NCBI GenBank assembly: GCA_040390065.1
Contig: JAZJZE010000004.1
Location: 64,001 to 128,000, forward strand
Direction of reading: 5' to 3'
Origin: a bacterium
GTDB lineage: Archaea > Thermoplasmatota > E2 > JACPAO01 > JAHFTW01
DNA: 64,000 nt
Shown here one piece after another: positions 1 to 64,000 of this stretch. Numbering within the stretch: position 1 is the first letter of the stretch; every line of letters starts with the position of its first letter. Made by a program: the position numbers and the translations under genes. Below the pieces are notes generated by a model. It was given only the letters and a program-made list of their open reading frames with translations. It was not told the origin of the DNA and ran no database searches.

Positions 1-2120
1 TCCCCTGCGTCAGCGTCCAGGGTCAGTCGGCCGGGTCCACGCCGGCCCCGACGCCGCTCGATATCCTCACCGATCCGGCCAAGGACGTGCACGTCCAGGG
101 GCAGGGCGCCGACCAGGCCATCCCGGACGCCCGCTACAAAGCCCTCGACCTCGTCGGGGCGACCATCCAGGAGACGGCGGACCAGTTCATCGTGAAGGTG
201 CAGGTGGCAAGCCTTGCCGACCACGACATCATCATCGCGGAGGACGGCGCCTACACTGTGCACTTCGTCTACCAGGAGATCCAGTTCGGCGTGGTGATGA
301 ACCGCTACGTCTCCAACCAGGACTACCTGTACGGCCAACTCCTGCGCTACGACGAGGGCGCGAAGCAGCCGAGCTACGTCGGGTACGTGGACGTGACCGA
401 AGACACAACGGCGGGCGTCGTGACCGGCATCTTCGAACGCACCGCCATCACCGACCGCAACGGGGCGTCGCCCTTCCCCGGCCGATTCCTCGATGGTTTC
501 TGGGCCGACAGCCACCTGCCGTACGCCAACGGCCCCTTCATCGGTCTCGGAATCACGAGCGTCTCGTTTCCGGCCGACGTCACCGACCGCATGCCAGACA
601 CCGGCAACGGCCTGAAGCCGCTTGCGATCCAGCTCGGCCTGAAGCAGCAGGGCCACGCGCTGTTGACCAGCGACGACCCGATGCGCGCCTCCAACGGCGA
701 GGCCACCACCTTCGTCTTCACGGCGAAGGCGAAGAACCTCGGCACCGAGGAGGACCTTTTCGAGATGGTGCCGACGGCGGCGCCTTCGAACTGGGCTGTC
801 ACCATCCCGGACCAGTTCCTGCGCCTCAAGGGCGGCGAGGAGAAGACCATCCCGATCCTGGTGAGCGTGCCGTTCTACCACGTGCACGGCGATGCCAAGC
901 GCTTCGTGCTCGAGATGCAAAGCAAGACGGATCCTGCGACGGTTGGACGCGTTGGGCTGGGCGTGCGATACTACGCCATCCCGCAACCCGCGGGCCACCA
1001 CCCGCAGCTCTGGGTCCACAGCCAAGGGTACGGCAAGGCCGACGACCCCGTCTACATGGGCCTCAGCAAGGTGTTCACCGGCAACGTCGGGTACAACTTC
1101 ATGAACGCCCAGATGGACGACACGTCCGACCAGAAGCTCGAAGTGACGGGTCAGAACTGGGGCTACTACTGCGACCAGAGCTGCTCCAACACGGACCTGC
1201 CGCGCAGCTTGTGGAAGTGGTACGTCTTCCTGTCCCCTGGTCTCGAGATGGGCCTCGACTTCGACCTCGCCAAGGAAGGGCAGCTCTCCATCCCCATCAA
1301 GACGACGCTCAACCTGCCGAAGGCGCAACTGGATGCCAACCTCTGGCACTACGCGTACGACGAGAAAACGGGGCGGTCCAACCAGACCCTCGTGGGCCGC
1401 TTCGCGCCTGCCGACCCTATCGACCTCGGCGCTGGCGACTCGCACACGTTCGACTTCAAGTGGAAGGCCGGCAAGGGAGCCGACTACCTGGCGTACCACA
1501 AGTACGCCGGCCTCGTCCTGGAGGTCAACTTCACGAGCATCTCGCCAGCTCTGTTCCTCGCTCCAGGGGCTCCGATGATGGAACCGGGCGCGACGATCGT
1601 CATGCCCCTCATCGAGTACCACGATCCAATCGCCGATGCGTTTGCGGCGGCGAGCGCCGTCAAGCTCCAGCCCACGACGGACCTGAACCGCGTCGTCAAC
1701 TCGGGCAAGACCGTCGTGTACCAGGCGACCCTCCTGAACGGCGAAGCGCACAGCGCCAAGTTCCAGGTCGCGATGGAAGGCGTCAACAAGCAGTGGGCCG
1801 AAATCCTGACACCAGGACCCATCAGTGTCGACGGCAGCATGAGTGCCCCTGTTCGCTTCGCGCTGCACGTGCCGGCCACGGCAACACCGTTGGACGCCAC
1901 GGACTTCGTGCTCACCGTCCAGGACACCATGGACCCGTCGCAACGCGCCCTGCTGCACTTCACGGCGCGCATCGACAACACGCAAAATGTCCCGGATGAG
2001 CAACCGAACATCGATTCCTTGCGCAGTGAACCCGCCGCGAAGTCGTCCCCGGCCCCCGTCGGCATCGCCCTCGCAGTTGCGCTCCTTGGTGCCGCCCTTC
2101 TGCGGCGTCGCAAAGATTAG
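1..2120 (+). CDS. Large secreted/surface protein with Ig-like (NEW3/CARDB-like) domains and C-terminal sorting signal; 5'-partial
   Basis: Frame is open from base 3 (no stop upstream of the 87 GTG), so the start lies outside the window. Ends SPAPVGIALAVALLGAALLRRRKD (TM helix + basic tail, PGF-CTERM-like). Confidence 0.75.
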   Translation, partial: PCVSVQGQSAGSTPAPTPLDILTDPAKDVHVQGQGADQAIPDARYKALDLVGATIQETADQFIVKVQVASLADHDIIIAEDGAYTVHFVYQEIQFGVVMNRYVSNQDYLYGQLLRYDEGAKQPSYVGYVDVTEDTTAGVVTGIFERTAITDRNGASPFPGRFLDGFWADSHLPYANGPFIGLGITSVSFPADVTDRMPDTGNGLKPLAIQLGLKQQGHALLTSDDPMRASNGEATTFVFTAKAKNLGTEEDLFEMVPTAAPSNWAVTIPDQFLRLKGGEEKTIPILVSVPFYHVHGDAKRFVLEMQSKTDPATVGRVGLGVRYYAIPQPAGHHPQLWVHSQGYGKADDPVYMGLSKVFTGNVGYNFMNAQMDDTSDQKLEVTGQNWGYYCDQSCSNTDLPRSLWKWYVFLSPGLEMGLDFDLAKEGQLSIPIKTTLNLPKAQLDANLWHYAYDEKTGRSNQTLVGRFAPADPIDLGAGDSHTFDFKWKAGKGADYLAYHKYAGLVLEVNFTSISPALFLAPGAPMMEPGATIVMPLIEYHDPIADAFAAASAVKLQPTTDLNRVVNSGKTVVYQATLLNGEAHSAKFQVAMEGVNKQWAEILTPGPISVDGSMSAPVRFALHVPATATPLDATDFVLTVQDTMDPSQRALLHFTARIDNTQNVPDEQPNIDSLRSEPAAKSSPAPVGIALAVALLGAALLRRRKD

Positions 2121-2233
2121 CGCCGCAGCGCAAGCAGGAGCAGCAGCGAGTACAGCGCGGAGAGCGTCCAGCGCAGCAACCGGAAGTGTCGCTCGGCTTG
2201 CTCGCGGGCCCAGTCGTCAGGTCGCAAAGCCAT
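2117..2233 (-). CDS. Putative 38-aa membrane micropeptide
   Basis: Manual translation MALRPDDWAREQAERHFRLLRWTLSALYSLLLLLALRR*. Its stop overlaps the convergent gene by 4 nt, as in other gene pairs here. Confidence 0.35.
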   Translation of the reverse strand: MALRPDDWAREQAERHFRLLRWTLSALYSLLLLLALRR

Positions 2234-2354
2234 ACTCCGGCATGCACGCCGCAGCATTCATGGCCACTGGGGTGGGGTCGGTGAACGCCGGCGGCGATAT
2301 CCCTCCGTCGCCAAACCGCCTAAATATGGCCTCCAAGTCGGCGCCGCCATGGGC

Positions 2355-2801
2355 ATGGAACAGACCTTCGTCATGATCAAGCCGGACGCCGTCCAGCGCG
2401 GACTTGTCGGCCAGATCGTGGCCCGCTTCGAGGCCAAGGGCCTGAAGATCAAGGCGATGCGCCTCGAGATGGCGGATCCCAAGGTCGTCGAGGCGCACTA
2501 TGCGGTGCACAAAGCGCGCCCGTTCTACAACTCCCTCATCGCGTACATCACGAGCGGCCCCGTCGTCCCCATGTTCGTCGAGGGTGAATCCGCCATCGCC
2601 GTCAGCCGCAACCTCATGGGCGCCACGAATCCAGTCCAGGGCAAACCCGGCGAGATCCGCTTCGACTTCGCGCAGACCATCGGCCGCAACATCATCCACG
2701 GCTCCGACTCCGCCGAGACGGCCAAGTTCGAGCTCGGCCTGTGGTTCCCGAAAGGCGGCGCCGAGTACACGCTCGCCGCGGACGCCTTCCTGTTCGAGTA
2801 G
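2355..2801 (+). CDS. ndk: Nucleoside diphosphate kinase
   Basis: EQTFVMIKPDAVQRGLVG and NIIHGSDS catalytic motif. Confidence 0.97.
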   Translation: MEQTFVMIKPDAVQRGLVGQIVARFEAKGLKIKAMRLEMADPKVVEAHYAVHKARPFYNSLIAYITSGPVVPMFVEGESAIAVSRNLMGATNPVQGKPGEIRFDFAQTIGRNIIHGSDSAETAKFELGLWFPKGGAEYTLAADAFLFE

Positions 2802-2803
2802 CC

Positions 2804-3544
2804 ATGGCCGACGCGGCGCCGACCCCGTGGGTCTTCCGCTACCGCAGCCTCCTCATCGGCCTCGCCTTCGGCGCCTCCGCAGGCCTCGGCGAACTCCTCG
2901 GCCGCCTGGCATTCTTCGACCAGTTCGTCGGCACCCTGAGCCTGCCGGCGCATCTCCTCCTCTATCGGCCCTCCGGTCTGGCAGGCCCGGCCTGGCCGCT
3001 TGCCGTGCCCATCGCCTTCGGCGTCGTCGGCGCCGCCATTCGCTTCTGGGGCACGAGCTACCTGCGCGGACACGTCATGGCCGACCGCGAGATGCACTCC
3101 GACCGCCTCATCATCGCCGGCCCCTTCCGCTACGTCCGCAATCCGCTCTACGTGGGCAACCTGTTCATCGCCGTCGCCTTCGGCGCCTTCTATCGGCCGC
3201 CGGCCCTGGTCCTCGCCGTGGCCTTCATGGCGTTGGTCCTTTCCGTCGTCGCGGCGGCGGAAGCACGCGGCTTGCGGGCGCGGCATGGCGCGTCTTACGA
3301 CGCATATGCCAAGGAAGTCCACGCCTTCGTTCCGACCTTCCGGCCCGCCGCCGCAACCGCCGACATCCAGCCCGATTGGCTGAACGGGCTGACCAGCGAA
3401 GCCTGGGGGGCTCTCATCCCTGCCTACCTCGCGGCCGTGACGCTGCGCAACCAGAACCTTGGCTTGGCCATTCTCGCCGTCGTGGTGGCGGGCTTGCTGT
3501 ACCGCAAGGCTGTGAACCGTCGGGCTCGCGCCGTCCAGCCCTAG
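2804..3544 (+). CDS. Isoprenylcysteine carboxyl methyltransferase / PEMT family membrane protein
   Basis: LIIAGPFRYVRNPLYVG motif, EARGL...G.SY..Y...V, several TM segments. Confidence 0.85.
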   Translation: MADAAPTPWVFRYRSLLIGLAFGASAGLGELLGRLAFFDQFVGTLSLPAHLLLYRPSGLAGPAWPLAVPIAFGVVGAAIRFWGTSYLRGHVMADREMHSDRLIIAGPFRYVRNPLYVGNLFIAVAFGAFYRPPALVLAVAFMALVLSVVAAAEARGLRARHGASYDAYAKEVHAFVPTFRPAAATADIQPDWLNGLTSEAWGALIPAYLAAVTLRNQNLGLAILAVVVAGLLYRKAVNRRARAVQP

Positions 3545-4137
3545 GTTGACCTAGCAGCCTTCAGCGCCCGCGCGTACCATTCGACATCGCCGAGGAACTT
3601 GTCGATGCGTTTGTCCCAGGCATCCTTGTCCACCAGTGGGCCGTCGGGGCCGAACGTCCTCGAGATGCCTTGCACGGGCACGTGGGACGGCACGCACACG
3701 GCCTCCAAGCCCGCGATGACCTGACGCAGCGAGTCGATGGCGCGCAGCCCTCCAGAAACGCCGCCGCACGCGACAAGGCCGAAGGGCTTGCGGTTCCAGG
3801 GCCGAAGGGTCGAGTCGAGGAGGTTCTTGAGCGCCCCGGGGAACGAATAGTTGTACTCTGGCGTCACGATGACGAAGCCGTCGGCGGCGTGCATCTGCAG
3901 GATGAAACGGCGCAGGTCGTCCGAGATGGCGATGCCGGTCGCCGGCTCCTTCGGGTCCAGGTCCGGCAACTCGATGACACGGCTGCGCAGGTTGCCAAAA
4001 TCATGGTCACGCGGGTCCACGAAGGGTGACGTCACGCCCGGGCGGGACGAGAGGCGCATGTGGACGTAGCGCGCGAGCGCTTCGGATTTCCGTCCCTCGC
4101 GGACCGTGCCGAGAATCACTGGGACGTTGAGGTCCAC
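3541..4137 (-). CDS. NADPH-dependent FMN reductase (flavodoxin-like)
   Basis: ILGTVREGRKS and VTPEYNYSFPGALKNLLD; GTG start at 4137 inferred. Confidence 0.9.
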   Translation of the reverse strand: MDLNVPVILGTVREGRKSEALARYVHMRLSSRPGVTSPFVDPRDHDFGNLRSRVIELPDLDPKEPATGIAISDDLRRFILQMHAADGFVIVTPEYNYSFPGALKNLLDSTLRPWNRKPFGLVACGGVSGGLRAIDSLRQVIAGLEAVCVPSHVPVQGISRTFGPDGPLVDKDAWDKRIDKFLGDVEWYARALKAARST

Positions 4138-4222
4138 GGCGCAGCCACCGGTTTGTGGCCCTTGACCCTTCGCCCCGGAGCAGGGGCAAAACCCGCAAAT
4201 AGCGGCCTCCTGTGGGCCAAGC

Positions 4223-6247
4223 ATGGCCGACGACCGCACCGCCGAGGAGAAGCTCGCCGACGCGCTGGCGGCTGAACTCGAGGCCGAATTCGCCGACGAG
4301 GTCGAGGGCGAAGCCGAATCGTCCGAGGGCGAGAGCCACGCGGCCCCCCAACCCAAGGTGCCCGCGAAGCCTGAACCCAAGGCCGTCGAGGCGTCTGCTG
4401 AATCCATTGCCAAGGCCAAGGAGCAGGGCCAGAAGGCGACGGAAGGCGACGCTGACAAGGCCCTCGCGGCACTCGAGGCGAAGTCCGCGACGTCGTACAC
4501 GCGCCACCCCATCGTCTCCGTCCTCGGCCACGTCGACCACGGCAAGACGTCCATCCTCGACCGCATCCGGGGCACCAAGGTCTTCGACCGCGAAGCCGGA
4601 GCCATCACACAGCACATCGGCGCGTCCGAGGTCCCGCTGTCGACGATCTACGAGCGTTGCGGCATTATCCTGAAGGGCAAGAAATTCACCGTGCCCGGCC
4701 TTCTCTTCATCGACACCCCGGGCCACCACGCCTTCGCGAGCCTGCGCTCCCGCGGCGGGCAACTGGCAGACATCGCCATCGTCGTCGTCGACATGACGGA
4801 GGGCCTCATGCCGCAGAGCCTGGAGGCCATCAGCATTCTGCGTCGCAGCAAGACGCCCTTCATCATCGCGGCCAACAAGGTCGACCGGTGCCAAGGCTGG
4901 GTCACGGCGGACAAGCCCTTCATCCTGAACGTACGCGACCAGGGCCCGACGGCTCTTGCGGACTTCGACGACAAGTTCTACCGGCTGATTGCGGCCCTGT
5001 CGGAACTCGGCCTGCCGACGGAGCGCTACGACCGCATCAACGACTTCACGCGCAACATCGCGATCGTCCCGACCTGCGCCCGCAGCGGGGAGGGCATCCA
5101 GGACTTGCTGGCCATGCTGGTCGGCCTGGCCCAGAAGTTCCTCGAAGGCCGGCTGGAGACCGATGAGCAGAGCCCGGGCGAGGGGACCGTCCTCGAGGTC
5201 AAGGAGGACAAGGGCCTGGGGACGGTCCTTGACGTCGTCCTCTACGCCGGCAGCATCCGCAAGGGCGACCGCATCCTCGTGGGCACCCACAACGAGCCAC
5301 TCGAGACGCCCATCAAGGCGCTTCTCAAGCCGGCGCCCAACGACGAGATGCGCGACGCCCGAAAGGCCTTCAGCAAGGTCGACGAGGTCATCGCGGCAGC
5401 CGGCCTCAAGCTCCTGGCGCCCAACCTGGAAGGCGTCGTCGCCGGAGCACCGCTTCGCGTCATCCGGGGCGACAACTGGCAGGCCGCCTACGACGCCGTC
5501 GCCTCCGCCAGCAAGCCCCAGGTCGAGTTGGCCGACACGGGTGTCTTCGTCAAGGCTGACACGATTGGCGGCCTCGAAGCCCTCGCGGGTGAGTTGAAGG
5601 CCCGAGCCATTCCCATCCGCGACGCACAAGTCGGTGACGTGAGCCGCCGCGACGTCGTGTCTGCCGCCAGCATGACGGACCCGCTAAGCCGCGTCATCCT
5701 CGGCTTCTCGGTGAAGATGCTCCCGGACGTCGAAGGCGAGGCCAAGGCGCGCGAGCTCCCCGTCTTCACGAATCCCATCATCTATTCGCTTCTCGATGAC
5801 TACGACGCATGGCGCAAGGCCGAGGCGGAGCGCGTCGAGAAGGCCAAGCGCGTCGAGCACATCCATCCGGCGAAGATCAAGTTCCTCGCGGGCTGCAGCT
5901 TCCGCATGCGGGACCCCGCCGTCTTCGGCGTGCGCGTGCTGGCCGGCGCCATCAAGCCGGGCCGCATGCTCTTGCGCGACGACGGCAAGCCCATCGGCCG
6001 CATCAAGTCCATCCAGAAGGACAACAAGACGGTGACCGAGGCCAAACTCGGCGACGAAGTCGCCGTGAGCGTGCACGGCCCCACGATTGGGCGGCAAATC
6101 AACGAGGAGGACATCCTCTACCTCGACATCCCCGAGTACGACGCCAAGTGGCTGTTGACGCAAGGAAAAATCACGCCGGAGGAGAAGGACGTCCTCGTCG
6201 AGTTCCTCAAGGTGCGGCGCAAGGAGGACAAGTTTTGGGGGATGTGA
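4223..6247 (+). CDS. infB: Archaeal translation initiation factor aIF5B (IF-2)
   Basis: GHVDHGKT, EAGAITQHIGA, DTPGH, NKVD GTPase motifs; archaeal-type C-terminus ending FWGM. Confidence 0.97.
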   Translation: MADDRTAEEKLADALAAELEAEFADEVEGEAESSEGESHAAPQPKVPAKPEPKAVEASAESIAKAKEQGQKATEGDADKALAALEAKSATSYTRHPIVSVLGHVDHGKTSILDRIRGTKVFDREAGAITQHIGASEVPLSTIYERCGIILKGKKFTVPGLLFIDTPGHHAFASLRSRGGQLADIAIVVVDMTEGLMPQSLEAISILRRSKTPFIIAANKVDRCQGWVTADKPFILNVRDQGPTALADFDDKFYRLIAALSELGLPTERYDRINDFTRNIAIVPTCARSGEGIQDLLAMLVGLAQKFLEGRLETDEQSPGEGTVLEVKEDKGLGTVLDVVLYAGSIRKGDRILVGTHNEPLETPIKALLKPAPNDEMRDARKAFSKVDEVIAAAGLKLLAPNLEGVVAGAPLRVIRGDNWQAAYDAVASASKPQVELADTGVFVKADTIGGLEALAGELKARAIPIRDAQVGDVSRRDVVSAASMTDPLSRVILGFSVKMLPDVEGEAKARELPVFTNPIIYSLLDDYDAWRKAEAERVEKAKRVEHIHPAKIKFLAGCSFRMRDPAVFGVRVLAGAIKPGRMLLRDDGKPIGRIKSIQKDNKTVTEAKLGDEVAVSVHGPTIGRQINEEDILYLDIPEYDAKWLLTQGKITPEEKDVLVEFLKVRRKEDKFWGM

Positions 6248-6314
6248 GCAAAGCGAACATTCACCAGCGAGCGCTGGACGGCTTGCCGGCCAGTGCGGTT
6301 TGGGGGATGTGAGG

Positions 6315-6761
6315 ATGGTCCTTCGCGCGTTCCTTTTCGCCCCGTCGGCCGCGAGTCACCGCCGCGACGTCGAGGAGATCCGCGGTTTCCTGCCCGCCCT
6401 CTCCACGACGCAGGTCATGGACTCGGCGTACCGCCGCTCCGGGGCGCGTCAATCCGCCATGGGATTCGCGCAGGGCGTCGTGGTCGGTGCCCTCGGCAAC
6501 CTGTTCGCCTCAGCCCTGGGCCACTTCATCGACCGTTCAGGGTCAACGCCTTGGGCTTGGCCCGACGCCGCCTGGGCGGCCATCGGGCTCGTTGCCATCC
6601 TGGTCATCGTCAGCATGACCATCGGCGCATTCCGTAGGTATCGGCAGAACACCCAAGTGGAAGCGCTCTTTCTCGCCGAGTTCCGGCGGCGCGGCGGACG
6701 CGCGGACGACGACCGCGAGGATCCCGACGAACTGCTGGGAGTCGGTGGGCCAAGTCGCTAG
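6315..6761 (+). CDS. Hypothetical 2-TM membrane protein
   Basis: Two hydrophobic segments; CTAG overlap with convergent gene. Confidence 0.55.
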   Translation: MVLRAFLFAPSAASHRRDVEEIRGFLPALSTTQVMDSAYRRSGARQSAMGFAQGVVVGALGNLFASALGHFIDRSGSTPWAWPDAAWAAIGLVAILVIVSMTIGAFRRYRQNTQVEALFLAEFRRRGGRADDDREDPDELLGVGGPSR

Positions 6762-7267
6762 CCAAACAAGTCGTTCCAGATGCCCGTGAACGTGTCGAGG
6801 TCCTCGGGGATGGGCGTGAAGTTGGCGAGCATCCCCGTCACGTGCGTCGGCTCCGACAAGCAGTAGATGCGCTGCCGGCCGGCACGGCGCACCTCGACCA
6901 GCCCGGCCTTGACGAGAAGCGCGAGATGGTAGCTCGTGCTCGCCTTGGCAAGGTCGAGGCGGCGCGCAATGTCGCCTTGCGCCATCTCGGTCTCGGACAG
7001 CAGGAGAACGGTGATGCGCAGGGCGACGGCGTGGCGCATGAGGCAGAGGAATTCCATCTCGCGACGGCTCCAGCGCGGCTTGCCGACGGCGGGAAAGTAG
7101 CGGGCGAAGCCGGGCTCCTGGATGCATTGCACTTGGCCTTCGTGCTCCAACTGTTCCAGGTGGTAGGCAGCCAGGCGGCTGGGCAGCCCGAGTCGTCGTT
7201 CAATCTCGCGGACATGGATGCCGGGGTAACGGCTCACGTAGTCCAGCACGAGTTTGCGGGCAGGCAT
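6758..7267 (-). CDS. Tandem winged-HTH (ArsR-like, COG3398-type) transcriptional regulator
   Basis: YVSRYPGIHVREIERRLG...YHLEQLE and second HTH STSYHLALLVKAGLV. Confidence 0.85.
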   Translation of the reverse strand: MPARKLVLDYVSRYPGIHVREIERRLGLPSRLAAYHLEQLEHEGQVQCIQEPGFARYFPAVGKPRWSRREMEFLCLMRHAVALRITVLLLSETEMAQGDIARRLDLAKASTSYHLALLVKAGLVEVRRAGRQRIYCLSEPTHVTGMLANFTPIPEDLDTFTGIWNDLFG

Positions 7268-7545
7268 CACGGCCTCCGCGACAGAAGTGGCCACGCGATG
7301 AGGGCGACGGCGGCAAGGTCGGCGAGGCTGAAGGCGGATTCCTCGAATGCGCTGCCTTCGTGGCCATCCGCCAAGTCGACGGCCTTCACGAGGCTCTTCA
7401 CGGCCAGGAGGAGAAACGCGAGGACGACGAAGTGGATGCGGCGGTTGCCCGTGCGCACGACAGCTCGCCAGGCGCCGAATGCGATGAGCGCGCAGAGGAT
7501 GGCGACGGCCCCCACCAGCAGGGCGGGAAGGGTGGCTGTGGGCAT
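7267..7545 (-). CDS. Small 3-TM membrane protein
   Basis: Three hydrophobic helices; coupled to flanking genes. Confidence 0.7.
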   Translation of the reverse strand: MPTATLPALLVGAVAILCALIAFGAWRAVVRTGNRRIHFVVLAFLLLAVKSLVKAVDLADGHEGSAFEESAFSLADLAAVALIAWPLLSRRP

Positions 7546-7998
7546 CTAGCCAGCCACGGTGAAGGTGCCCTTCATGCCGAGGGCATAGTGGCTGCCGGGG
7601 TTGGTCTTGCCGCCGACCTCGCAGTAGACCTCGAAGGTTCCCGGTGTCGCGACCGTGAACGACGATGCGCGGCCGCCGTCGAGGCTCGTGCGCTTCGTGA
7701 CGTGAGGCCCTGTCTCGTGCTCGATGGCGCCGTAGCCCGGGTAGTCGACGCGGACGTCGTGGAAGATGTCGTCGTCGTTGACCACGATGAAGCGCACCTT
7801 CTCGCCCTTGTTGGCGCACGTCTGGCCGGGGTCCAAGTACTGGTTCTGGTGGCCCGAGTCATGGCTGCCGATGTGGATGGTGATCTCGCGCACGCCCTGC
7901 GTCACGACGCCGCTTACGTCGCCGGGGCACGACACGGTGGAGCCGCCGCAGCCGGACAACCCCAGGCCCAGAAGGAGAAGGAGTGCCATTCGGCGCAT
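7546..7998 (-). CDS. Cupredoxin (plastocyanin/azurin-like) lipoprotein
   Basis: LSGC lipobox; type-1 copper ligands H...YCEVG..H.ALGMKG. Confidence 0.88.
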   Translation of the reverse strand: MRRMALLLLLGLGLSGCGGSTVSCPGDVSGVVTQGVREITIHIGSHDSGHQNQYLDPGQTCANKGEKVRFIVVNDDDIFHDVRVDYPGYGAIEHETGPHVTKRTSLDGGRASSFTVATPGTFEVYCEVGGKTNPGSHYALGMKGTFTVAG

Positions 7999-8080
7999 GC
8001 GCGGGCCATCGTGGAGGCATCAAATAACCATGGTTCGAAAACCGAGGAAAAGCCATATAGCGGCCTTCGTTGGCCCGGGC

Positions 8081-8758
8081 ATGCGCCTGTTTGGTCTTGT
8101 CGCCCTCCTGTTGCTGGCCGCCACCGTGTTTGCCGGTTGTTCCGGCGACGATGAAGGAAACTACCGCGGTTCGGCGACGGCGGAGGCCCGCGAAAAGTTC
8201 GATGGGACGCTGCTTGGCGCAATCCCCGCCGGCTGGAAGGTGGTGACCGGTTCCTGGGGCACGACGGTCCAGCTCAGCGCTCCCAGTGGGCCAAATGTCA
8301 TGAAGCAGACGGCAACGGTTGTCGACACGTTCCCCGTCCTCATCAACAACGGCGCGGGCACCTTCGGCAACTTCGAGGCGTACGTCAAGTTCGACATCCT
8401 GAACGGCACGGCGGCCCAAGCCGGCGGCCTGGCGTTCCGCTTCGTCGACAAGGACAACTACTACGCCGTCCGCTACAACAACAACGAAGGCACGTGGAAC
8501 ATCTTCCGGTGGATGGGTGGCCAGAGGGAGAAGTTCGACGGCGTTGCGGGCGCCCCCTCGGCGGGCCTGAACCAGTGGATCGAGCTCAAGGTCGAGGCAG
8601 AGGGGACCCACATCCAGGCCTGGGCCAACAACGTCAAGGTCATCGATTACACGGAAGGAAACGGCGGCGCGCCCAAGCTTGGAAAGATCGGGCTCTGGAC
8701 GAAGGACGACTCCATCGTGTCGTTCGACGACTTCGAGGCCGAGCCCAAGACCGACTAG
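8081..8758 (+). CDS. Lipoprotein with DUF1080/ConA-like lectin-glucanase domain
   Basis: FAGC lipobox; GLAFRFVDKDNYY, W..LKVE..G..I, GKIGLW...SFDDF. Confidence 0.8.
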   Translation: MRLFGLVALLLLAATVFAGCSGDDEGNYRGSATAEAREKFDGTLLGAIPAGWKVVTGSWGTTVQLSAPSGPNVMKQTATVVDTFPVLINNGAGTFGNFEAYVKFDILNGTAAQAGGLAFRFVDKDNYYAVRYNNNEGTWNIFRWMGGQREKFDGVAGAPSAGLNQWIELKVEAEGTHIQAWANNVKVIDYTEGNGGAPKLGKIGLWTKDDSIVSFDDFEAEPKTD

Positions 8759-9025
8759 AGGTCATTGCATAGCTTCCAGGGTGCCTGCGTCGTTTTCTGG
8801 CCTTCGCGATCCTGGCGGGGGCGGTTGCCGGCGGGCCGGAAGCCCGCCAAGGCCGGCGCCGCCAGGAATGTGTGGCCGGAAAACGACCCGCACGGGCGCG
8901 CCGCTTTGCGGCGGATTGCGTCGTCGCTTGGACCTCGTCGTGGCGCTGCCACGAAGTCGGCCCAACCTCCTAGCACTCCTTGCAAACCGGCGCGCGCAGG
9001 CCTCCTGCAGGTTATGCAATGACCT
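8759..9025. mobile_element. MITE (267 bp) with 22-bp imperfect TIRs, flanked by CTAG
   Basis: Left AGGTCATTGCATAGCTTCCAGG vs reverse complement of right AGGTCATTGCATAACCTGCAGG (19/22, first 13 perfect); CTAG at 8755-8758 and 9026-9029; no credible CDS inside. Confidence 0.85.
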
Positions 9026-10351
9026 CTAGGCATCCCAAGCGAGCGGCCGGTGCAGGTGGCGACGCGCCATCACCGGAACTTCATGCCAGCCCAGGGCAAC
9101 CGAGCGCGGCTCCGGCGCCATGCCAGCGGCATCCGGCGGGGCCTTGGTCTTGCAGGTCCGGCACCGGTAGCCTTGGGCGACGCCAGCGCTCTTCATGGAT
9201 CGGCCACACGACGGGCAGGTCGGGTTGTCCAGTTTCAGCAGCTGCGGTTCCACATGGTCGATTCGCAGCTTCTCCAACCGCGCGACGCCATCCCCGAAGG
9301 CGCCCACGGCACGCACGCGGTCACCGGGGCGAAGTCCTCGCACCACGTCGCGCAGCGCTTTCGTCGGCTCGAAGGCCACGGCGGCAAACGCGCGCCCCGA
9401 AACGTCGACGAGCTGGACGTGTACGTGGCCGCCCCGCTGCACACTTGGCGTGGCGGCGACGGCCGCGTCAATGGCGACGGTTGCCCATTCAGGCGCCTCG
9501 CCAATGCCATTGATGGCGGTCACGTGGTCGCCGCTTGCCTGGTTCGTGGCCCATAGCAGCCACCCGTCGACGGGTTCGGCCGCGGCCGCCGGGACGACGC
9601 GGCCGGCTGTTGCCAAGAGCTCTTCGCTGTCACGTCCCCGCAGACCCAGGAGCACGGGATCGGGGCCATGCGGAACGCACGTGACGCGGTCTTCCGACGG
9701 GTCGGCCGTGTGGAACGTGGCCCCGAGGGCGTCGATGGCCAGCAGCGGGTCGGGCCGGATGGCGCGCTCTGTCCCCCAGCGTTGCGGCTCGCGGTACGCG
9801 ATGAATTCGTAGCTCGAGGCAGGACCCGGCCACGCCGCGGCCGCAAGGCAGCCGACCAAGGAACGTCCAGTCGTCGTCCGGTAGATGCCGCCAAGGGCCT
9901 GGATGCCCGCCCGCGCATCGTCCGGGTCCACGCGCGTGCGAACGCCTTGCCAGTACATGGTCGCGGGCGGGGCGTCCGCGAAGGCCACGATGGATGGCTG
10001 CGCGTCCGCCTGGGCGGCGCTGCGCACGGCTTTCCATGCGCGGTCGACGATATCGTCGGAGGGCGCGGCGGGGCGGCAATCGGGGAACGCCCGGATCTCC
10101 TGGCCACGCAGTTCGCCGACTCGCGTCGCAGGACCGACCGGGTGGCCGAGGGGCATCACGACGGCGGCATTGCCCCGCGTCTTCCACGGCACGTTGGGAT
10201 TGAGCCGCACGAGGCGGGGCATGCCCGACAGGGCGAGTTCAGGCAGGGCCAGAAGCACGTGGAAGGCGAGGTGCGTGGTGCAACCGCCGGTGCGGCTGTC
10301 CGTGTCGTCGAAGGCGAGAAGCGTGGGCGTGGGCAGCGCCGGCCCCGCCAT
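9026..10351 (-). CDS. tiaS: tRNA(Ile2) 2-agmatinylcytidine synthetase
   Basis: FDDTDS..GGCTT, LVRLNPNVPWKTRGN, TNQASGDH, OB fold, zinc ribbon CPSCG..MKSAG, RRHLHRP. Confidence 0.95.
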   Translation of the reverse strand: MAGPALPTPTLLAFDDTDSRTGGCTTHLAFHVLLALPELALSGMPRLVRLNPNVPWKTRGNAAVVMPLGHPVGPATRVGELRGQEIRAFPDCRPAAPSDDIVDRAWKAVRSAAQADAQPSIVAFADAPPATMYWQGVRTRVDPDDARAGIQALGGIYRTTTGRSLVGCLAAAAWPGPASSYEFIAYREPQRWGTERAIRPDPLLAIDALGATFHTADPSEDRVTCVPHGPDPVLLGLRGRDSEELLATAGRVVPAAAAEPVDGWLLWATNQASGDHVTAINGIGEAPEWATVAIDAAVAATPSVQRGGHVHVQLVDVSGRAFAAVAFEPTKALRDVVRGLRPGDRVRAVGAFGDGVARLEKLRIDHVEPQLLKLDNPTCPSCGRSMKSAGVAQGYRCRTCKTKAPPDAAGMAPEPRSVALGWHEVPVMARRHLHRPLAWDA

Positions 10352-10399
10352 CACGCTTTGCCCGCAAACGCCTTCAAGCGCAGCCGCCGTGGCAGCGCG

Positions 10400-11332
10400 A
10401 TGGTAGCCGTCCTGGAGACGCGTGGGCTTCGCAAGCACTACGGTGACGTGCGGGCGCTCGATGGAATCGATCTCAGGGTGGAGCCAGGGGAGATTTTCGG
10501 CTTCCTCGGCCCGAACGGCGCAGGCAAGACGACGTTCACCAAGTGCGTGACCGGCTTCGTCCGGCCGACGGCGGGTACGGTGACGGTGGCCGGCATCGAT
10601 GCGCTCCAGCACCCGACGCAGGTTGCCCACCACGTCGGCCTCGTCCCCGACCAATATGACTTCTACTCCAATCTCACGGGGCGCCAGCACCTCGACTTCT
10701 ACGGCCGGTTGCTTGGCATGCACGCCGAGGTCCGCAAGGCCCGCATCGACGAGGTCCTCGGTCTCGTGCGCATGGTGGAGCGCGCCGACACGCGCGTCAA
10801 GACGTACAGCCACGGCATGAAGCAACGCATCTGCATCGCGCAGGCCATCTTGCACAAGCCGCGCCTCATCCTGTTCGACGAGCCCACGAACGGCCTCGAC
10901 CCGAAGGGAGCGTACGAGCTTCGCGAACTCATCAAGTCGCTGGCGAAGGATGGGACAACGGTGTTCCTCAACAGCCACCAGTTGTCGGAAGTCGAGCAGG
11001 TCTGCAACCGCGTCGCCATCCTGCGCCGCGGCCAACTGGTGACCGTCTCGACCGTCAACGAACTGCGGCGGCAGGCCGGCAAGACCGGCGGCGCCGTCCA
11101 AGTGCGCTTGCTCAATCCGGCCAACAAGTTCGTCACGCTGGTCGGCCGTTTCGCCACCGGCACTCCATCCCTCAACGGCGACGTGCTGCAATTCGTCGCG
11201 GATGACGAAGCGACGGCGGCCGCCGTGGCCGCGTTGGCCGCGGCTGGAGCCAAGATCGCCGCCGTGACGCCCACCAGTTCGGCGCTCGAGGCGGCTTTCC
11301 TGGAGATCACCGACCGGGAGGGAAGCCTGTGA
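10400..11332 (+). CDS. ABC transporter ATP-binding protein (ABC-2 type)
   Basis: GPNGAGKTT, YSHGMKQR, LFDEPT. Confidence 0.95.
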   Translation: MVAVLETRGLRKHYGDVRALDGIDLRVEPGEIFGFLGPNGAGKTTFTKCVTGFVRPTAGTVTVAGIDALQHPTQVAHHVGLVPDQYDFYSNLTGRQHLDFYGRLLGMHAEVRKARIDEVLGLVRMVERADTRVKTYSHGMKQRICIAQAILHKPRLILFDEPTNGLDPKGAYELRELIKSLAKDGTTVFLNSHQLSEVEQVCNRVAILRRGQLVTVSTVNELRRQAGKTGGAVQVRLLNPANKFVTLVGRFATGTPSLNGDVLQFVADDEATAAAVAALAAAGAKIAAVTPTSSALEAAFLEITDREGSL

Positions 11333-12183
11333 GCAACGTCTACGAGATCGCCCGCAAGGAATTCCTGCAGCACATCCGGACGAAGCGGCTGTTCATCGTG
11401 GGCGGATTCCTGGTCCTCCTGCTGTTCTTCTTCACGTTCGTCGTCGGGCCGCGCATCGCCCGGGGCGCGCCGGGGGGAACGTCGGCTGCGAACTGGGTCA
11501 TCGCGCTGTACTTCTCGGGCATCCTCATCGGGGGCCTGCAGTTCACGCAACTGCTCGCCATCGTCCTCACGAGCGATGCCGTCTGCTCGGAGTGGTCGCA
11601 GCGGACGATCTTCCTGCTGCTCTCCAAGCCGGTGAGCCGGCTGCAGTTCGTCGCCGGCAAGTTCCTGGGCAACCTGTTTACGGTCGGCGCTTCCCTGGTG
11701 GTGGTCTTCACCCTGGCGTATCTCCTCATGATGGCGGAGTTCTCCAGCGCGCCGTCCGGTCCGGAGGTGCTCGGCTTCATCGCCATGCTCGGCATCATCG
11801 TGATCGGCTGCGCCACCTTTGCGGCCCTCGGATTGTTTGCCTCGACGCTGACCAAGTCGACGAGCGTCAGCGCCATGGTGACGTTGGGCTTGTGGCTGAT
11901 CGGCTTCCCGCTGCTTGGGTCCATTGGCGTCTTCAACGCCATCTCCGGCGGCCACCTCGACTTCCACAGCGCCGGCGTGCAGTTCTGGCTGTACCTCAAC
12001 CCGGCAGCCGACATGTCGGCGGGCGTCAAGCTGCTCCTGCCGAACGTTGGCGAGACGCCCTTGGGCAATCCATTGGCGCCGCCGCCCGACGAGCCATGGA
12101 TCGCCGTCCTGGCCCTGTTGGCGTATGCGGCGCTGTTCTACTTCGCCTCCGTCGCCGTCGTTCGCCGTCGCAACTTCGAGTGA
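11329..12183 (+). CDS. ABC-2 type permease
   Basis: IARKEF start, E...TI.LLLSKPVSR...GK, 6 TM segments. Confidence 0.9.
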   Translation: MSNVYEIARKEFLQHIRTKRLFIVGGFLVLLLFFFTFVVGPRIARGAPGGTSAANWVIALYFSGILIGGLQFTQLLAIVLTSDAVCSEWSQRTIFLLLSKPVSRLQFVAGKFLGNLFTVGASLVVVFTLAYLLMMAEFSSAPSGPEVLGFIAMLGIIVIGCATFAALGLFASTLTKSTSVSAMVTLGLWLIGFPLLGSIGVFNAISGGHLDFHSAGVQFWLYLNPAADMSAGVKLLLPNVGETPLGNPLAPPPDEPWIAVLALLAYAALFYFASVAVVRRRNFE

Positions 12184-12185
12184 CG

Positions 12186-13160
12186 CTAGGCGGCTGCAAG
12201 GGCTGCTGCGACGACCTCGCGCAAGGCTTCGAGGTCGTTGGCTTCCTGGGCCTTGACACGCATTCGTTTGGCTCCCGGCGCGCCCGCAACGAACCGCGTC
12301 GCCTGGCGGCGCAATTCGCCGATGTTCGTCATGCCGATGCGTTCGGCGCGTTCGAGATACGCCATGATTGTCCCGAGCCGTTCGTGCAAAGTGGGCTCGG
12401 CGACCGATGTGGCGTGCGAGTCCAGGGCCGCACGCATGCGGCGGAAGACCGTCGGGTCGTGCATGGCGGCGCGGGCGATGAAGAAGCCGGCGCAGCCGGT
12501 CTCGTCCCGCATGCGCACGACGTCGGCGGGCGTTCGCAGGTCGCCGTTGCCGATGACCGGAATGTCTACGGCCGCCACCAGGCGCTGGATGTGGGTCCAG
12601 TCCGCGTGGCCCGAGTAGCCTTGCTCGACGGTGCGCGCATGCAGTGTGACCCAGTCCGCGCCGGCGTCTTGGGCCTCCCGTCCGACCTCCACGTACGTAT
12701 GCCGTGACGCCGAGGGTCCAAGGCGCATCTTCGCGGAGACGTGAGCAATCCCGGCCTCGTCGGCAGCCTTTCGGGCGGCACGGATGACGGCGCCCGCCTT
12801 CGTGGGGTCGCGAAGCAGGAAGCCTCCGGCGCAGACCTTGAGGATATTCGGGGCGGGGCAGCCGAGGTTGACGTCGACGAAGTCAGGCGTCACGCGCGTC
12901 GCGAGCTTCGCAACCGCCGCCGACATCTCGTCGGCTTCGCCGCACATGAACTGGACGCCGTAGGGGGACTCGCCGGGCCACGGGGTCACGTGCCGCCATG
13001 CAGAGCGGTTGTCGTGCAGAAGGCCGATCGCGGCGACCATCTCACTGCATGTCACGTCGGCGCCCCACTCGGCCGCAAGGCTTCGGAAGGCGGCGTCGGT
13101 GACGTCGACCATCGGCGACAGGACCAGGGGCAAATGCAGGTCACGGCCCGCGATGCGCAC
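12186..13160 (-). CDS. dus: tRNA-dihydrouridine synthase family protein
   Basis: LSPMVDVTD, DVNLGCP, VSAKMRLG, TLHART, IGNGD. Confidence 0.93.
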   Translation of the reverse strand: MRIAGRDLHLPLVLSPMVDVTDAAFRSLAAEWGADVTCSEMVAAIGLLHDNRSAWRHVTPWPGESPYGVQFMCGEADEMSAAVAKLATRVTPDFVDVNLGCPAPNILKVCAGGFLLRDPTKAGAVIRAARKAADEAGIAHVSAKMRLGPSASRHTYVEVGREAQDAGADWVTLHARTVEQGYSGHADWTHIQRLVAAVDIPVIGNGDLRTPADVVRMRDETGCAGFFIARAAMHDPTVFRRMRAALDSHATSVAEPTLHERLGTIMAYLERAERIGMTNIGELRRQATRFVAGAPGAKRMRVKAQEANDLEALREVVAAALAAA

Positions 13161-13202
13161 GGGGCCAGCCAGGACGGCCGCCCTTCTTGGCCTTACGCGC
13201 GG

Positions 13203-13562
13203 CTACGCGTCGTGCTTCGTCGCCCAGTCGTCCAGGCGGTCGATGAGGGGGACCAGTTCCTTGCCCTTCGCGGTGAGGCTGTACTCGACGCGGGGAGGTG
13301 TCTGGTTGTAGGCCTTGCGCAAGATGACGCCGGCTGCGTCCAGTTCGCCGAGGCGCTGGGTGAGGCTGACGGGGTTCACGGCAAGCGCGCGGCGGATGTC
13401 GTTGAAGCGCGCCGTGCCTTCGCGCTGCAGGTACCAGATGATGGTGAGGGCGTGCCGCTTGGACAGGAGGTCGATGGCCGATTGGAAGGGGCAGCAGCTG
13501 TGCACCTCGGACGCCGTCGGCGGGACGAGGCGCTGGGTGGCTGGCCGCGGTTTCCTGGGCAA
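13203..13562 (-). CDS. HxlR-family winged-HTH regulator
   Basis: CPFQ..IDLL, RFNDI, PPRVEYSLT.KG. Confidence 0.92.
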   Translation of the reverse strand: MPRKPRPATQRLVPPTASEVHSCCPFQSAIDLLSKRHALTIIWYLQREGTARFNDIRRALAVNPVSLTQRLGELDAAGVILRKAYNQTPPRVEYSLTAKGKELVPLIDRLDDWATKHDA

Positions 13563-13641
13563 GGCAAACTGGTATAGTCAGTTAATCGGTATAAACTTTA
13601 CACCCTTAATAGTCCAGAATCTTAACCATGCTTGAGTCCAC

Positions 13642-13890
13642 ATGACCCGCTTCGTCCCCCACACCGACCGCTCGCCCCTTCGCGTCCTGAAATCCGAGAC
13701 GCCGGGGGACGCCCTGTACCTCTGTCGGTGCGGCCTGTCCGGAAGCGGCGTCTTCTGCGATGGCAGCCACAAGGCGACCCTGGACGAGCAGCCGGGAACC
13801 GTGTACCATTACCAACGGGTGGACGGCAATCTCGTCCGCATCGCCGTCCCCGTCGCGCCGGTCGCGGCGCCGATCGAGGTGAAGCCTTGA
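13642..13890 (+). CDS. CDGSH iron-sulfur domain protein
   Basis: LCRCGLS...FCDGSH. Confidence 0.93.
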   Translation: MTRFVPHTDRSPLRVLKSETPGDALYLCRCGLSGSGVFCDGSHKATLDEQPGTVYHYQRVDGNLVRIAVPVAPVAAPIEVKP

Positions 13891-14165
13891 GCGACTGCCA
13901 CGACCTTGTGCGCGCCTACCACGTGCCGCCCTCCGTGCAGGAGGTCTTCTGCACGCTGTACCAGCATGACCCGATGACGGGGCAGCAACTGCGGCAGACC
14001 ACGGGCCTTCCGCGACGCACCGTGTACGAGGCACTTCGCCGCCTCAAGCAGATCGGCCTCTTGCGCGAACGCGCAAGCCTCAAGGACACACGGCAGACCT
14101 ACTTCTGGATCGCGGGCGAATCCCTCTCGCGCAACTCGGAAGAGCCCGTCTCCGCGGCCAACTAA
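13887..14165 (+). CDS. Small winged-HTH protein (TrmB/MarR-like)
   Basis: LPRRTVYEALRRLKQIGLL...DTRQTYF; TTG start overlapping upstream stop. Confidence 0.75.
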   Translation: MSDCHDLVRAYHVPPSVQEVFCTLYQHDPMTGQQLRQTTGLPRRTVYEALRRLKQIGLLRERASLKDTRQTYFWIAGESLSRNSEEPVSAAN

Positions 14166-15034
14166 GGCGCGTCCCAATGCACCGAGCGGCGCCAGTCGAT
14201 GCCGACCGTTCGGGCGCCGATCTTGGGAATCAGTGGTAGCCGCCGTTTGTGCTCCGTCCGGCGCACCATGCGCTCGACCTTCTCGACCGTCCCGGTCGAC
14301 AGCCCGGTCTTGCGGGCGATGACCGGGAGGTCCAAGTTGAGCTCCATGCCACGAAGCACCGCGTCTAGGTCCTCGTAGGACAGGCCCATGTCCCCTTCGT
14401 CCGTCTGGCCAGGATACAATCCGGCGCTCGGCGGCTTGGCGACGATGGCATCGGGGACACCGAGGTGGCGCGCAAGGACGCGGACCTGCGTCTTGTAGAG
14501 GTCGCCGATGGGCTGCAAGTCGACGCCGCCGTCGCCGTGCTTCGTGAAGTAGCCAGTCAGAATCTCCGACTTGTTGCCAGTGCCGCACACGAGGTCACCA
14601 CGCGCCTGCGCCTCCGCGTACAGCAGGAGCATCCGGGCCCGGGCCTTGGCGTTGCCACGGATGCGCGCCTCCGGCTCCTTCCCCAATGATGCCACGAGGC
14701 CGTCCACGATGGGCCCGATGTCGTGCAGGACCGGTTCGATGCCGAAGGTCCTGCAGGCGAGACGGGCATGCTCGGCGTCTTGGGCATGCGAGTCGGGCGC
14801 CGGCAGCATGATGGCGTGCACGTTGGCCTTTCCGACCGCGCGCACGGCCAAGGCCACGACGACCGCCGAATCGAGGCCTCCGGAGACGCCGACGACGAGG
14901 CCTTTGGCGCCTGCGGCGGCCACGTGGCGGCGCAGGAAGGCCGTGATGCTGGCCTCCCAGCCTTTGGCGTCGTCCGGGGCGGCATGGCCCAACAGGGCGG
15001 GCGGGACGGCCACGAAGCGGCCAAGTAGGGCCAT
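14162..15034 (-). CDS. nadE: NAD+ synthetase (ammonia-dependent type)
   Basis: GVSGGLDS, GNAKARARM, GTGNKSE..GYFTKHGDGG, DLYKTQV, KPPSAGL; start uncertain (15034 or GTG ~15013). Confidence 0.95.
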   Translation of the reverse strand: MALLGRFVAVPPALLGHAAPDDAKGWEASITAFLRRHVAAAGAKGLVVGVSGGLDSAVVVALAVRAVGKANVHAIMLPAPDSHAQDAEHARLACRTFGIEPVLHDIGPIVDGLVASLGKEPEARIRGNAKARARMLLLYAEAQARGDLVCGTGNKSEILTGYFTKHGDGGVDLQPIGDLYKTQVRVLARHLGVPDAIVAKPPSAGLYPGQTDEGDMGLSYEDLDAVLRGMELNLDLPVIARKTGLSTGTVEKVERMVRRTEHKRRLPLIPKIGARTVGIDWRRSVHWDAP

Positions 15035-15049
15035 CACTTGAAGCCGTGC

Positions 15050-15856
15050 GTGGGAGCGACGCGCACCTTCAAGGCGGCCCTGCATGCCGCGTCGCCGCGC
15101 CTGGGCGATGTCGCTGGAAACGTCGAGACCGTGGCCAAGGCCGTCGTGCAAGACGGTGCCCAGTTGGTGGCGTTCCCGGAGATGTTCCTGACCGGCTACG
15201 CCATCGGCGACGATGCCCAGCGTCTGGCATTGCGGCTCGATGATGAGCGGCTCGAGCCGATTCTGAAAGCCTGCCGGAAGGCGAAGGCCCATTGCGTCGT
15301 CGGTGGCCCGCGCACGCCGCGGCCCGGTCTGACGCACAACTCGGCCTTCCTCATCACACCGGGCGGCGAGGTCACCGCGTACGACAAGCGCGCGCTGGCC
15401 ACGTTCACGACGTTCCAGGAAGGCTTGCACTTCCAGCCCGGGCGCACGTCGCCGGTCTGGCAGACGGAGCTCGGCGCCATCGGCATCGGCATCTGCTATG
15501 ACTTGTTCTTCCCGGAATTCTCGCGTCGGCAGGCGCTTGCCGGCGCAGACATCCTTCTGAACATAAGCGCAAGCCCGACCACGAGCCAGCGCTTCTTCGA
15601 AGCCATCCTGCCGGTGCGCGCGATCGAGAACGCGTGCTTCTCCCTGTACAGCAACGTCGTCGGCCCGCAAGATGGGGTCGTCTTCTGGGGTGGCGCCCAA
15701 GCCCACGGCCCCCGCGGCACAATGCTTGCCCGGTCCGAGCCCCTTCAGGAAGGCGTGGCGCACGCCGTGATTGACCTGGACGACCTGGCCCCGGCCCGCG
15801 AATTCCGGCCGACGCTGCGGGACGCACGCCTCGAGGACATCGCGGACCTGCCGTAG
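15050..15856 (+). CDS. Carbon-nitrogen hydrolase (nitrilase superfamily)
   Basis: Glu-Lys-Cys triad: FPEM, YDK, GICYD; RAIEN. Confidence 0.92.
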   Translation: MGATRTFKAALHAASPRLGDVAGNVETVAKAVVQDGAQLVAFPEMFLTGYAIGDDAQRLALRLDDERLEPILKACRKAKAHCVVGGPRTPRPGLTHNSAFLITPGGEVTAYDKRALATFTTFQEGLHFQPGRTSPVWQTELGAIGIGICYDLFFPEFSRRQALAGADILLNISASPTTSQRFFEAILPVRAIENACFSLYSNVVGPQDGVVFWGGAQAHGPRGTMLARSEPLQEGVAHAVIDLDDLAPAREFRPTLRDARLEDIADLP

Positions 15857-16576
15857 ATGCGCGTCATTGCATTGCTCTCCGGGGGAAAGGATTCCGTCTG
15901 CGCGGTTGAGACAGCGCGTGGCTTCGGCTGGGACGTCGTGGCGGGTCTCACGATGGTACCCGTCTCGGACGATGCGTGGATGTTCCACACGCCGAACCTA
16001 CACGTGGTGCGCGGTGTTGCCCAATGTCTTGGCCTCCCGCTCGTCGAATGCCCCGTCGCGGAAGGCCCTGACGAGGAGGTGCGCGGACTCGAACAGGCCC
16101 TGGCCAGTGCCAAGCGGTCCTTCAACCTCGACGGCCTCGTGTCGGGGGCACTTGCATCCGAGTACCAACGCACGCGGTTGGATGCCATTGGCCATCGTAT
16201 CGGCCTGGCGTCGTTCGCACCGCTCTGGCACAAGGCGCCCCTCCCCTACGTCGAGGGCTTGATCGCGGCAGGATACGACATGCGCTTCAGTCGTGTCGCC
16301 GCCGACGGCGTGCCCAACGAGTGGGCCGGGCAACGACTCGATGCCGGCAAGCTTCGCGCTCTCGCGGCGAGCCCCGGCAGGCCGCACGTGGCCGGCGAGG
16401 GCGGTGAATACGAGACGCTCGTCATGGACGCCCCATGCTATGCCCGTCGCCTCGTGGTAGACGCAGCCACGGTCGAGGCGGCGGCAAGTCGCGCGACCTG
16501 GCTTGTCACGTCGTGGCACACCGAAGCGAAGGGCGGGCAGGCGGGACCGGCGCGTCAGCCGGCCAAGGCCGTCTGA
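15857..16576 (+). CDS. dph6: Diphthine--ammonia ligase
   Basis: LSGGKDS, GALASEYQ, PLWH, GEGGEYET. Confidence 0.92.
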   Translation: MRVIALLSGGKDSVCAVETARGFGWDVVAGLTMVPVSDDAWMFHTPNLHVVRGVAQCLGLPLVECPVAEGPDEEVRGLEQALASAKRSFNLDGLVSGALASEYQRTRLDAIGHRIGLASFAPLWHKAPLPYVEGLIAAGYDMRFSRVAADGVPNEWAGQRLDAGKLRALAASPGRPHVAGEGGEYETLVMDAPCYARRLVVDAATVEAAASRATWLVTSWHTEAKGGQAGPARQPAKAV

Positions 16577-16968
16577 ACGAGGCCGATCAGGGCTTCTGGT
16601 TCGAAGGGCTTCTGGACGATTCGTTCGTGCGATGCGCTGGCGCCCAATTCGCGCACAAGTTCGCGGTCGAACGCCGTGACGATGATGTGCGGAATGCCCG
16701 GGTTCTGTTGGCTGACACGCTGCAGGAACTCGACGCCGTTCATGCCAGGCATGCGGTAGTCGGTGAGGATGAGGTCGATGGCCTGGTTCTGCAGAACCTT
16801 CAGGCCTTGAGGGCCGGACGCGGCGCTGTACACGTGCGCCTTGTCGACGAACGTCTCCAAAAGCGACTGGATGGCCTCGCAGATGTCCGGCTCGTCGTCC
16901 ACGACCAAGATGCTGCGCGCGCCACCCCTGCCCGCTGCCATGGCCTGGAGGAGGAGGTGCAAGGACAT
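16555..16968 (-). CDS. Stand-alone response regulator receiver
   Basis: ILVVDDE, D.RMPGMNG, TA, KP. Confidence 0.9.
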   Translation of the reverse strand: MSLHLLLQAMAAGRGGARSILVVDDEPDICEAIQSLLETFVDKAHVYSAASGPQGLKVLQNQAIDLILTDYRMPGMNGVEFLQRVSQQNPGIPHIIVTAFDRELVRELGASASHERIVQKPFEPEALIGLVQTALAG

Positions 16969-16998
16969 ACGGCTCAGAGTGTCACCCCGGGTCCTGGT

Positions 16999-17430
16999 CT
17001 AAAGCGTTGAGGGTCGGGCCGTTGTAGCCACATCGCGGAGGACAACGCCGGAGAGCGCCTCCTCGACGTCGCGCAGCAAGCCCTCCGGACCGAACGGTTT
17101 TTGCAAAAGCAGCGTGCCAGGCAGGACGTCCGCCAATTCCGCCATCGCTTCGTCGAAGAAAGCGGTGACCATGATGTGCTGCACGCCCGGCCATCGCCGT
17201 TGCGCCACGGCGAGGAACTGCACGCCATTCATGCCTTGCATGCGGAAATCCGTGACGATCAAGTCCACGTGCGCCGTGTTCATGAGCGCCAGCGCCTCAG
17301 GCCCCGAGGCGGCCAAGAGGACCCGGATGTCCGCCATCTCCTCGGCCAGGAGTCCGCCAATCGCTTCCCGTACGTCCTCGTCGTCGTCCACGACCAGGAT
17401 CGTGCGACGTTTTCGGTGGCTTCGACTCAT
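16999..17430 (-). CDS. Stand-alone response regulator receiver
   Basis: ILVVDDD, DFRMQGMNG, TA, KPF. Confidence 0.9.
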   Translation of the reverse strand: MSRSHRKRRTILVVDDDEDVREAIGGLLAEEMADIRVLLAASGPEALALMNTAHVDLIVTDFRMQGMNGVQFLAVAQRRWPGVQHIMVTAFFDEAMAELADVLPGTLLLQKPFGPEGLLRDVEEALSGVVLRDVATTARPSTL

Positions 17431-17570
17431 CTCATGCCCTGCCTGCTTGCAGGATTAGAAGCCAGGGTCCACTAAAGGCTTCAGGAAGTGCCATTGCTTG
17501 CCGCGACCGAAGATTGGCGATGCGGCCACCTTGGCCCTTAAGATGGGCAGGCCCTCATGGCCGAAGGACA

Positions 17571-17807
17571 ATGGTGGCCCCTACCCTGTACCAGTTCGCC
17601 GAGTGCCACGAGTGCGGCGCCGTCCGCCGCCTGCTGCGCCAGTACGGCGTCGCCTTCGAAGCAGTGACCTTGCCGGCGGGCGACAAGTCGCTGGTGCGGG
17701 CCAAGTTTGCCAGCCAATCCGTACCGGTCCTGGTGCACGGCCCCTTCCGCAGCAACGACCTTGGCGAAATCCTGCGCCACGTCGAGGCCACGTACGGCGC
17801 CCGTTAG
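17571..17807 (+). CDS. Glutaredoxin / GST N-terminal-like protein
   Basis: LYQFAECHEC CxxC, VPVL. Confidence 0.8.
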   Translation: MVAPTLYQFAECHECGAVRRLLRQYGVAFEAVTLPAGDKSLVRAKFASQSVPVLVHGPFRSNDLGEILRHVEATYGAR

Positions 17808-18748
17808 GCCGGTCGCAGGACGACGCGGTCCACCATCAAGGCGATGAGCAGGACACCCAAGTACTGGATCGTGAAGAAGAAGAAGCTGCGGTACGCTTGT
17901 GGCGTGTGCCGCCGCAGCATCTTGACGGAGCGCAGGACGAGGACCGCGCCCAGGATGACGGCAACACCGAGGTAGAGCCAGCCGGCGGCGCGCAGGCCCG
18001 GCCCCCCTACGCCGGGGACGGCCAGGACGAGGGACCCGAGAAGTGTCAATGCGCTGTAGACGACGATCTGTCGGCGGGTCGAGGGTTCGCCGCGCACGTT
18101 TGGCATCATCGGGTAATCGGCGGCCCCGTAGTCGTCCTTGTACAGCAGGGCAAGCGCCCAGAAGTGGGCGGGTGTCCAAAGGAAGACGAGCAGGGCCAGC
18201 ACCAGGGCCGGCGCCACGGCGGGCCACGCGAGGCTGTTGGTCGCCGCGGTCCAGCCAATCACGGCCGGGAACGAACCGGCCAGGCCACCAATCACGATGT
18301 TCTGTGGTGTCGTCGGCTTCAGGAGGACCGTGTAGATGACGACGTAGTAGGCGATGGCACCCACCGTGAATGCCGCGGCGAGCCAGAGCTGCAGGACCGC
18401 AAGGCAGGCAAACGACAACGCGGCCATGACGGCGGCGTACGTGACGGCATGGCGCACCGACAGCCGGCCGGACGCCACGGGGCGCGTGCTCGTGCGCTTC
18501 ATGCGCGCATCGCGGTGGCGCTCCACGACGTTGTTGAGGGCCCCCGACGAGGCGACGCTGAAGGTGCCGGCGAGGGTCACGGCGACAAACGGCTTCCAGG
18601 CGGGCCAGCCTGCGTACGCAACGAACATTGCGGCCCACGCGACGATGAGGAGGAGGAGCAGGATGCGGGGCTTCGAAATCTGGACATAATCCGCGACGAC
18701 GGAACGCATGGCCCGCGCTGGCGCCGCGACGGGTCCCTCAACGCCCAT
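17804..18748 (-). CDS. ctaB: Protoheme IX farnesyltransferase (heme O synthase)
   Basis: KPRI, N...ER..DA.M.RT..RP, NIVIGG..G, WTPAHFW.LA, DY. Confidence 0.95.
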   Translation of the reverse strand: MGVEGPVAAPARAMRSVVADYVQISKPRILLLLLIVAWAAMFVAYAGWPAWKPFVAVTLAGTFSVASSGALNNVVERHRDARMKRTSTRPVASGRLSVRHAVTYAAVMAALSFACLAVLQLWLAAAFTVGAIAYYVVIYTVLLKPTTPQNIVIGGLAGSFPAVIGWTAATNSLAWPAVAPALVLALLVFLWTPAHFWALALLYKDDYGAADYPMMPNVRGEPSTRRQIVVYSALTLLGSLVLAVPGVGGPGLRAAGWLYLGVAVILGAVLVLRSVKMLRRHTPQAYRSFFFFTIQYLGVLLIALMVDRVVLRPA

Positions 18749-19397
18749 GGGGTTCCTCGGGCTGGCCTTCGCCAGGGAAGGGCCCGGCCGGCTCTGGATT
18801 GGGTGCGGCCGCGTCGCCAGCTTGCGGATATGTGAAGCCTCGGCTCGCCGAGTGCACGGAGGGCGTGAAGCGGTACTCGACCTTGCGGCGCACCGGTGCG
18901 GGCGGCTTCAGGTAGGCGTAGCACGTGGCCACGGTGAGCGTGACGAGAAGCAGCGTCGCGTTCAGGAGGTGCCACGTCGTCGCCCACGGCGGGTTGGCGG
19001 GCCGCACGAGGACGGTGATGGCGCCGAGCACCGCTTGGAACAGATACAGTCCCAGGGCGACGGCGGGCAGGACACGCATCGGCGTGGAGAAGTTGCGGCT
19101 CGCGGCGGCGACGATGGCAAACGCAAGGATGGGGATGAAGGCCACGCTGACGACGGCGCGGTGGGCCCACTCGTACAGTTCCTGCGATTCCGTGAAGGCG
19201 ATGGGGTTGCCGTTGTACGTGTCGCCGTTGTTCGCTGATGGGAAGGGCGGAAGCCACTTGCCGTAGCAGGCTGGCCAGTCCGGGCAGGCGGCGCCGGCGC
19301 CGTTGGCCTTCACCCAGGCGCCCAGGGTCATGAGGAGCACGACGAGGAGGACGCTCGCCAAGCCAAGTCGGCGCACCCACGTCACCCGGCGGTCCAT
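18738..19397 (-). CDS. ctaA: Heme A synthase, short 4-TM archaeal type
   Basis: GAACPDWPAC, EWAHR, Q..LG, WH. Confidence 0.88.
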   Translation of the reverse strand: MDRRVTWVRRLGLASVLLVVLLMTLGAWVKANGAGAACPDWPACYGKWLPPFPSANNGDTYNGNPIAFTESQELYEWAHRAVVSVAFIPILAFAIVAAASRNFSTPMRVLPAVALGLYLFQAVLGAITVLVRPANPPWATTWHLLNATLLLVTLTVATCYAYLKPPAPVRRKVEYRFTPSVHSASRGFTYPQAGDAAAPNPEPAGPFPGEGQPEEPHGR

Positions 19398-19450
19398 GGT
19401 TCCGGGACGCAGGATGGCTTCGATATGAAACTTGGGGAGCGGCGCTTGCC

Positions 19451-20458
19451 CTACGGTTGGCGCTGGAACGTCTGGTTCATGGCGGTCTCTGCGATGTCGA
19501 CGGCGTAGCCGCGCGTGCGGTCGATGGAGTCCGCGATGAGTGTCAGTGACCCGACGAGGTCCGGGTGCATCTGGCCAAGCAGGCTTGGGAACTTGGCACG
19601 CCATGCGGCGGCGGCCTCGCCCGCGTCGGCGGCACGGCTTGCTTGGTCGAAGTCGGGCTTCTTGAGCGAGGCGAAGGCGTCCTCCCAGATGCCGCGCACG
19701 ACGTCGGCTTGGGCGACGAGCGCCTCGAGGACGGGCTTTGGCGCTGCGCCCTTCCCCATGGCCAGCAGGTTGTTCGCAATCTTCGTCGCGTGATCGCCCA
19801 TGCGTTCGACGCTGCGGGCGGCGAGGAAGAGATTCAGCGCTTCGGCCGGCCGTACGTTGAGGTTGGCGGCCAGGCGGGGCTGTTCGAGGAGTGCGTGCAT
19901 CTGCTTGGAGACCATCCAGAGCAGTCTGTCGAGTTCGTCGTCGCGCTCCACGACGCTGCGGGCGGTGGCGGCGTCGCCGGCCTTGAGTGCGCCCACGGCG
20001 TCGTCGTACATGAGGCGGGCGATGCGGTGCATGCGCGTCAGCGTCTTGCGCAGGTCCATGTCGCTGACACCGACCAGGTCGTGCAGGGTGAGGCTTCCCG
20101 CGGATTCTTCGAGGATCTCCATGCCGATGAGCGCCCGGGTGACGTTGCGAACCTGCGTCTTGGTCTTGGCGTCCATCTTGGGGCCGGTCTTGACGACGAT
20201 TTCCTGCGCGCCGGCGAGGTAGGCCCCGACGAGGCGGCGCACGACGTCTTCGGGTGGCCCGCCCGGGGCGAGGTCGACGGCGATGGAGCGGCCGGCGGCT
20301 TTCGCTTCGCCGTGCGGAATCAGGAGGAGCGAGCCATCGGGTTCTTCGTGGATGGCGATGGGGTCGCTGCGGCCCAGGCGGTTGCGGTCAATCCACTTCT
20401 TGGGGAGGCTGACGACGTGCGTCGACCCGCCAGTGACCTGGATTTTCCGTAGTTCCAT
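19451..20458 (-). CDS. Archaeal phosphate uptake regulator (AbrB + PhoU domains)
   Basis: RKIQVTGGST..VSLPKKW; DDELDR, ERMGDH. Confidence 0.93.
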   Translation of the reverse strand: MELRKIQVTGGSTHVVSLPKKWIDRNRLGRSDPIAIHEEPDGSLLLIPHGEAKAAGRSIAVDLAPGGPPEDVVRRLVGAYLAGAQEIVVKTGPKMDAKTKTQVRNVTRALIGMEILEESAGSLTLHDLVGVSDMDLRKTLTRMHRIARLMYDDAVGALKAGDAATARSVVERDDELDRLLWMVSKQMHALLEQPRLAANLNVRPAEALNLFLAARSVERMGDHATKIANNLLAMGKGAAPKPVLEALVAQADVVRGIWEDAFASLKKPDFDQASRAADAGEAAAAWRAKFPSLLGQMHPDLVGSLTLIADSIDRTRGYAVDIAETAMNQTFQRQP

Positions 20459-20497
20459 GAGGTCTCATTCTCCTGAGGGGGAAAGAGGATTGGAACA

Positions 20498-20509
20498 GTG
20501 TCTATATAG
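20498..20509. promoter_or_regulatory. Candidate phosphate operator copy 1 (GTGTCTATATAG)
   Basis: 10/12 match to GTTTCTCTATAG at 21831 and 23171; upstream of the AbrB-PhoU gene. Confidence 0.4.
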
Positions 20510-20573
20510 AATATAGTGATGCTGGGGGCTTCGAAGAAGAGGAGGGGAGAAGGGGAAAGGGAACGGGGCCGCC

Positions 20574-21770
20574 CTAGACCGTAATCATCGACAAGGCCCG
20601 GTCGCCGATGGCCACAACCTTCGCCGGCAACGGCGCGTAGCCGAGAGCCTGCGGGTAGTCGACCTGGCCGTCGTGCAGGTCCCAGTACAGCCAAGCCTTG
20701 AGGCCGTTCAGCTGGTCCGCCGTCGCCTTGCCGCCGTAGGAGGCGAGGCTGCTGTAGACCAAGATGTAGCTGAAGCTCGAGATTGGGTAGGCGCCGTCTG
20801 CCGGCGAGTTCACGATGCTGACCGCCGACCAGTCGCCGTCGGGCGCCGGAAGGGAGTCCGCCGCAGCCTCGGCGGCCTTGGACGCGCCCTCGGCCGTGGG
20901 CCCGACCCACTGGCCCTTGCTGTTCTGCAGCGTCGCGGCCTTGAGGCTCAGCTTCTGCACGTAGGCGAGGTCCACGTAGCCGATGCTGTTGCTCGTGGAC
21001 TTGACGGTCGAGCCGACGCCGTCGTTGCCGGCCTGGCCGCCGACTTGGTAGGCCGTGCTCTTTCCGGTCCAGTCCGGTTTGGACGAGGCCGACGGGCTCA
21101 CCTTGTTGGCAAACGCCGGCGACATCTTCGCCAAGGCGTCCGTGAAGGCGAAGGTCGTGCCGCTCGAGTCGCTGCGGTAGACGATGCCGATCGTCGCCGA
21201 CGGCAGAAGCGATGCCACATCGGGGTTGAGGGTCTTGATCGCGTTGTCATCCCACTTGCCGATGTTGCCGGCGAAGATTTGGCCCACGACGTCGACTGTG
21301 AGGTGGACCCCGTTGGGCAGGCCGTCCACGTTGTAGACGACGGCCACCGGACCAATCGTGTCCGGGAAGTGCAGGATGCCCGGCGCGTTGGCCTTCTCCG
21401 TCGCGCTCATCGGGGCATCGCTACCTGCGAACTGCACGAGCTTGGCCGTGATGTCGGCGCGACCCTTGCCGGAGCCGCCGCCGTTGTAGCCGACTTGGAC
21501 GGACGAGTGCTCCTGGTTGAAGCCGATGGCCCAAGCGTCGATGATGGGCTTGGGGAATGTGGCGCCCGAGCCGGTGATCGAGGTCTGGCTCGACGGGATC
21601 GGGTACGGGTTGGTGCTTGGCGCGGGCGGCGGAGGCGGCGGCGCGACCGGCGTGTTCGGGTGCGTCGTCGTCTCGGATGGCGTCGTGCTGGAGGTAGTGG
21701 TTGTGCCAGAGCAGCCGGCCAGCAGGAGGCCGGCGATGGCAAGCAGGGCGATGAGGTGGTTGGTCTTCAT
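20574..21770 (-). CDS. pstS: Phosphate ABC transporter substrate-binding lipoprotein
   Basis: LAGC lipobox; GSGATFP, GSGKG, FAGSDAP, RSDSSGTT, YPI. Confidence 0.96.
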   Translation of the reverse strand: MKTNHLIALLAIAGLLLAGCSGTTTTSSTTPSETTTHPNTPVAPPPPPPAPSTNPYPIPSSQTSITGSGATFPKPIIDAWAIGFNQEHSSVQVGYNGGGSGKGRADITAKLVQFAGSDAPMSATEKANAPGILHFPDTIGPVAVVYNVDGLPNGVHLTVDVVGQIFAGNIGKWDDNAIKTLNPDVASLLPSATIGIVYRSDSSGTTFAFTDALAKMSPAFANKVSPSASSKPDWTGKSTAYQVGGQAGNDGVGSTVKSTSNSIGYVDLAYVQKLSLKAATLQNSKGQWVGPTAEGASKAAEAAADSLPAPDGDWSAVSIVNSPADGAYPISSFSYILVYSSLASYGGKATADQLNGLKAWLYWDLHDGQVDYPQALGYAPLPAKVVAIGDRALSMITV

Positions 21771-21830
21771 GGGTTTCCTCGGGTGCGATTTGGGCTTCGA
21801 TTCATTTCATGGCGACGCGTGTAGACTCTG

Positions 21831-21842
21831 GTTTCTCTATAG
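21831..21842. promoter_or_regulatory. Candidate phosphate operator copy 2 (GTTTCTCTATAG)
   Basis: Exact 12-mer shared with 23171-23182; upstream of pstS. Confidence 0.45.
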
Positions 21843-21844
21843 TC

Positions 21845-23083
21845 TCACATCCGGCGGCGCAGCAGCAGGGCCACGACGCAGAGGGCGCCGACGAGGACGA
21901 CGGGGTCCAGGGCCGGAGTGCGGGCCAGCACCGGTTGGGCGGCCGCCGTGTGCGGGGCGTCCGACTTCGCTTCGAGGGCATCGATGCGAGCCTGCAGGGT
22001 CGCGATGGTCGCCGCCGTGTCGGGGCCAGCCACGTTCGCCAGGCCAGCGGGGGCGTCCGCCGGCTTCACCGAGACGACTTGGAACACGTCGTTGACGGCG
22101 AGTTCGACGCTGCCCGAGATGTCGGCGGGGATGGTGAACGAGACCAGCACGTTTGCCTTGTCGGTCGGCGACAGAAGCGGCGTCAGGCGCGCATCGACGA
22201 TGCGGTCGGCGATCTTCGTCACCAGGAGGCCGACGCCCATCCAGGCGCCGTTGTTCTGCACGGGCACGATGATGGAGACCTGCTGTCCGGCCTGCATCAT
22301 GGCCGCGTTGCCGAGGGTGATGCCCAGGGCCACGACGTTCGGCTGCAGCGACGCCGCGTTGCTGAGGCGGATGCTGTTGACGGGGATGGCGGTGTTCTTC
22401 GTGACGGCGCCGTTGGCCGGGGCCGCGGCGGCCGGGACGAGGTACCAGATCTTGTCGTCGCGCTGCACGAGGGTCATCGTGACGGTCTTGGCCTGCGCGC
22501 TCGAGGTCACCGCGTCTGCGTCGCTGGGCTTGACGAAGGTGCCGCCGATGCCGCCGTTGGTGGGCGAGATGCGCAGCGTCCAGTCGCCCGCGACCACCGG
22601 CAGGAGGGTCGTGCCGGCGAAGTTCTTGGCGTAGACCGCTTCGCCCTTGCCGAACGAGCCGCTTGCGTCCGCGTCTGCGTAGACGAAGGTCACCGGGCCC
22701 GTGACTGCGATGGCGTTGACGGCGGGGGAGACGAGCTTGTCCGCACTGTCCACAAGGCTGCCGGCCATCTTGCCGATGGCGTCGCAGCTGCTGGCGTGGA
22801 GGTCGGCCAGTTGGATGCCGGCCGTGCCGGAGGTATCGAAGACGACGCAATCGGCCTGGGGGTTGCCCGAGCCGTCCAGGTTCACCATCGAGTAGGTGAC
22901 GGCGATGGCGTCCTTCTTCGTGAGGGGGGCGTAGTCGAAGTCGCCCGCGCGCACTTGCGTGCCGAAGGGGCCGACCTGGACCTGCGCGGTTGCGGGCCCT
23001 GCGAGGATGGAGGAAGCGAGGAGGAGTGCGGCACATGCCATGAGGATGGGGGCCGTTGTTCGGGGTGCGGGCGTGGATTGCAT
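21845..23083 (-). CDS. Secreted surface protein with C-terminal sorting signal, inside the pst cluster
   Basis: Signal peptide; Dx[DN]xDG-like loops (NLDGSG, DADASG); ends TPALDPVVLVGALCVVALLLRRRM. Confidence 0.75.
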   Translation of the reverse strand: MQSTPAPRTTAPILMACAALLLASSILAGPATAQVQVGPFGTQVRAGDFDYAPLTKKDAIAVTYSMVNLDGSGNPQADCVVFDTSGTAGIQLADLHASSCDAIGKMAGSLVDSADKLVSPAVNAIAVTGPVTFVYADADASGSFGKGEAVYAKNFAGTTLLPVVAGDWTLRISPTNGGIGGTFVKPSDADAVTSSAQAKTVTMTLVQRDDKIWYLVPAAAAPANGAVTKNTAIPVNSIRLSNAASLQPNVVALGITLGNAAMMQAGQQVSIIVPVQNNGAWMGVGLLVTKIADRIVDARLTPLLSPTDKANVLVSFTIPADISGSVELAVNDVFQVVSVKPADAPAGLANVAGPDTAATIATLQARIDALEAKSDAPHTAAAQPVLARTPALDPVVLVGALCVVALLLRRRM

Positions 23084-23170
23084 GTCGTTCCCGAGCCGAC
23101 CAGCGAGACGGGGTCCATCATGGTTCTCGACAGAGACTGCGGAATTGTCGGTGAACAACGCCACAATCTT

Positions 23171-23182
23171 GTTTCTCTATAG
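23171..23182. promoter_or_regulatory. Candidate phosphate operator copy 3 (GTTTCTCTATAG)
   Basis: In the divergent intergenic region upstream of pstB and the 21845-23083 gene. Confidence 0.45.
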
Positions 23183-23191
23183 GCAACCTAG

Positions 23192-23977
23192 TTGTCTCGG
23201 GCGGAGGTCGCGCGCATCGTGCAGGCGAGGTCCATCCACGTGCAAGGGTTGAACCTGCACTACGGCAAGACCCACGCCTTGAAATCCGTCAGCCTGGACA
23301 TCCCGGAACGCCAGGTCACGGCCGTCATCGGGCCGTCCGGCTGCGGCAAGTCGACGTTCCTGCGCACCCTCAACCGCATGAACGACACCATCCCCGGCGT
23401 GCGCGTCGAGGGCGACGTGCGCATCGGCGAGCGCAGCCTCTACGGCAACGGCGTCGACGTGGTCGAACTGCGCCGCGACGTCGGCATGGTGTTCCAGAAG
23501 CCCAACCCGTTCCCGACGTCGATTCGCAACAACGTCCTCTTCGGGCCGCGTCTGCATCGGCGCCTCAGTGCCAGCGAGAAGGACGAACTGGTCGAGTCCG
23601 CACTCCGACACGCCGCCCTGTGGGACGAGGTGCGCGACCGTCTGGACAAGGATGCGACCATGCTCTCCGGCGGCCAGCAGCAACGCCTCTGCATCGCCCG
23701 CGCCTTGGCCGTGGAACCCGGCGTCCTGCTGATGGACGAGCCTGCCTCGGCCCTCGACCCGCTGGCCACGGCCAAGATCGAGGACCTCATCCGCGACCTG
23801 CGGCGCGAACTCACCGTCGTCATCGTCACGCACAACATGCAGCAGGCGGCGCGCGTGTCCGACCACACGGCGTTCTTCTACATGGGCGAACTCGTCGAAT
23901 ACGGCGCCACGAAGCAGATCTTCGAGAATCCCGCCAACAAGCGCACGGAAGACTACGTGACAGGACGGTTCGGATGA
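23192..23977 (+). CDS. pstB: Phosphate ABC transporter ATPase
   Basis: [41 protein letters not shown]. Confidence 0.97.
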
Positions 23978-24624
23978 CCCGCGAATTCCATTCCAGGCTC
24001 GAAGAGATTGAAGGCCGCGTCGTCGCCATGGCGGCGCTGGCCAAGGAGAACGTCAGGCAAGGCGTCGAGGCCCTCATGAGCCTGGACGAGCAGCGCGCCA
24101 ACGAGGTGCGCCACCGCGGCGAGCAGCTCAACCGCATGGACGTCGAACTGGAGCGCGACCTGCTCGACCTCCTGGCGCTGCACCAGCCCGTGGCGAAGGA
24201 CTTGCGGGCCATTGGGGCCAGCCTGAAGATCATCACCTACCTCGACCGGATTGGTCGCTACGGCTACGACATCGCCAACGCCGCCTTGGCGCTCAAGGAC
24301 AAGGAGCCGGTGCGCCGGCCGCCGACCTTCCCCCTCATGGCTGACCGCGCCACGGCGATGCTGGACCAAGCCATGCAGGCGTACCGCGAACACGACGCGA
24401 CCAAGGCCCGCCTGGTGCGGCCGCAGGACGAGGAGGTCGACGCCCTGGACGACCAGATCTTCCGCCAGTGCGTCACCTACATGATGGAGGACGCCCGCGC
24501 CATCGGGGCCTGTTCGCACTTCATCCTCGTATCGCGGCACCTCGAGCGCGTCGGCGACAACGCATGCAAGATCGCCGAGAAGGTCCTGTACATGGTCACA
24601 GGCGAGCGCCGCCTGCAGGTGTAG
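23974..24624 (+). CDS. phoU: Phosphate signalling protein PhoU
   Basis: [24 protein letters not shown]...IAE. Confidence 0.95.
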
Positions 24625-24625
24625 A

Positions 24626-25537
24626 ATGTCCGAGGCGAGCGACCGGCCGGCCGCCCGCCTGCGGCTGCGATGGAGAGGCTCCGACCGTCTCTTTGGGGTC
24701 ACCACCGCGACGTTCGCCCTCGCCGTCGCCGCGGTCTTCGCGGTCATGGTCGTCATGCTCGCGCAGCGGTCTTCGGCGGCTTGGCACGCCTTCGGCCCGT
24801 CGTTCTTGTGGCAGACCGGCACGTACACGTCCGAGAGCGACATCTTCCACGGCGCCCGGCCGTACCTCTACGGCACGCTGGTCACGAGCCTTCTGGCCCT
24901 GGTCTTTGCCGTCCCCGTCGCCGTCGGCACGGCCGTCGCGCTGGTGGAACTCATGCCGCGCTGGTTGGCGCAGCCTGTCGGCCTGTTCATCGAGCTGCTT
25001 GCCGCGGTGCCCTCCATCATCTTCGGCATCTGGGGCGTGGCCGTGATCGTCCCCTTCGTGCACAGCCTGAACCCGACGCTGACCGGGCAATCGCTGCTGA
25101 GCGCCGCCCTCGTGCTGGCCATCATGGTGCTCCCCATCATGACAGCCGTGACGCGCGACATGCTCAAGGCGGTGCCACGCGCACAGAGGGAAGCGGCCCT
25201 CGCGCTCGGCGCGACGCCGTGGGAAGTGACCTGGCGTATCGTGCTGCCCAACGCGCGCTCCGGCATCACGGCGGCCGCAATCCTCGGGCTTGGCCGGGCC
25301 ACCGGGGAAACCATGGCGGTCATCATGGTCATCGGCTTCAAACCGGAGATCTACACCGACCTGTTCCAAGGCGGTGCCACGATGGCCAGTGTCATCGCAA
25401 GCGACTTCGGCGAAGCCCACGCCCTGCAGAAGTCGGCTCTCATCGAGATTGGCGTCCTGATGCTGGTCGTGAGTCTGGTCCTGAGCGTGTCGGCCCGCCT
25501 CGTGGTACGCCGCCTCGGCCGGAGGATGTCGGCATGA
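24626..25537 (+). CDS. pstC: Phosphate ABC transporter permease
   Basis: ELLAAVPSIIFGIWG, EAALALGAT, GRATGETMAV. Confidence 0.95.
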   Translation: MSEASDRPAARLRLRWRGSDRLFGVTTATFALAVAAVFAVMVVMLAQRSSAAWHAFGPSFLWQTGTYTSESDIFHGARPYLYGTLVTSLLALVFAVPVAVGTAVALVELMPRWLAQPVGLFIELLAAVPSIIFGIWGVAVIVPFVHSLNPTLTGQSLLSAALVLAIMVLPIMTAVTRDMLKAVPRAQREAALALGATPWEVTWRIVLPNARSGITAAAILGLGRATGETMAVIMVIGFKPEIYTDLFQGGATMASVIASDFGEAHALQKSALIEIGVLMLVVSLVLSVSARLVVRRLGRRMSA

Positions 25538-26418
25538 ACCGCCTCGCCCGCCGCAAACTGACAAGCCGCGTCGCTGCCGGCGTCTGCATCCTCTTCGCGT
25601 TCGCGGCACTCTATCCACTCTACTCCGTCCTCTCCATCGTGGTCTCCAACGGTTGGCGCCACGTCAACTGGGAGTTCCTGACGACGGTGCGCAGCGGGCA
25701 CATCGTGAAGAGCCCGGGTTCGATCGCCTTCGTCACGACGGGCGGCATCCAGCACGCCATCGTCGGCACGGGACTCGTCGTCGGCATCGGCACGCTCCTC
25801 GGAGCGCCGCTTGGCATCCTGGCGGGCATCCACCTCGCCGAGGCGCGGCCGTCGCGGTTGACGGCGACTGTCCGCGTGGCTGCCGACGCGATGGCGGGCA
25901 TCCCCAGCATCGTCGCGGGCCTGTTCGGCTTCGCCCTGATCGTGGCCACGGCCCCGAACATCTTCACGCACGACGGCTACAGTGCCTGGGCCGGCGGCGT
26001 CGCCTTGGCGGTCCTCATGGTGCCGACCGTGACGCGGACGACCGAAGAGGCTCTGCGCACGGTGCCGCAATCCCTGCGCGAGGCGTCGCTTGCCTTGGGG
26101 GCACCAGGCTGGTACACCATCATCCGGGTCGTGCTCCCGGCCGCTTGGGGTGCCGTCACGACTGGCCTCCTCCTTGGAGTGGCGCGCATCGCCGGCGAAA
26201 CCGCGCCCCTCCTCCTCACGGCCGGCACGAGCGGCAGTTTCCTGCAGACGGACCCGTCCAAGCCGGTGACCACCCTGCCCTTCGTCATCTACGACTACTA
26301 CAAGCAGCGCGGCGACTTGGAAGGCCCTGCGTGGGGCGCCGCGTTGGTGCTCATCTCCATGATCCTGGTGCTGAACCTGACGGTGCGGCTCTTGTCGCGC
26401 CGGCGCCTGCCCGTCTAG
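25534..26418 (+). CDS. pstA: Phosphate ABC transporter permease
   Basis: GIPSIVAGLFG, REASLALGA, ARIAGETAPLL. Confidence 0.95.
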   Translation: MNRLARRKLTSRVAAGVCILFAFAALYPLYSVLSIVVSNGWRHVNWEFLTTVRSGHIVKSPGSIAFVTTGGIQHAIVGTGLVVGIGTLLGAPLGILAGIHLAEARPSRLTATVRVAADAMAGIPSIVAGLFGFALIVATAPNIFTHDGYSAWAGGVALAVLMVPTVTRTTEEALRTVPQSLREASLALGAPGWYTIIRVVLPAAWGAVTTGLLLGVARIAGETAPLLLTAGTSGSFLQTDPSKPVTTLPFVIYDYYKQRGDLEGPAWGAALVLISMILVLNLTVRLLSRRRLPV

Positions 26419-27626
26419 ACTTCATCCGCAGGGGCAGGGCCAGCCAATCCCGGACTCGTCGGGCGCAGGCTCCACGCCACCATCGCCGCCGCGACGAGCG
26501 CCACGGCCCCCAGGACCACGAAGGTGTCCAAGAAATCGGACCGCGATTTGAAGAAGCCCGCGGCCACGGCGCCCGCCCAGCCGCCAAGGTACGCCACGAC
26601 CAACTGGATGCCGTGGCCGAGTCCACCGCTGCGCCCGGCGAGGCGACTCACCTGGCTCGGAAGGACCGCCGACAGGACGGCGTGCGCCGCGAAGAAGACG
26701 CAGCCGGCGACGGCCACGACCCAGAACGAGGACTCCAGCCGGAACAGGGGCGCTGCGACCGCCAACGCGACGAGGGCCACGAGGATGGGTTGCCACGCGG
26801 CTCCACTGCGGTCGACGGCCCGGCTGGCAAGCCCCATCACCGCGAATGCCACGAGCAGGACGATGGCCAGCGTTCCGTCGCCGATGTGGACGAGGACGTC
26901 CTGCTGGAAGTCGAACATCGTGGCGCGCATGGCGTAGTTGATGGTGAAGCCGGCGAGGGCCAAGCCGAGGACGGGCAGGCCCAGGCTGCGGCGCGGCTCG
27001 GCGAGGCCGGGAATCGGCGGGGGCAGTGGGCGCAGCAGGATGGGCAGGCTGGCGAGGGCGCCGAGGGCGGCGGTGATCCAGAAGAGCGATGCAAACGGCA
27101 TGAGCCCCGGGTGCGCCGTGCTGCCGACGAGAAGGGGGCCAATCACGAACCCGAGGAACACGCCAATCCCTGCCGGGACGCCGACCATCGCCATCGCCAT
27201 GGTGCGACGCTCGGCGGGAACGGTCTCGCCCACGGCAGCCATCGCCGAACTCGACACTCCGCCGAGGCCTTGCAGAAGCTGCGCGGCAATCAGCGGCCAA
27301 ATGCTGTGGGCCATGGCGCTTGCCGCGGCGCCCGCGACGAAGACGAATGTTCCCGCGAGCAGGACGGGCCGGCGGCCGACGCGATCCGACAGGACCCCGG
27401 TGATGAGTTGTGCAAGGGCCATCGTCACGGCGTAGGCGCCAAAGGCGATGCCGGCCAACACGTCCGCCGACGCCGCCGACGTGCCCGCCGGGACGAGCGT
27501 CTTTGCGTACTCGGTGAAGCCGAGGGTCGTCAAACTGAACGCGAAGACGCGCGTGAACACGATCGCGCTAGCCGTCGCCACGAGCCCAAGCTCCGCCTTG
27601 GTAAAACGGCTTCGCGGCGCAGCCAC
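26415..27626 (-). CDS. MFS transporter
   Basis: G.LSDRVGRRPV motif A; about 12 TM segments. Confidence 0.9.
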   Translation of the reverse strand: MAAPRSRFTKAELGLVATASAIVFTRVFAFSLTTLGFTEYAKTLVPAGTSAASADVLAGIAFGAYAVTMALAQLITGVLSDRVGRRPVLLAGTFVFVAGAAASAMAHSIWPLIAAQLLQGLGGVSSSAMAAVGETVPAERRTMAMAMVGVPAGIGVFLGFVIGPLLVGSTAHPGLMPFASLFWITAALGALASLPILLRPLPPPIPGLAEPRRSLGLPVLGLALAGFTINYAMRATMFDFQQDVLVHIGDGTLAIVLLVAFAVMGLASRAVDRSGAAWQPILVALVALAVAAPLFRLESSFWVVAVAGCVFFAAHAVLSAVLPSQVSRLAGRSGGLGHGIQLVVAYLGGWAGAVAAGFFKSRSDFLDTFVVLGAVALVAAAMVAWSLRPTSPGLAGPAPADEV

Positions 27627-27698
27627 GACGCCCCCTGCCTCCTCCCGGCCAAAAGGGTTGCGTCATCCACTCAAATACGGCGGGCCTGATGGACCGGC

Positions 27699-28478
27699 AT
27701 GGGTCAGATGCGGTTGCGTCCGGGCGATTGGCTGATGGTTCTCCTGCCAGTGCCGTTCTACGTCCTCCTTTCGAGTTGGATCGGCCTCACGGGCAAGCCG
27801 TCGTTTCCCTGGGAGAAGGGAGCCGCATCGTTCTTCGGGTCCGTGTGGCAAGCCAACATCGGCGCCGACGTCCTCTTTGCCCTAGGCAGCGCCGGCGTGT
27901 GCTTCGGTTCGCTCTTCGCCGTCGCCTACGCTTGCCGCCGCATGCCGCCCGGGTGGCCCGGCTTCGTAGCGGCCGGCGCCGCGGGCCTCTCCATCCTTCT
28001 GAACTGGCTCGTCTACGGCCTGAGTTTCATGGCGATGTTTCCCGACTGGTGGCAGAAGAACATCAGCTTCGGCGACGGGGGCAACGGCATGAACTTCCCC
28101 GATTCCATGCGCTTCGTCTGGGACTGGGCATGGCCGACCCTCGTGTTCTTCTCCCTCGTCATCCCGCTCGTGTTCTGGGGCATCCTGGAACTGGTCAACG
28201 CGTCGAGACGCAAGGCGGGGACACCCCCAGGATGGACGCCGGCACCCCCGGGGCCCCCTTACGCCTCGCGCCCCACGCCGACATGGCCACCCGCCCCCGC
28301 ACAACCCGCGCAACGCCCCGCGGCACCCTGGCCCCAACCGACACGCGCCCCCGCCCCCCCGCGTGCGCCCATGAAGCCAACCCAACCCGGGCGTATGCCT
28401 CCACCGCAAGCTCCGCGGCCACCGCTGCGCCCACCGGGGAGCCCGCCCAGGGCGGGGCCGCCGCAACGAAAGGCGTAG
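27699..28478 (+). CDS. Membrane protein with Pro-rich C-terminal tail
   Basis: About 4 TM segments then P/A/R/Q-rich tail; last base of the stop codon is the first base of the transposon TSD. Confidence 0.65.
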   Translation: MGQMRLRPGDWLMVLLPVPFYVLLSSWIGLTGKPSFPWEKGAASFFGSVWQANIGADVLFALGSAGVCFGSLFAVAYACRRMPPGWPGFVAAGAAGLSILLNWLVYGLSFMAMFPDWWQKNISFGDGGNGMNFPDSMRFVWDWAWPTLVFFSLVIPLVFWGILELVNASRRKAGTPPGWTPAPPGPPYASRPTPTWPPAPAQPAQRPAAPWPQPTRAPAPPRAPMKPTQPGRMPPPQAPRPPLRPPGSPPRAGPPQRKA

Positions 28479-28513
28479 GGGCCACCGGTTGCTTCCCGTA
28501 AATCAGGGGGTGT

Positions 28514-28548
28514 GCCGTAATGCTGGTTCAGCAGGCCGTAATGCTGGT
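28514..28548 (+). repeat. Subterminal direct repeats GCCGTAATGCTGGT x2 (21-bp period)
   Basis: Copies at 28514-28527 and 28535-28548; inverted copy ACCAGCATTACGG at 41042-41054. Confidence 0.85.
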
Positions 28549-28625
28549 GGGAAGGCAGCTGCGGGCACGCATGGCATGCGTCCACGTAAGATGCTCAAAG
28601 TTGGGCGCCGGAAGGGGTCTGGCAC

Positions 28626-29492
28626 TCAACGGCAGCGGGTGGCTGGCGTCCAATAGAAATGCTCGAACGAAGGCGAAGGCAAACCGCATGCCGCGAAGGT
28701 CGTCCCAATTAGGGTTCGGGCTTCGTCTTCCGTCCCCGGAGAACTTTCCGGGCTTCGAAAGATTACGGTGACGTGGTCGTTTGCATCGACATGTACGCCA
28801 GGGTAGGGCGTGTCTCCTGGCGGGCATACGCCTAGAGAACGGTAGTCAAATTCGAACGTCCAGTCGCCAACGGATTGATGGGTCTTGTTCGGTTGACTTG
28901 CCCCGAGTTCCTCGTAGAGTGCGGAAAGCCGCAGTGGTAGTGCCCCCTGCCAGTTGATTGCAGGGTAACCATAGGTCGGGGTGTACGGCTGGCGGCTCCA
29001 TTCGACGGCAAGCTGCGTCCGATTGATGGAAGACAGGGAAGTTGTCCTTTCCAGGAAATCTTCCATTCCCGCCGTCGAATTTGGTGGTCCGCCGTATTCC
29101 AACGTGATGTTAACTGGGTCTGCGCGCCAGTATCTGCTTGTGGGCGCCCTGCCGCCCGGCTCAATCCCAGCCGATGGCATGTTCGAAGGCATCCAGGAAA
29201 CGGCCAACAACTTGACGTCGCCATGGAAGGCCCGGCTGACGCTCTGGTTGTAAAAAGGAAGACCTTGAATGTCACCCCAGTAGCCCGTCACCGTACCGCT
29301 AAACCCGCTGCCAGGCGTGGCACGCTGCTGCGCAGCCACATAGACAGAGGGCTGATCCCAGGATGCGGCGCCTGGTTCATCCCTGCATCCGAACCCGCCG
29401 AGACAACCGGCCACTAGGAGCGCCAGAGGCACAATCGCGGCTTGGGCGACCAGACGACCTGCACCTGAAATCGAGGCGGAGCCTTCGTGCAT
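28626..29492 (-). CDS. Lipoprotein of unknown function (candidate immunity protein)
   Basis: Start inferred at MHEGS; LLVAGC lipobox; 11 nt downstream of the giant hydrolase gene. Confidence 0.7.
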   Translation of the reverse strand: MHEGSASISGAGRLVAQAAIVPLALLVAGCLGGFGCRDEPGAASWDQPSVYVAAQQRATPGSGFSGTVTGYWGDIQGLPFYNQSVSRAFHGDVKLLAVSWMPSNMPSAGIEPGGRAPTSRYWRADPVNITLEYGGPPNSTAGMEDFLERTTSLSSINRTQLAVEWSRQPYTPTYGYPAINWQGALPLRLSALYEELGASQPNKTHQSVGDWTFEFDYRSLGVCPPGDTPYPGVHVDANDHVTVIFRSPESSPGTEDEARTLIGTTFAACGLPSPSFEHFYWTPATRCR

Positions 29493-29503
29493 GGCCACTT
29501 CCC

Positions 29504-32500
29504 CTAGCACGTCATCACGGTCGCTCCGGGGTCCTTCACCTTGGCAAGTAGAATTCCTTGGCCGGACGCGCTGGAGATGGCACTGCCTGCCAGGCCAGGG
29601 CGCGCCGCCGCATTGGGGGGGCCAAGAGTCCATGCGTTGGAGGCTATGTCGTACCGTTGGACGGCGTTCGTGGCCACGTTGTGGTTGAAGCCACCCACCA
29701 CACATATGCCTGATGCTCCACTAATCGCGACGGCGTCTTGGACGGCCAGTGGCATGTCCGGAATCGTTCCCGGCGTCGCCCAGGCGCCGACGCAGGCATC
29801 GAAGATGTCAACGGAGGCCAACTCGGATGCCGGAGCGCCCCAACTGTTGCCGCCAGCGACAATCATGGGGGCACAGAATCCAGGAATGGGAGCCGAACTC
29901 AAGGTCACGGATTGCACGTCGGCGCGAGGCGTCGGCATGGGCATCACCCCAAGCGACCACGTCAAGGTCGAAAGGTCCAGCACCTGTACGTTGCCTTGCG
30001 CTCCGCACCCATACATGACGGCACAAGTGCGTCCGCCGAAGACGAAGATTTGGTTGCCCCAAGCCGCCGCTCCCGCCCCCGCTACAGCAACGGGCATCGG
30101 GTTCGGCAGCGTCGTCCAGGCACCCGTCGTGGAATCGTAGGCGTCGACGGTACCGCAAACCTTGGTGGGGCCGCACGCGTCGCTCTTGCCACCAATGACG
30201 TAGTAGACCGTTCCGACGGATACGCCGACGGCTTGGCTGCGCCGCGTCGGCGCCGGAGGCAGGCCATACCAAACCTTGGTCACGTCATTGTAACACGCGG
30301 CAGCATCGGAATCACTTGTCGGATCGTTGTCATGCAAGAGCCCGTTGCTTACGACCACTGTTCCAGAGCCCACGCTCCCGGACGGCGGCGCGCACCAGCC
30401 CGCATACGCGGCGGCCGGCGCCGAAAGCAATGGCGCCGCCACGCAGGCGGGCGGCGTGCCAACCATTCCGGCCGGGCACGTTGCGCCGGTGCATGACGCG
30501 AGGGCATCTACGAGGGCCGAGCCATCAACGGGCAAACTCAATCCCTTGATGTTCGTCGTGATGCAGCGAACCACGGGTGGCGGGGCCCCTTCCAAGCAGT
30601 TGAGCAGGCGCTTGAGTTGCGGCGCCATATTTGGCACGTCATCGCCGGGCGGCAACTGCGGTGGGATGCCGATGGGTACGCACGGCACGGTCGGGAATGA
30701 GTCGAAGGGCAGGCTGTTGGCCAGGCACGCCACGGTGTGGTTCAGGTCCAGTTGCACGGCCTCGGCAATCACGTTGTCGGGGCTGGACAGGAGGATGCTG
30801 GCGCATGTTCTGCGCCACTCGCCAAACGTGATGTATACGCCGACGGTGCGGCTGTCTTGCCGCGTCACGCCGCCATATGTGGCCGTAATCGTGACCGGGT
30901 AGACGCCCGGCAGCGCGTACCGGAAGGAGCCGGCATACACGCCGTCTCCTGCACTTGCATCGGGTGCGACGCCGTCGTCATGCAGGTCGACCGTGACGGT
31001 CGCGTTCGTGATGGAATCAAGTGTCGTCGCAGTCACGACTGCGCCTGTCTGGGGGACACCATTGAGCCAGACGACGCCGCGGAGCGTCGCGTCGCTTGCG
31101 ACCTGTACCATGGTGTCAGTGCGGTCGCCGACGGCAAGACTGCCGTGCATGACCAAGTCGCCTTGCGGTGGGTCCGCCGCGACGCCGGCATACGTGATGG
31201 CAATCGTCCAGTCTCCGTCCGCTGGGTGGTCAACAAAGAGCGACCCAAACGGGAACGGGGCAACGTCGAAGGCCCCCGACCATCCAATGTCCGTGCCAAG
31301 GCCTTGGACGTCCGAGAAGGAGTTGACGGTTCCGTCCGGCCGCGTCACGGCAACCATCGCGCCTTGCAAGGATGCTTCCGAGTGGACGTTGAGGGTCATC
31401 TCGTCGAGGCCAGAGGCGGACACATGGAAGGTGGCAATCGAGTTGCCGCCGGCAGTGGTCATGGCGGCAACGAGGCGGGCCCGCGTTTCGTCTTTGTGCG
31501 GATCATCTGTGTACGCAGCGGCGGGCGCGCTGGCGGACAGAAGCGAGAAGCCGGCCCCGGAGTCGTTGCAGATTCCCGAGTTGCGGTAGCCTTCGAGGTA
31601 GCTCGTCGTGAGGTCGCGGAAGAACGTCTTGTCCATCATGCGCGATGTGCTTCCCGGGGCGTTGTAGTCGTGCCCGTATCCGGGGTCGTGGCGGATGTAG
31701 CTGCAACTCTTGGAGTCGCGGTTGTGGGTTGCGCTGTCCGTGCCGACCGCGCCGTCGCCGCAACTCCCGTCATGCCAAAACGCTCCCGCTTGGCATACGT
31801 CGCCGGCCAGGTGGAAGTAGCCGATACGCGGGTGGTTGTGATACGTGTTTTCAAGGGCGTCGGGCGTCGGGTACCACGAGGCCCCAATTACGGGGTTGGC
31901 GTCGGTCGCATCCATGAGTTCCGGGTCAATTTGGACGTTGACTTTTGATCCATCGCCCCACGCGCTGTTGCGGGTGGTGGTGCCGTCTCCCCACCACCCG
32001 TATTTCCAGCCCTGGTACCGCACGTAGAGGTCCCTGCCGCTGCCGTCAACGTAGTAGCTTTGTTGGCCCTTGGGCTTACTCGTCGCTTGGCAGCCCGAGC
32101 CCATGCTGGTGAGGCTTTGGTCGCAAATGTTGTACTTGTATTGCACGACGTTCGAGCCGAGATTCGGCGTTCCCATCGTAATGAGGTTGGCCACCATCCT
32201 TTCCGGAGTGTGCCCCTCCTGGGCCAGCTTGGTTTCAATCATGTAACGCGCCACTAGACCGCCAGCGCTGTGCGCAATCACATCTACAGGACCCAAGAAT
32301 GCGATGTTTACGCCGTCGGAATCTTGCGTCCGTGGCACGTTTCCGAAGTCCGTTTCAAAGTTTCCGTCTTTCAGGCCCCGTTGGTATCCGGCATGAATTG
32401 CATTGATGTGCCCTTCGAGCGTCTGCGTCGAGCTTCGGAGGTCTTGCTTGCCGTTGTATTCCACGTTGCTGAAGGCTCGGTTGTCTTTGGCCCATGACCA

Positions 32501-35125
32501 TGGATTTTGGCCGAGGTTGTATTCAGCCGAGGACTTCATCCCTGACGCGAAGTCGTCCGCCCAGTTGGCAACGTCATCAAGGTAGGCCTTTTCGTTGGCA
32601 AGATAACCCGCTGGGTTGAAACCGTGAACGAAGACCAATGGCGGAGCCACAAGTTCGGCCTGCACGGTCTGCACCGAGAGACGGAAGGTGCCTGCCCCCG
32701 TTGGCAAAGGTTCAGCGACGAGGCGGTAAACCGTCTGGTAGTGGCTATCGGTCTGTAGCATGTCGACGCCAGCCAGATGCGTGCCGATGCCGGTATCCGG
32801 CGTCAATGTCCAGCACGACTGGCTCGCGCACAGGTGCAGCGTTCCGTACATGTCGGCATCCGGCATCGTCGTCCAGTGGCCACCGACGGCGTCGTAGCGT
32901 TCGAGGTGAGCGAACTTGACGTAGGCTCCGTCCTTGGCCGGGTCCGGCGGCATGGCCGAGCCCCCTAGGTCAAGGCGGAAATGCATCCAGAACTTGGAGA
33001 ACGTCGTCCCGTCAGCGTTCCTGAGGTCCATGTGACGATTGAATTGCCCCCATTCAATCAGGAAATCGTTCTCATCCGCGCCCGCGTCCGTGGTCGCGTG
33101 GACGATGTGGTCGCTCCAACCCATGGGTGAATTGTCGTCGCCCCATGGCGGGCAGATCGATGTCGGTGGATTGACTTGGCCAGCACAGATGGGAATCGTC
33201 GCTCCAAGGGTGTTCGCGCTGCCCGCCAACGTGGCCCACGTCCTGCCAGTCGTTTCGGCGCCCGGCCCCTCCGGCAATGTGGCGTCGTCGGGCTCGTAAG
33301 CCGTCACCTTGTAGTCGTATTGACCCCCATTGACGGTCGGCCCGCCCGCTCCATTGTCCACGAACGCCAAGCCAGGGCCGGACCAGCGCGGCGAGCCCCA
33401 GTCGGTGGCGCCGTGGTCGCGGCGGTACAAGTGGTACGCGGTGGCGGGAAGATAGCCCGTGGGTACGGGCGTGCTCCAATCCAACTTGTTCTCCAGTGCA
33501 TGGTCGCCGTAGTGGAACGCCAAGGCTTGCGGAGCGCCCGGCGTAGTGTAGGGCGCGGCGCTTGGGTCGCCGCTACTGGCGGGACTGGTTCCGACGGAGT
33601 TCTGCGCCGTCACGCGGAAGTAGTACGTCGTCCCGGGCACGAGGGCGATTCCCCCCGGACCGACGGTCGTCGCCTTCGACGTGGTTGCCGACGTGGCCGT
33701 CGAATCGACTTCGGCTCCGGCCGCAGTCGAAGCCAGGATGTGATATGTCACGGTTGAGCCGCAATTCGCCACTGCGGCCCACGCGACGGTTACTGTGCCG
33801 GCGCCGGGTCCGGCCGTTGCCGTGACTCCGGTGGGGGCTGCGGGGATGTCGGGTGGCGTCGTGGCTGACGCAGTTGCAGGGTCGCCCCAGCCCCATGCGT
33901 TGTGCGCCTTGACGATGTAGGACTTGAGGGTGCCGCATGGGATTCCTGTCTGCGTGTAGGGCGACGTGGTCGCCCCCGGGATGGCCGCGCCGGTGGCGGC
34001 GTCGTACAGTTGGTAACCAGTGATGGCGCTGCCACCGTTACTTGTGGCGGGCGTCCAGGCGACTTTGATGGAGTGCGACGTCAACGCGGTAGCGGTAATC
34101 GAGGCCGGGCTGCCGGGCGTCGTGGCGAGCGTGATGGTGGCGCCGTTGCTGGCGGCACTCGTGAAGTGGTAGTTTACCGCCTTCACGGTGTACGTGTAGG
34201 AGATGCCCGGCGGCACGCCGTCTTGAATCCAGAACGTCGTACCCGAGGCAACACTCCAGACGGAGTTCGCCGAGTCGGAGCGGTAAATCAGGAATGCCCA
34301 GGCCGTATCCCCGCCCCAATACGTCGGCGCGTTCCAATACAGCGTCACTTGGCCAAGAGCGGACTGCTCCACCGTCAGCGCCGTCGGAGCGCCGGGCGTA
34401 TCGTAGTCCTTGTCATGGACTTCGGCGCTCGTGCTCTTGACGGTGCTTGTCACGACGGCCTTGACCTTGTAGTAGTTCTCCTGCCCCGGAGTAAGCCCGC
34501 CATGCTGGTACGTGAAGACGTTGTTCGGCGCCGTATAGACGAGCGTATTCTCGTTCCCCGGCGAGGTCCCCCACCAGACCTCGTAGTTCACGACCGGGTA
34601 GCAGAACGTCCCGGTGGCCTGGCCCCATGACACCGTGACTTGCTTGGGGCCGGGACCCCACTGGGCACTGGCCGAAGGGACTGTCGGGGTTTGCGGCGTG
34701 GCCGAAGGCGGGTCAATCGTTATGGAACGCGCGTTCGAAACGTACTTGGGGCCAATCGGAATGTCGCCCGGGGCCGTTTCCATGTCGAAGGCATCCCACG
34801 TGTAGCTTCCGGCCGTGCAGAATGGCCAGTTCCAATTGTAGCTTGATGGAAAGGACGTCTGGTCTATGAGCCACGACGATTGACCCGTACTAATGTCAAC
34901 GCCCGTGCGGATGTGAGTTCCCGCGTCCGCATGACTCGTCCAACTTAGCAGCACGTTGCCCGCGGGAAAATGCGAGCCGGAAGCCGGGCCGTCAAGGGTC
35001 GGCCAGGTCGCTGCCGCCTGGACGCCATGGGCCAGAACGACGACGGCACCGAATGCCGCGAGGGTTCCTAGCGTGAGGACGGCGGCGGAAACAGGGGCCG
35101 GCGGGGTAGGTAGGCGGGACTTCAT
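29504..35125 (-). CDS. ~1870-aa secreted protein: Fn3 repeats + alpha/beta hydrolase (lipase-like) + choice-of-anchor-X-like + Kelch repeats
   Basis: Signal/TM; about 5 Fn3 units (V.W..P...Y.V.A.N); VFVHGF, IAHSAGGLVAR, TMGTPNLGS, DGAV; LHDDG..PD..AGDGVY; Kelch YVIGG, IFVFGG, PMPTPR. Confidence 0.85.
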   Translation of the reverse strand: MKSRLPTPPAPVSAAVLTLGTLAAFGAVVVLAHGVQAAATWPTLDGPASGSHFPAGNVLLSWTSHADAGTHIRTGVDISTGQSSWLIDQTSFPSSYNWNWPFCTAGSYTWDAFDMETAPGDIPIGPKYVSNARSITIDPPSATPQTPTVPSASAQWGPGPKQVTVSWGQATGTFCYPVVNYEVWWGTSPGNENTLVYTAPNNVFTYQHGGLTPGQENYYKVKAVVTSTVKSTSAEVHDKDYDTPGAPTALTVEQSALGQVTLYWNAPTYWGGDTAWAFLIYRSDSANSVWSVASGTTFWIQDGVPPGISYTYTVKAVNYHFTSAASNGATITLATTPGSPASITATALTSHSIKVAWTPATSNGGSAITGYQLYDAATGAAIPGATTSPYTQTGIPCGTLKSYIVKAHNAWGWGDPATASATTPPDIPAAPTGVTATAGPGAGTVTVAWAAVANCGSTVTYHILASTAAGAEVDSTATSATTSKATTVGPGGIALVPGTTYYFRVTAQNSVGTSPASSGDPSAAPYTTPGAPQALAFHYGDHALENKLDWSTPVPTGYLPATAYHLYRRDHGATDWGSPRWSGPGLAFVDNGAGGPTVNGGQYDYKVTAYEPDDATLPEGPGAETTGRTWATLAGSANTLGATIPICAGQVNPPTSICPPWGDDNSPMGWSDHIVHATTDAGADENDFLIEWGQFNRHMDLRNADGTTFSKFWMHFRLDLGGSAMPPDPAKDGAYVKFAHLERYDAVGGHWTTMPDADMYGTLHLCASQSCWTLTPDTGIGTHLAGVDMLQTDSHYQTVYRLVAEPLPTGAGTFRLSVQTVQAELVAPPLVFVHGFNPAGYLANEKAYLDDVANWADDFASGMKSSAEYNLGQNPWSWAKDNRAFSNVEYNGKQDLRSSTQTLEGHINAIHAGYQRGLKDGNFETDFGNVPRTQDSDGVNIAFLGPVDVIAHSAGGLVARYMIETKLAQEGHTPERMVANLITMGTPNLGSNVVQYKYNICDQSLTSMGSGCQATSKPKGQQSYYVDGSGRDLYVRYQGWKYGWWGDGTTTRNSAWGDGSKVNVQIDPELMDATDANPVIGASWYPTPDALENTYHNHPRIGYFHLAGDVCQAGAFWHDGSCGDGAVGTDSATHNRDSKSCSYIRHDPGYGHDYNAPGSTSRMMDKTFFRDLTTSYLEGYRNSGICNDSGAGFSLLSASAPAAAYTDDPHKDETRARLVAAMTTAGGNSIATFHVSASGLDEMTLNVHSEASLQGAMVAVTRPDGTVNSFSDVQGLGTDIGWSGAFDVAPFPFGSLFVDHPADGDWTIAITYAGVAADPPQGDLVMHGSLAVGDRTDTMVQVASDATLRGVVWLNGVPQTGAVVTATTLDSITNATVTVDLHDDGVAPDASAGDGVYAGSFRYALPGVYPVTITATYGGVTRQDSRTVGVYITFGEWRRTCASILLSSPDNVIAEAVQLDLNHTVACLANSLPFDSFPTVPCVPIGIPPQLPPGDDVPNMAPQLKRLLNCLEGAPPPVVRCITTNIKGLSLPVDGSALVDALASCTGATCPAGMVGTPPACVAAPLLSAPAAAYAGWCAPPSGSVGSGTVVVSNGLLHDNDPTSDSDAAACYNDVTKVWYGLPPAPTRRSQAVGVSVGTVYYVIGGKSDACGPTKVCGTVDAYDSTTGAWTTLPNPMPVAVAGAGAAAWGNQIFVFGGRTCAVMYGCGAQGNVQVLDLSTLTWSLGVMPMPTPRADVQSVTLSSAPIPGFCAPMIVAGGNSWGAPASELASVDIFDACVGAWATPGTIPDMPLAVQDAVAISGASGICVVGGFNHNVATNAVQRYDIASNAWTLGPPNAAARPGLAGSAISSASGQGILLAKVKDPGATVMTC

Positions 35126-35283
35126 GCAATCAGGCTCCACGGTGGCTCTCGGGGGAAAAGGAGGCAAAGACGTGAGACACCAAACACGAATCCGAGAGTG
35201 CTCAACAACGCCAAGAAGCGCTGTCTAAGCGATTTCTGGAGGCTGATTCGGCAGTTGAACGTTTCGGGCCGTATCCCATTTGA

Positions 35284-35565
35284 ATGGCAACCGTGTCTGG
35301 CACCACAATGCCCCGCCTCAAGAAGGGAGCGCCGCCGCCTGAACCCCTCGTGACGGTTGGCATCAAGCGGGGTGTGGTGGACAAGGTTGACCACTACTTG
35401 GACACGCACCCGGAATCGGCCTTCAAGAACCGCAACGAGTTTGCCACGCACGCGATTGCCGACAAGCTGCGGGACCTGGAACGGGAAGAGCATGAGCGAC
35501 TCCTGATGGAAGCCTACAAGTCCGGCAAGGCCGGGCCGTTGGAGCAACTGCGCCCCAAGGCCTAA
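35284..35565 (+). CDS. Ribbon-helix-helix (CopG/MetJ-like) regulator
   Basis: VTVGIKRGVVDKVD...FKNRNEFATHAI pattern. Confidence 0.7.
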   Translation: MATVSGTTMPRLKKGAPPPEPLVTVGIKRGVVDKVDHYLDTHPESAFKNRNEFATHAIADKLRDLEREEHERLLMEAYKSGKAGPLEQLRPKA

Positions 35566-37112
35566 GCGAAGGCGGGATCTCGAACGCGCGAGGCCACCCG
35601 TTGCAGTGTTGCACGCATCGAGAACAGCAGGGCCCCGCCTTCCAAGGATTCCCAACGCGGGTCTTCCAGTGCCTCCTGGAACGTGGGGAAGTGGTCGCGG
35701 CTCAAGCGCTCCAGCCACACGACGGCCTCCTGGTCCTTGCCGCACTCTTTCGCCTCCTCGGCGCACAGCCGCGCGACTCCGGCTCGCTCGCGGCCTTCCG
35801 GCACCAATGGGTAGGCTTCCGTGAAGATGGCCAATGCTGCGGCATGGTGGCCGCGCTGCCGGGCGATGCTGCCCTCCAAGACGCGGCCATCCAACGATGC
35901 GGGGAACGCCTTCAGGCAGCGATGAACCAACTTGGCCGCCTTGGCGAAACGGCCGCGTAGTCGTGCCTGATTGGCCATGTGCCAGTACGCCGCGCCGCGC
36001 CGCTGGCGAAACGTGGCCGGCAGCGAGAAGCCAGTCGGTTTTCCCGCCCAGCGAAGCCACGAATAGCGAATGTTCGGACGTCCCGCGACGACGGCGCCCG
36101 TCAGGAGAGTTGCGGCAAGTGTCCAAAACCACACCGACGGAACAGTGCCAGCCGTCGGGCCTGTAACGACCTGCCCGGCCAGCGAAATCTCGCCTGCGGG
36201 TCCATCCATGTCGACGTGGAAGGGCTGCATGACGTCCTGGCCCGCGACGAGAAGCGGCGGTGGTGCCTGCACGTCCAAGCGCTGCGACTGGAGCGTCTGA
36301 ACATGGTCGCCAACCGTCACGGGCCCCGAGGCGACTAGGGATACTGTGCTCGCGATGAGTTCCGCTAGGCCTTGCGTAATGACGAGGGCGGGCTTCGCAG
36401 AGGGCAGGGTCAATGTTCCGTTCTTGACGAAGAGGTAGACTTCCACGTCGCGTCCTGCGACTGGATTGTCCGGAAGCAGCGGCGAGGGTTGGGAGCCCGT
36501 CTTGAGGTCGGTGCTTTGCCCGCCTGATTGGAGGGTGGCATCCCATTCCCACAGCGAGAGTTGGAAGTCGCCGCGGACAGTTAGTGCAGTGCAGTCTTGC
36601 CAGGCCAGTCCGCGCGACGTGTCGCGCTCCAGGTTTCCGCGCTGAGGTGTCACGAGGGGCACGCGGACGACTTTCGCGGCCTTCGTCGCTTCCGTCTGTC
36701 CGCAATTTGCTTCGACCGTGGGGGGAACTTCGCCGGTTAGGGAAGCGAGATTCCATCGGTGGCCGGCTCGGTTTGCCGTCCCGCGGACTGTGGCTTGGTC
36801 GTAGTCGGCTGGGGTTGTCGTCGGATTGATGCGCTTGGGCGTGGACGTGGGGTGCAGGGAAATGTCGGCGGAATCCGTTTCCGCCCGAATGTGCGTAGCG
36901 CGCAGCGCGAAGGCTGACGGGGCCAGGCCTGGAGTATCCGTGGCGTCCTCCTCGAATGCCACCGTCAAGGAGCTGCGGACCGTGCCCTTGGATGTCTGCA
37001 AGGAGGAGGCCGAGAGGTGAGCCTGAATCGTCAGGCCCTCCGCCGCTTGCGCTACCGCCGCGAAACACAGCAGGAGCACGATTGCCGATGTAGCCCACCG
37101 CATTGGTTTCAC
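35562..37112 (-). CDS. Single-pass membrane protein with extracellular beta-rich domain and cytoplasmic TPR-like repeats
   Basis: Signal peptide, TM (VWFWTLAATLLTGAVVA), TPR-like helices (GRFAKAAKLVHRCL, GHHAAALAIF). Confidence 0.7.
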   Translation of the reverse strand: MKPMRWATSAIVLLLCFAAVAQAAEGLTIQAHLSASSLQTSKGTVRSSLTVAFEEDATDTPGLAPSAFALRATHIRAETDSADISLHPTSTPKRINPTTTPADYDQATVRGTANRAGHRWNLASLTGEVPPTVEANCGQTEATKAAKVVRVPLVTPQRGNLERDTSRGLAWQDCTALTVRGDFQLSLWEWDATLQSGGQSTDLKTGSQPSPLLPDNPVAGRDVEVYLFVKNGTLTLPSAKPALVITQGLAELIASTVSLVASGPVTVGDHVQTLQSQRLDVQAPPPLLVAGQDVMQPFHVDMDGPAGEISLAGQVVTGPTAGTVPSVWFWTLAATLLTGAVVAGRPNIRYSWLRWAGKPTGFSLPATFRQRRGAAYWHMANQARLRGRFAKAAKLVHRCLKAFPASLDGRVLEGSIARQRGHHAAALAIFTEAYPLVPEGRERAGVARLCAEEAKECGKDQEAVVWLERLSRDHFPTFQEALEDPRWESLEGGALLFSMRATLQRVASRVRDPAFA

Positions 37113-37604
37113 CTAGGGAAGGCACTCGTCTCGAATGCCATACGCCACGAAGGGGGGGTACGTGTAGATGGCCAGCGACAGCGGGTCGCAAGGCACGCCG
37201 GGGACGCCGCCTCCGCCCTTTGCGACCCAGAGGGTGTCGCTTTGGGGGCTCTCGACGCTGGATGCGACGGCCTTGACGTAGTAGTAGTGGATTCCCGAAA
37301 TGGTAGCCAGATTCTCCGAGTATGATGTCGTCGTGGTCGTTGCGGCAAGGGCATCGTCGCGGTAGACGTTGTAGGAATCTGGTGTTCCAGAGGTGGGGGC
37401 GAGCCACGAGATGGTTAGCATCTGCCTGGAGGCGTCGTAGCTGCCGGAGACGCCGCGCGGCGCCGAGGGCGGCATCACGCACAGGGGCCCGTCGAGGACG
37501 ATGGCGCAGCCGCCCACCGTGACGGGGCAAGCCGCGACGGAGCCGGCAAGAATCAATAGAACCGCGATGCCCAAGTGGAAGCGCAGGAGGACCACCGAAT
37601 CCAA
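37113..37604 (-). CDS. Small secreted Fn3-domain protein
   Basis: PSAPRGV...ISWLAP...YNVYRD...YYYVKAV; Cys-bounded C-terminal tail. Confidence 0.75.
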   Translation of the reverse strand: MDSVVLLRFHLGIAVLLILAGSVAACPVTVGGCAIVLDGPLCVMPPSAPRGVSGSYDASRQMLTISWLAPTSGTPDSYNVYRDDALAATTTTTSYSENLATISGIHYYYVKAVASSVESPQSDTLWVAKGGGGVPGVPCDPLSLAIYTYPPFVAYGIRDECLP

Positions 37605-37649
37605 CCCATCCTCTCCGGCACCTAAGCGTATTGGCTAGAATGAGCCCAT

Positions 37650-38987
37650 TCATGTGGCGAGCCTCCTGGACTTGCTCGTTTTCACGGTCATGCTGGCATA
37701 GAGCCCATCCAATTCCCGCCAGGCCGCTTTCGCCAGGATTTCGACGCCGCCGGTGAAGTCGATTTCGACGCCCTCCCGCTCGGCGAGGTACACGAGACGG
37801 GCGAGGTTGTGGGCGATGACCATGCACAAGACCTCGTTGCGGCGGGCCTCGGGGTCGCGTGAGTAGACTTGGTCGCCAAGAAACGCCTTGAAGGCGTGAT
37901 TTCCTGCTTCGGCGTTGCTGCGGCGGTTCGCCTTGGCCACATAGGCGGCGGGGTCGAGGCGGGCGGCGTTGACGACGCGCTTGAAGGCGCGGTTGCGCTC
38001 GTAGTGGTCCGGGTTGGCGTTGCGCTTGAGTTTGACTTGGGCATCAATGCCCCGGCGTTGGAGGTACTCGAAGATGTACGCGGCCTGGTACGCCTTGTCG
38101 CCACCAACCTCCTTCACGTCCAACATCAACAACGCGCGCTCAAGAAGCGGCAAGAGCCACGGGGCCTCGCCAAACGGACCGGCCTGCGAGTGGATGCCCG
38201 CAATCATCGTGAACCTGTATGTCCACAAGATTTCCGTGAAGAGCCACGCGTGCTCCCGGCGCTCACTGCGGCGATGGTGTTTCTCCTCGAAGAAGGCCGT
38301 GAAGTGCTGCGTCGTGAGACCCGTGCCGTCGGGGTGGATGAGCGACTCGTAGCTGCGCACCGGCCACAAAGTCAAGAGGGCGAGTTTTTCGAGGATGACG
38401 TGCGTGTCCGGGTGGGCGAGGAAGCGGCTGATGGTGCTGCGTCCGCAGGCGCCGTAGGGGTTGTGCTCGACGTGGCCCGGGCGTTGCATGTTGCCTTGGT
38501 TGTGGTTGAGGTTGCCGCGCTCCGCCACCCGCATTACGGACTGGTAGACGAGGGCGTGGGTGGCCTTGAACGGCCGCCCGCGCCTGCGTTGGCGTGGCGC
38601 CTCGATGACGGGCAAACCCGAGCGCAGCAAGCGCCCAAGGTATTCCGGCAGAAGGGTGGGGACGAGTTGCCAGGCTCTTGCTTCAAGGCCGTGGTCGCGC
38701 GCCGTGTCGCTCTTGCGAAACACCGCCACGCCCTCTACTGCAACGAGGCCTTCCTGGATGAGGACGGCCAGGATGTGGCTGCACGGGTGGTCTTGGTTGA
38801 ACTTGGGGTCCGTGCGGCAGCGCCACTGGTCCCCAGAGCGGTAGACTTGCACACGCCGGCCCGGAGTCCGCAGGCTGGCGACGTCGAAGTGGTCGGGGTC
38901 GACTTGGACGACGCCGTCGGGGCGGTCGAGGATGAGGCGCGCGTTGTGCACGACGCGGCGCGGCAAGCGCGCCAGGTCCAGGCTCAC
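37650..38987 (-). CDS. DDE transposase (IS4/IS5-superfamily-like) with N-terminal SWIM-like Zn finger
   Basis: WRCRTD...PCSHILAV; HPDGTG, GGDKAY, R-x3-E-x6-K (RSNAEAGNHAFK), NEVLCMVIAHNL; GGAGG upstream of GTG GTG (38990/38987). Confidence 0.88.
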   Translation of the reverse strand: MSLDLARLPRRVVHNARLILDRPDGVVQVDPDHFDVASLRTPGRRVQVYRSGDQWRCRTDPKFNQDHPCSHILAVLIQEGLVAVEGVAVFRKSDTARDHGLEARAWQLVPTLLPEYLGRLLRSGLPVIEAPRQRRRGRPFKATHALVYQSVMRVAERGNLNHNQGNMQRPGHVEHNPYGACGRSTISRFLAHPDTHVILEKLALLTLWPVRSYESLIHPDGTGLTTQHFTAFFEEKHHRRSERREHAWLFTEILWTYRFTMIAGIHSQAGPFGEAPWLLPLLERALLMLDVKEVGGDKAYQAAYIFEYLQRRGIDAQVKLKRNANPDHYERNRAFKRVVNAARLDPAAYVAKANRRSNAEAGNHAFKAFLGDQVYSRDPEARRNEVLCMVIAHNLARLVYLAEREGVEIDFTGGVEILAKAAWRELDGLYASMTVKTSKSRRLAT

Positions 38988-39622
38988 CACGTCAGCCTCC
39001 GGCGCGGCTTCGGGAGCCCCGAGTAGCCCAGCAGGTTGTCGAGGTAGGGGTCGCCGGTGGGGATGATGGGTTCCGGTTTGGCCCAAATGCCGTCGGGGAT
39101 GGTCATGCCCGGCCGGCGACCAGACGAGGTGGGTGCGGGGGCGTCCGTGGGTTTGTTGGCGCCCTTGAGGTTCTTGACGAGGGCCGCCAAGCCCAGGGCG
39201 CTGGCCCCGAGGCCGGCGCCGATGAGCCAACCCGGAACCTTTGCGTCGCCGCTCATCGGGGGCGGTGGGGCGGCCTGCTCGCGGACTTCGGGCGTGGGTT
39301 CTGGTGGCTGGTTTGTCGTGTCGGGTGGCGCTGCGGCGGGGAGGGGACACGGCGCAGTGGCAGGCGGAGGTTGTGGCGTCGCGTCGGGCGTGGTTGGGGC
39401 CGCGGGCGGGTCGGGCGTAGGGTTGGCTGGCGCGGGGTCGGGTCCTCGCCACCTCAAGCCGACGACGGTTGGCTTGCCGTCCGGGCCCAGGGGGTGCTTG
39501 AGATCGTGGACGCGGCGGTACTCGTCGTGCTCGGGGTCGTTGTACGTGGCGAGGTGGCCGCCGCGGCCATGGGCATCCCGAAACGTCCGGGCGCAAACGG
39601 GGCACAGGGAACTCATCAGCAA
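38984..39622 (-). CDS. C2H2-like zinc finger + Pro-rich linker + TM protein, coupled to the transposase
   Basis: CPVCARTF...GGHL...H; TM GWLIGAGLGASALGLAALV; stop overlaps the transposase start (GTGA). Confidence 0.7.
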   Translation of the reverse strand: MLMSSLCPVCARTFRDAHGRGGHLATYNDPEHDEYRRVHDLKHPLGPDGKPTVVGLRWRGPDPAPANPTPDPPAAPTTPDATPQPPPATAPCPLPAAAPPDTTNQPPEPTPEVREQAAPPPPMSGDAKVPGWLIGAGLGASALGLAALVKNLKGANKPTDAPAPTSSGRRPGMTIPDGIWAKPEPIIPTGDPYLDNLLGYSGLPKPRRRLTW

Positions 39623-39661
39623 ACTCTATGGAGCGCGGCCGTCATATGCAGGAGACAGAGG

Positions 39662-40321
39662 TTGATTGATTTGCAGAAGCGACTCTCGCGACGACCCACG
39701 AAGCGCACAAGTAAGCCTCACCCATTTAGCGTATCAAAAAGCAAGCGCCGCGGCCATTTCCTGACGCTGCGCGACCGTGCCTTGATTCTGGAGGGGCCGG
39801 AACCCCTGCGCCGGACGCCGGTGCAATACACGGGGCGGCGCGTGGACCGCGAACGCCGCGCCTATAAGCAGGCGTACCGCCGCGTGTGGCGGGAAGCCAT
39901 GCGGGACGCCCGCGGTGCCCTCATTGACTTGTCCTTCCTGGCGGAGCACGCCGAAGCGGATTGGCTGTACGACCTCGTGACGACCAACGAGCCCCTCTAC
40001 GAATTAACCGACGAGGCGGAGGGAACGAAGGACTACCGCAGCCGCGTCAACGTCATGGGCTACGACGCTGCCCCCTTGGAGGCCCTACTGCGGTCCTTGG
40101 CGGGTCGCGTGGCGTGGGAACGCTGGCCCACCGTCACGAAGGAGAAACCCGACGCGGAAGCCGTCTCGGGTCGGGGAGGCTCCTTCGTCGTCGTCCACCT
40201 CGCCGCCGCCTTGGAAGAAGGCCTCAACAGCGAGGCCGCGGCGGCGTCGCACCTCGTGCAAATCGTCAACCGCGAACCCACCCCCACAGCGTGGCCACCA
40301 AGGGCGCCCCGCCTCGCCTGA
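39662..40321 (+). CDS. Hypothetical protein
   Basis: Coding-like composition; FLTLRDRALILEG...REAMRDARGALIDLSFL; start uncertain. Confidence 0.55.
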   Translation: MIDLQKRLSRRPTKRTSKPHPFSVSKSKRRGHFLTLRDRALILEGPEPLRRTPVQYTGRRVDRERRAYKQAYRRVWREAMRDARGALIDLSFLAEHAEADWLYDLVTTNEPLYELTDEAEGTKDYRSRVNVMGYDAAPLEALLRSLAGRVAWERWPTVTKEKPDAEAVSGRGGSFVVVHLAAALEEGLNSEAAAASHLVQIVNREPTPTAWPPRAPRLA

Positions 40322-40669
40322 CGGTGCCCCCGCCCAGGCGCCCACGACGGTGCCTTCGCCCGCCTCGCTGCAAGGTCCGCGGCGGAGGATTCAGAGGATT
40401 CAGCACCCAAGCCTTCAGCACCCATCCAACAGGAAGGAAAGAGGGTGCTGAACCGTCCTGGGTGCAGAAGCCTCCCGTGACAGTTCGCGGGTGCTTGCCG
40501 GGCACCGTGGGCACCCTCCAGGGAAGGTGCCCCTGGGAAGGCGAAGCACCCTCCCCGTGAAGCGCGGGCAAGGCGGCACCGAGGCACCGCGCAGCCAGGG
40601 CGGGGCCTTGGTCGAAGGCTGCCGGTTGGCGCGCGATGCCTTGATGAAGCCAAGAAGTCCTCCAGCAGT

Positions 40670-41008
40670 GTGGCCGATCTCTTGCTGCTGGCGCTTGCCC
40701 AGGCGTTGAAGGCGGCCACGCCGGACTGGAAACCCTACGCCAGCGGGACGATGGGCAGCAGCCTGGAAATCCGCAACCATTCCGGCCTAGAAGTGCGCGT
40801 CGTGACTTCGGCCGGGCAAATCCAGGGGCCCTGGCGTTGGGACGGCGACGACCAACTCCTGGGCAACGCCGTCGCCGTTGCCGGGGATGAGGCCGCCCCC
40901 AGGATTCTCTACGCCATCCTCCAACCACTTGCCGACCAAGTACGGGTCGCCGTCGGCACCACCGCCGCAGGCGGTGCCGAATCCTTCCAGGTTTTCAAGA
41001 CCAAATAG
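40670..41008 (+). CDS. Hypothetical protein near the right transposon end
   Basis: Coding-like ORF ending just before the subterminal motifs; start uncertain. Confidence 0.45.
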   Translation: MADLLLLALAQALKAATPDWKPYASGTMGSSLEIRNHSGLEVRVVTSAGQIQGPWRWDGDDQLLGNAVAVAGDEAAPRILYAILQPLADQVRVAVGTTAAGGAESFQVFKTK

Positions 41009-41116
41009 GGCCTGCCGTAAATCGCCGGGCCCGCTCGCAGAACCAGCATTACGGGAAGCAGTCGGGGCCACCGTTTCCCTTATCTACAAAACCCGTGTCG
41101 GCGCGATTGCGCCTCT

Positions 41117-41192
41117 GGGAGATTAGCCGAGACAGGTCCAAGGCAGCGGACTCTTAATCCGCCATTCACCGGTTCGAATCCGGTATCTCCCG
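41117..41192 (+). tRNA. tRNA-Lys(CTT)
   Basis: Acceptor GGGAGAT/ATCTCCC, anticodon arm GCGGA-CTCTTAA-TCCGC, T arm ACCGG-TTCGAAT-CCGGT; CCA not encoded. Confidence 0.95.
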
Positions 41193-41314
41193 CTACTTTA
41201 CCCGCAAACCCTTTTCCCCCCTCGTTGCTTTCCCACTCTAATGGGACCCAACGGGGAAATCAGGAGTAGTTTCGCCTCACCCTCGACGGGAAATGACCCC
41301 CGGGCAGGTGCCTG

Positions 41315-41869
41315 ATGGCACTCGACAAGACGCTGACGATCAAGCAGCGCCGGGTCGACATCTACCTGCCCACCTTGGACGCGAGGGGCAAGTGGATTGC
41401 GGCCGCTGCCAAGCGCAACCTGAGCCTCTCCGCGTTCGTCTTCCAAGCCATGGAGATGGAGCTCCAGAAGGACGCCCTGGAGGGCCTGGAGCGGGCCAGT
41501 GCGGCAGACTTGGAGAAGGAGCTGACTGACCTTCGCTTGGCCAATGCTGACCTGCGCCGCCGCGTCGAGGAACTGAACGTCCTGAATCACCGCGCCGAAG
41601 CCGACCTGGCGGAATACCGGGCGCAACACATCGTCGGGCCCGAGCCGGTCAAGCACCTCGACCCCCGCCTCATCAGCATCCTATCCGAAGCCAAGGGACG
41701 CGACGGCCGCTTCCGCGCCCTCGACGTGGCCGAACTGCGGCGGGAGCTGCGCCTGAACCCCAAGAACCCCACCGAATTGCAGGCCCTGTCACGCCAACTC
41801 GAGTACCTCGAGGTCCACAAAGTCGTCCGGCGCTCGCCGAAGGGGTGGGTGTGGAATGACAAGGAGTAA
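41315..41869 (+). CDS. Integrase-associated accessory protein (RHH-like N-terminus, coiled coil, wHTH-like end)
   Basis: RVDIYLP...W..AA...LSLSAFV; heptad segment; overlaps the integrase start. Confidence 0.75.
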   Translation: MALDKTLTIKQRRVDIYLPTLDARGKWIAAAAKRNLSLSAFVFQAMEMELQKDALEGLERASAADLEKELTDLRLANADLRRRVEELNVLNHRAEADLAEYRAQHIVGPEPVKHLDPRLISILSEAKGRDGRFRALDVAELRRELRLNPKNPTELQALSRQLEYLEVHKVVRRSPKGWVWNDKE

Positions 41870-42785
41870 ACCTAACGCCGGGCTCCTCGAGGCCTACGAA
41901 CGGGACGCCAAACTGCAAGGCCTCTCCGACCTGACTCTGAAGGCCTACAAGCACGGCATCGAGACCTTCCTTGGCTACCTGGGGACTAATCCAGTAGCCA
42001 AGGTCACGATCAAAGACCTGGCCGAGTACCTTGGGAACCAGAAAGACCAGAAGCTGGACCCCCGCACCCTCAGCGGCCGCATCTCGGCCCTGTCCAGTTT
42101 CTTCGAATTCCTCGAGTTCGAGGGCAAGATCAAGGGCAACCCAGTGCCCGGCTTCCGTCGGCGCTACCTTGGGACGCTCCGGCGAGAACTCGGCAAGAAG
42201 AAGTCCGACCGGAAGCTCGTCGCGGTCGAGCAACTGCGGGCAATGCTACAGACCGTGGTCGACGCACGCGACCGCTGCATCATCGGACTGCTGGCCAAGA
42301 CTGGCATGCGCCGCGACGAACTCGTGCAACTCGATGTGCGCAGCATCGACCTCACCAAACAGACCGTCGACATCAAGCCGCACCCCAAGCGGACGAACTG
42401 CCAGGTGTTCTTCGACGACGAGACTGGTCGAGTCCTGCGGAGGTGGTTGGCGGTTCGCCGAGCACGCACGGGAACGGACGCCGGACCGCTGTTCGTCGGC
42501 CAGCGAGGAAACCGCATCAATGGGGATGCGGTGAATGACGCCGTCTCAGCCGCGGCCAGGAACGTGGGCCTGCACGACCCAGAAGGACCCTTGAAGGACC
42601 GCTTCACGGCTCACAATCTGCGGCATTTTTTCACCACGCACCTTCGACGTGGCGGCATGACGCGCGAGCACATAGCGTGGCTTCGCGGCGACGCCGGCAA
42701 CGACTCGATGGACGTGTACATGCACATCGACCCAGACCAGGTTCAACAGGCGTATCGGAGCGCGATTCCGCAACTCGGGCTCTGA
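41856..42785 (+). CDS. Tyrosine recombinase/integrase (archaeal, SNJ2-like LRGD motif)
   Basis: KTGMRRDEL, HNLRH, LRGD, SMDVYMH (catalytic Y). Confidence 0.93.
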   Translation: MTRSKPNAGLLEAYERDAKLQGLSDLTLKAYKHGIETFLGYLGTNPVAKVTIKDLAEYLGNQKDQKLDPRTLSGRISALSSFFEFLEFEGKIKGNPVPGFRRRYLGTLRRELGKKKSDRKLVAVEQLRAMLQTVVDARDRCIIGLLAKTGMRRDELVQLDVRSIDLTKQTVDIKPHPKRTNCQVFFDDETGRVLRRWLAVRRARTGTDAGPLFVGQRGNRINGDAVNDAVSAAARNVGLHDPEGPLKDRFTAHNLRHFFTTHLRRGGMTREHIAWLRGDAGNDSMDVYMHIDPDQVQQAYRSAIPQLGL

Positions 42786-42800
42786 CCGCGAAGGCGCACC

Positions 42801-43748
42801 ATGACAAGGCACAACCGTTCCCGCCCACCAGCGGACGAGCCCGAATTGCCGCCCCTGGAGGTGCGCCCGCGCGAAAGCGGCCGGGAGTCGGGTGATCAAG
42901 TTCGTGCAGCCGTCTACGCAAGGACAAGCTCTCGTCGGCAGCACACTGTCCCCGTGCAGCTTGAACTGTGCCGCAAACGCTGCCTCGACCGGGGCTGGCG
43001 TGTGTCCTATGCAATCAAGGACGAAGGCCTGAGCGGTGCGAGTGCGGAAAGGCCAGGATTCCAACGTCTTCTCGACCTAGCATCAGATGCCAAGATCGAC
43101 GTCGTGGTCGTGTGGAAAATTGATCGGCTAGCGCGGAGCCTAGCCCACGCAACGAGCATTGAGGAAATCTTCCGCGAGAACGGTGTAGCCATTCACAGTT
43201 GTACTGAACCAATCGACACGACCACGGCAACGGGCCGCTTCATGTTTGGAACCCTCGCCAATGCCGCTCAACTTGAGCGGGAGATCATAGGCGAGCGCTC
43301 CCGAATGAGCCTGCAGGATCTGGCACAAAGGGGTCGTTGGGCTCGTCCTCGAATCCCTTTCGGGTATCGCCGGAGCAAAGGCAAGAACATCCGGATTCAC
43401 GACGGCGAGGCCGCGGTCGTTCGGGCCGTCTTTGAAGCGTACCTCGCCGGGCAGAGCCTCAATGAGGCGTCATTCGCCCTGAACCGCGATGGCTTTACGT
43501 TCCGAGGCAAGCCTTGGACCCAGGAACGCGTCCGAATGATCATCGACAATCGAATTTGCGTAGGAGAGTTCAATGTCTCGGGAGTGCAGAAGCACCTGCC
43601 CAAGTTGGCCATTGTACCGCGTGAACTGGCGGAATCGGTCTGGACGCTCCGCAGCGAATCCCCCCGAAGTGGAAAGGCCGCAACGCCTGACGCGCGAGAA
43701 CTGGCAATTGACTCTGTCTTCAGGCAATACCTAGCCAGCCTCGAATGA
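42801..43748 (+). CDS. Serine recombinase (resolvase + recombinase domains)
   Basis: VYARTSS, DEGLSG..AERPGF, KIDRLARS, IPFGYR. Confidence 0.92.
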   Translation: MTRHNRSRPPADEPELPPLEVRPRESGRESGDQVRAAVYARTSSRRQHTVPVQLELCRKRCLDRGWRVSYAIKDEGLSGASAERPGFQRLLDLASDAKIDVVVVWKIDRLARSLAHATSIEEIFRENGVAIHSCTEPIDTTTATGRFMFGTLANAAQLEREIIGERSRMSLQDLAQRGRWARPRIPFGYRRSKGKNIRIHDGEAAVVRAVFEAYLAGQSLNEASFALNRDGFTFRGKPWTQERVRMIIDNRICVGEFNVSGVQKHLPKLAIVPRELAESVWTLRSESPRSGKAATPDARELAIDSVFRQYLASLE

Positions 43749-45173
43749 GGCCGGAACTCCTGGCAGTTTGGATTGCGCCGGGACGCGAAGTGTTGGTTCG
43801 ATTGGTGGGCTCGCCCCAATCCGCGACGGGTGCGCCTCCTCTTGAGCCGGACGTTGGCGGTTCTTCAGGAGCTGATTCATGTGATGGCCAGGATAGAGAG
43901 TGGTGTGGGCATCCTTAGGGCGCGTGCAGATGCGGATGTCGCGCCCGCCATGGTGGGGGTCACTTGCTACCCGGAGCCGGGTCGGAAAGCCACAGATGCC
44001 TCCATGGGGCATTTGTCGCCTGCATACGGGGCCTTCCGAGACTTTTTCGGCCTCGTCAATCACGTCACGGCCATGCTCTTCTATCAACTGCGTGCGCTTG
44101 GGTTTGCGGCGTGGCTTGCGCATCAACAGCGCAGCCCCCACGAGGCGACGCAACTCTTGGACTTGGGGGCGTGTGTAGACAGCCAGATGCTGCAACCTAG
44201 CGATGCCGTCGCTCTCCCAGCCCGTGACTAGATCATCGTTCACTTCCTCTACGAGACGGTCAATGCTCAACCCCGGCGCCACGGCGCGACGTCCTCGCAC
44301 CAGGGCACGTAGCGTCTCGAGCGTCGGCTTGCCGCGCATCTGGGTCAACAGCCCTTTTGCGAATTCGTCAGCATCTGCGTGCTTCTCGAAGGCCCACGGT
44401 GGTTCGCCTTTGACGGTCCGTTGCACCGTTTCGGTCGGCGACAGACGGCGGGTCGCATAGAAGGCGGTCATGCGCTGCTGACGCGCCAGCCCCTTGCGGT
44501 GGTAGGCCTCGAAGACCTCGGTGACGCTCTTGCCCCGTTTTGTGTTCTCATTCTCTGCCGTGGCAAGGGCCCGGGTAACCTCCGCGTAGTCCCTCGGAAT
44601 GCGAACGTCCTTCAGCAGAATTCTGTCGTCGAAGTCGTCGCCGTAGCCCAGGAGCTTGCCATCGTCACGGAGGAGCCATGCAACTTGGGTACCGCAGCGC
44701 ATGCAGCGGGCAAAGCGCGTAAGGTCGGAGACAACGAGCGCCCGTACGTCCTCCAGGGCCCGCAATGCGCCGACCGCGGCCGCAAAGCCCTCCCGGCCCT
44801 TGACGAACTGCCAGCCGCGTGAGTCCGTATCCCAGGCAATGGCAAGCGGTACCATGCTTCCAGCCCGGGTGGCGCGCAAGGTCCGGCGTGTCCAGGCACT
44901 GATGGCCAACTTCTCTTCGGCGTCGATGCTCCGCCTAACGTAGCCAATCACGAAACGCTCGGGCTTGCAATCGCATTCGGTCCCGTGCCGGCCGAGAATG
45001 TGTTCGTAAGCGGCCAAGTAGCCTAGCCCTTGAGGTGCCGAAACGTCGAGTCCAAGCCAGAGGATGCCGCCCTTCTCCCCGGCGTTCACTCTCTTTTGGA
45101 CCTCCTCCGCGACCTCATCCTCCATAACTTCCCACGGTGTTTCTTTAATATGAAAAACCTTGGATTTTTCCAA
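43731..45173 (-). CDS. Divergent serine recombinase-like protein with C-terminal Cys/His cluster
   Basis: IGYVRRS, LVVSDLTRFAR, AENE; C-terminal C..ICG..ICT..H; start uncertain. Confidence 0.6.
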   Translation of the reverse strand: MEKSKVFHIKETPWEVMEDEVAEEVQKRVNAGEKGGILWLGLDVSAPQGLGYLAAYEHILGRHGTECDCKPERFVIGYVRRSIDAEEKLAISAWTRRTLRATRAGSMVPLAIAWDTDSRGWQFVKGREGFAAAVGALRALEDVRALVVSDLTRFARCMRCGTQVAWLLRDDGKLLGYGDDFDDRILLKDVRIPRDYAEVTRALATAENENTKRGKSVTEVFEAYHRKGLARQQRMTAFYATRRLSPTETVQRTVKGEPPWAFEKHADADEFAKGLLTQMRGKPTLETLRALVRGRRAVAPGLSIDRLVEEVNDDLVTGWESDGIARLQHLAVYTRPQVQELRRLVGAALLMRKPRRKPKRTQLIEEHGRDVIDEAEKVSEGPVCRRQMPHGGICGFPTRLRVASDPHHGGRDIRICTRPKDAHTTLYPGHHMNQLLKNRQRPAQEEAHPSRIGASPPIEPTLRVPAQSKLPGVPASFEAG

Positions 45174-45564
45174 GAAGTTGGCCTTCTCCCTTCTGGCCGA
45201 GAAGCCAGAGGAATTGAAGGGCGTCTACAAGGCAATCAACAGTATGGCCGCAAGTTGGGACGCCATCAAGAAGGATGTGGCCGAAACCGTCCCGCAGCCG
45301 AAGGCGAAGGCCAAACCGTTCGGAACTCCCGGCAAGAGGAGCGCCCTACTGCTTGATGACGAAGACCAAGCATCAACCGCCACCGCTGACATTTCTGCGG
45401 TGGCAGACGATCCAGCGATGCGCAAGAAGGTTGCAGACGCAACGATCGATGCCATTACTGAAGCCGAGGACAAGCGCAAAGCACAGGATAAGAAAGAAAA
45501 GCCGCTAGCCTTGCTCAAGAACGCTAACAACAATCTGGCGATTGCAAGGGCCGCTTCTTCTTGA
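45160..45564 (+). pseudogene. Probable fragment of a Lys/Ala-rich helical protein
   Basis: AT-richer, protein-like composition, weak TTG start three codons after an in-frame stop. Confidence 0.4.
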
Positions 45565-45931
45565 CTCGTCATGAACATTCGGTGGCCGTTGCAAACAAGC
45601 GATACCAGTTGCACGTTTGGATGGACATTAAGGGAGGGCCCGAACTGCTTGTGGTATCGCGTGGCGATTTGCTCCAAAACTCACCGGAGGACCGGCGCGG
45701 AAGTGCATGGCAAGATGCCGAGATTTCGATCGCCAGCTTGTACCATTCCTAGGAGGCCATGCCGACCGGGGTCAAGGGAGGTTGGCGTCGACCGTCCACG
45801 CAGGCGGGAATTTGGCCGCGCTCGAGAACCTGCAGGATACGTCTTCAGGGCCATCTTCGTGCTCGTCGGCTGGAACGTCTAACCCCCAAGGCTGCGTGGG
45901 CGGGGTCGCCGCCCACGCAACCCGTGTTTGC

Positions 45932-46087
45932 TTAGTCGCTGAGGACAGCGGCTGCGATAGCAAGGATTCCGCCGATGGCGATTGCGCCAAGGACGAATGC
46001 TCCTGTTTCGCTCGTAGTGATCCTCGTGCACAGTTTGTCGTAGCACAGGTCCACCTCGCCGAAGTGTTGGTGCGGAGTGTCTTTCAC
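45932..46087 (-). CDS. 51-aa C-terminal TM microprotein
   Basis: Strong SD AGGAGGTGA before GTG; MKDTPHQHFGEVDLCYDKLCTRITTSETGAFVLGAIAIGGILAIAAAVLSD. Confidence 0.6.
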   Translation of the reverse strand: MKDTPHQHFGEVDLCYDKLCTRITTSETGAFVLGAIAIGGILAIAAAVLSD

Positions 46088-46135
46088 GGATTCACCTCCT
46101 TCCACCGACCGGGGGAAAGGGGGTGAGGTGGGGGC

Positions 46136-46393
46136 TCATTCCTTGCCCTCCGGGTGCAGCAGGTCTGTTACGGTCTCGATTGCTGCCTTGTTGGTCTGGA
46201 GCGTGCGGAGGAGGACCGCGATGGCATGGAAGAAGTCCTTCCAGCTCAAGTCGAGGTCGTTCTTCAGCTCCGTGATTGTCTTGAGGTCCGCCGCGTAGAA
46301 TTCCACGAGAGTGCGGTGCGTCTTGTCCTTGTTGCGTGTGAACAAGGGCACGAGCGACTGAAGCTCTGGCGGCAGGGTTGTCCCGTCAGCCAT
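46136..46393 (-). CDS. 85-aa hypothetical protein
   Basis: GGAGG SD; overlaps the upstream microprotein stop. Confidence 0.6.
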   Translation of the reverse strand: MADGTTLPPELQSLVPLFTRNKDKTHRTLVEFYAADLKTITELKNDLDLSWKDFFHAIAVLLRTLQTNKAAIETVTDLLHPEGKE

Positions 46394-46508
46394 CGTTGGC
46401 CTCCATGATGGCCTTCAGCGCCAGGAGGCCTAGGGCTATGCCGCCGAACAGGATGATGGCCTTCGCCACGTCCTCGCCGTTGACGCCGGAACCTTGGGGG
46501 TTAGCCAT
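46386..46508 (-). CDS. 40-aa single-TM microprotein
   Basis: MANPQGSGVNGEDVAKAIILFGGIALGLLALKAIMEANDG*. Confidence 0.55.
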   Translation of the reverse strand: MANPQGSGVNGEDVAKAIILFGGIALGLLALKAIMEANDG

Positions 46509-46906
46509 AGTAGTACGCTGAATGTATCAGTCAGAGTATCAGATAAGGTTTGTCCTCCACGTGATCGCGATGTGTCGACCTGGCGCATTTGTGAGCTCCC
46601 CGTCTTTGCAGGGCTTTGCTTCAGGTGGAAGCGTTCACAAATCCGGCCCTCGCCTTGGCGCCGACAGGGGGAACGCGAGCCATTCACGCAGCGTTCACAC
46701 CACGAGGATTGCGGCTTCCCGTGGCTCCCCAAATACCCCACACAGTTCAGCGAGTTCGTGACCGCTGACGTCCAACTTCCCTTATGCGACTGGGCACATC
46801 CCGGTCGCGGGTTCCCCCAGCAGGCAATGGCGCGCCTCCAGCACGACCACGCGGAGGAGTGCCCGTGGGCCTAGAAAGCGCCACGCCGGGCTCGCCCCTC
46901 CTGGAC

Positions 46907-46945
46907 TTACGGGCAAACTCTAGTGACAATCCGGTCTGCCCGGCC
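46907..46945 (+). repeat. Internal att-like site 1
   Basis: TTACGGGCAAACTctagTGAC-AATCCGGT-CTGCCCGGCC; core AATCCGGT equals the first 8 nt of the tRNA-Lys att repeat. Confidence 0.8.
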
Positions 46946-47050
46946 GTCTTCCCGTAGGAAACCCCGGCCAGGGGGTTGGCATTCTTCATGCTTGAGGCCG
47001 CTCCCAGCGGGCGCGGTCGTTCCGCGCGCAAACGGCATCGTCGGGCATTC

Positions 47051-47893
47051 CTACGTTTCGTCGATTGGCCTGGCCTCGTCCCAATAGTGGAGGAACAGGT
47101 CGCGGCACCAAGCCACGAACGCCGGGTCACCCCCGACGAACGCGTTCCGGAAGTCAATCTGGCCGGCCGCACTCTCGAACTGCAAAATGGCCAGGCCGTC
47201 CGTCACGGCAATAGCGACTGGCCCCCGTTGCAGAAGCCTGGTCTTGAAGACGGGCCCGAAGCGTTTCGGGAAGGCCTTCAACACCAAGGCGAGCTCGCTT
47301 TCGAGCAGGATGGCTCGTGCATCGGCTCGGGAGGTTTTCACGCGCTCCGCGATGAGGGCGTTGAGTCGGATCTGGTCGCCAGTGGGACCTGGTGCGCCGA
47401 TGATCCATTGGCCGTAGAACCGGGAGTCAATCGTTTCCGTCAGGCGACCAAACACGGCGCCAATCTCGAACGGGTCGCTCAGAAGCTGGGCCTTGCCGAG
47501 GACGTGCAGGTTCGCTAGGAACGGTCGGGGCAGGGACTCGATCGGATGGGCCTGGAAGAAGCTGGAATGCCGCGCCAAGAATTCCAACGATTCCGCGTGC
47601 GTCAAGGCTGCGTTTGACACGCCGGCCAGGCGGAACAAGCCGTCCTGCCCCTTGGTCACCAGGCCAGACTCGACGAGCCTTGCCAGATTGCGAGAAACTT
47701 CGCTTTCCGTGCCTCCAGCGCGGTGCGCGATGTCCGTGTACCGCAGAGGGCCGTCTTGCAGGGACTGGGCAATGGCGAGCCGCCCTCTGGCGAACAGTTC
47801 TTGCGCCAGCCCGGCGGCATCGGCCAAGCGACCCGGTTCGACCGGGAGACTTCCGGAACCACCGTCGGAATCGCTCTTGAGACTCCGACGCAT
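47051..47893 (-). CDS. Archaeal ArsR-like wHTH regulator with C-terminal effector domain
   Basis: RLAIAQSL..GP..Y..IA..EVSRNLARL..GLV; FFQAH.I..LP; W..DLF.HYW. Confidence 0.8.
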   Translation of the reverse strand: MRRSLKSDSDGGSGSLPVEPGRLADAAGLAQELFARGRLAIAQSLQDGPLRYTDIAHRAGGTESEVSRNLARLVESGLVTKGQDGLFRLAGVSNAALTHAESLEFLARHSSFFQAHPIESLPRPFLANLHVLGKAQLLSDPFEIGAVFGRLTETIDSRFYGQWIIGAPGPTGDQIRLNALIAERVKTSRADARAILLESELALVLKAFPKRFGPVFKTRLLQRGPVAIAVTDGLAILQFESAAGQIDFRNAFVGGDPAFVAWCRDLFLHYWDEARPIDET

Positions 47894-47957
47894 AGGGGTT
47901 GACTGGCATCACGGTAGATGAAGGCGTCCTCGACGTCTTTTCGATGCGACGTGCACC

Positions 47958-48833
47958 ATGATCGCGACCTCCACCACGACGACAGACCAGAACAAGGCCA
48001 CCGTGCGACGGTTCCTCGAGCGCGTGGTGAACCAGAATGAGTACCAGGTCGTGGACGAGTTGTTCGCTCCTGAATACGTGCTTCACATCGCGGGCGACCC
48101 TGAGCCAAAGGTCGGCCGAGACCACGTCCGCTATGTTGCCAAGATGTTCCGGGCGGCGTTTCCGGATTGGAAGAATGCGGTCGACCAACTCGTCATGATG
48201 GCGGAGGGGGATTGCGTGATGACGCGCTGGAGGGAATCGGGGACCCACCGCGGCGAATTTCAGGGGGTTGCACCCAGCGGCCGGCGCGTGATCTTGGAGG
48301 GCATGGATATGTTCCGTTTCGCTGGCGGGAAGATCGTCGAGCAATGGCTGGAGGCAGACCTGGCCGGATTTCGGCGTCGCCTGGTCCAAAGGGTGCCAGG
48401 GGCGAGCCCGTTGACCGATTCAGCCCTGCAGGATTGGGCGCGCCGCATGAAGGACGACATCATCAACGCTCACGACCCGGCTGCGGCTGCGCTCTACTAT
48501 GCGCCCACGTTTTCCACGCGCAATCCAATCCCAGGACGGCGCCCCGGCCTCGACGGCCTGCAAGAGGCGCTCCGGGAGTTCTTCATCGCCTTCCCCGATG
48601 TGCAGGAGACCGTGGAGGAGGTCGTCGCCGACGGCGACCACATCGCCATGGTCGGTACCATCCGCGCCACTCACGGCGGCCCCTTTGCAGGGGTCCCGGC
48701 CAGCAACCGCCGCGTGACGTTCCGCATCTTCGAGCAGCACCGCCTCGAGGCCGGCAAGATTGCCGACGGCTGGGTGTTCATTGACGTGCCTGGGCTGATG
48801 CAGCAAATTTCCCCAGCCGCACTGGGCACATGA
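47958..48833 (+). CDS. Tandem SnoaL-like ester cyclase (NTF2 fold) protein
   Basis: NKATVRRF, AFPD, GTH.GEF.G..PSG, GKIVE.W; domain duplicated. Confidence 0.9.
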   Translation: MIATSTTTTDQNKATVRRFLERVVNQNEYQVVDELFAPEYVLHIAGDPEPKVGRDHVRYVAKMFRAAFPDWKNAVDQLVMMAEGDCVMTRWRESGTHRGEFQGVAPSGRRVILEGMDMFRFAGGKIVEQWLEADLAGFRRRLVQRVPGASPLTDSALQDWARRMKDDIINAHDPAAAALYYAPTFSTRNPIPGRRPGLDGLQEALREFFIAFPDVQETVEEVVADGDHIAMVGTIRATHGGPFAGVPASNRRVTFRIFEQHRLEAGKIADGWVFIDVPGLMQQISPAALGT

Positions 48834-49074
48834 GAAACGGGGCGAACCACTTCCGGGTTCCGTGGAATCCTTTTCGAAGAGGTTCAATTCGTGGCCGAGT
48901 AGGTCATTCGGCAAATCGGGAAGCGCCTGCAGGACAAATCGGAAGCTCGATTTTGGTTGGATTCGAGCAGGAACCGCAATCATGGCTGCCTCCCCATGGG
49001 GCACCGCATCTTGACTTGACCGCCGCTACCGCGTTCGGGGTTGGATGGAGTCCCAGCTCCACGACTTGAGGCCC

Positions 49075-49365
49075 TTAGACGAGGCCGCGGTTGTGAAGCT
49101 CCTCGGCCACGGCGACAAGCATGGCTGGGCGTTCCACCTCCGGGTAATGCGTTGAGCGCCACTCCGACATGATGAACCCGCTCCGGACCACCTTGGCGTC
49201 CCGCTCCAAGCGATTCAATGCGCCCCGAACCCGGGCCACCTGCGCCTGCGTCGCCCATTCCCCATGGAGCTCGTTGGCAATCTGCCTGGCCTCCATCCAC
49301 CGCCCCCGATGGGCCGGCCCATTGAGGATTGCCGCCACTTCCCGTTGCGCCTTGCCCTGGCTCAT
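49075..49365 (-). CDS. Small wHTH-like hypothetical protein
   Basis: EARQIANEL...VRGALNRLERDAKV. Confidence 0.5.
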   Translation of the reverse strand: MSQGKAQREVAAILNGPAHRGRWMEARQIANELHGEWATQAQVARVRGALNRLERDAKVVRSGFIMSEWRSTHYPEVERPAMLVAVAEELHNRGLV

Positions 49366-49461
49366 GTGCATAGATGGAGGCGCCGCGTTCTTAGGATTAC
49401 CGCGAAACAAACGGGGGTTTTGCGAACGGCTCGGTCTGCGTGAAAGCAACGATTGCACCGC

Positions 49462-50430
49462 CTAGGTGCGGGTGCCCGTGATGCCCTCGTAGACGGCGCG
49501 CACTGCAGGGTCTGCCGCGTCTGGGACCCGGTTGAGGCGGTCCTGGATGAGCGGCATCATGAGTCGCAGACCGCCGACCTCGTGACTGGCCGGCCCAGCG
49601 GGCGGCTCGGGGCCGCACACCAGCACTGCGGGCGCGCAGGCCCAGGGGTTCACATCCGTCGGCACGGTGTAGTAGGTGACGTGCATGCCGGCTGAGGCCA
49701 GTGCTTGGTAGAGGCGCTCGGCCTGCTCGGCTGAAACCCAGGTGTCTCCGGGGGCGTAGACGAGGTAGGCGCGCTGCAAGCCCTTCGACGCCATCTGGGG
49801 TGCGAGGTCGACGGGGGACCGCTGGGAGTAGGCTGCGGGGACCTGGCTAGGAGTTCCGCCGGTCTCCTGTTCGATGAGGGACTGCACGGCGTGGTCTTCT
49901 TGCCACGTGGCAGCCAGGTCGGCTACACCCGCGCCATCGAGCCAGTAGTCGAACGTGCCATTGGGCGCCTGCGCGACGGCCATGCCAGACACTTCGCCGC
50001 CCATGCTCCAACCGTACAGGATCGTGAGATTGACGCTCGGCCAGGCCGCCTTCACGGCCAGGGTTGCCGCCACCGTGTCGTTGGCGCCCGCCTGCACCTT
50101 CCATGGGTGGTCGCCGCGGTAGTCCATTGCGACGGCCAGAGCTCCACCCGCAGCGACTTGTTCGAGGCCAGTACGGAACAACGTCGCGTTGGTGCCGAAT
50201 GGATGAGCGAAAACGACGAGCGAGGTGGGGTTAGCGGCGGTTGGGACGGCAAGAAGTCCCGTTGCGTTCATGCCGTCAACCACGAGCGAGATAGCATGCA
50301 CGCCTTGCTCGCGAGGAATCGCGGGCAACGGCGGCACCTGGACAGAGCCGTGGTCCGCTTGGCCGGCGGGACCGGTGCATCCACTAGCCAGAAGGGCTAT
50401 CGAAAGTAGGAGCAGGGGGCGCGTCGCGAT
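49462..50430 (-). CDS. Alpha/beta hydrolase (S9/prolyl oligopeptidase-like) lipoprotein; canonical start codon absent
   Basis: GWSMGG nucleophile, D.WV, HE; in-frame lipobox LLASGC upstream of the first canonical start, beginning at ATC 50430. Confidence 0.75.
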   Translation of the reverse strand: MATRPLLLLSIALLASGCTGPAGQADHGSVQVPPLPAIPREQGVHAISLVVDGMNATGLLAVPTAANPTSLVVFAHPFGTNATLFRTGLEQVAAGGALAVAMDYRGDHPWKVQAGANDTVAATLAVKAAWPSVNLTILYGWSMGGEVSGMAVAQAPNGTFDYWLDGAGVADLAATWQEDHAVQSLIEQETGGTPSQVPAAYSQRSPVDLAPQMASKGLQRAYLVYAPGDTWVSAEQAERLYQALASAGMHVTYYTVPTDVNPWACAPAVLVCGPEPPAGPASHEVGGLRLMMPLIQDRLNRVPDAADPAVRAVYEGITGTRT

Positions 50431-50586
50431 GGTTCAGGGGGTCGCCAGCGGCCCCATAAGCCTTGGCTCGGTACGCCCGCTCGCCGGAAGAAGCCATGGC
50501 AAGCAGGCCCGGAACCTGGCATGCAGCCCCCATCGACCTGGCATGTACCGGCACGTCACCGGCAGCACCGCGTCCGCGCCGCAGAG

Positions 50587-50677
50587 GGCGCAACCGCCAA
50601 TCTCCCGCCGATTTGCCCCGCACCATGTACAGGAGGTACCGCTAGGATTTACGGGCAAACTTCCTTGACAATCCGGT
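50587..50677 (+). repeat. Internal att-like site 2; 91-bp direct repeat of the attR flank
   Basis: 83/91 ungapped identity with 53618-53708; ends TTACGGGCAAACTTCCTTGAC-AATCCGGT, followed by CTGCCGCCCGGCC. Confidence 0.9.
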
Positions 50678-50809
50678 CTGCCGCCCGGCCATGCATGCAG
50701 CCGACCGTCGCCTACAGCGCAATCGCTTTGGGAGCTTTGGATTGTACGGCAACCCCGTGAGGGGCGACCCTCGAAATCCTTTTCCGGACCGAGGGCCGTG
50801 GCGAGAAAC

Positions 50810-51034
50810 ATGGTACCGATCCCCTGCCCCCGATGCCAGTCCGGCATGATCCCAGCGGCGGCGGACACCCTCCAATGCCTGGCGTGCGGCTACCGAGCGG
50901 CAATGGCCCTTCAACCGCTGCCCAACGAGGGGTACATGCCGGTCGAAAGCCGCAACGACGAGAACCAGCGTCGGTGCCTCCGCTTTTCCGCTAGATGCCG
51001 ATATCTAAAGAGCGCCGCCTTCCTGTTGATGTGA
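50810..51034 (+). CDS. Small Zn-ribbon protein
   Basis: CPRC...CLACG. Confidence 0.5.
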   Translation: MVPIPCPRCQSGMIPAAADTLQCLACGYRAAMALQPLPNEGYMPVESRNDENQRRCLRFSARCRYLKSAAFLLM

Positions 51035-51240
51035 ACCCCCGGAAGGCAGGTGAACCCCCGGTGACCGCAAGCCCCACCGGAAGGGGCATTGGGCTGTCGG
51101 CCGGCGTCTTAGAAGCAGGCCTCGACCACGCTCCCGATGGAATGCTGCTCATCAATGCCAAGCGGGAAATCGTCTTTGCCAACCGCCGCGCTGTCGATTG
51201 GGCCACAGGGCGTGGTGCGGTTATCGACGGCAGCACCTAG
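50995..51240 (+). pseudogene. PAS-domain N-terminal fragment
   Basis: LDHAPDGMLLINAKREIVFANRRA, then early stop. Confidence 0.5.
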
Positions 51241-51375
51241 GAATTGCCCGGAGACGACCGCCTGCCCTGCAATAGTTGCGTCGGCGGCCTGGATGGTCCC
51301 GGCGCTTTCCGCTCCGCCCGGTAGGGCAAGGAGAAGAAGGATGAGTAGGCCAACAGACAGCATCTCCTGCTGCAT
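51109..51375 (-). pseudogene. Probably truncated secreted protein
   Basis: Signal peptide LSVGLLILLLLALPGGAES; runs into the PAS fragment. Confidence 0.4.
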
Positions 51376-51410
51376 GCCCCGTCCTAGGGGCGGGCTCGAT
51401 TTCTCATTTG

Positions 51411-51596
51411 CTAGTTGCCGATAATCAGGCACTCGGGATGGAAATAGTAGTCCGGAGGGTCAAGAGAATAGGCGAACCACGTGCAGTATGGGGGCAAAGG
51501 GGGATGATCTGACGGGGGCACAGGCTCATCCGCCACGACCATCGGGGCGGCCAATATCAATAGGCATCCAACGAGAGCATACGCTAGTGTTTTCAT
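51411..51596 (-). CDS. Small secreted protein with Cys-bounded tail
   Basis: Signal peptide; PYCTWFAYSLDPPDYYFHPECL. Confidence 0.6.
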   Translation of the reverse strand: MKTLAYALVGCLLILAAPMVVADEPVPPSDHPPLPPYCTWFAYSLDPPDYYFHPECLIIGN

Positions 51597-51983
51597 GCAT
51601 TTCACCGGCTGCCCGAAGCAGCCGGCTGACCCGAAGCGGGCGCGCTATTTTGCGCGATTTCGCGGCAACGCGCTGGCCAAGCAAACGCTTGTTTGAGCGG
51701 CTTTTCGGACCACGTCAACGTTCCATTGCCTGCGGTTCTTCATGACATCGGGTCGACGGCCCGCCGCGACGCCGCCGAAGGCAATTTGGCCGTGTAGGCG
51801 GCCGCCTTGCCTGGTGAGGCCGCGGGCGGCTAATGGCGGACTTAATTGGCGCGGCGGCCTCGGCGCCGAAAACCAATGACTGTCCGACAGTATGTTTCGT
51901 CTACCATGGTTCCATGGAGCGCGGCTCCGTTGTCCGCCGGAACTCTTTTCGCCTTCGCCCAGGATGCTCGCGCTGGTCCTACC

Positions 51984-52190
51984 ATGACCATCGCCCGCAC
52001 CCTCGTCTTGACTGGCTTGCTGATTCTGACCGCCGCTACGCTGGCACCGATGGCCAGCGCCCAGCCGGACAACGTGTACGTGTGCGCCTACGGCGTCAAC
52101 GGCGGCTGCGAACCCGGCCACATCGCCGAGGTCCACGTCAAGGGCCACGTCGTTTACGTCCCGGACCCGTGCTACACGACCGCCTGCTGA
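51984..52190 (+). CDS. Small secreted 4-Cys peptide
   Basis: MTIARTLVLTGLLILTAATLAPMASA then QPDNVYVCAYGVNGGC...PDPCYTTAC. Confidence 0.65.
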   Translation: MTIARTLVLTGLLILTAATLAPMASAQPDNVYVCAYGVNGGCEPGHIAEVHVKGHVVYVPDPCYTTAC

Positions 52191-52227
52191 AGATGGGTGC
52201 CATCGGGTGGACAGCAGTCCTAAAGTA

Positions 52228-52261
52228 GTTGATTCGCTAATAAGCTAATTGATGAATCAAC
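52228..52261. promoter_or_regulatory. Inverted repeat GTTGATTC-N18-GAATCAAC over the MNT start (candidate operator)
   Basis: Perfect 8-bp inverted repeat in the AT-rich promoter region. Confidence 0.4.
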
Positions 52262-53052
52262 CCGGCGGGGGCGCCTCCCGAGACGAAATCATCGCCATCC
52301 TGCTGGTTGCGGCAGCGGCAGGCGGCCTAGGATATGCCTTAGGCCGGGCCTCGGCAAGGGCTAACCCAGCACAAGCTGGCTTGCCTCCGCATGCCCTACT
52401 TGCCCCCACACCGCTCAAGCAGATTGCCGCCGAAGCTGGGATGCAGCCGCCAACCGCGTTGGCCCACCTGCGCAAGCTGCAGGACCAAGGCAAGCTCCAA
52501 CGCATCCAAACCTCCGAGGGACCGCGATACGCCGTCCTTCCGTACGTCAGCTGCGAGTGGACCGATCCGGACCACGGAATCCAGACCGCCTGGCAAAGCA
52601 CGCACTCCGTGGACTGGCGGTTCCCCCTCGTGTCGCGTGTCCCGGACGCCTCGGCTCAAGACTTCCTCTACGAATGGCTTGACCGTGCCCAGGCGCGCGG
52701 CCTCCTGCCACCGGCCCGCTCCAGGTTTGAGGCCCAATCCCCCAAGCCGCATCTTCTCCAAGCCGTGGTCTACGGGTCCTGCGCTCGCGGCCCCGCCCCT
52801 TCGAAGTCGGACGTCGACATCCTGCTGTACGGAGACATCCCAAAGACGCAGGTCGAGAAACTCAAGGACCTCGGCCACGAGATTGCCCTAAAGGGCGGAA
52901 GACCCCCCGACATCCGCTCGATTGACGCGGCCGGCTGGTCCAAAGCAACGCCCGCCTTCCGGGAATCCATTCAGCGAGAAGGCCGAACCGTGTACTCGAA
53001 CGAATTCGGCGGCCTTTTCCTGGAACGGCCCCTCGGCGCCCAACATGCCTGA
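52252..53052 (+). CDS. wHTH + minimal nucleotidyltransferase (MNT antitoxin-like) with N-terminal hydrophobic helix
   Basis: PLKQIA..AGM..PTA..HLRKL; YGSCARG...SDVDILL. Confidence 0.85.
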   Translation: MNQPGGGASRDEIIAILLVAAAAGGLGYALGRASARANPAQAGLPPHALLAPTPLKQIAAEAGMQPPTALAHLRKLQDQGKLQRIQTSEGPRYAVLPYVSCEWTDPDHGIQTAWQSTHSVDWRFPLVSRVPDASAQDFLYEWLDRAQARGLLPPARSRFEAQSPKPHLLQAVVYGSCARGPAPSKSDVDILLYGDIPKTQVEKLKDLGHEIALKGGRPPDIRSIDAAGWSKATPAFRESIQREGRTVYSNEFGGLFLERPLGAQHA

Positions 53053-53404
53053 GAGTGCACTCCTGCAGCTCGCGGAGAGCTATCTCCGAACGGCCCGGGC
53101 GGCGCTCGAGGCAGGCGATATTGCGCCGGCCTACGAGACCGCGCGCACCGCCTGCGAACTGGCCGCCAAGGCAATCCTCGACCAGCGCGGGATTCCCACG
53201 AGCGGCAAGGAACACAACGTGGCTCCTCAGCTTGTGCAGGCTGGAGCATGGCCCGGCGGCGATCCGGGCAAGCGACTCTCCAAGTTCCTCAACGACTACA
53301 CGCGGGGCGTCTACGGCGTTGGCGAGACCATTGCTCGGAAAGAAGCCGAACGCGGCGTCGCCCTCGCAGAACAGATGATCAAGAAGGCCAAGGGTCATGG
53401 CTAG
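53045..53404 (+). CDS. HEPN domain protein (toxin partner of MNT)
   Basis: AESYL..A, ACELAAKA.L, HN, TRGVYG; overlaps the MNT stop. Confidence 0.85.
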   Translation: MPESALLQLAESYLRTARAALEAGDIAPAYETARTACELAAKAILDQRGIPTSGKEHNVAPQLVQAGAWPGGDPGKRLSKFLNDYTRGVYGVGETIARKEAERGVALAEQMIKKAKGHG

Positions 53405-53617
53405 GCCGTGGCCAGGGAAAACAATGCTCGGCGCGAACCGAACTACAGGGTTCGCGACTCGACCAGCCGTGCCATGCAGATTCCCAGTTCGACGCGCGCT
53501 TTCTCCTCTCCTGCCACCCCGGAGGGCTGCTAACAATCGATGCGGAACTCGCGCAAACGAGACGGCCTGGCCTGAGCGCCTTGAGTGGACCCTCCGGTTT
53601 GGGAATCCGCCGCCGAT

Positions 53618-53718
53618 GGCGCAACCGCCATTCTCCCGCCGATTTGCCCCGCACCATGTACTGGAGACACCCCTACCGTTTACGGGCAAACTTCCTTGAC
53701 AATCCGGTATCTCCCGCT
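53618..53718 (+). repeat. attR with upstream arm (att-like site 3)
   Basis: Arm TTACGGGCAAACTTCCTTGAC followed by the full tRNA 3' copy AATCCGGTATCTCCCGCT. Confidence 0.9.
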
Positions 53719-53924
53719 CAAGCATCGCCGGCGCGAAGCGCTCGGCGGCTGCAGCCGGGGAATACCGGTTCGCCGAGGCGCCAGGCAAAGCAGCGCCGAT
53801 GGTAACCCTGCGGTTCTGCTTGCGGGGCCGCCGCGCCGAATCCGGTCTCTCCCGCTCTCTGGCATTGGCGCGTGCGACGTATCCGCCCATATCCTGATAT
53901 CCCGCTTCATCTCAGGCCGATTCC

Positions 53925-55397
53925 ATGCGCTTGTATGCCTGGGCCGTCGCCGCCCTGTCGCTTGCTTCCTTGCTGGCGGGTTGTTCCGGTTCCGAGGCGC
54001 CGTCGTCGACGTCGACGCCGCCGCCCGTGGCCCACTTCCCGGATTCGCCGGCAACGACGTTCTACCACTTCGCTGGCGCCGTGCCCGCCGATGCTCGCGT
54101 CCTTGGCGGCAACAATTCGGCCTTCCTCGCTGCAGGCAATTACTCGTACATCGGCACGACGACGTATGAGCCGTCCATTGGCGCCACGAAGTCGGGCGCG
54201 CTCTTCATGACGAGCCTGAAGCGCGACATCAACCCGCCCAACCTGCCCGACCAAGGCACGCACATCATCCGCGGCCTCGATTCGGGGCACAACTGGACGG
54301 ACACCGGCCCCTTCATCCCGACGACGAAGACGACGCTCACCGTCAACAGCAACGACCCGTACATGTACGTCGATCCGTGGACGAGCCGTGTCATCGACTT
54401 CGACATGTGCGGCACCCTCTCGGCGTTCTGCATGTCGTACTCCGACGATGACGGCGCGACGTGGACGCCGCGCAGCATCGTGACCGGCGAATCCACGGCG
54501 CTCGACCACCAGAGCATCGCGGCGGCCCCGGCGGGCGAAGGCGTCACGACCGTCGGTTACCCGAACGTGCTCGTGTTCTGCGTGAACCGCGGTCTTAGCA
54601 CCGTGGGGCCGTACTGTAGCACGAGCCGCGACGGCGGCATCAACTGGTCGCCACTCATTCCCGGCTCTCCCGCCGGCAAGGCGCAGTGCAGCGGTCTGTC
54701 CGGCCACGTGCACGGCTCCATCGACGGCCGCTTCTACCGCGGCAATCCGTCCTGCACCGGCCCTGCGGTCTACCGCAGCGATGACGGTGGCCTCACGTGG
54801 AGCGAGCACACCATCAACACGACGAGCGGCTCGCTTCTGCATGACATCGAGGTCGGCATCGACGCCAAGGGCAACGTGTACGCCGGCTGGATCGCCGACG
54901 ACGGCCTGCCCTACCTCGCCCTGAGCCGCGACCACGGCGACACGTGGCCCATCCAGATGATGGTCGCCCCGCCCGGCGTCACCGCCACCGGCTTCCCCGC
55001 CGTCGCAGCCGGCGCCGACGGCCGCGTCGTCATGGCCTACATCGGCACCACCCTCGAGAAGGGCTACGACGGCTCGCAGACGAAGGCCACGTGGAACGGC
55101 TACCTCAGCGTCCTCACCGACGCCTTCGCCGAGAACCCGCTCATCACGACCGTCACGGTCAACGACCCCGCCACGGACCCGCTCTCGACGGGCGCTTGCG
55201 GCAACGTGCGCTGTGGCGGTTTTGGCGACTTCATCGATGTCACCATCGACCCCTCGGGCCGCCCGTGGGCCGCCATGGCCAACAACGAGCACGGCGACTC
55301 TGGTCTCGCGGTCACCATGGTGGATGGCCCAGCCCTGCTGGGCGACTTGAAGCCGCTGCCGCACCTGACCCTCCGGGGCCCGGCGACCCTCCCGTAA
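53925..55397 (+). CDS. BNR/Asp-box (sialidase-like beta-propeller) lipoprotein
   Basis: LAGC lipobox; Asp-boxes SDDDGATW, SRDGGINW, SDDGGLTW, SRDHGDTW. Confidence 0.85.
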   Translation: MRLYAWAVAALSLASLLAGCSGSEAPSSTSTPPPVAHFPDSPATTFYHFAGAVPADARVLGGNNSAFLAAGNYSYIGTTTYEPSIGATKSGALFMTSLKRDINPPNLPDQGTHIIRGLDSGHNWTDTGPFIPTTKTTLTVNSNDPYMYVDPWTSRVIDFDMCGTLSAFCMSYSDDDGATWTPRSIVTGESTALDHQSIAAAPAGEGVTTVGYPNVLVFCVNRGLSTVGPYCSTSRDGGINWSPLIPGSPAGKAQCSGLSGHVHGSIDGRFYRGNPSCTGPAVYRSDDGGLTWSEHTINTTSGSLLHDIEVGIDAKGNVYAGWIADDGLPYLALSRDHGDTWPIQMMVAPPGVTATGFPAVAAGADGRVVMAYIGTTLEKGYDGSQTKATWNGYLSVLTDAFAENPLITTVTVNDPATDPLSTGACGNVRCGGFGDFIDVTIDPSGRPWAAMANNEHGDSGLAVTMVDGPALLGDLKPLPHLTLRGPATLP

Positions 55398-55447
55398 ATC
55401 GAGGCGACGACCAGAAAGGTCATGGGGGGCCCCCCCTCGTGGGCGGC

Positions 55448-57031
55448 ATGGCCCTGAAAGCCCTGCTGGCGGCCCTCGCCGTCGTCGTCATGATTGTCCC
55501 TGTTGCCCACGCCTCGGCTGGCGCTGGTCGCGTGAACAGCAGTTCCTTCGGCCTTCCGGGCGCCCCGCGCTTCGATGCCTACGCCCTGCCGGACAGTTCC
55601 CTCAACGCCGACAACGCGGGCGAGCCCACCATCGGCATCCCCTGGAACACGAACTCCCTCTTCTTCCAGGCGTTCACGGCGACGCATCGGGCGGTCTTCT
55701 CCAACGAGACGGACGCCAACGGTGCTCCCAAGGTCACCTGGACCGACGTCACCCCGGCCTTCAGCCGCATCAACGTCGACCCGATGCTGTACGCGGACCA
55801 TGTCACGAACCGCGTCTTCCAGGGCGGCCTCGACGGTCCGTGTAGCGTCATGGGCCTTTCCGACGACGACGGGAAGACCTGGCTGCCTTCGCACAACATG
55901 TGCAACGGCGCCCAACTCGACCACCAATCCATCGGGTCCGGCCCATGGCCAAAGGAGGACGTCCTGTCGCGTTCCACCGTGTACCCGCGCGCGACCTACT
56001 ACTGTTCGCAGCTCGGCACGGACGCCTGCGCCACCAGCCCCAACGGCGGCATGGACTGGCTCCCGCCTGCGCAGGTCACGGGCTCCTGCGGCAGCCTGCA
56101 CGGCCACATCAAGGTCAGCGAGGCGGACGGCTTTGCCATCCTCCCCAACGGTAACTGCGGCGGCAAGGTCGGCTTCGGCTTCACCAACAACGGCGGCATC
56201 ACCTGGGACTCGCGCACCATGCCGGACAGCAAGTCGGGCGACGGCTTCGACCCGTCGGCCGCGTTCTCGACGGGTGGCTGGCTATACCTCGCGCAGGCCA
56301 ACATCGACGGCCTGCACGTGGCCTTGTCGAAGGATGACGGGGCATCGTGGCAGACCATCGGCAACCTGACCGCGGATGCGACGCCGGGCACCTGGCTCGA
56401 CCTCAGCGGTGTCTTCAAGGACCCGAAGACCGGGAACCCGATCAAGTACGGCAGCTTCCCCGACGTCGTCGCCGGCGACAACACCCGCGTCGCCATCAGT
56501 TTCCTCGGCACCACGAACCCGGATGGCAAGCACCCGTTCGACGACTGCAGCAAGGCGTCCGACGAGAACATCTGGCACTACTACCTCGCCGAATCCTTCG
56601 ACGCGGGATCGACGTGGAGCATCACGCGCCTGTCGGAAGACCCCGTGCAGATCGGCGCCATCTGGAACGGCGGCGGCGGCGATGCATGCCGCAACCTCTT
56701 GGACTTCGCCGACATGCAGATGGATTCCTACGGACGGCTGGCCATCGGCTTCGCGGACGGCTGCCTCGACTCGTGCGCCAAGAAGTACCACGAATGGGTC
56801 GCCGGAACTGGCAGCCCACCCGTCGGCTCCGACTCGCGCCACGCCTGGGGCACGGTGCTGCGGCAGACGACGGGTCTCAGCCTGTTTGCCATGTACGACA
56901 AGCCGGTGCCCGTCGTCGTCGGGACGCCGCCGCCCATGACCACGGAGCCGCAGGCAACGCCCGGCATCGAGGCGCCCCTCGCGATGCTAGCCGTCGCCGC
57001 CTTGGCCGTGGCCGTGCGGCGCCGGGCTTAA
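55448..57031 (+). CDS. BNR/Asp-box (sialidase-like) surface protein with PGF-CTERM-like tail
   Basis: SDDDGKTW, SKDDGASW, SFDAGSTW; ends TPGIEAPLAMLAVAALAVAVRRRA. Confidence 0.85.
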   Translation: MALKALLAALAVVVMIVPVAHASAGAGRVNSSSFGLPGAPRFDAYALPDSSLNADNAGEPTIGIPWNTNSLFFQAFTATHRAVFSNETDANGAPKVTWTDVTPAFSRINVDPMLYADHVTNRVFQGGLDGPCSVMGLSDDDGKTWLPSHNMCNGAQLDHQSIGSGPWPKEDVLSRSTVYPRATYYCSQLGTDACATSPNGGMDWLPPAQVTGSCGSLHGHIKVSEADGFAILPNGNCGGKVGFGFTNNGGITWDSRTMPDSKSGDGFDPSAAFSTGGWLYLAQANIDGLHVALSKDDGASWQTIGNLTADATPGTWLDLSGVFKDPKTGNPIKYGSFPDVVAGDNTRVAISFLGTTNPDGKHPFDDCSKASDENIWHYYLAESFDAGSTWSITRLSEDPVQIGAIWNGGGGDACRNLLDFADMQMDSYGRLAIGFADGCLDSCAKKYHEWVAGTGSPPVGSDSRHAWGTVLRQTTGLSLFAMYDKPVPVVVGTPPPMTTEPQATPGIEAPLAMLAVAALAVAVRRRA

Positions 57032-57342
57032 CCCGACCGCATGAACATCTCGTTCACGGTCTGCCCGTCATGCACGGTGACGGTCTTGTCGAATGGCACT
57101 TCGTTGGGCGGAGCGAAGTGGAGGACGTAATCGCCGGCGGGCAGGCTATCGAACAGGAAATTGCCAAAGTCGTCCGTCGTCGCACCCAATCCGAGCGGTT
57201 GCAGGAAGATGGGGATGTGCGCATACGGTTGGCCGGCGTCACTCATGGCGTTGCCGACGATCTTGGCGGTGTGAGCGGGCGTTGCCGCCGAACACCCTGC
57301 GAGGAGGGCGGCTGCGAGCACGGCCACGAGTACCTGACGCAC
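57028..57342 (-). CDS. Carboxypeptidase-regulatory-like domain lipoprotein
   Basis: LAGC; TTDDFGNF.F..LPAGDY. Confidence 0.8.
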   Translation of the reverse strand: MRQVLVAVLAAALLAGCSAATPAHTAKIVGNAMSDAGQPYAHIPIFLQPLGLGATTDDFGNFLFDSLPAGDYVLHFAPPNEVPFDKTVTVHDGQTVNEMFMRSG

Positions 57343-57397
57343 GCCTTGCCATCGGCTGGACGGGCGCAAAGCCGTTTCGGTGCCGGTGGCTCCGTGT

Positions 57398-57559
57398 CTA
57401 AAGTCCCTCCCGGTCTGACTTCTGTTTCAAGCAGTTGAGGTCAATCCCGTTGGCGAAGGCGTGGTAGATCAGGACGGTTAGGTTGTAGGCCAAGACCTTG
57501 CAGAGCAGTTCGTTTTCTTGGGCGACGCGGTTCTTTGACCGGAGGAAGTCGCCGACTGC
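57398..57559 (-). pseudogene. C-terminal remnant of a DDE transposase
   Basis: AVGDFLRSKNRVAQENELLCKVLAYNLTVLIYHAFANGIDLNCLKQKSDREGL*, homologous to LGDQVYSRDPEARRNEVLCMVIAHNL of 37650-38987; stop lies inside the TIR. Confidence 0.85.
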
Positions 57560-57793
57560 CTAGTAAGATGGCCACGGTAGAGCTATGCCTAGCTCTGACA
57601 AGTCGCTGCGTGTTCACGACGCAGCGGCCGGCCCTTCGCAACCCCTATCGACCTAGCGGAGCGGAGGCCGCATTCAGCCTTGGAGTTTTCCTCACAGAAA
57701 TCCAGGGATTTTTCGGGATTGGGCCCGGTGTAGCCAGTGCTGCTAAGACAACAGGAACCCTTCCGTTTTGGGCTAATTGCCCAGGAAACCAAG

Positions 57794-58381
57794 ATGAAGA
57801 CCATATTTGCCGTAGGAGTCGTGCTGTTGATGGGGCTTACAGTTGCCCCTCTAGGGAAGGCGGATCCAGACCCATGCCAAGCCATTGGCCAGCAATGCGA
57901 CCAGCTTCCGACCAACCTGTGTCCTGGAGTTGGCAACTACCCGTCCTGCGCATTCGGCCTCGCATGCGCCCACGGCGTGGACGGCTGCCTGCCCCATGTG
58001 CCGCCCATTCCAACCTATAAGACCGGCGACGTATCCACAAGCGCCGGGACAAGGCAGTGGTGCTCGGGGCCCGACGCAACGCACAACGACGTCTGGTGCC
58101 ACAAGGCTTTCCCCAAGCATGACATCGTGGAATACGGCATGTACTACTCCGCCAATACATGGGGCACCAACCATGCGAGCTACACCGACCAGTACACCGG
58201 CGATTGGTGGTACCTCCAATTCAAGGGCAACGGCATCGTTGACGAAACGTGCAGCGAATCCGGAGGCGACGGCGAATGGGTGGCCAGCGACGTCTTCGGA
58301 GGCCTCAGCGAAGACACCTCCGCACCCAACTGCGACCGTCTTCCATGGGGCGCCTGGGGAGCCTACGTGGAATACGCCTAG
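57794..58381 (+). CDS. Secreted Cys-rich protein
   Basis: Signal peptide; 10 Cys; Trp/Tyr-rich C-terminal half. Confidence 0.7.
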   Translation: MKTIFAVGVVLLMGLTVAPLGKADPDPCQAIGQQCDQLPTNLCPGVGNYPSCAFGLACAHGVDGCLPHVPPIPTYKTGDVSTSAGTRQWCSGPDATHNDVWCHKAFPKHDIVEYGMYYSANTWGTNHASYTDQYTGDWWYLQFKGNGIVDETCSESGGDGEWVASDVFGGLSEDTSAPNCDRLPWGAWGAYVEYA

Positions 58382-58384
58382 GAC

Positions 58385-59266
58385 ATGACTCAAGCACGAC
58401 TTGCCGGGGCGCTTGCGGTCATGGTCTTGCTGAGTGCATGCGCAGGACTCGATGACGGCACAACGACGACCAAGCATTCGTCCCCGCCAAACCCCTTCCT
58501 CTCTCTTCCCAATCACTACATGGCCACAGGACTCCCCAACGACACGTACCTAGCGATAGGTTTCGAGATTTCCTCGAAGTCAATGTTCCTGGCTACCTTC
58601 CATTACAATGCGACCTGGAAGAACGCCGGTGCATCATGGGAAATGGAGGAAGTCATGCGCCTCGACGGCGGCCACCTCATCGTCGACCCCTACCAAGGCG
58701 GCGGCGCCAACATCCTCTGCGTCAGACCAAGTGCGCCATGCGAAACCCAAGACCTGAATGCGTCTGGGCCAGCGGATTATGGCGGCACGCTTGAACCAGG
58801 CCGCTACGTCGCTCAAGTCGCCGCCTTCAGCGCAACCCGCGCGGCCCTTGCCATTGATGTGGCCTTGCGCACAAATGCTACGGTCCTCTGGATTCAACAT
58901 GGAAAGGCAGAATTGGTTCGGCCGAGTCTCCGGTCCACGGACCACTACGTCGCAGAAGTCATGGCCAACGAACCATTCTATGCCAGGGTTTCTTCATCAG
59001 ACCGCGGCTTTGGCGTAAGACAATGGAATATCACGCAGGACTTCAGCCTCGCAGCCAACTTTACACCGCAAATGGCGGGACCCCACTCGAACATTCGGTG
59101 GCATGACGCTGTGTCTGGTACGGACTCCTATTGGGCAGGATTCGTCGGACCTGCAGGGTTCTGGCAATTCCAATGCGTCCAAGACCCATCCTACCAACCC
59201 GTCGCATGTCTCGTTGGCATCGTTTCGTCGCCCAGATTCGCGAACCAAGCCGGCGAAATCTCGTAG
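58385..59266 (+). CDS. Lipoprotein of unknown function
   Basis: LLSAC lipobox; starts 3 nt after the upstream stop. Confidence 0.7.
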   Translation: MTQARLAGALAVMVLLSACAGLDDGTTTTKHSSPPNPFLSLPNHYMATGLPNDTYLAIGFEISSKSMFLATFHYNATWKNAGASWEMEEVMRLDGGHLIVDPYQGGGANILCVRPSAPCETQDLNASGPADYGGTLEPGRYVAQVAAFSATRAALAIDVALRTNATVLWIQHGKAELVRPSLRSTDHYVAEVMANEPFYARVSSSDRGFGVRQWNITQDFSLAANFTPQMAGPHSNIRWHDAVSGTDSYWAGFVGPAGFWQFQCVQDPSYQPVACLVGIVSSPRFANQAGEIS

Positions 59267-59361
59267 GGTCAACCTCCGACTTTTGTTCCAAACTGGCTCC
59301 CTGGCCGACGTTAGACACGGAGCCGGTGCCGGTCATGCCGGGCGCAACGGAGCCGATTGGC

Positions 59362-60150
59362 TCACTCGTCGTCGCCGTCGGGCTTTGCGCCTTCTTCCTC
59401 GGACTGGGGGGGCGCCGACGCTTGGGCAGCTGCGGCTGCGTCGTCCTTGGCCTTTTTCTCGGCGTCGGAGGCACTGGAGCCGAATTCGGCGCGCAGCTTC
59501 ACCATGGCGTCCTCGTCCTCGAACTTCTTCAGGAAGTCGGGTTCGACGGCCTCCGTGACGTAGACGGACTTGCCGGCGCGGAAGATGAAGTTGCAAGCAT
59601 CGGAGGCGCGCTTGACGTCCACTTGCAGCAGGATGGGGTCGGGGTTGTGCACGCGGCCGGCGGAGTACGCCTTGTCCGGTGTCGCCGACAAGTGGATCAT
59701 GTTGCGGTCCGACGGGCGCAATCCCGTCTCGAGGACCAGGTCCAACTCTTCCTCGGAGACGGGGAAGTAGAGCGTGTCGACATTTGCCTCGGGCAGGTCG
59801 TCCAGGTTGACGTTGACCGAGTGCGCGTACGTGGCGCGAATCATGCCGCCATCGATTTGGTAGCGGCCTTTCTCGTCGGTCTCGACGAGGGCCTGGATGT
59901 GCTCGGGGCGCAGCCAGCGGGCGTAGTTCGGGCGGCTCGCGCGAATGGAATTGACGAACTCGTTGAGGTCGACCCAGCCACGGCCATCCATCGTGAGGCC
60001 GAAGCGCTCCGGGAAGTGACGCAGGATGCCGGCCATCATGCGGCCGATGCGGTCGATCTCGAAGTCCTTCATCACGAAGCGACCGGGCGTGTCGCAAAGT
60101 GGGCAGTTCTCTCCGCGGTAGAATCCATGTGTTCGGCATTGTGCGAGCAT
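59362..60150 (-). CDS. kptA: RNA 2'-phosphotransferase (Tpt1/KptA), archaeal Zn-ribbon type
   Basis: C..HG.YRG..CP.C; ILRHFPERFGL, KGRYQ, IRATYAHS, R..IHLS. Confidence 0.93.
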   Translation of the reverse strand: MLAQCRTHGFYRGENCPLCDTPGRFVMKDFEIDRIGRMMAGILRHFPERFGLTMDGRGWVDLNEFVNSIRASRPNYARWLRPEHIQALVETDEKGRYQIDGGMIRATYAHSVNVNLDDLPEANVDTLYFPVSEEELDLVLETGLRPSDRNMIHLSATPDKAYSAGRVHNPDPILLQVDVKRASDACNFIFRAGKSVYVTEAVEPDFLKKFEDEDAMVKLRAEFGSSASDAEKKAKDDAAAAAQASAPPQSEEEGAKPDGDDE

Positions 60151-60154
60151 GGCA

Positions 60155-60226
60155 AGGGGAGAGAGGGAATCGAACCCCCGTAAACGAGATCTGCAGTCTC
60201 GCCCATAGCCGCTTTGGTATCTCCCC
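60155..60226 (-). tRNA. tRNA-Cys(GCA)
   Basis: Acceptor GGGGAGA/TCTCCCC, discriminator U, anticodon arm CGAGA-CTGCAGA-TCTCG, T loop TTCGATT. Confidence 0.95.
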
Positions 60227-60356
60227 GGACGCAACCGGTGCGGGGGCGCGGCCGGCGCCGGCCCTTCCTACGCGCGCGACGGAAAGGGGGTTATATGAAG
60301 CGATTGGGAGCGCAAACGCCGCGCTCGCCTATCGCCGGAGCCGGTCGGCCCGTGCA

Positions 60357-61082
60357 TCAATGGCAATTCGATGACATGGGAGGCCCGATGGGCAATGCGT
60401 TGGGGTCCGTTAGGGACTCGTACATCGCTTGCGTATTGCGCACGGCAATCGTAATGTTGCCGTCCCGGAAGGAAATGGTCTCAGACCCGACTAGGGGGCG
60501 GATGCTCCCGTCCCGTTCCTTCATCATGGGATGGAAGAAGAGACGCCCTTCGGCATCCGCTGTCATGACAGTATACCAAGGCAATGACGAGCCGCGAACA
60601 TCTTGCAGGCGAGTCTCTGGCGGGGCCTCAAGGGGTTTCGTGGCCTTGAGGTCAAATGCATAGAGAAAGAGGTCGAAGGTGACTCCCTTGCCCTTCCACG
60701 GAATCTCAATGAAGAATGAATCAGGTACCTGCAGCGTCAGGGAGAGGGATTCACCGTTCGGCCCGCTGAGATTCATGGTACCTACGTGGGCGTCCGCATG
60801 CACGTTTGAGGAAAACAGCACTCCAAGGTCGCGGGTGCTCGATTCGAACAGGCGGCTGCTACCTCTTGCGTGGTCCGCCTGCTGGACGCAGGTCCATCCT
60901 GCTGGGGGTTCGGTCGCGGTAGCGGCGAACTGGCGCCAGGAAGTGCAGCTCGCCGACAAGTTGTACATTTGGACTGGGCAAGTGCGGTAGGCAGTGGAAT
61001 CCGGCGGGCGACCCGGCCCTGAGGGCCCCCCGCATCCAGCCAGAACGACGGGAATTGCAAGCAAGGCGGCGAGGTAGCGCAT
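60357..61082 (-). CDS. Lipoprotein of unknown function
   Basis: VLAGC lipobox; 8 nt downstream of the 61091 gene. Confidence 0.7.
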   Translation of the reverse strand: MRYLAALLAIPVVLAGCGGPSGPGRPPDSTAYRTCPVQMYNLSASCTSWRQFAATATEPPAGWTCVQQADHARGSSRLFESSTRDLGVLFSSNVHADAHVGTMNLSGPNGESLSLTLQVPDSFFIEIPWKGKGVTFDLFLYAFDLKATKPLEAPPETRLQDVRGSSLPWYTVMTADAEGRLFFHPMMKERDGSIRPLVGSETISFRDGNITIAVRNTQAMYESLTDPNALPIGPPMSSNCH

Positions 61083-61090
61083 GTCCCCAG

Positions 61091-62407
61091 CTAGACAAGG
61101 TCAATGTCGATGGCCTTGTACTCGTAGGCGATGATGCCGGCCGCGGACGTAAATACTCCGGACGCGGGTGCTGTCAGGGCCAGTGTCGAGGTCGTGTCGC
61201 CGCTCGAGTCCGTTCCCGTCACCGTGATCGTCGGGCCGGGCGAATCGTAGGTGGCCGTCGATTTGGAGCGATCCATGCCGCTGGAAAGACCGGGGCCGGA
61301 CAAGAGGATTGACCGCAGGTGGAGCTTCGTGGGAATCGTGGGGATGTTGGTCCCGCCTCCGCCCACGGCAAAGAACTGTCCACAGGCGGATGTTTCCAGC
61401 GCGTCGCTCTGCCAGGCTTCGACGCCATACGCTAGGTTCGCCTGGAAGTAGGAAGCCGCAGGCGGGCTCACCAGTGCAGCGTTGGGCGTTGGGGCCCAAC
61501 CGAATCGGACGCCACCGGTCGCGCTCACGAGGGACCAGGCCCGAAACGTGCCCGTCGAGTCGACCGTTGTCGTCCGGACCGTGAACAGGGAGAGGTGGGC
61601 CGAGCCGTCAGGGCACATGATTCCAGAACCCAGAGACTGGATGACTTGGTTTGCAAGCCATGCGTTCAGGCCGCCGCCCCCAACGTGGATGTGCAGCGGC
61701 GCATTCCAAGTGGTGGCCGTAATCGACGTGTGCGTACCATCCGTGTAACTGTTCGACATGGACGAGCCATAGGTCCGCGTTTCGGAATGGTCGACTTCGC
61801 TACCCGAACCCACCGCAAGAACGGAGAACTTCACGCTAATGGTGTTGGTAGTGGATGTTTCCGTGTGCTGTTCCATGGTTGCGGTGTGCGACGAATCCGT
61901 CGTGATAGTCGAGGTCGACATGTCGATGTGGAAAGCGTAGGTCAACACCGCCGGGTAGTTGGACGTCCACCGGACATGGCTGTCGTAGGCCGCGGCCGTG
62001 CACGCCGGCATCGAATTGATGTTATCCTCCATCATGTGCGGGCTGGCAAAGTGTTCGACGAAATCATCGTCAAACCAGCTATGGGCGATTTCGAAGTTCT
62101 GCAGGAGGGTCGTGGATGAAGCCTCATTGTCGTCCCAGGACAAGTAGAGCATGATGTTCTTGTTGGCAAGCACGTCAGCGTAGCTCTGGCGCTCCTGGTA
62201 CACCGCAAAGCTGTGCGTCGATCCGACATGGTCAACGAGGTCCAGGACTCGGCCGTCCGTGCAGACAACAGATGGGGCTGCGGCCGGCAGGCCCGCGTGG
62301 ACTTGGGGCAGGGCAGCCGAAAGCGCGAGGATCGAGAGAAGGGCGAGCGACCCCGCTGAGGAAATCCGGCGGGGGGCGAGTCTTCGAATTGCGGAACAGC
62401 CTGGCAT
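61091..62407 (-). CDS. Secreted protein with Ser/Thr-rich amphipathic beta-hairpin
   Basis: Signal peptide ending VHA; TETSTTNTISVKFSVLAVGSGSEVDHSETRTYGSSMSNSYT; start uncertain (62407 or up to 62479). Confidence 0.7.
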   Translation of the reverse strand: MPGCSAIRRLAPRRISSAGSLALLSILALSAALPQVHAGLPAAAPSVVCTDGRVLDLVDHVGSTHSFAVYQERQSYADVLANKNIMLYLSWDDNEASSTTLLQNFEIAHSWFDDDFVEHFASPHMMEDNINSMPACTAAAYDSHVRWTSNYPAVLTYAFHIDMSTSTITTDSSHTATMEQHTETSTTNTISVKFSVLAVGSGSEVDHSETRTYGSSMSNSYTDGTHTSITATTWNAPLHIHVGGGGLNAWLANQVIQSLGSGIMCPDGSAHLSLFTVRTTTVDSTGTFRAWSLVSATGGVRFGWAPTPNAALVSPPAASYFQANLAYGVEAWQSDALETSACGQFFAVGGGGTNIPTIPTKLHLRSILLSGPGLSSGMDRSKSTATYDSPGPTITVTGTDSSGDTTSTLALTAPASGVFTSAAGIIAYEYKAIDIDLV

Positions 62408-62503
62408 GGAAACCAAATTTGGGACACGAAGCCCTATGTTAACAGTTTTCCTCATTCCCAGTTTTCCAGCCATCGACATTACCAGGAAGGCGCTGCCCTG
62501 GTC

Positions 62504-62680
62504 ATGCCGAAGAAGGGGCCAATCGGACCGAAGCCGCGCTCAATCGACGGCCTGTTTCGGGTGGTACTGCCGAAAGATGTCCGCGAGGCGCTACATGTTG
62601 ATCGCGGCGACTATGTGGTCTTCAAGGTCGAAGGGAATGTCGTTCGAATTGCGCCCGTGGTTTGGAAGGAACGTGTCTAG
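62504..62680 (+). CDS. AbrB/MazE/SpoVT-family DNA-binding protein (58 aa, not in the ORF track)
   Basis: RSIDGLFRVVLPKDVREALHVDRGDYVVFKVEGNVVRI. Confidence 0.8.
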   Translation: MPKKGPIGPKPRSIDGLFRVVLPKDVREALHVDRGDYVVFKVEGNVVRIAPVVWKERV

Positions 62681-62698
62681 AGGCCAAGCTGCGCCGTG

Positions 62699-63235
62699 TC
62701 ACTTCACTTCCTCGACCCGCCCCGTGTCGTTGTCGTACAGCAACCCGACCACTTCCAAGTCGGGCATCAGCGGGTGCTGCCTGAGGAGGCTCATGCTACG
62801 GCGCACGTTGTCCGCCGGGTCGGCAAAGCCGCCGAGCCAGCGCTGGAAGTCAGGGCGCATGGCCTCCTGAAGCGGAACCTGCGTAGTCTTCGCGATGCTG
62901 CGGGCGATGCGGAACTCGCCGCGCCCGACGAGGGTCATGCCGCATTTGGTGTGGCCGAGGATGGCGACCCGCCGGACGCCGAGGAGGTGGACGGCGATGA
63001 CGAGGCTGCGAAGTGTCCCGTCGTCGAGGAGGTTGCCCGCGTTGCGGATGACCTTCGCGTCACCGTTCTTGAGGCCGAGGACCTTCTCCACGTTGTGCCG
63101 TGTGTCCATGCAGGCGACGACCGCCAGGCCCAAGGCGGGCGGTGTGGCAAGGTCGCGGTCCTGCGGGTCCCATTCGCTCTTGCGGTAGCGCTTGTTGCCG
63201 TCCAGGAGTTTGCGCAGGATGGCGGGCTTGGCCAT
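62699..63235 (-). CDS. Beta-class carbonic anhydrase
   Basis: ACMDTR, IRNAGN, HTKCG zinc ligands. Confidence 0.92.
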   Translation of the reverse strand: MAKPAILRKLLDGNKRYRKSEWDPQDRDLATPPALGLAVVACMDTRHNVEKVLGLKNGDAKVIRNAGNLLDDGTLRSLVIAVHLLGVRRVAILGHTKCGMTLVGRGEFRIARSIAKTTQVPLQEAMRPDFQRWLGGFADPADNVRRSMSLLRQHPLMPDLEVVGLLYDNDTGRVEEVK

Positions 63236-63279
63236 TGCCCGCGGCAGGTGCGGGCTGATGAAAAGCTGTGGGGCGGCGA

Positions 63280-63645
63280 TTAACGGCTCAACGGGTCCAT
63301 GCCGATGGCGATTTCCGTGTACTCGTCAGCCTTGATGACGACGTCCTGCGGGTAGCCTTCGTAGCCGGACTTGCCGACCTGGATGTGGTACGTTCCTGGG
63401 GCCATGTCGCGCTGCACGAACTTGCCCCGCTCATCCGAGGTGAGGAAGTACGTTCCCGGGCTCACGATGACGTTGGCGTCGCCGAGGGGCGTCTGGTGGC
63501 CGTCGTTGGCGTAGACGTTGCCCAGCAGGCCGCCCTTCCCGCTTGCCAAGGGGACTGCGCCGGGGTCGCGGGGCGGATTGGAGCTGCAGCCGCCGAGAGC
63601 CAAAGCCAGGAACGCCAAGGCAAGCATGAACGCGATGCCGCGCAT
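63280..63645 (-). CDS. Carboxypeptidase-regulatory-like domain lipoprotein
   Basis: LGGC lipobox; TSDERGKF...PGTY.I...K.GY. Confidence 0.8.
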   Translation of the reverse strand: MRGIAFMLALAFLALALGGCSSNPPRDPGAVPLASGKGGLLGNVYANDGHQTPLGDANVIVSPGTYFLTSDERGKFVQRDMAPGTYHIQVGKSGYEGYPQDVVIKADEYTEIAIGMDPLSR

Positions 63646-63682
63646 GCCGGCCGATTCCGTCGGTGGGTCTTGGGCCTTTTGA

Positions 63683-64000
63683 TTATCCGGCCGGCTTCAG
63701 GAGGGCGTAGGTCTCGATCGGTGAGGCCGGCGGCCCGATGAAGATGCTCTGCACAATCTTGGCCTTGACGCCGAGGGCCACGCCGACGCCGTTGCAGCCG
63801 CCGTCGCCGACGCAGATGGGGTGGCCGGTCGCGGTGCCGATGTCGCGCGTTGCGCCGTGCAGTTCGTTGTAGAGTTGCGCGTGCGGGAACACGGTCGTCT
63901 CGTACGGCTTGGAGAGGTCGAACTTGATGTTGCGGCCAGCCGTCTCGCCTGTCCGGTTGTCGACCATCTTGGGCTGCAACTGCAAGCGCTGGTACACGGC
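63683..64000 (-). CDS. C-terminal part of a hypothetical protein; 5'-partial
   Basis: Open frame running off the window end. Confidence 0.55.
   Translation of the reverse strand, partial: AVYQRLQLQPKMVDNRTGETAGRNIKFDLSKPYETTVFPHAQLYNELHGATRDIGTATGHPICVGDGGCNGVGVALGVKAKIVQSIFIGPPASPIETYALLKPAG

Follow-up and report, generated by a model that had tools for sequence, protein, structure and literature searches.

What brought 12.6 kb of DNA to the front of a tRNA-Lys gene in this genome, and by what means? The window analysed here is a stretch of 64,000 nucleotides (GCA_040390065.1 JAZJZE010000004.1:64001-128000). Its host is an uncultured archaeon; database sources place the hosts of homologous proteins in Thermoplasmata, Thermoplasmatota or 'Halobacteriales'. 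The first-pass annotation proposed a cargo transposon with 15-bp terminal inverted repeats (13/15) and a perfect 9-bp target-site duplication, and both were found. We consider it very probable that positions 28487-41063 form a single 12.6-kb non-composite transposon, carrying an operon of a diverged IS5-type DDE transposase and its zinc-finger partner. Directly observed in its support are both ends with their duplication, an empty site in relatives, intact catalytic residues and a family of elements with other cargo.

The first base of the left copy of the duplication (GGGGCCACC, 28478-28486) doubles as the final stop-codon base of the flanking ORF (27699-28478). This copy is followed by the left inverted repeat GGTTGCTTCCCGTAA (28487-28501, plus strand), which is homologous to the ends of the metagenome element L069. 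The right inverted repeat (41049-41063, minus strand) reads GACTGCTTCCCGTAA as its reverse complement, agrees with the left end at 13/15 positions and abuts the right copy of GGGGCCACC (41064-41072), which is native sequence and single-copy in relatives. Between the duplications lie 12,577 bp with at least four passenger genes. A second block common to both ends, CCGTAATGCTGGT, is absent from the first-pass annotation. It is present as two direct copies on the plus strand (28515-28527 and 28536-28548, together 28515-28548) and once on the minus strand at 41042-41054, where it overlaps the right inverted repeat (41042-41063 in all). Because this block is shared, the inverted ends, with an 18-19-nt indel between them in alignment, can be extended to about 27 nt (pair 17/18). 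The two left subterminal copies are likely transposase-binding repeats.

These end motifs are specific to the two borders. Three CCGTAA motifs within 90 nt form the genome's sole such cluster, in the left subterminal region. The 12-nt end core, with at most one mismatch, matches the window at the two ends only (0.17 expected), and two or more matches were seen in 0 of 100 shuffled windows. The exact core occurs twice and the 13-mer three times in the 2.68-Mb genome, every occurrence at these ends. The 9-mer GGGGCCACC itself is not rare (three copies in the window; at least three in 24/100 shuffles) and has its evidential weight because its copies abut both ends.

The element was said to be mobilised by a single internal transposase of the IS4/IS5 superfamily lying about 2 kb from one end and about 9 kb from the other. 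The measured distances are 2,073 bp to the right end and 9,163 bp to the left end, and no second transposase was found among the 10 window ORFs scanned with Pfam. The gene (37650-38990, minus strand) encodes 446 aa, which Pfam, NCBIfam, alignment and a structure model describe as a diverged DDE enzyme of IS5 type whose SWIM-like N-terminal domain is vestigial. Pfam DDE_Tnp_1 (PF01609) matches at E = 2e-7, its 31.4 bits exceeding the cut-off of 23. Among NCBIfam models the IS5 model NF033579 scores best (2.3e-16), with 60.1 bits where 140 are required; the enzyme is related to IS5 and is not a member by the NCBIfam equivalog rule. D233, D310, E373, K380 and the R(3)E(6)K motif are invariant among 7 sequences, and the D, D, E and K columns (there D220, D297, E360 and K367) are invariant in 42 sequences, distant ones included. 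The structure model (pLDDT 87.5) matches the Tn5 and ISCth4 transposases. The term SWIM finger used in the annotation is weakly supported: of the signature CxCxnCxH the transposase keeps the C...CxH remnant only, and Pfam SWIM (PF04434) stays below its cut-off of 19.6 (E = 0.13, 12.3 bits). The canonical CxC...CxH is present in the transposase of a distant relative, L026.

The GTG start of the transposase overlaps the stop codon of the upstream 212-aa gene (38984-39622, minus strand), and the transposase is translationally coupled to this small zinc-finger gene. A programmed frameshift between the two genes was considered and dropped in view of this overlap. The partner protein has an N-terminal C2H2-like zinc finger, a proline-rich linker, a hydrophobic helix and a conserved C-terminus, the zinc-finger type being a lead only, with scores below 0.9 in a protein atlas search. 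Its gene adjoins the transposase gene in most family members. An ORF of unassigned function (39371-40321, plus strand) resembles one in the G012:C24 element (46% over 184 aa), where the part corresponding to about 39730-40280 is kept in the same position.

The rest of the element is cargo, described in the annotation as secreted or membrane proteins, and signal-peptide-like stretches and a lipobox-like motif in the translations are in keeping with this for the window copy. All cargo genes lie on the minus strand. A 359-aa ORF without known family (28626-29705) has a lipobox-like LAGC. The 1887-aa secreted-type protein (29504-35167) contains fibronectin type III repeats, a serine-esterase-like region and a Kelch beta-propeller (Pfam: fn3 4.4e-19; Kelch families down to 2.7e-23; DUF676 2.7e-4), and paralogs of these two adjoin each other on contig C1. 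The 516-aa protein (35562-37112) shows weak TPR matches and has paralogs on C2, C9 and C1. A 163-aa ORF without family (37113-37604) overlaps a 901-aa ORF (35122-37827); read in the frame of the latter, this segment has a match in the DNA that adjoins the 516-aa protein's paralog on C2. Hydrophobic, signal-peptide-like N-termini were read by eye from the translations of the 1887-aa and 516-aa proteins. PADLOC gave no match for 6 window ORFs. Host genes in the window have a third-codon-position GC (GC3) of 0.87-0.89 vs 0.74-0.82 inside the element.

Homologous transposases elsewhere reside in elements of 10-12.6 kb with related ends, 9-bp duplications and differing cargo, the features for which the annotation proposed to examine homologs. 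The clearest case is L069, 11.5 kb long and with a 9-bp duplication, whose transposase is 65% identical and whose ends (14/16) are clearly homologous to those of the window element. It carries a type I restriction-modification system and Kiwa, and its GC3 is 0.62-0.80 vs 0.91-0.95 in host flank genes. Further members are the elements G000:C43 (12.6 kb), G012:C24 (9.9 kb) and G017:C2 (12.3 kb, ends 14/16), and G029:C91, where inverted ends (15/15) bound the whole contig. Other cargo in the family is a set of McrBC, methylases, a CARF protein and a TIR-like protein and, separately, Kiwa with other genes. Defence systems are found in three relatives, and in another subfamily four loci encode a virus capsid module. 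The annotation had inferred a family that moves extracellular-function genes; given this cargo the family is not specialised in them, and secreted and membrane cargo is found in the window copy only. L026, a more distant relative, is compact at 2.4 kb and also has a 9-bp duplication.

Borders in this family differ in support. A generic scan of 8 loci for inverted repeats plus duplications is weak alone, since its mirror-repeat control performs similarly (control: one at 14/16, two at 13/16, seven at 12/16; real scan: two, one and seven, respectively). The 12/16 ends of G000:C43 and G012:C24 therefore rest on their mutual likeness. The left border of G000:C43 is confirmed by four relatives in which homology ends at 5391-5397; on its right, the flanking 462-aa ORF had no counterpart upstream of EF-2 in 13 loci from 12 relatives, so that an empty site confirms the left border but not the right one. 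For G012:C24 the right border alone is consistent, as about 14 kb, more than the element, is absent from relatives on the left side. The exact end pattern of the window element was found in its own genome only, among 38 genomes of the order, the ends having diverged too far for exact matching, and CCGTAA clusters gave nothing clear as a family signature in the relatives' loci.

The insertion lies directly upstream of the promoter and gene of tRNA-Lys(CTT) (41073-41193, plus strand; tRNA at 41117-41193). The TATA box TTATCTAC (41080-41087) begins 8 nt past the right duplication. An empty site was predicted in relatives and is present there, with a single target copy, in a comparison that is cross-species only. 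tRNA-Lys adjoins the conserved flank gene in 7 of 11 loci fetched from relatives. In four of these seven, homology upstream of the tRNA begins at the right-hand repeat (window position 41063-41069); the remaining three align over the tRNA alone. Relative L015 has one copy of GAGGGCCACC, and in L011, which has the same orientation as the window, the match extends to the left flank (GCAACG..GGC..GCC.CACC) as well as the right one. These relatives are other species (65-87% identity), and about 800 bp to the left of the element (ORF 27699-28478) is missing there too. No genome of the same species without the element was found. Reads and contigs contained no empty or excised allele and no joint that skips the element; the stretch occurs in the probable source run only, the other two runs of the study giving short, low-identity pieces, so the absent joint is uninformative on polymorphism either way. 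A second assembly (Logan contig, run X1) is identical to the window over 26500-42500 and was probably assembled from the same reads, hence is not independent.

A similar landing site recurs in the family. In 7/7 readable junctions a TATA-like box starts 6-10 nt past the end of the duplication, a spacing found by background at 9.8% of intergenic-like positions and 5.0% genome-wide; the count comes from a small number of elements, the ends of some being weakly supported, and from a criterion set after seeing the data. Taken from these junctions, the pattern suggests that the family targets promoter-proximal sites. In our search of titles and abstracts we found no report of archaeal insertion sequence targeting at a TATA box or promoter. 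It is also possible, though the less likely reading, that closeness to TATA boxes reflects the survival of harmless intergenic insertions and not a target choice by the machinery. The short, promoter-rich spacers between genes, the post hoc criterion and the weakly supported ends speak for such survival; the narrow spacing in all seven junctions against the background speaks against it.

Could the repeats belong to something other than a transposon of this size? Just past the tRNA lie a tyrosine integrase (41856-42785) and a serine recombinase (42801-43748), and the direct repeat of G000:C43 extends to 17 bp, which a recombinase att site would fit too; the whole region might then be part of a tyrosine-integrase island at tRNA-Lys, with the 9-bp repeat as att site. 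We regard this as highly improbable. The neighbouring island (41.2-53.7 kb) lies on the opposite side of the tRNA and has a separate att repeat of 18 bp (41177 and 53701) that falls within the tRNA 3' end, and it is this island, not the element, that has the make-up of a tRNA-targeting tyrosine-integrase island. The 12.6-kb element has inverted ends, the 9-bp repeats differ among family members and sit at unrelated loci, and no integrase was found within 28487-41063 by a Pfam scan or among the scanned ORFs of family members. It is hardly more credible that the zinc-finger gene and transposase are a two-gene IS within an unrelated island, the distal repeats being coincidental. IS5-type enzymes do usually mobilise elements of 1-1.5 kb, and L026 is compact; against this, end motifs are confined to the two distal sites, and L069 repeats the layout with homologous ends 11.5 kb apart. 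Close inverted repeats at the transposase, the sign by which the annotation would have recognised a simple IS, were looked for and no end-like sequence was found near it.

The capsid-bearing subfamily raises the question of a viral origin. The related elements G029:C91, G029:C108, G017:C2 and L070 encode an ATPase together with a capsid protein of the double jelly-roll type. PHROGs identified only a DNA methyltransferase among 10 ORFs of G029:C91, and a PDB sequence search with the small ATPase gave P-loop-level matches only. Capsid protein and packaging ATPase together define a double jelly-roll virus or provirus, and by this measure the window element is not one; tblastn with the capsid-module ORFs of G029:C91 other than the 236-aa ATPase ORF had no match in it. 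In the transposase tree (13 sequences, midpoint-rooted, key fork support 80/90) virus-borne enzymes are paraphyletic around cargo-borne ones, G017:C2 branching first and the G029/L070 clade being nested. One might therefore regard the window element as a real transposon that is dead or moved in trans, a capsid-less derivative of a double jelly-roll virus whose virion genes were swapped for host-like ones. The paraphyly and the differences between the window ends (2/15 positions and the 18-19-nt indel) favour this. The transposase frame is open with its catalytic triad intact, the duplication is perfect, tblastn with those capsid-module ORFs found no remnant, and the tree behind the viral ancestry is small and midpoint-rooted, which makes us doubt it.

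For the non-composite transposon driven by its own transposase, the following course of events can be proposed. The transposase would bind the inverted ends and the subterminal TGCTGG/CCGTAA repeats, a 9-bp staggered cut would be made at the target and the element inserted. The element landed in the spacer of about 50 nt just upstream of BRE/TATA of the tRNA-Lys promoter, a position that leaves the promoter and both neighbour genes intact. All sequence between the ends would move as cargo, in the window copy apparently two gene pairs for secreted or membrane proteins, with older paralogs elsewhere in the genome. By analogy with IS4/IS5 enzymes the chemistry would be cut-and-paste, and we infer that the element may be active at present. 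More tentatively, and with somewhat more doubt than belief, we suggest that, within one archaeal lineage, one IS5-derived transposase with its zinc-finger partner drives two vehicles, a double jelly-roll virus of about 12.4 kb and capsid-less transposons with defence or surface cargo, both steered to a few base pairs directly upstream of BRE/TATA at active promoters, perhaps via TBP/TFB-bent DNA. If this is true, the virus vehicle is an equivalent of polintons in prokaryotes, or a 'Mu' without a tail, the family is the first known promoter-targeting DNA transposon in archaea, and it offers a living case of virus-transposon passage. The capsid-bearing relatives bear on conversion between virus and transposon in either direction.

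Bacterial-style passenger DNA transposons went undetected in archaea according to a 2019 survey (PMC6563490), and Tn7-type elements and aloposons have since been reported there. The family adds a single-transposase vehicle that can take 8-10 kb of genes, complete defence systems included, between archaeal genomes. If the landing rule holds, it amounts to testable safe-site targeting, maybe via the eukaryote-like transcription machinery of archaea, and the enzyme is a possible insertion tool with a predictable landing site.

How does the element compare with known systems? Elements moved by IS5-type enzymes are usually 1-1.5 kb long, and the IS903-like group has a 9-bp duplication and ends starting GG(C/T). 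The window element shares the DDE_Tnp_1 domain, D/D/E with R..E..K, IS5 as best NCBIfam model, ends beginning GG(C/T) and the 9-bp duplication (also in L069 and L026). It differs in its roughly tenfold greater length and its 9 kb of passenger genes, in the extra SWIM-derived N-terminal domain and a score of 60 vs 140, in an obligatory-looking zinc-finger partner gene and in its archaeal host. It is not a strict insertion sequence, which would be compact and have transposition genes only; inverted ends, duplication, internal transposase, passengers and the lack of an IS pair make it a unit cargo transposon. The yeast retrotransposons Ty3, Ty1 and Tf1 insert at a constant short spacing in front of promoters or transcription starts, frequently at tRNA genes, their integrase guided by the transcription machinery and coding sequence spared. 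They are eukaryotic retroelements, whereas ours is a DNA transposon for which contact with TBP/TFB is purely conjectural. Tn7, with a target duplication of 5 bp instead of 9 bp, is likewise non-composite, carries cargo and uses 'safe' sites beside conserved genes, but the window element has a single IS5-type transposase, and no TnsA/TnsB/TnsC-type domains were found in the 10 window ORFs or the family ORFs scanned. Tn7-like transposons are bacterial and, according to a recent preprint, present in archaea as well (bioRxiv 10.1101/2025.07.27.667033); they are described as often bearing defence systems (PMC8649781). With polintons/Mavericks and Mu the capsid-bearing subfamily shares a double jelly-roll capsid, small ATPase, inverted ends, target duplication and DDE enzyme; it differs in having an archaeal host and an IS5-type enzyme in place of a retroviral or Mu-type one, and no polymerase was seen in it. 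Yutin et al. (2018) described prokaryotic double jelly-roll viruses with tyrosine integrases and Cas1, the term 'transposase' being absent from the main text (PMC5894146); our literature search found no work joining double jelly-roll capsid, transposase and integration in Thermoplasmata or Thermoplasmatota. Casposons, as that 2019 survey outlines them, are archaeal with inverted ends and duplications and use Cas1 and a polymerase, and aloposons are summarised as integrating at tRNA sites and carrying giant genes (PMC8813620). Both are archaeal, at least 10 kb long and cargo-carrying like the window element, which differs from either in having a DDE transposase of the IS5 type.

The 12.6-kb cargo transposon upstream of tRNA-Lys (28487-41063) is a real finding, and the core of the first-pass annotation, a non-composite element with an internal DDE transposase, is right. 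The 9-mer GGGGCCACC forms a direct-repeat pair around the element (28478-28486 and 41064-41072), and directly inside both copies lie inverted ends that are identical at 13 of 15 positions. The block CCGTAATGCTGGT is present in two copies near the left end (28515 and 28536) and in one inverted copy at the right end (41042). Together with the 15-nt ends it therefore makes about 27 nt common to both ends, if an indel of 18-19 nt is allowed. With at most one mismatch, a 12-nt core of the ends has two sites in the window, at the two ends, where 0.17 are expected, and two or more sites appeared in 0 of 100 shuffles. Throughout the genome (2.68 Mb, 50 contigs) there are two exact copies of the core and three of the 13-mer, all of them at the ends of this element, and no third copy of the end motif was found in the 2.68 Mb searched. 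A chance origin of the ends is unlikely. Note that the 9-mer alone is not rare (at least three copies in 24 of 100 shuffles); it carries weight solely through its place against the two ends. In run X1, a Logan contig covers 26500-42500 with zero differences from the window; run X1 is probably the source of the window DNA, and the match is only the agreement of a second assembler.

As the first-pass annotation expected, the target is found once in relatives, all of them other species with 65-87% identity. Of the 41 related genomes searched, 22 have a conserved counterpart of the gene that lies to the left of the element (26415-27626), and tRNA-Lys(CTT) adjoins this gene in 7 of 11 loci fetched from relatives. 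In four of these seven (L010, L011, L014 and L015) the stretch before the tRNA becomes homologous to the window at 41063-41069, exactly the position of the right-hand repeat; in the remaining three only the tRNA aligns. The single-copy target of L015 is GAGGGCCACC, followed by the TATA box. L011 has the gene order of the window, and its spacer matches the last 23 nt of the window before the element (GCAACG..GGC..GCC.CACC) and then passes directly into the promoter. About 800 bp with an ORF at 27699-28478 are likewise missing from relatives. L011 lacks window positions 27665-28463, and there AAAAGGGTTGC joins GCAACG directly. Judging from these junctions, the block between AAAAGGGTTGC and GCAACG may be an older, separate insertion beside the left end of the transposon. 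The product of its ORF resembles a multi-pass membrane protein and has a proline-rich tail.

The surroundings of tRNA-Lys are variable in other ways. The tRNA with its promoter of about 50 nt is inverted relative to the flank gene in six of the seven loci (L009, L010, L013-L016) and has the orientation of the window (41117-41193) only in L011; the inversion is tiny and local, and two mobile elements have used the site. The second of these lies on the opposite side of this tRNA from the transposon (41177-53718) and has a tyrosine integrase (41856-42785), a serine recombinase (42801-43748) and, at 41177 and 53701, direct copies of 18 bp of the tRNA 3' end. At this locus relatives lack most of 41.2-55.5 kb. 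Between the homologs of positions 19337 and 26583, about 7 kb (window ~19400-26400) are missing in most relatives (L008-L010, L012, L013, L015, L016), including a 582-aa ABC-type permease-domain protein (24670-26418).

The 446-aa transposase (37650-38990, minus strand) matches Pfam DDE_Tnp_1 above the cut-off (2e-7). Its best NCBIfam model, IS5-type (2.3e-16), gives 60 bits against a cut-off of 140. Seven aligned homologs all have D233, D310, E373 and the R..E..K motif, and the D, D, E and K columns are invariant across 42 sequences, distant ones included. The structure predicted from the 42-sequence alignment has a pLDDT of 87.5, and its best matches among solved structures are the ISCth4 and Tn5 transposases (TM 0.39 to Tn5). 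The SWIM finger by which the enzyme had been named could not be upheld: Pfam SWIM gives E = 0.13 at the N-terminus and only C..CxH is conserved, so judged from its sequence this "SWIM" is vestigial. The canonical CxC..CxH is present in a distant transposase (L026) that is 24% identical to that of the window. The GTG start of the transposase overlaps the stop codon of an upstream 212-aa gene (38984-39622, minus strand), its zinc-finger partner gene. The translation of this gene shows a C2H2-like finger, a linker rich in proline, a hydrophobic helix and a tail that is conserved. This layout suggests translational coupling, not frameshifting. If the transposase were a simple IS inside an unrelated island, it should have close ends of its own. 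We found no end-like inverted pair around it (36800-41100), the pairs there being 70-88% matches in GC-rich coding sequence. Without close ends and without a third copy of the end motif, the simple-IS reading is therefore not borne out.

The largest cargo gene encodes a 1887-aa protein with fibronectin III, esterase-like and Kelch domains, as found by domain search (29504-35167, minus strand). The same strand carries a 359-aa ORF (28626-29705), a 516-aa protein with weak TPR matches (35562-37112) and a 163-aa ORF (37113-37604). An ORF on the plus strand (39371-40321) has no assigned function and is conserved in the related element G012:C24. The four minus-strand cargo genes have distant paralogs elsewhere in the genome (26-38% identity), two of them as neighbouring pairs. 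By eye, N-termini of the translated cargo resemble signal or lipoprotein sequences. No second transposase, integrase or Tn7-type gene was seen among the ORFs of the element scanned.

A second copy of the transposase, 58% identical and with its partner gene, lies on contig C43 of the same genome. Homologs are found in 14 of 41 relatives (E <= 1e-3) and at four metagenome loci. Among 197 genomes from the class, 10 have one at E <= 1e-40, and eight of these belong to the window's own order. A collection of 5.8 billion proteins holds 66 clusters, with source labels of Thermoplasmatota, Thermoplasmata or Halobacteriales archaea. Eight loci were scanned for inverted ends of 16 nt with a direct repeat of 9-10 bp directly outside them. 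Against a mirror-repeat control the scan gave two vs one pairs at 14/16, one vs two at 13/16 and seven vs seven at 12/16. The control scores as high as the scan, and each element was therefore judged on independent support.

The 11.5-kb element of L069 (9-bp duplication, ends 14/16) carries two HsdM, HsdS, HsdR, KwaA and KwaB. Its ends, GGCTGCGTCCCGTGATGCTGG, are plainly homologous to those of the window element, and GC3 is 0.62-0.80 inside it vs 0.91-0.95 in the host flanks. The C43 element (12.6 kb, 9-bp duplication, ends 12/16) carries McrC, an McrB-like ATPase, two methylases, a CARF protein and a TIR-like protein. At its left repeat (5391-5397), just upstream of the elongation factor 2 promoter, the homology of four relatives ends; no empty-site support was found for its right border. 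The direct repeat here reaches 17 bp (5394-5410 and 18032-18048), since the opening 8 nt of the element's left end recur in the right flank. Coincidence, a preference for targets that resemble the ends, or a site of att type may lie behind this. The G012:C24 element (9.9 kb, 9-bp duplication, ends 12/16) carries Kiwa and other genes, and its ends agree with those of C43 at 14 of 16 positions. Relatives without it also lack about 4 kb beside its promoter-distal end (L035, ~4141-8221), including a CheR-PAS protein, a pattern compatible with several landings at one site or with an unrelated deletion. A distant compact relative in L026 (389-2792, 2.4 kb, 9-bp duplication, ends 13/16) has one passenger gene, for a secreted-looking 199-aa protein. 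Its ends begin GGCTTTGCC, with many subterminal AAAAG repeats, and its host is a 32%-GC genome of the same class. Thus cargo varies, while transposase, partner, end type and 9-bp duplication stay constant. Extracellular cargo, which the first-pass annotation took for the family trait, is not one: relatives carry R-M, Kiwa or McrBC-type genes or a capsid module.

The capsid module is part of a block of at least six genes common to G029:C91, G029:C108, G017:C2 and L070. One product of the block, of 283 aa, was modelled from 31 sequences (pLDDT 89.5), and the model matches capsid proteins of STIV (E 2.7e-15, TM 0.78), PM2, PRD1 and PBCV-1 and, in a viral library, Bacillus phage Wip1 (TM 0.82); the protein is predicted to be a double jelly-roll major capsid protein. 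Its 36 homolog clusters are mostly on 9-14-kb contigs. In G029:C91 a 236-aa P-loop ATPase is encoded just upstream of the capsid gene. This 12.4-kb element (1-12432, ends 15/15) fills the whole contig from inverted end to inverted end and also encodes a DNA methyltransferase, the zinc-finger partner protein and a transposase of the same type. The integrated copy in G017:C2 (12.3 kb, 9-bp duplication, ends 14/16) carries tRNA-Leu(TAA), and the core GCGTTYC.AAA is common to the ends of both. The G029:C91 type looks like a transposable, tailless archaeal virus. In a small, midpoint-rooted tree of 13 sequences the virus-borne transposases are not monophyletic and G017:C2 is the first branch. This hints that the cargo transposons descended from the virus.

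Beyond the duplication at one end of each element, a TATA-like box begins 6-10 nt further outward. This holds at 7 of 7 junctions (window, C43, L069, G012:C24, G017:C2, G007:C10 and L070) against a background rate, on five large contigs, of 5.0% over all positions and 9.8% over those that are intergenic-like, with a rule that was fixed after the data were seen, with ends strongly supported only for the window and L069, and with one end only for L070. The left end of G029:C108 lacks a box; as the opposite end of that element lies beyond the contig, it was left out of the count. For the window the box is the tRNA-Lys promoter, conserved in relatives; for C43 it is the promoter of elongation factor 2, likewise conserved, in each of the 11 relatives' loci shown. 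Many of the genome's 52 tRNA genes have this type of box ahead of them, with a GTCG-like motif after it. The promoter is on the downstream side of the transposase in five elements and on the upstream side in two. Through the duplication the target is restored, so that no less than 15 nt of native sequence remain in front of the promoter; a further element could also land there. Extra DNA at the promoter-distal end (about 0.8 kb in the window, about 4 kb at G012:C24) may, speculatively, be debris of older landings.

The ends, the duplication, the intact DDE enzyme and the family with swapped cargo are observed; the mechanism is proposed. The transposase would bind the ends and subterminal repeats and, in the manner of IS4/IS5 enzymes, would make staggered cuts 9 bp apart in the target. 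Its partner may aid regulation or target choice. What is recognised in the target could be either its sequence (NNNN-CCC-T-rich box) or the bend that TBP/TFB give to the DNA. Further work would pay most on the landing rule and on the link to viruses. In the part of the literature covered, we found no paper on an archaeal transposon targeting promoter-upstream sites or on a Thermoplasmatota virus of the double jelly-roll type that has a DDE transposase.

Among known systems, the IS5 family is closest to the enzyme, yet the transposase falls below its curated cut-off. The 9-bp duplication and the GG(C/T) ends are reminiscent of the IS903 group. No Tn7-type genes were seen among the ORFs scanned. 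According to Krupovic et al. 2019, no archaeal transposons with passengers had been detected (PMC6563490). Aloposons (PMC8813620) and casposons have another enzyme and another layout. In the way it works, our element is like a bacterial unit transposon and like Tn7-type elements, which bring defence cargo to safe sites (PMC8649781; bioRxiv 10.1101/2025.07.27.667033).

What the first reader, a model, noticed from the sequence alone, without database searches (positions are those of the whole stretch)
41177..53718. Candidate integron-like cassette array at tRNA-Lys: one integrase, three repeated att-like sites, two integrase-less cassettes
Seen: the island is bounded by an 18-bp tRNA-Lys 3' repeat. 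The motif TTACGGGCAAACT-N4-TGAC-AATCCGGT occurs three times (46907, 50649, 53680), always 21 bp from arm start to core. Only the last copy continues into the tRNA 3' end (ATCTCCCGCT). Both internal copies continue CTGCC(GCC)CGGCC. Sites 2 and 3 share a 91-bp arm (83/91), and a related arm TTTACCCGCAAAC lies just right of attL (41197). The sites split the island into a recombinase module (to 46935), cassette A (46936-50677: regulator, ester cyclase, hydrolase) and cassette B (50678-53708: secreted peptides, MNT-HEPN). Neither cassette encodes a recombinase. Inference: ordinary tandem integration into the restored tRNA would leave a full tRNA 3' end at each internal junction. The observed junctions fit circular cassettes (arm-core-CTGCC) added one after another at attR by the resident SNJ2-like tyrosine integrase. 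That would be an archaeal gene-capture platform that works like an integron but uses different sites.
Basis: partly seen in the sequence, partly recalled or inferred. Interest (0 to 1): 0.88.

Follow-up and report, generated by a model that had tools for sequence, protein, structure and literature searches.

The report
Patchwork mobile island at archaeal tRNA-Lys
A 12.5-kb mobile island sits in a tRNA-Lys gene of an uncultured archaeon and is built from three modules joined at repeated recombination sites, which fits the known way islands grow by stacking better than it fits an integron.

Summary
The two internal copies lose identity to the tRNA at the same base, after AATCCGGT.

- a serine recombinase next to the tyrosine integrase;
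- a fourth, older att relic 138 bp beyond attR;
- a relic "right half-core + P' motif" inside the 101-nt arms of modules A and B;
- the arm motif is a quasi-palindrome that flanks the att core across a class-wide family of tRNA-targeting elements. Each element carries an accessory gene plus a Xer-like integrase.

My reading is a composite island made by site-specific accretion. Module 1 is a small self-sufficient cryptic integrated element. Modules A and B are non-autonomous passengers carrying att arms, like bacterial cis-mobilizable elements (CIMEs).

Integron membership fails every feature I could test. The arm+core motif occurs in no other genome or metagenome searched, so cassette turnover cannot be judged. 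Only assembled contigs were available, so circles could not be sought. This is a new variant of a known kind, of moderate interest.

The parts
41117..41193 (+). tRNA-Lys(CTT), the integration target
   Evidence: ARAGORN; Rfam RF00005 at 62.7 bits. It is 80-100% identical in the 11 genus and family genomes that matched.
41177..41194 (+). attL core AATCCGGTATCTCCCGCT. Its first 8 nt, AATCCGGT, are shared by all five att-like copies.
41197..41209 (+). P' motif TTTACCCGCAAAC, 2 nt after the core. It is the inverted form of the P-arm motif.
   Evidence: An equivalent palindrome (TTTAC-N3-GTAAA type) lies right after the tRNA in 12 of 14 family loci and upstream of the accessory gene in G134.
41315..41869 (+). 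184-aa accessory protein with a predicted coiled coil and a C-terminal winged helix. It overlaps the integrase start.
   Evidence: No Pfam, NCBIfam or PHROG hit. A homologue lies directly upstream of the integrase in 15 of 19 loci. AlphaFold model pLDDT 79.8. Foldseek top hits are winged-helix domains at E 0.04-0.2, none at or below 0.001.
41856..42785 (+). Tyrosine integrase, Xer-like, 309 aa
   Evidence: Phage_integrase 1.4e-23 plus SAM-like N domain. Best NCBIfam hit is XerA_Arch at 157.8 bits, below the cut-off of 220. R, HxLRH and Y align with XerA 5hxy.
42801..43748 (+).
   Evidence: A 50% identical homologue lies 1.9 kb downstream of the related integrase in G134:C229.
43731..45173 (-). 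480-aa ORF of unknown function
   Evidence: Weak Resolvase match, E 0.0045, 17.5 bits, below the cut-off of 23.3
46907..46945 (+). Site 1: P motif-N9-AATCCGGT followed by CTGCCCGGCC. Junction between module 1 and module A.
47051..47893 (-). Module A: HTH (ArsR/FilR1-like) regulator
47958..48833 (+). Module A: protein with two SnoaL-like domains
   Evidence: SnoaL 6.3e-64, two stretches
49462..50337 (-). Module A: alpha/beta hydrolase (Peptidase_S9-like)
   Evidence: Homologues at 43-51% aa identity in 6 same-genus genomes, without the neighbouring genes.
50577..50690 (+). 101-nt arm of module A with site 2 (motif 50649-50677), then CTGCCGCCCGGCC. The arm holds a relic at 50601-50623: TCTCCCGCC-GA-TTTGCCCCGCA, i.e. 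right half-core plus P' motif.
52249..53052 (+). Module B: HTH + MNT nucleotidyltransferase (MntA-like)
53045..53404 (+). Module B: HEPN protein
   Evidence: HEPN 5.4e-09
53608..53718 (+). 101-nt arm of module B with site 3 (motif 53680-53708) and the full attR core at 53701-53718. The arm holds the same relic at 53632-53654.
53719..53856 (+). 120-nt spacer plus an older att relic, AATCCGGTCTCTCCCGCT, at 53839-53856. Together they are the ancestral 'tRNA-spacer-repeat' structure of the locus.
   Evidence: A second copy of the tRNA 3' end lies about 100-175 bp downstream in G126, G134 and G124. It lies behind an unrelated 23-kb island in G135.

Best explanation
The locus is a composite genomic island built by site-specific accretion at the tRNA-Lys att site.

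Module 1 (41194-46935, 5.7 kb) is a self-sufficient cryptic integrated element. It belongs to a class-wide family with the layout tRNA, then a 184-aa DNA-binding-like accessory protein, then a Xer-like tyrosine integrase. Here it also carries a serine recombinase. Joining site 1 to attL gives its attP: TTTACGGGCAAAC-N9-AATCCGGTATCTCCCGCT-AC-TTTACCCGCAAAC. That is a core flanked by two inverted copies of one motif.

Modules A (3.7 kb) and B (3.0 kb) encode no recombinase. Each ends in a related 101-nt arm with the same motif, the same spacer and AATCCGGT. I take AATCCGGT as the crossover (overlap) segment, and I take the internal sites as hybrid junctions: the P arm of the left module, then the crossover, then the left end of the right module.

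A and B are therefore non-autonomous passengers, like bacterial cis-mobilizable elements (CIMEs). They can move only through the integrase of module 1. They most likely move together with it, because only attL x site 3 rebuilds the tRNA.

Shown: the sites, their uniqueness, the family architecture, and the absence of recombinases in A and B.
Inferred: the crossover position, that the tyrosine integrase made the junctions, and any mobility today.
Not resolved: the order of arrival, and whether A and B ever had integrases.
For: 1. Three exact motif copies against 0 expected, unique in the genome.
2. Both internal sites lose identity to the tRNA after the same base and continue with similar CTGCC(GCC)CGGCC. 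AATCCGGT is 8 nt; by my recall that is within the usual 6-8 bp overlap size of tyrosine recombinases.
3. The 29-bp block is 29/29 identical between sites 2 and 3. The rest of the arm is 62/72.
4. Family context:
   - integrase homologues in 28 of 197 class genomes;
   - the accessory gene directly upstream in 15 of 19 loci;
   - a tRNA directly upstream in 16 of 20 loci;
   - a palindrome of the same type right after the tRNA in 12 of 14 loci, and again left of the core at the two attR sites found.
5. The arms of A and B contain TCTCCCGCC-GA-TTTGCCCC. This pattern occurs only 3 times in the genome; the third is attL itself. So these ends descend from complete att sites.
6. Decay gradient: an intact element lies next to the tRNA, then two recombinase-less modules, then a 138-bp remnant with a mutated core. 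Module 1 is the most foreign in GC content: 61.2%, against 64.7% and 63.6% for A and B, and 66.1% and 64.6% for the flanks.
7. A solitary arm (1 mismatch in 20 specified positions) lies 5 nt from the tRNA-Lys relic in a second species, G135, with no integrase nearby. So arms of this family persist as debris.
8. Accretion of integrase-less att-flanked elements with integrase-bearing ones is documented in bacteria (passages of PMC5704250). Tandem arrays at re-used sites are documented in archaea (passages of PMC6563490, and PMC8371274).
Against: - There is no comparative support. The arm+core motif and the 101-nt arm were found in no other genome.
- The closest integrase is only 51% identical and is not at a tRNA.
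- No integrase remnant lies in A or B, so decay from autonomous elements is not shown.
- The left ends of A and B have no P' motif. An element with such an att site would break the tRNA if it integrated alone, so the history needs either insertion at attR or arrival as a ready-made composite.
- The 3-nt difference (GCC) between the two right halves argues against them being a strictly spaced binding site.
- The two complete family islands available (L079 13.4 kb, L083 9.4 kb) show no internal arm+half-core sites by my heuristic, so arrays are not a family habit.
- The serine recombinase could have contributed to rearrangements. Its sites are unknown.
Confidence: 0.6

Rival explanations
1. This is the first reader's model: a dedicated gene-capture platform. 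Integrase-less circular cassettes (arm - AATCCGGT - CTGCC...) are excised by recombination between neighbouring sites. The resident integrase then inserts them one after another at attR, as in an integron but with different sites.
For: - Each module ends in a conserved unit of about 101 nt, and each starts with CTGCC(GCC)CGGCC. A circle would therefore carry one compact att region of about 120 nt.
- The junctions break at one base.
- The 29-bp block is conserved beyond the rest of the arm.
- Insertion at attR avoids breaking the tRNA.
- No recombinase or remnant lies in A or B.
Against: - Only two 'cassettes' are known anywhere. The motif is absent from 196 class genomes, 400 phylum genomes, genome contigs and metagenome contigs.
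- The modules are multi-gene, on both strands, with their own regulators.
- The integrase is not IntI-like.
- The arms do not fold as single strands: z from -1.0 to +1.8.
- The arms carry a relic of a full att site, which points to descent from ordinary integrated elements.
- No vehicle or replication gene for free cassettes was identified.
- The two complete family islands have no internal sites.
Confidence: 0.15
2. The locus is a graveyard of three independently integrated full elements. A and B once had their own accessory-integrase modules and full att sites, and later lost them by deletion. The internal sites are decayed attR/attL hybrids with no present function.
For: - Tandem arrays with decayed members are the rule in bacteria (PMC5704250 passages), and tandem arrays are reported in archaea.
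- The relic half-core plus P' motif lies inside the arms.
- Older relics lie at 53837 in this genome and in G135.
- The GC content of A and B is closer to the host than that of module 1.
Against: - Two independent deletions would both have to start exactly after AATCCGGT and both end at a similar CTGCC(GCC)CGGCC.
- No integrase or accessory-gene remnant is detectable.
- The 29-bp block shows no decay between sites 2 and 3.
Confidence: 0.15
3. The repeats arose by local duplication or gene conversion of the attR region, or through the serine recombinase. They did not arise by tyrosine-integrase recombination between separate elements.
For: - Sites 2 and 3 share 101 nt at 90% identity.
- A serine recombinase is present.
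Against: - Site 1 shares only the two conserved blocks, with a different 4-5 nt spacer and unrelated flanks. That is the pattern of a conserved binding site, not of a duplication.
- The bodies of A and B are unrelated to each other.
- The motif belongs to the att architecture of the tyrosine-integrase family.
Confidence: 0.05

Closest known systems
Accretion of cis-mobilizable elements (CIMEs) with ICEs/IMEs at tRNA and other genes in streptococci (ICESt1-type; Pavlovic 2004 and Bellanger 2011, as cited in PMC5704250)
   Same: Integrase-less segments keep att sites. They lie in tandem with an element that carries the cognate integrase. Chimeric internal att sites occur, and the composite can be moved as a whole. 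One example in that review is also at a tRNA-Lys 3' end.
   Different: This case is in an archaeon and has no conjugation genes. The internal sites keep only the left 8 bp of the core instead of a full att. Descent of A and B from autonomous elements is not shown, and no excision data exist.
Archaeal cryptic integrated elements and tandem iMGE arrays (Krupovic et al. 2019, PMC6563490; review PMC8371274)
   Same: Small elements with XerC/D-like integrases sit in the 3' ends of tRNA genes. Their att repeats are short (median 17 bp there, 18 bp here). Re-use of one site gives arrays. A CopG/RHH DNA-binding arCOG is among the 20 most common iMGE arCOGs listed there.
   Different: In the passages I read, those reports describe whole elements in tandem. 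They do not describe recombinase-less modules bounded by arm+half-core sites. I did not establish that this genome belongs to the taxa studied there.
Integrons, including archaeal ones (Ghaly et al. 2022, PMC9668308, abstract read)
   Same: One recombinase sits beside an array of recombinase-less units separated by repeated sites.
   Different: There is no IntI-type integrase, no attC-like folding site and no attI next to the integrase gene. The units are multi-gene with their own regulators. No cassette pool was found.
SNJ2-type integration system of haloarchaea (Wang et al. 2018, PMC5861418, abstract read)
   Same: A tyrosine integrase acts at a tRNA gene with a short direct repeat (14 bp there). 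Small accessory proteins are co-transcribed with the integrase.
   Different: SNJ2 has two accessory ORFs. Here there is one 184-aa protein upstream, overlapping the integrase start. Homology to IntSNJ2 was not tested. A tblastn of the phage collection gave 17 records, none of them archaeal.
IMEX elements that stack at dif using Xer recombinases (for example the CTX/TLC arrays of Vibrio). This comparison is recalled, not from a call.
   Same: Recombinase-less elements stack in tandem at one site. Their att sites match the target on only one side of the overlap.
   Different: Those elements use the host's chromosomal XerCD and dif. Here the recombinase is element-borne and the target is a tRNA.

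Membership tests
Integron | IntI-type tyrosine recombinase | tested here: not met
   NCBIfam integron integrase TIGR02249 scored 41.9 bits (cut-off 265) and NF011946 scored 20.6 bits (cut-off 435). The best model was XerA_Arch at 157.8 bits.
Integron | attC sites that fold as single-stranded imperfect hairpins | tested here: not met
   ssDNA folds of the three arms on both strands gave z-scores of +0.96, +1.77, +0.54, +0.47, +0.27 and -1.03 against 200 shuffles each.
Integron | attI and a promoter next to intI, with cassettes inserted there | tested here: not met
   The first internal site lies 4.1 kb downstream of the integrase stop, behind a serine recombinase and further ORFs.
Integron | Cassettes mostly consist of one promoterless ORF plus a site | tested here: not met
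   The modules are 3742 and 3031 bp. Each has three or more genes on both strands, including HTH regulators.
Integron | A pool of many cassettes sharing the site type | tested here: not met
   The motif is absent from 196 other class genomes, genome contigs and metagenome contigs. The arm is absent from 400 phylum genomes. One solitary arm was found in G135.
CIME-type accretion (cis-mobilizable element beside an integrase-bearing element) | The segment is bounded by att sites of the same type as the neighbouring element | tested here: met
   The same P motif, spacer and AATCCGGT occur at 46907, 50649 and 53680.
CIME-type accretion (cis-mobilizable element beside an integrase-bearing element) | No recombination or transfer genes of its own | tested here: met
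   Pfam found no recombinase domains. tblastn with 9 recombinase and accessory queries gave a best E of 0.02.
CIME-type accretion (cis-mobilizable element beside an integrase-bearing element) | Derived by decay of an autonomous element | tested here: inconclusive
   A relic of right half-core plus P' motif lies in both arms. There is no gene remnant and no relative with an intact version.
CIME-type accretion (cis-mobilizable element beside an integrase-bearing element) | Excision or transfer together with the neighbour | not testable with these tools
   Only assembled contigs of the runs were on hand, and they showed no joints.
Class-wide accessory + Xer-like integrase tRNA-integrating elements (defined here) | Gene order tRNA, then accessory gene, then integrase | tested here: met
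   Window. The accessory gene is upstream in 15 of 19 loci. A tRNA is upstream in 16 of 20 loci.
Class-wide accessory + Xer-like integrase tRNA-integrating elements (defined here) | A quasi-palindromic motif flanks the core on both sides | tested here: met
   Window positions 41197 and 46906/50648/53679. Present in 12 of 14 loci at attL, at attR of L079 and L083, and in the G134 attP-like site.
SNJ2-type integrase family | Sequence relationship to IntSNJ2 | not tested
   No tool returned an SNJ2 sequence. tblastn against 50,697 phage records gave 17 matches, all at or below 27.6% identity and none archaeal.
XerA (archaeal chromosome-dimer resolvase) | Score above the NCBIfam equivalog cut-off | tested here: not met
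   157.8 bits against a cut-off of 220. The gene sits in an island beside a tRNA, not at a dif-like site.

The most novel reading that the evidence does not exclude
Modules A and B belong to a class of recombinase-less, multi-gene archaeal cassettes. Their roughly 120-nt att region is two inverted copies of the family motif plus the 8-bp crossover. This region lets a resident Xer-like integrase, helped by its accessory protein, excise them as circles and stack them at attR without touching the tRNA. That would be a double-strand, tRNA-anchored counterpart of an integron.
Probability: 0.15. Interest if true: 0.75.

Novelty: new variant of a known kind. Interest (0 to 1): 0.42.

Why it matters
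If the accretion reading is right, the locus is a clear archaeal example of how a small integrase-bearing element can gather and carry recombinase-less gene modules through shared att arms. Here the modules are a regulator with a cyclase and a hydrolase, and an MNT-HEPN pair. That process is well described in streptococci but barely described in archaea.

The work also defines a testable att architecture for a widespread, uncharacterised archaeal integrase family. The architecture is a core flanked by two inverted copies of one motif, together with a dedicated accessory protein. The family is present in 28 of 197 species genomes of the class.

The bolder integron-like reading would matter more, but it rests on a single locus.

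Tried and rejected
- Motif searches outside the genome. The pattern search over the class with up to 2 mismatches found only the own genome. Exact-pattern scans of genome contigs and metagenome contigs found 0. BLAST of the 123-nt arm over 400 further phylum genomes gave only three chance-level hits of 22-35 nt.
- Close integrase relatives. The metagenome-contig scan gave one locus at 28% identity. The genome-contig scan gave none. So orthologous arrays could not be compared.
- Reads. The one run search found the probable source run and two runs of the same study, all kept as contigs. Laying them showed the island in one contig, no joints and no variants. A second run held a few exact 151-nt pieces of module A at depth 2. 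This says nothing about circles or cassette variation.
- A tRNA whose 3' end would explain CTGCC...: none among the 52 tRNA calls of the genome. AATCCGGTCTGCC occurs only at the two internal sites.
- Homology between the G136 region upstream of tRNA-Lys (which holds MNT-HEPN homologues) and the arm of site 3: none.
- Internal arm+half-core sites in 14 family loci: none apart from the L079 attR. This was a heuristic that needs an 8-mer of the core within 45 nt of a TTTA..TAAA motif.
- Direct repeats bounding the G134:C229 element: no att pair found.
- Fold of the accessory protein. Foldseek gave only winged-helix hits above E 0.04. The PDB profile search gave nothing below E 0.03. The RHH reading of its N-terminus is by eye only.
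- Taxon. Archaeal by diphthamide synthase and 16S. Topoisomerase IB was not found. I did not name the lineage.
- Supplementary tables of PMC6563490 and PMC5861418 (lists of elements and att sites) were not opened. They might list similar arrays.

Full report
**Observation**

The window is part of contig C4 of an 89%-complete archaeal genome of 2.68 Mb. It carries diphthamide synthase and an archaeal 16S gene.

ARAGORN and Rfam place tRNA-Lys(CTT) at 41117-41193. The 18-mer AATCCGGTATCTCCCGCT occurs at 41177 and 53701 and nowhere else in the genome.

The motif TTACGGGCAAACT-N4-TGACAATCCGGT has three exact matches, at 46907, 50649 and 53680. One hundred dinucleotide shuffles gave a mean of 0.00. 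These are its only copies in the genome.

- Site 3 runs on into the tRNA 3' end.
- Sites 1 and 2 run on into CTGCCCGGCC and CTGCCGCCCGGCC.
- Sites 2 and 3 agree at 83/91 positions, and at 91/101 over the longer stretch.
- Site 1 agrees with them only in the two conserved blocks: 25/29, dropping to about 50% further out.

1. Module 1 has a second recombinase. Next to the 184-aa ORF and the tyrosine integrase (41856-42785) lies a serine recombinase at 42801-43748, with Resolvase and Recombinase domains. A 480-aa ORF with a weak, sub-threshold resolvase match follows.

2. A fourth att-like copy, CGAATCCGGTCTCTCCCGCT, lies at 53837-53856, 138 bp right of attR.
   - The same layout occurs in G126, G134 and G124: tRNA-Lys, about 100-175 bp of spacer, then a repeat of the tRNA 3' end. 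In G135 it lies behind an unrelated 23-kb island.
   - That is 5 of the 12 genomes I examined, with up to 3 substitutions allowed in 18 nt.
   - The window's spacer aligns with that of G135.
   - The locus therefore carried an old relic before the present island arrived.

3. Pattern TCTCCCGC[CT]-NN-TTT[AG]CCC occurs three times in the whole genome.
   - One copy is attL, where it is the right half of the core plus the P' motif.
   - The other two lie inside the 101-nt arms of sites 2 and 3, 28 nt left of the P motif.
   - The ends of A and B therefore hold the remains of a complete att site.

**The integrase family**

Homologues of the integrase occur in 28 of 197 species genomes of the class at E <= 1e-20. 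The best is 51% identical, in G134 of the same genus.
- In 15 of 19 fetched loci a homologue of the 184-aa protein lies directly upstream.
- In 16 of 20 loci a tRNA gene lies directly upstream of that pair. The targets are Gln, Glu, Ser, Gly, Leu and Arg tRNAs.
- In 12 of 14 oriented loci the first bases after the tRNA are a palindrome of the type TTTAC-N3-GTAAA.
- At the only two attR sites I could find (L079 at 13.4 kb, L083 at 9.4 kb), the same palindrome lies 10-14 nt left of the core.

The window's TTTACCCGCAAAC (41197) and TTTACGGGCAAAC (the three arms) are the GC-rich version of this motif, in inverted orientation to each other. G134:C229 has CTAGGGCAAAC-16 nt-ATTTGCCCGTAAAG just upstream of its accessory gene and no tRNA. 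That looks like an unrecombined attP.

So the 'arm' is a family-wide part of the att site, flanking the core on both sides. Joining site 1 to attL gives a complete attP for module 1.

The integrase keeps R, HxLRH and Y when aligned with XerA 5hxy. It scores best with the archaeal XerA model but below its cut-off.

The accessory protein has no family hit. Its model (pLDDT 79.8) shows two N-terminal helices, a 40-residue helix and a C-terminal winged helix. Foldseek support is weak: E 0.04-0.2. That it binds the motif is my inference.

**Reading the internal sites**

All five att-like copies share AATCCGGT, and both internal sites diverge right after it. By my recall, 8 nt is within the usual size of a tyrosine-recombinase overlap. 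Two independent junctions breaking at one base, with similar sequence after the break, argue for site-specific exchange rather than random decay.

The 29-bp block is 29/29 identical between sites 2 and 3, while the other 72 arm positions differ at 10. By my arithmetic (62/72)^29 is about 0.013. This suggests constraint or recent conversion.

That holds only if A and B carried a full copy. Whether a newcomer enters at attL or at attR, the final order of arms is the same: P1|P'A, PA|P'B, PB|B'.

What the junctions do show is that the att regions of A and B lack the tRNA right half and lack a P' motif. Such a unit would break the tRNA if it integrated alone. It therefore either entered at attR or arrived already joined to an element that repairs the tRNA.

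Only attL x site 3 restores the tRNA today. I therefore expect the island to move, if at all, as a whole.

**Is it an integron-like platform?**

Each integron feature I could test fails:
- The integrase is not IntI-like.
- The arms do not fold as single strands better than shuffles.
- The first site is 4.1 kb from the integrase gene.
- The units are 3.7 and 3.0 kb with several genes on both strands and their own regulators.
- There is no pool of sites anywhere else.

The two complete family islands have plain attL/attR ends with no internal sites by my heuristic.

The one other occurrence of the arm is a solitary, inverted copy 5 nt from the tRNA-Lys relic in G135. It is surrounded by transporter and toxin-antitoxin genes and has no integrase nearby. 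The reversed control pattern hit twice in the 197 genomes. The position next to the relic is what makes the G135 hit meaningful. It shows that arms of this family survive as debris.

Several points fit the accretion-and-decay picture described for bacterial ICE/IME-CIME tandems (PMC5704250, passages), and tandem arrays are noted for archaea (PMC6563490 and PMC8371274, passages):
- the relic inside the arms;
- the old relic at 53837;
- the GC values, with module 1 at 61.2%, A at 64.7%, B at 63.6% and the flanks at 66.1% and 64.6%.

Against a simple graveyard: no integrase remnant is left in A or B, and the junctions are too regular.

**Verdict**

The best-supported reading, about 0.6, is a composite island: one small autonomous element plus two non-autonomous, att-bearing modules joined by site-specific recombination.

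The integron-like capture platform is not excluded, at about 0.15. It rests on one locus and fails the membership tests.

Nothing could be learned about present activity.

Noticed in passing
window 53719-53856; L055 (G126), L063 (G134), L064 (G124), L049 (G135): Downstream of tRNA-Lys, several species of the genus and family keep a spacer of about 100-175 bp followed by a second copy of the last ~20 nt of the tRNA. This looks like a very old mini-island or landing pad. Shorter repeats of the acceptor end are also seen in G132, G125 and G131.
   Followed up: partly
G135:C4:85075-108042 (L048, L049): An unrelated 23-kb island sits in the same tRNA-Lys of a sister species. It has repeated GGGTTAGAA motifs at both ends, a degenerate right junction, a DDE transposase-like ORF and a 1576-aa ORF. 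It has no homologue of the window's integrase.
   Followed up: partly
G135:C4:108152-108195 (L054, L096): A solitary copy of the P arm (TTGCGGGCAAACTTCCGCGACA) lies inverted, 5 nt after the tRNA-Lys relic core. It is next to ParE-like, MFS and Pst genes. How an inverted arm got there is unexplained.
   Followed up: partly
L088 (G134:C229) 13675-13728 and 16562-16615: A sharply bounded 54-nt direct repeat (91% identity) occurs twice, 2.9 kb apart, downstream of the related accessory-integrase-serine-recombinase module. It shows no similarity to the window's att motif. It might mark module boundaries there.
   Followed up: no
L043 (G136:C15) 397-1355: Homologues of the module B MNT and HEPN genes (46% and 50% aa identity) lie directly upstream of tRNA-Lys in G136. 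No arm homology accompanies them.
   Followed up: partly
L074-L086, first 30 nt after the tRNA: In the AT-rich family members the P' palindrome is followed at once by TTTATATA-like sequence, which looks like a TATA box for the accessory-integrase operon. The motif may therefore double as an operator.
   Followed up: no
window 52862-53890 (-): A 342-aa ORF runs across attR and the arm of site 3. It has no family hit and overlaps the HEPN gene on the other strand. It is probably not a gene.
   Followed up: no
G000:C9:471398-471649: Two tRNA-Tyr(GTA) genes with identical 3' ends lie 109 bp apart. This may be another att-type duplication.
   Followed up: no
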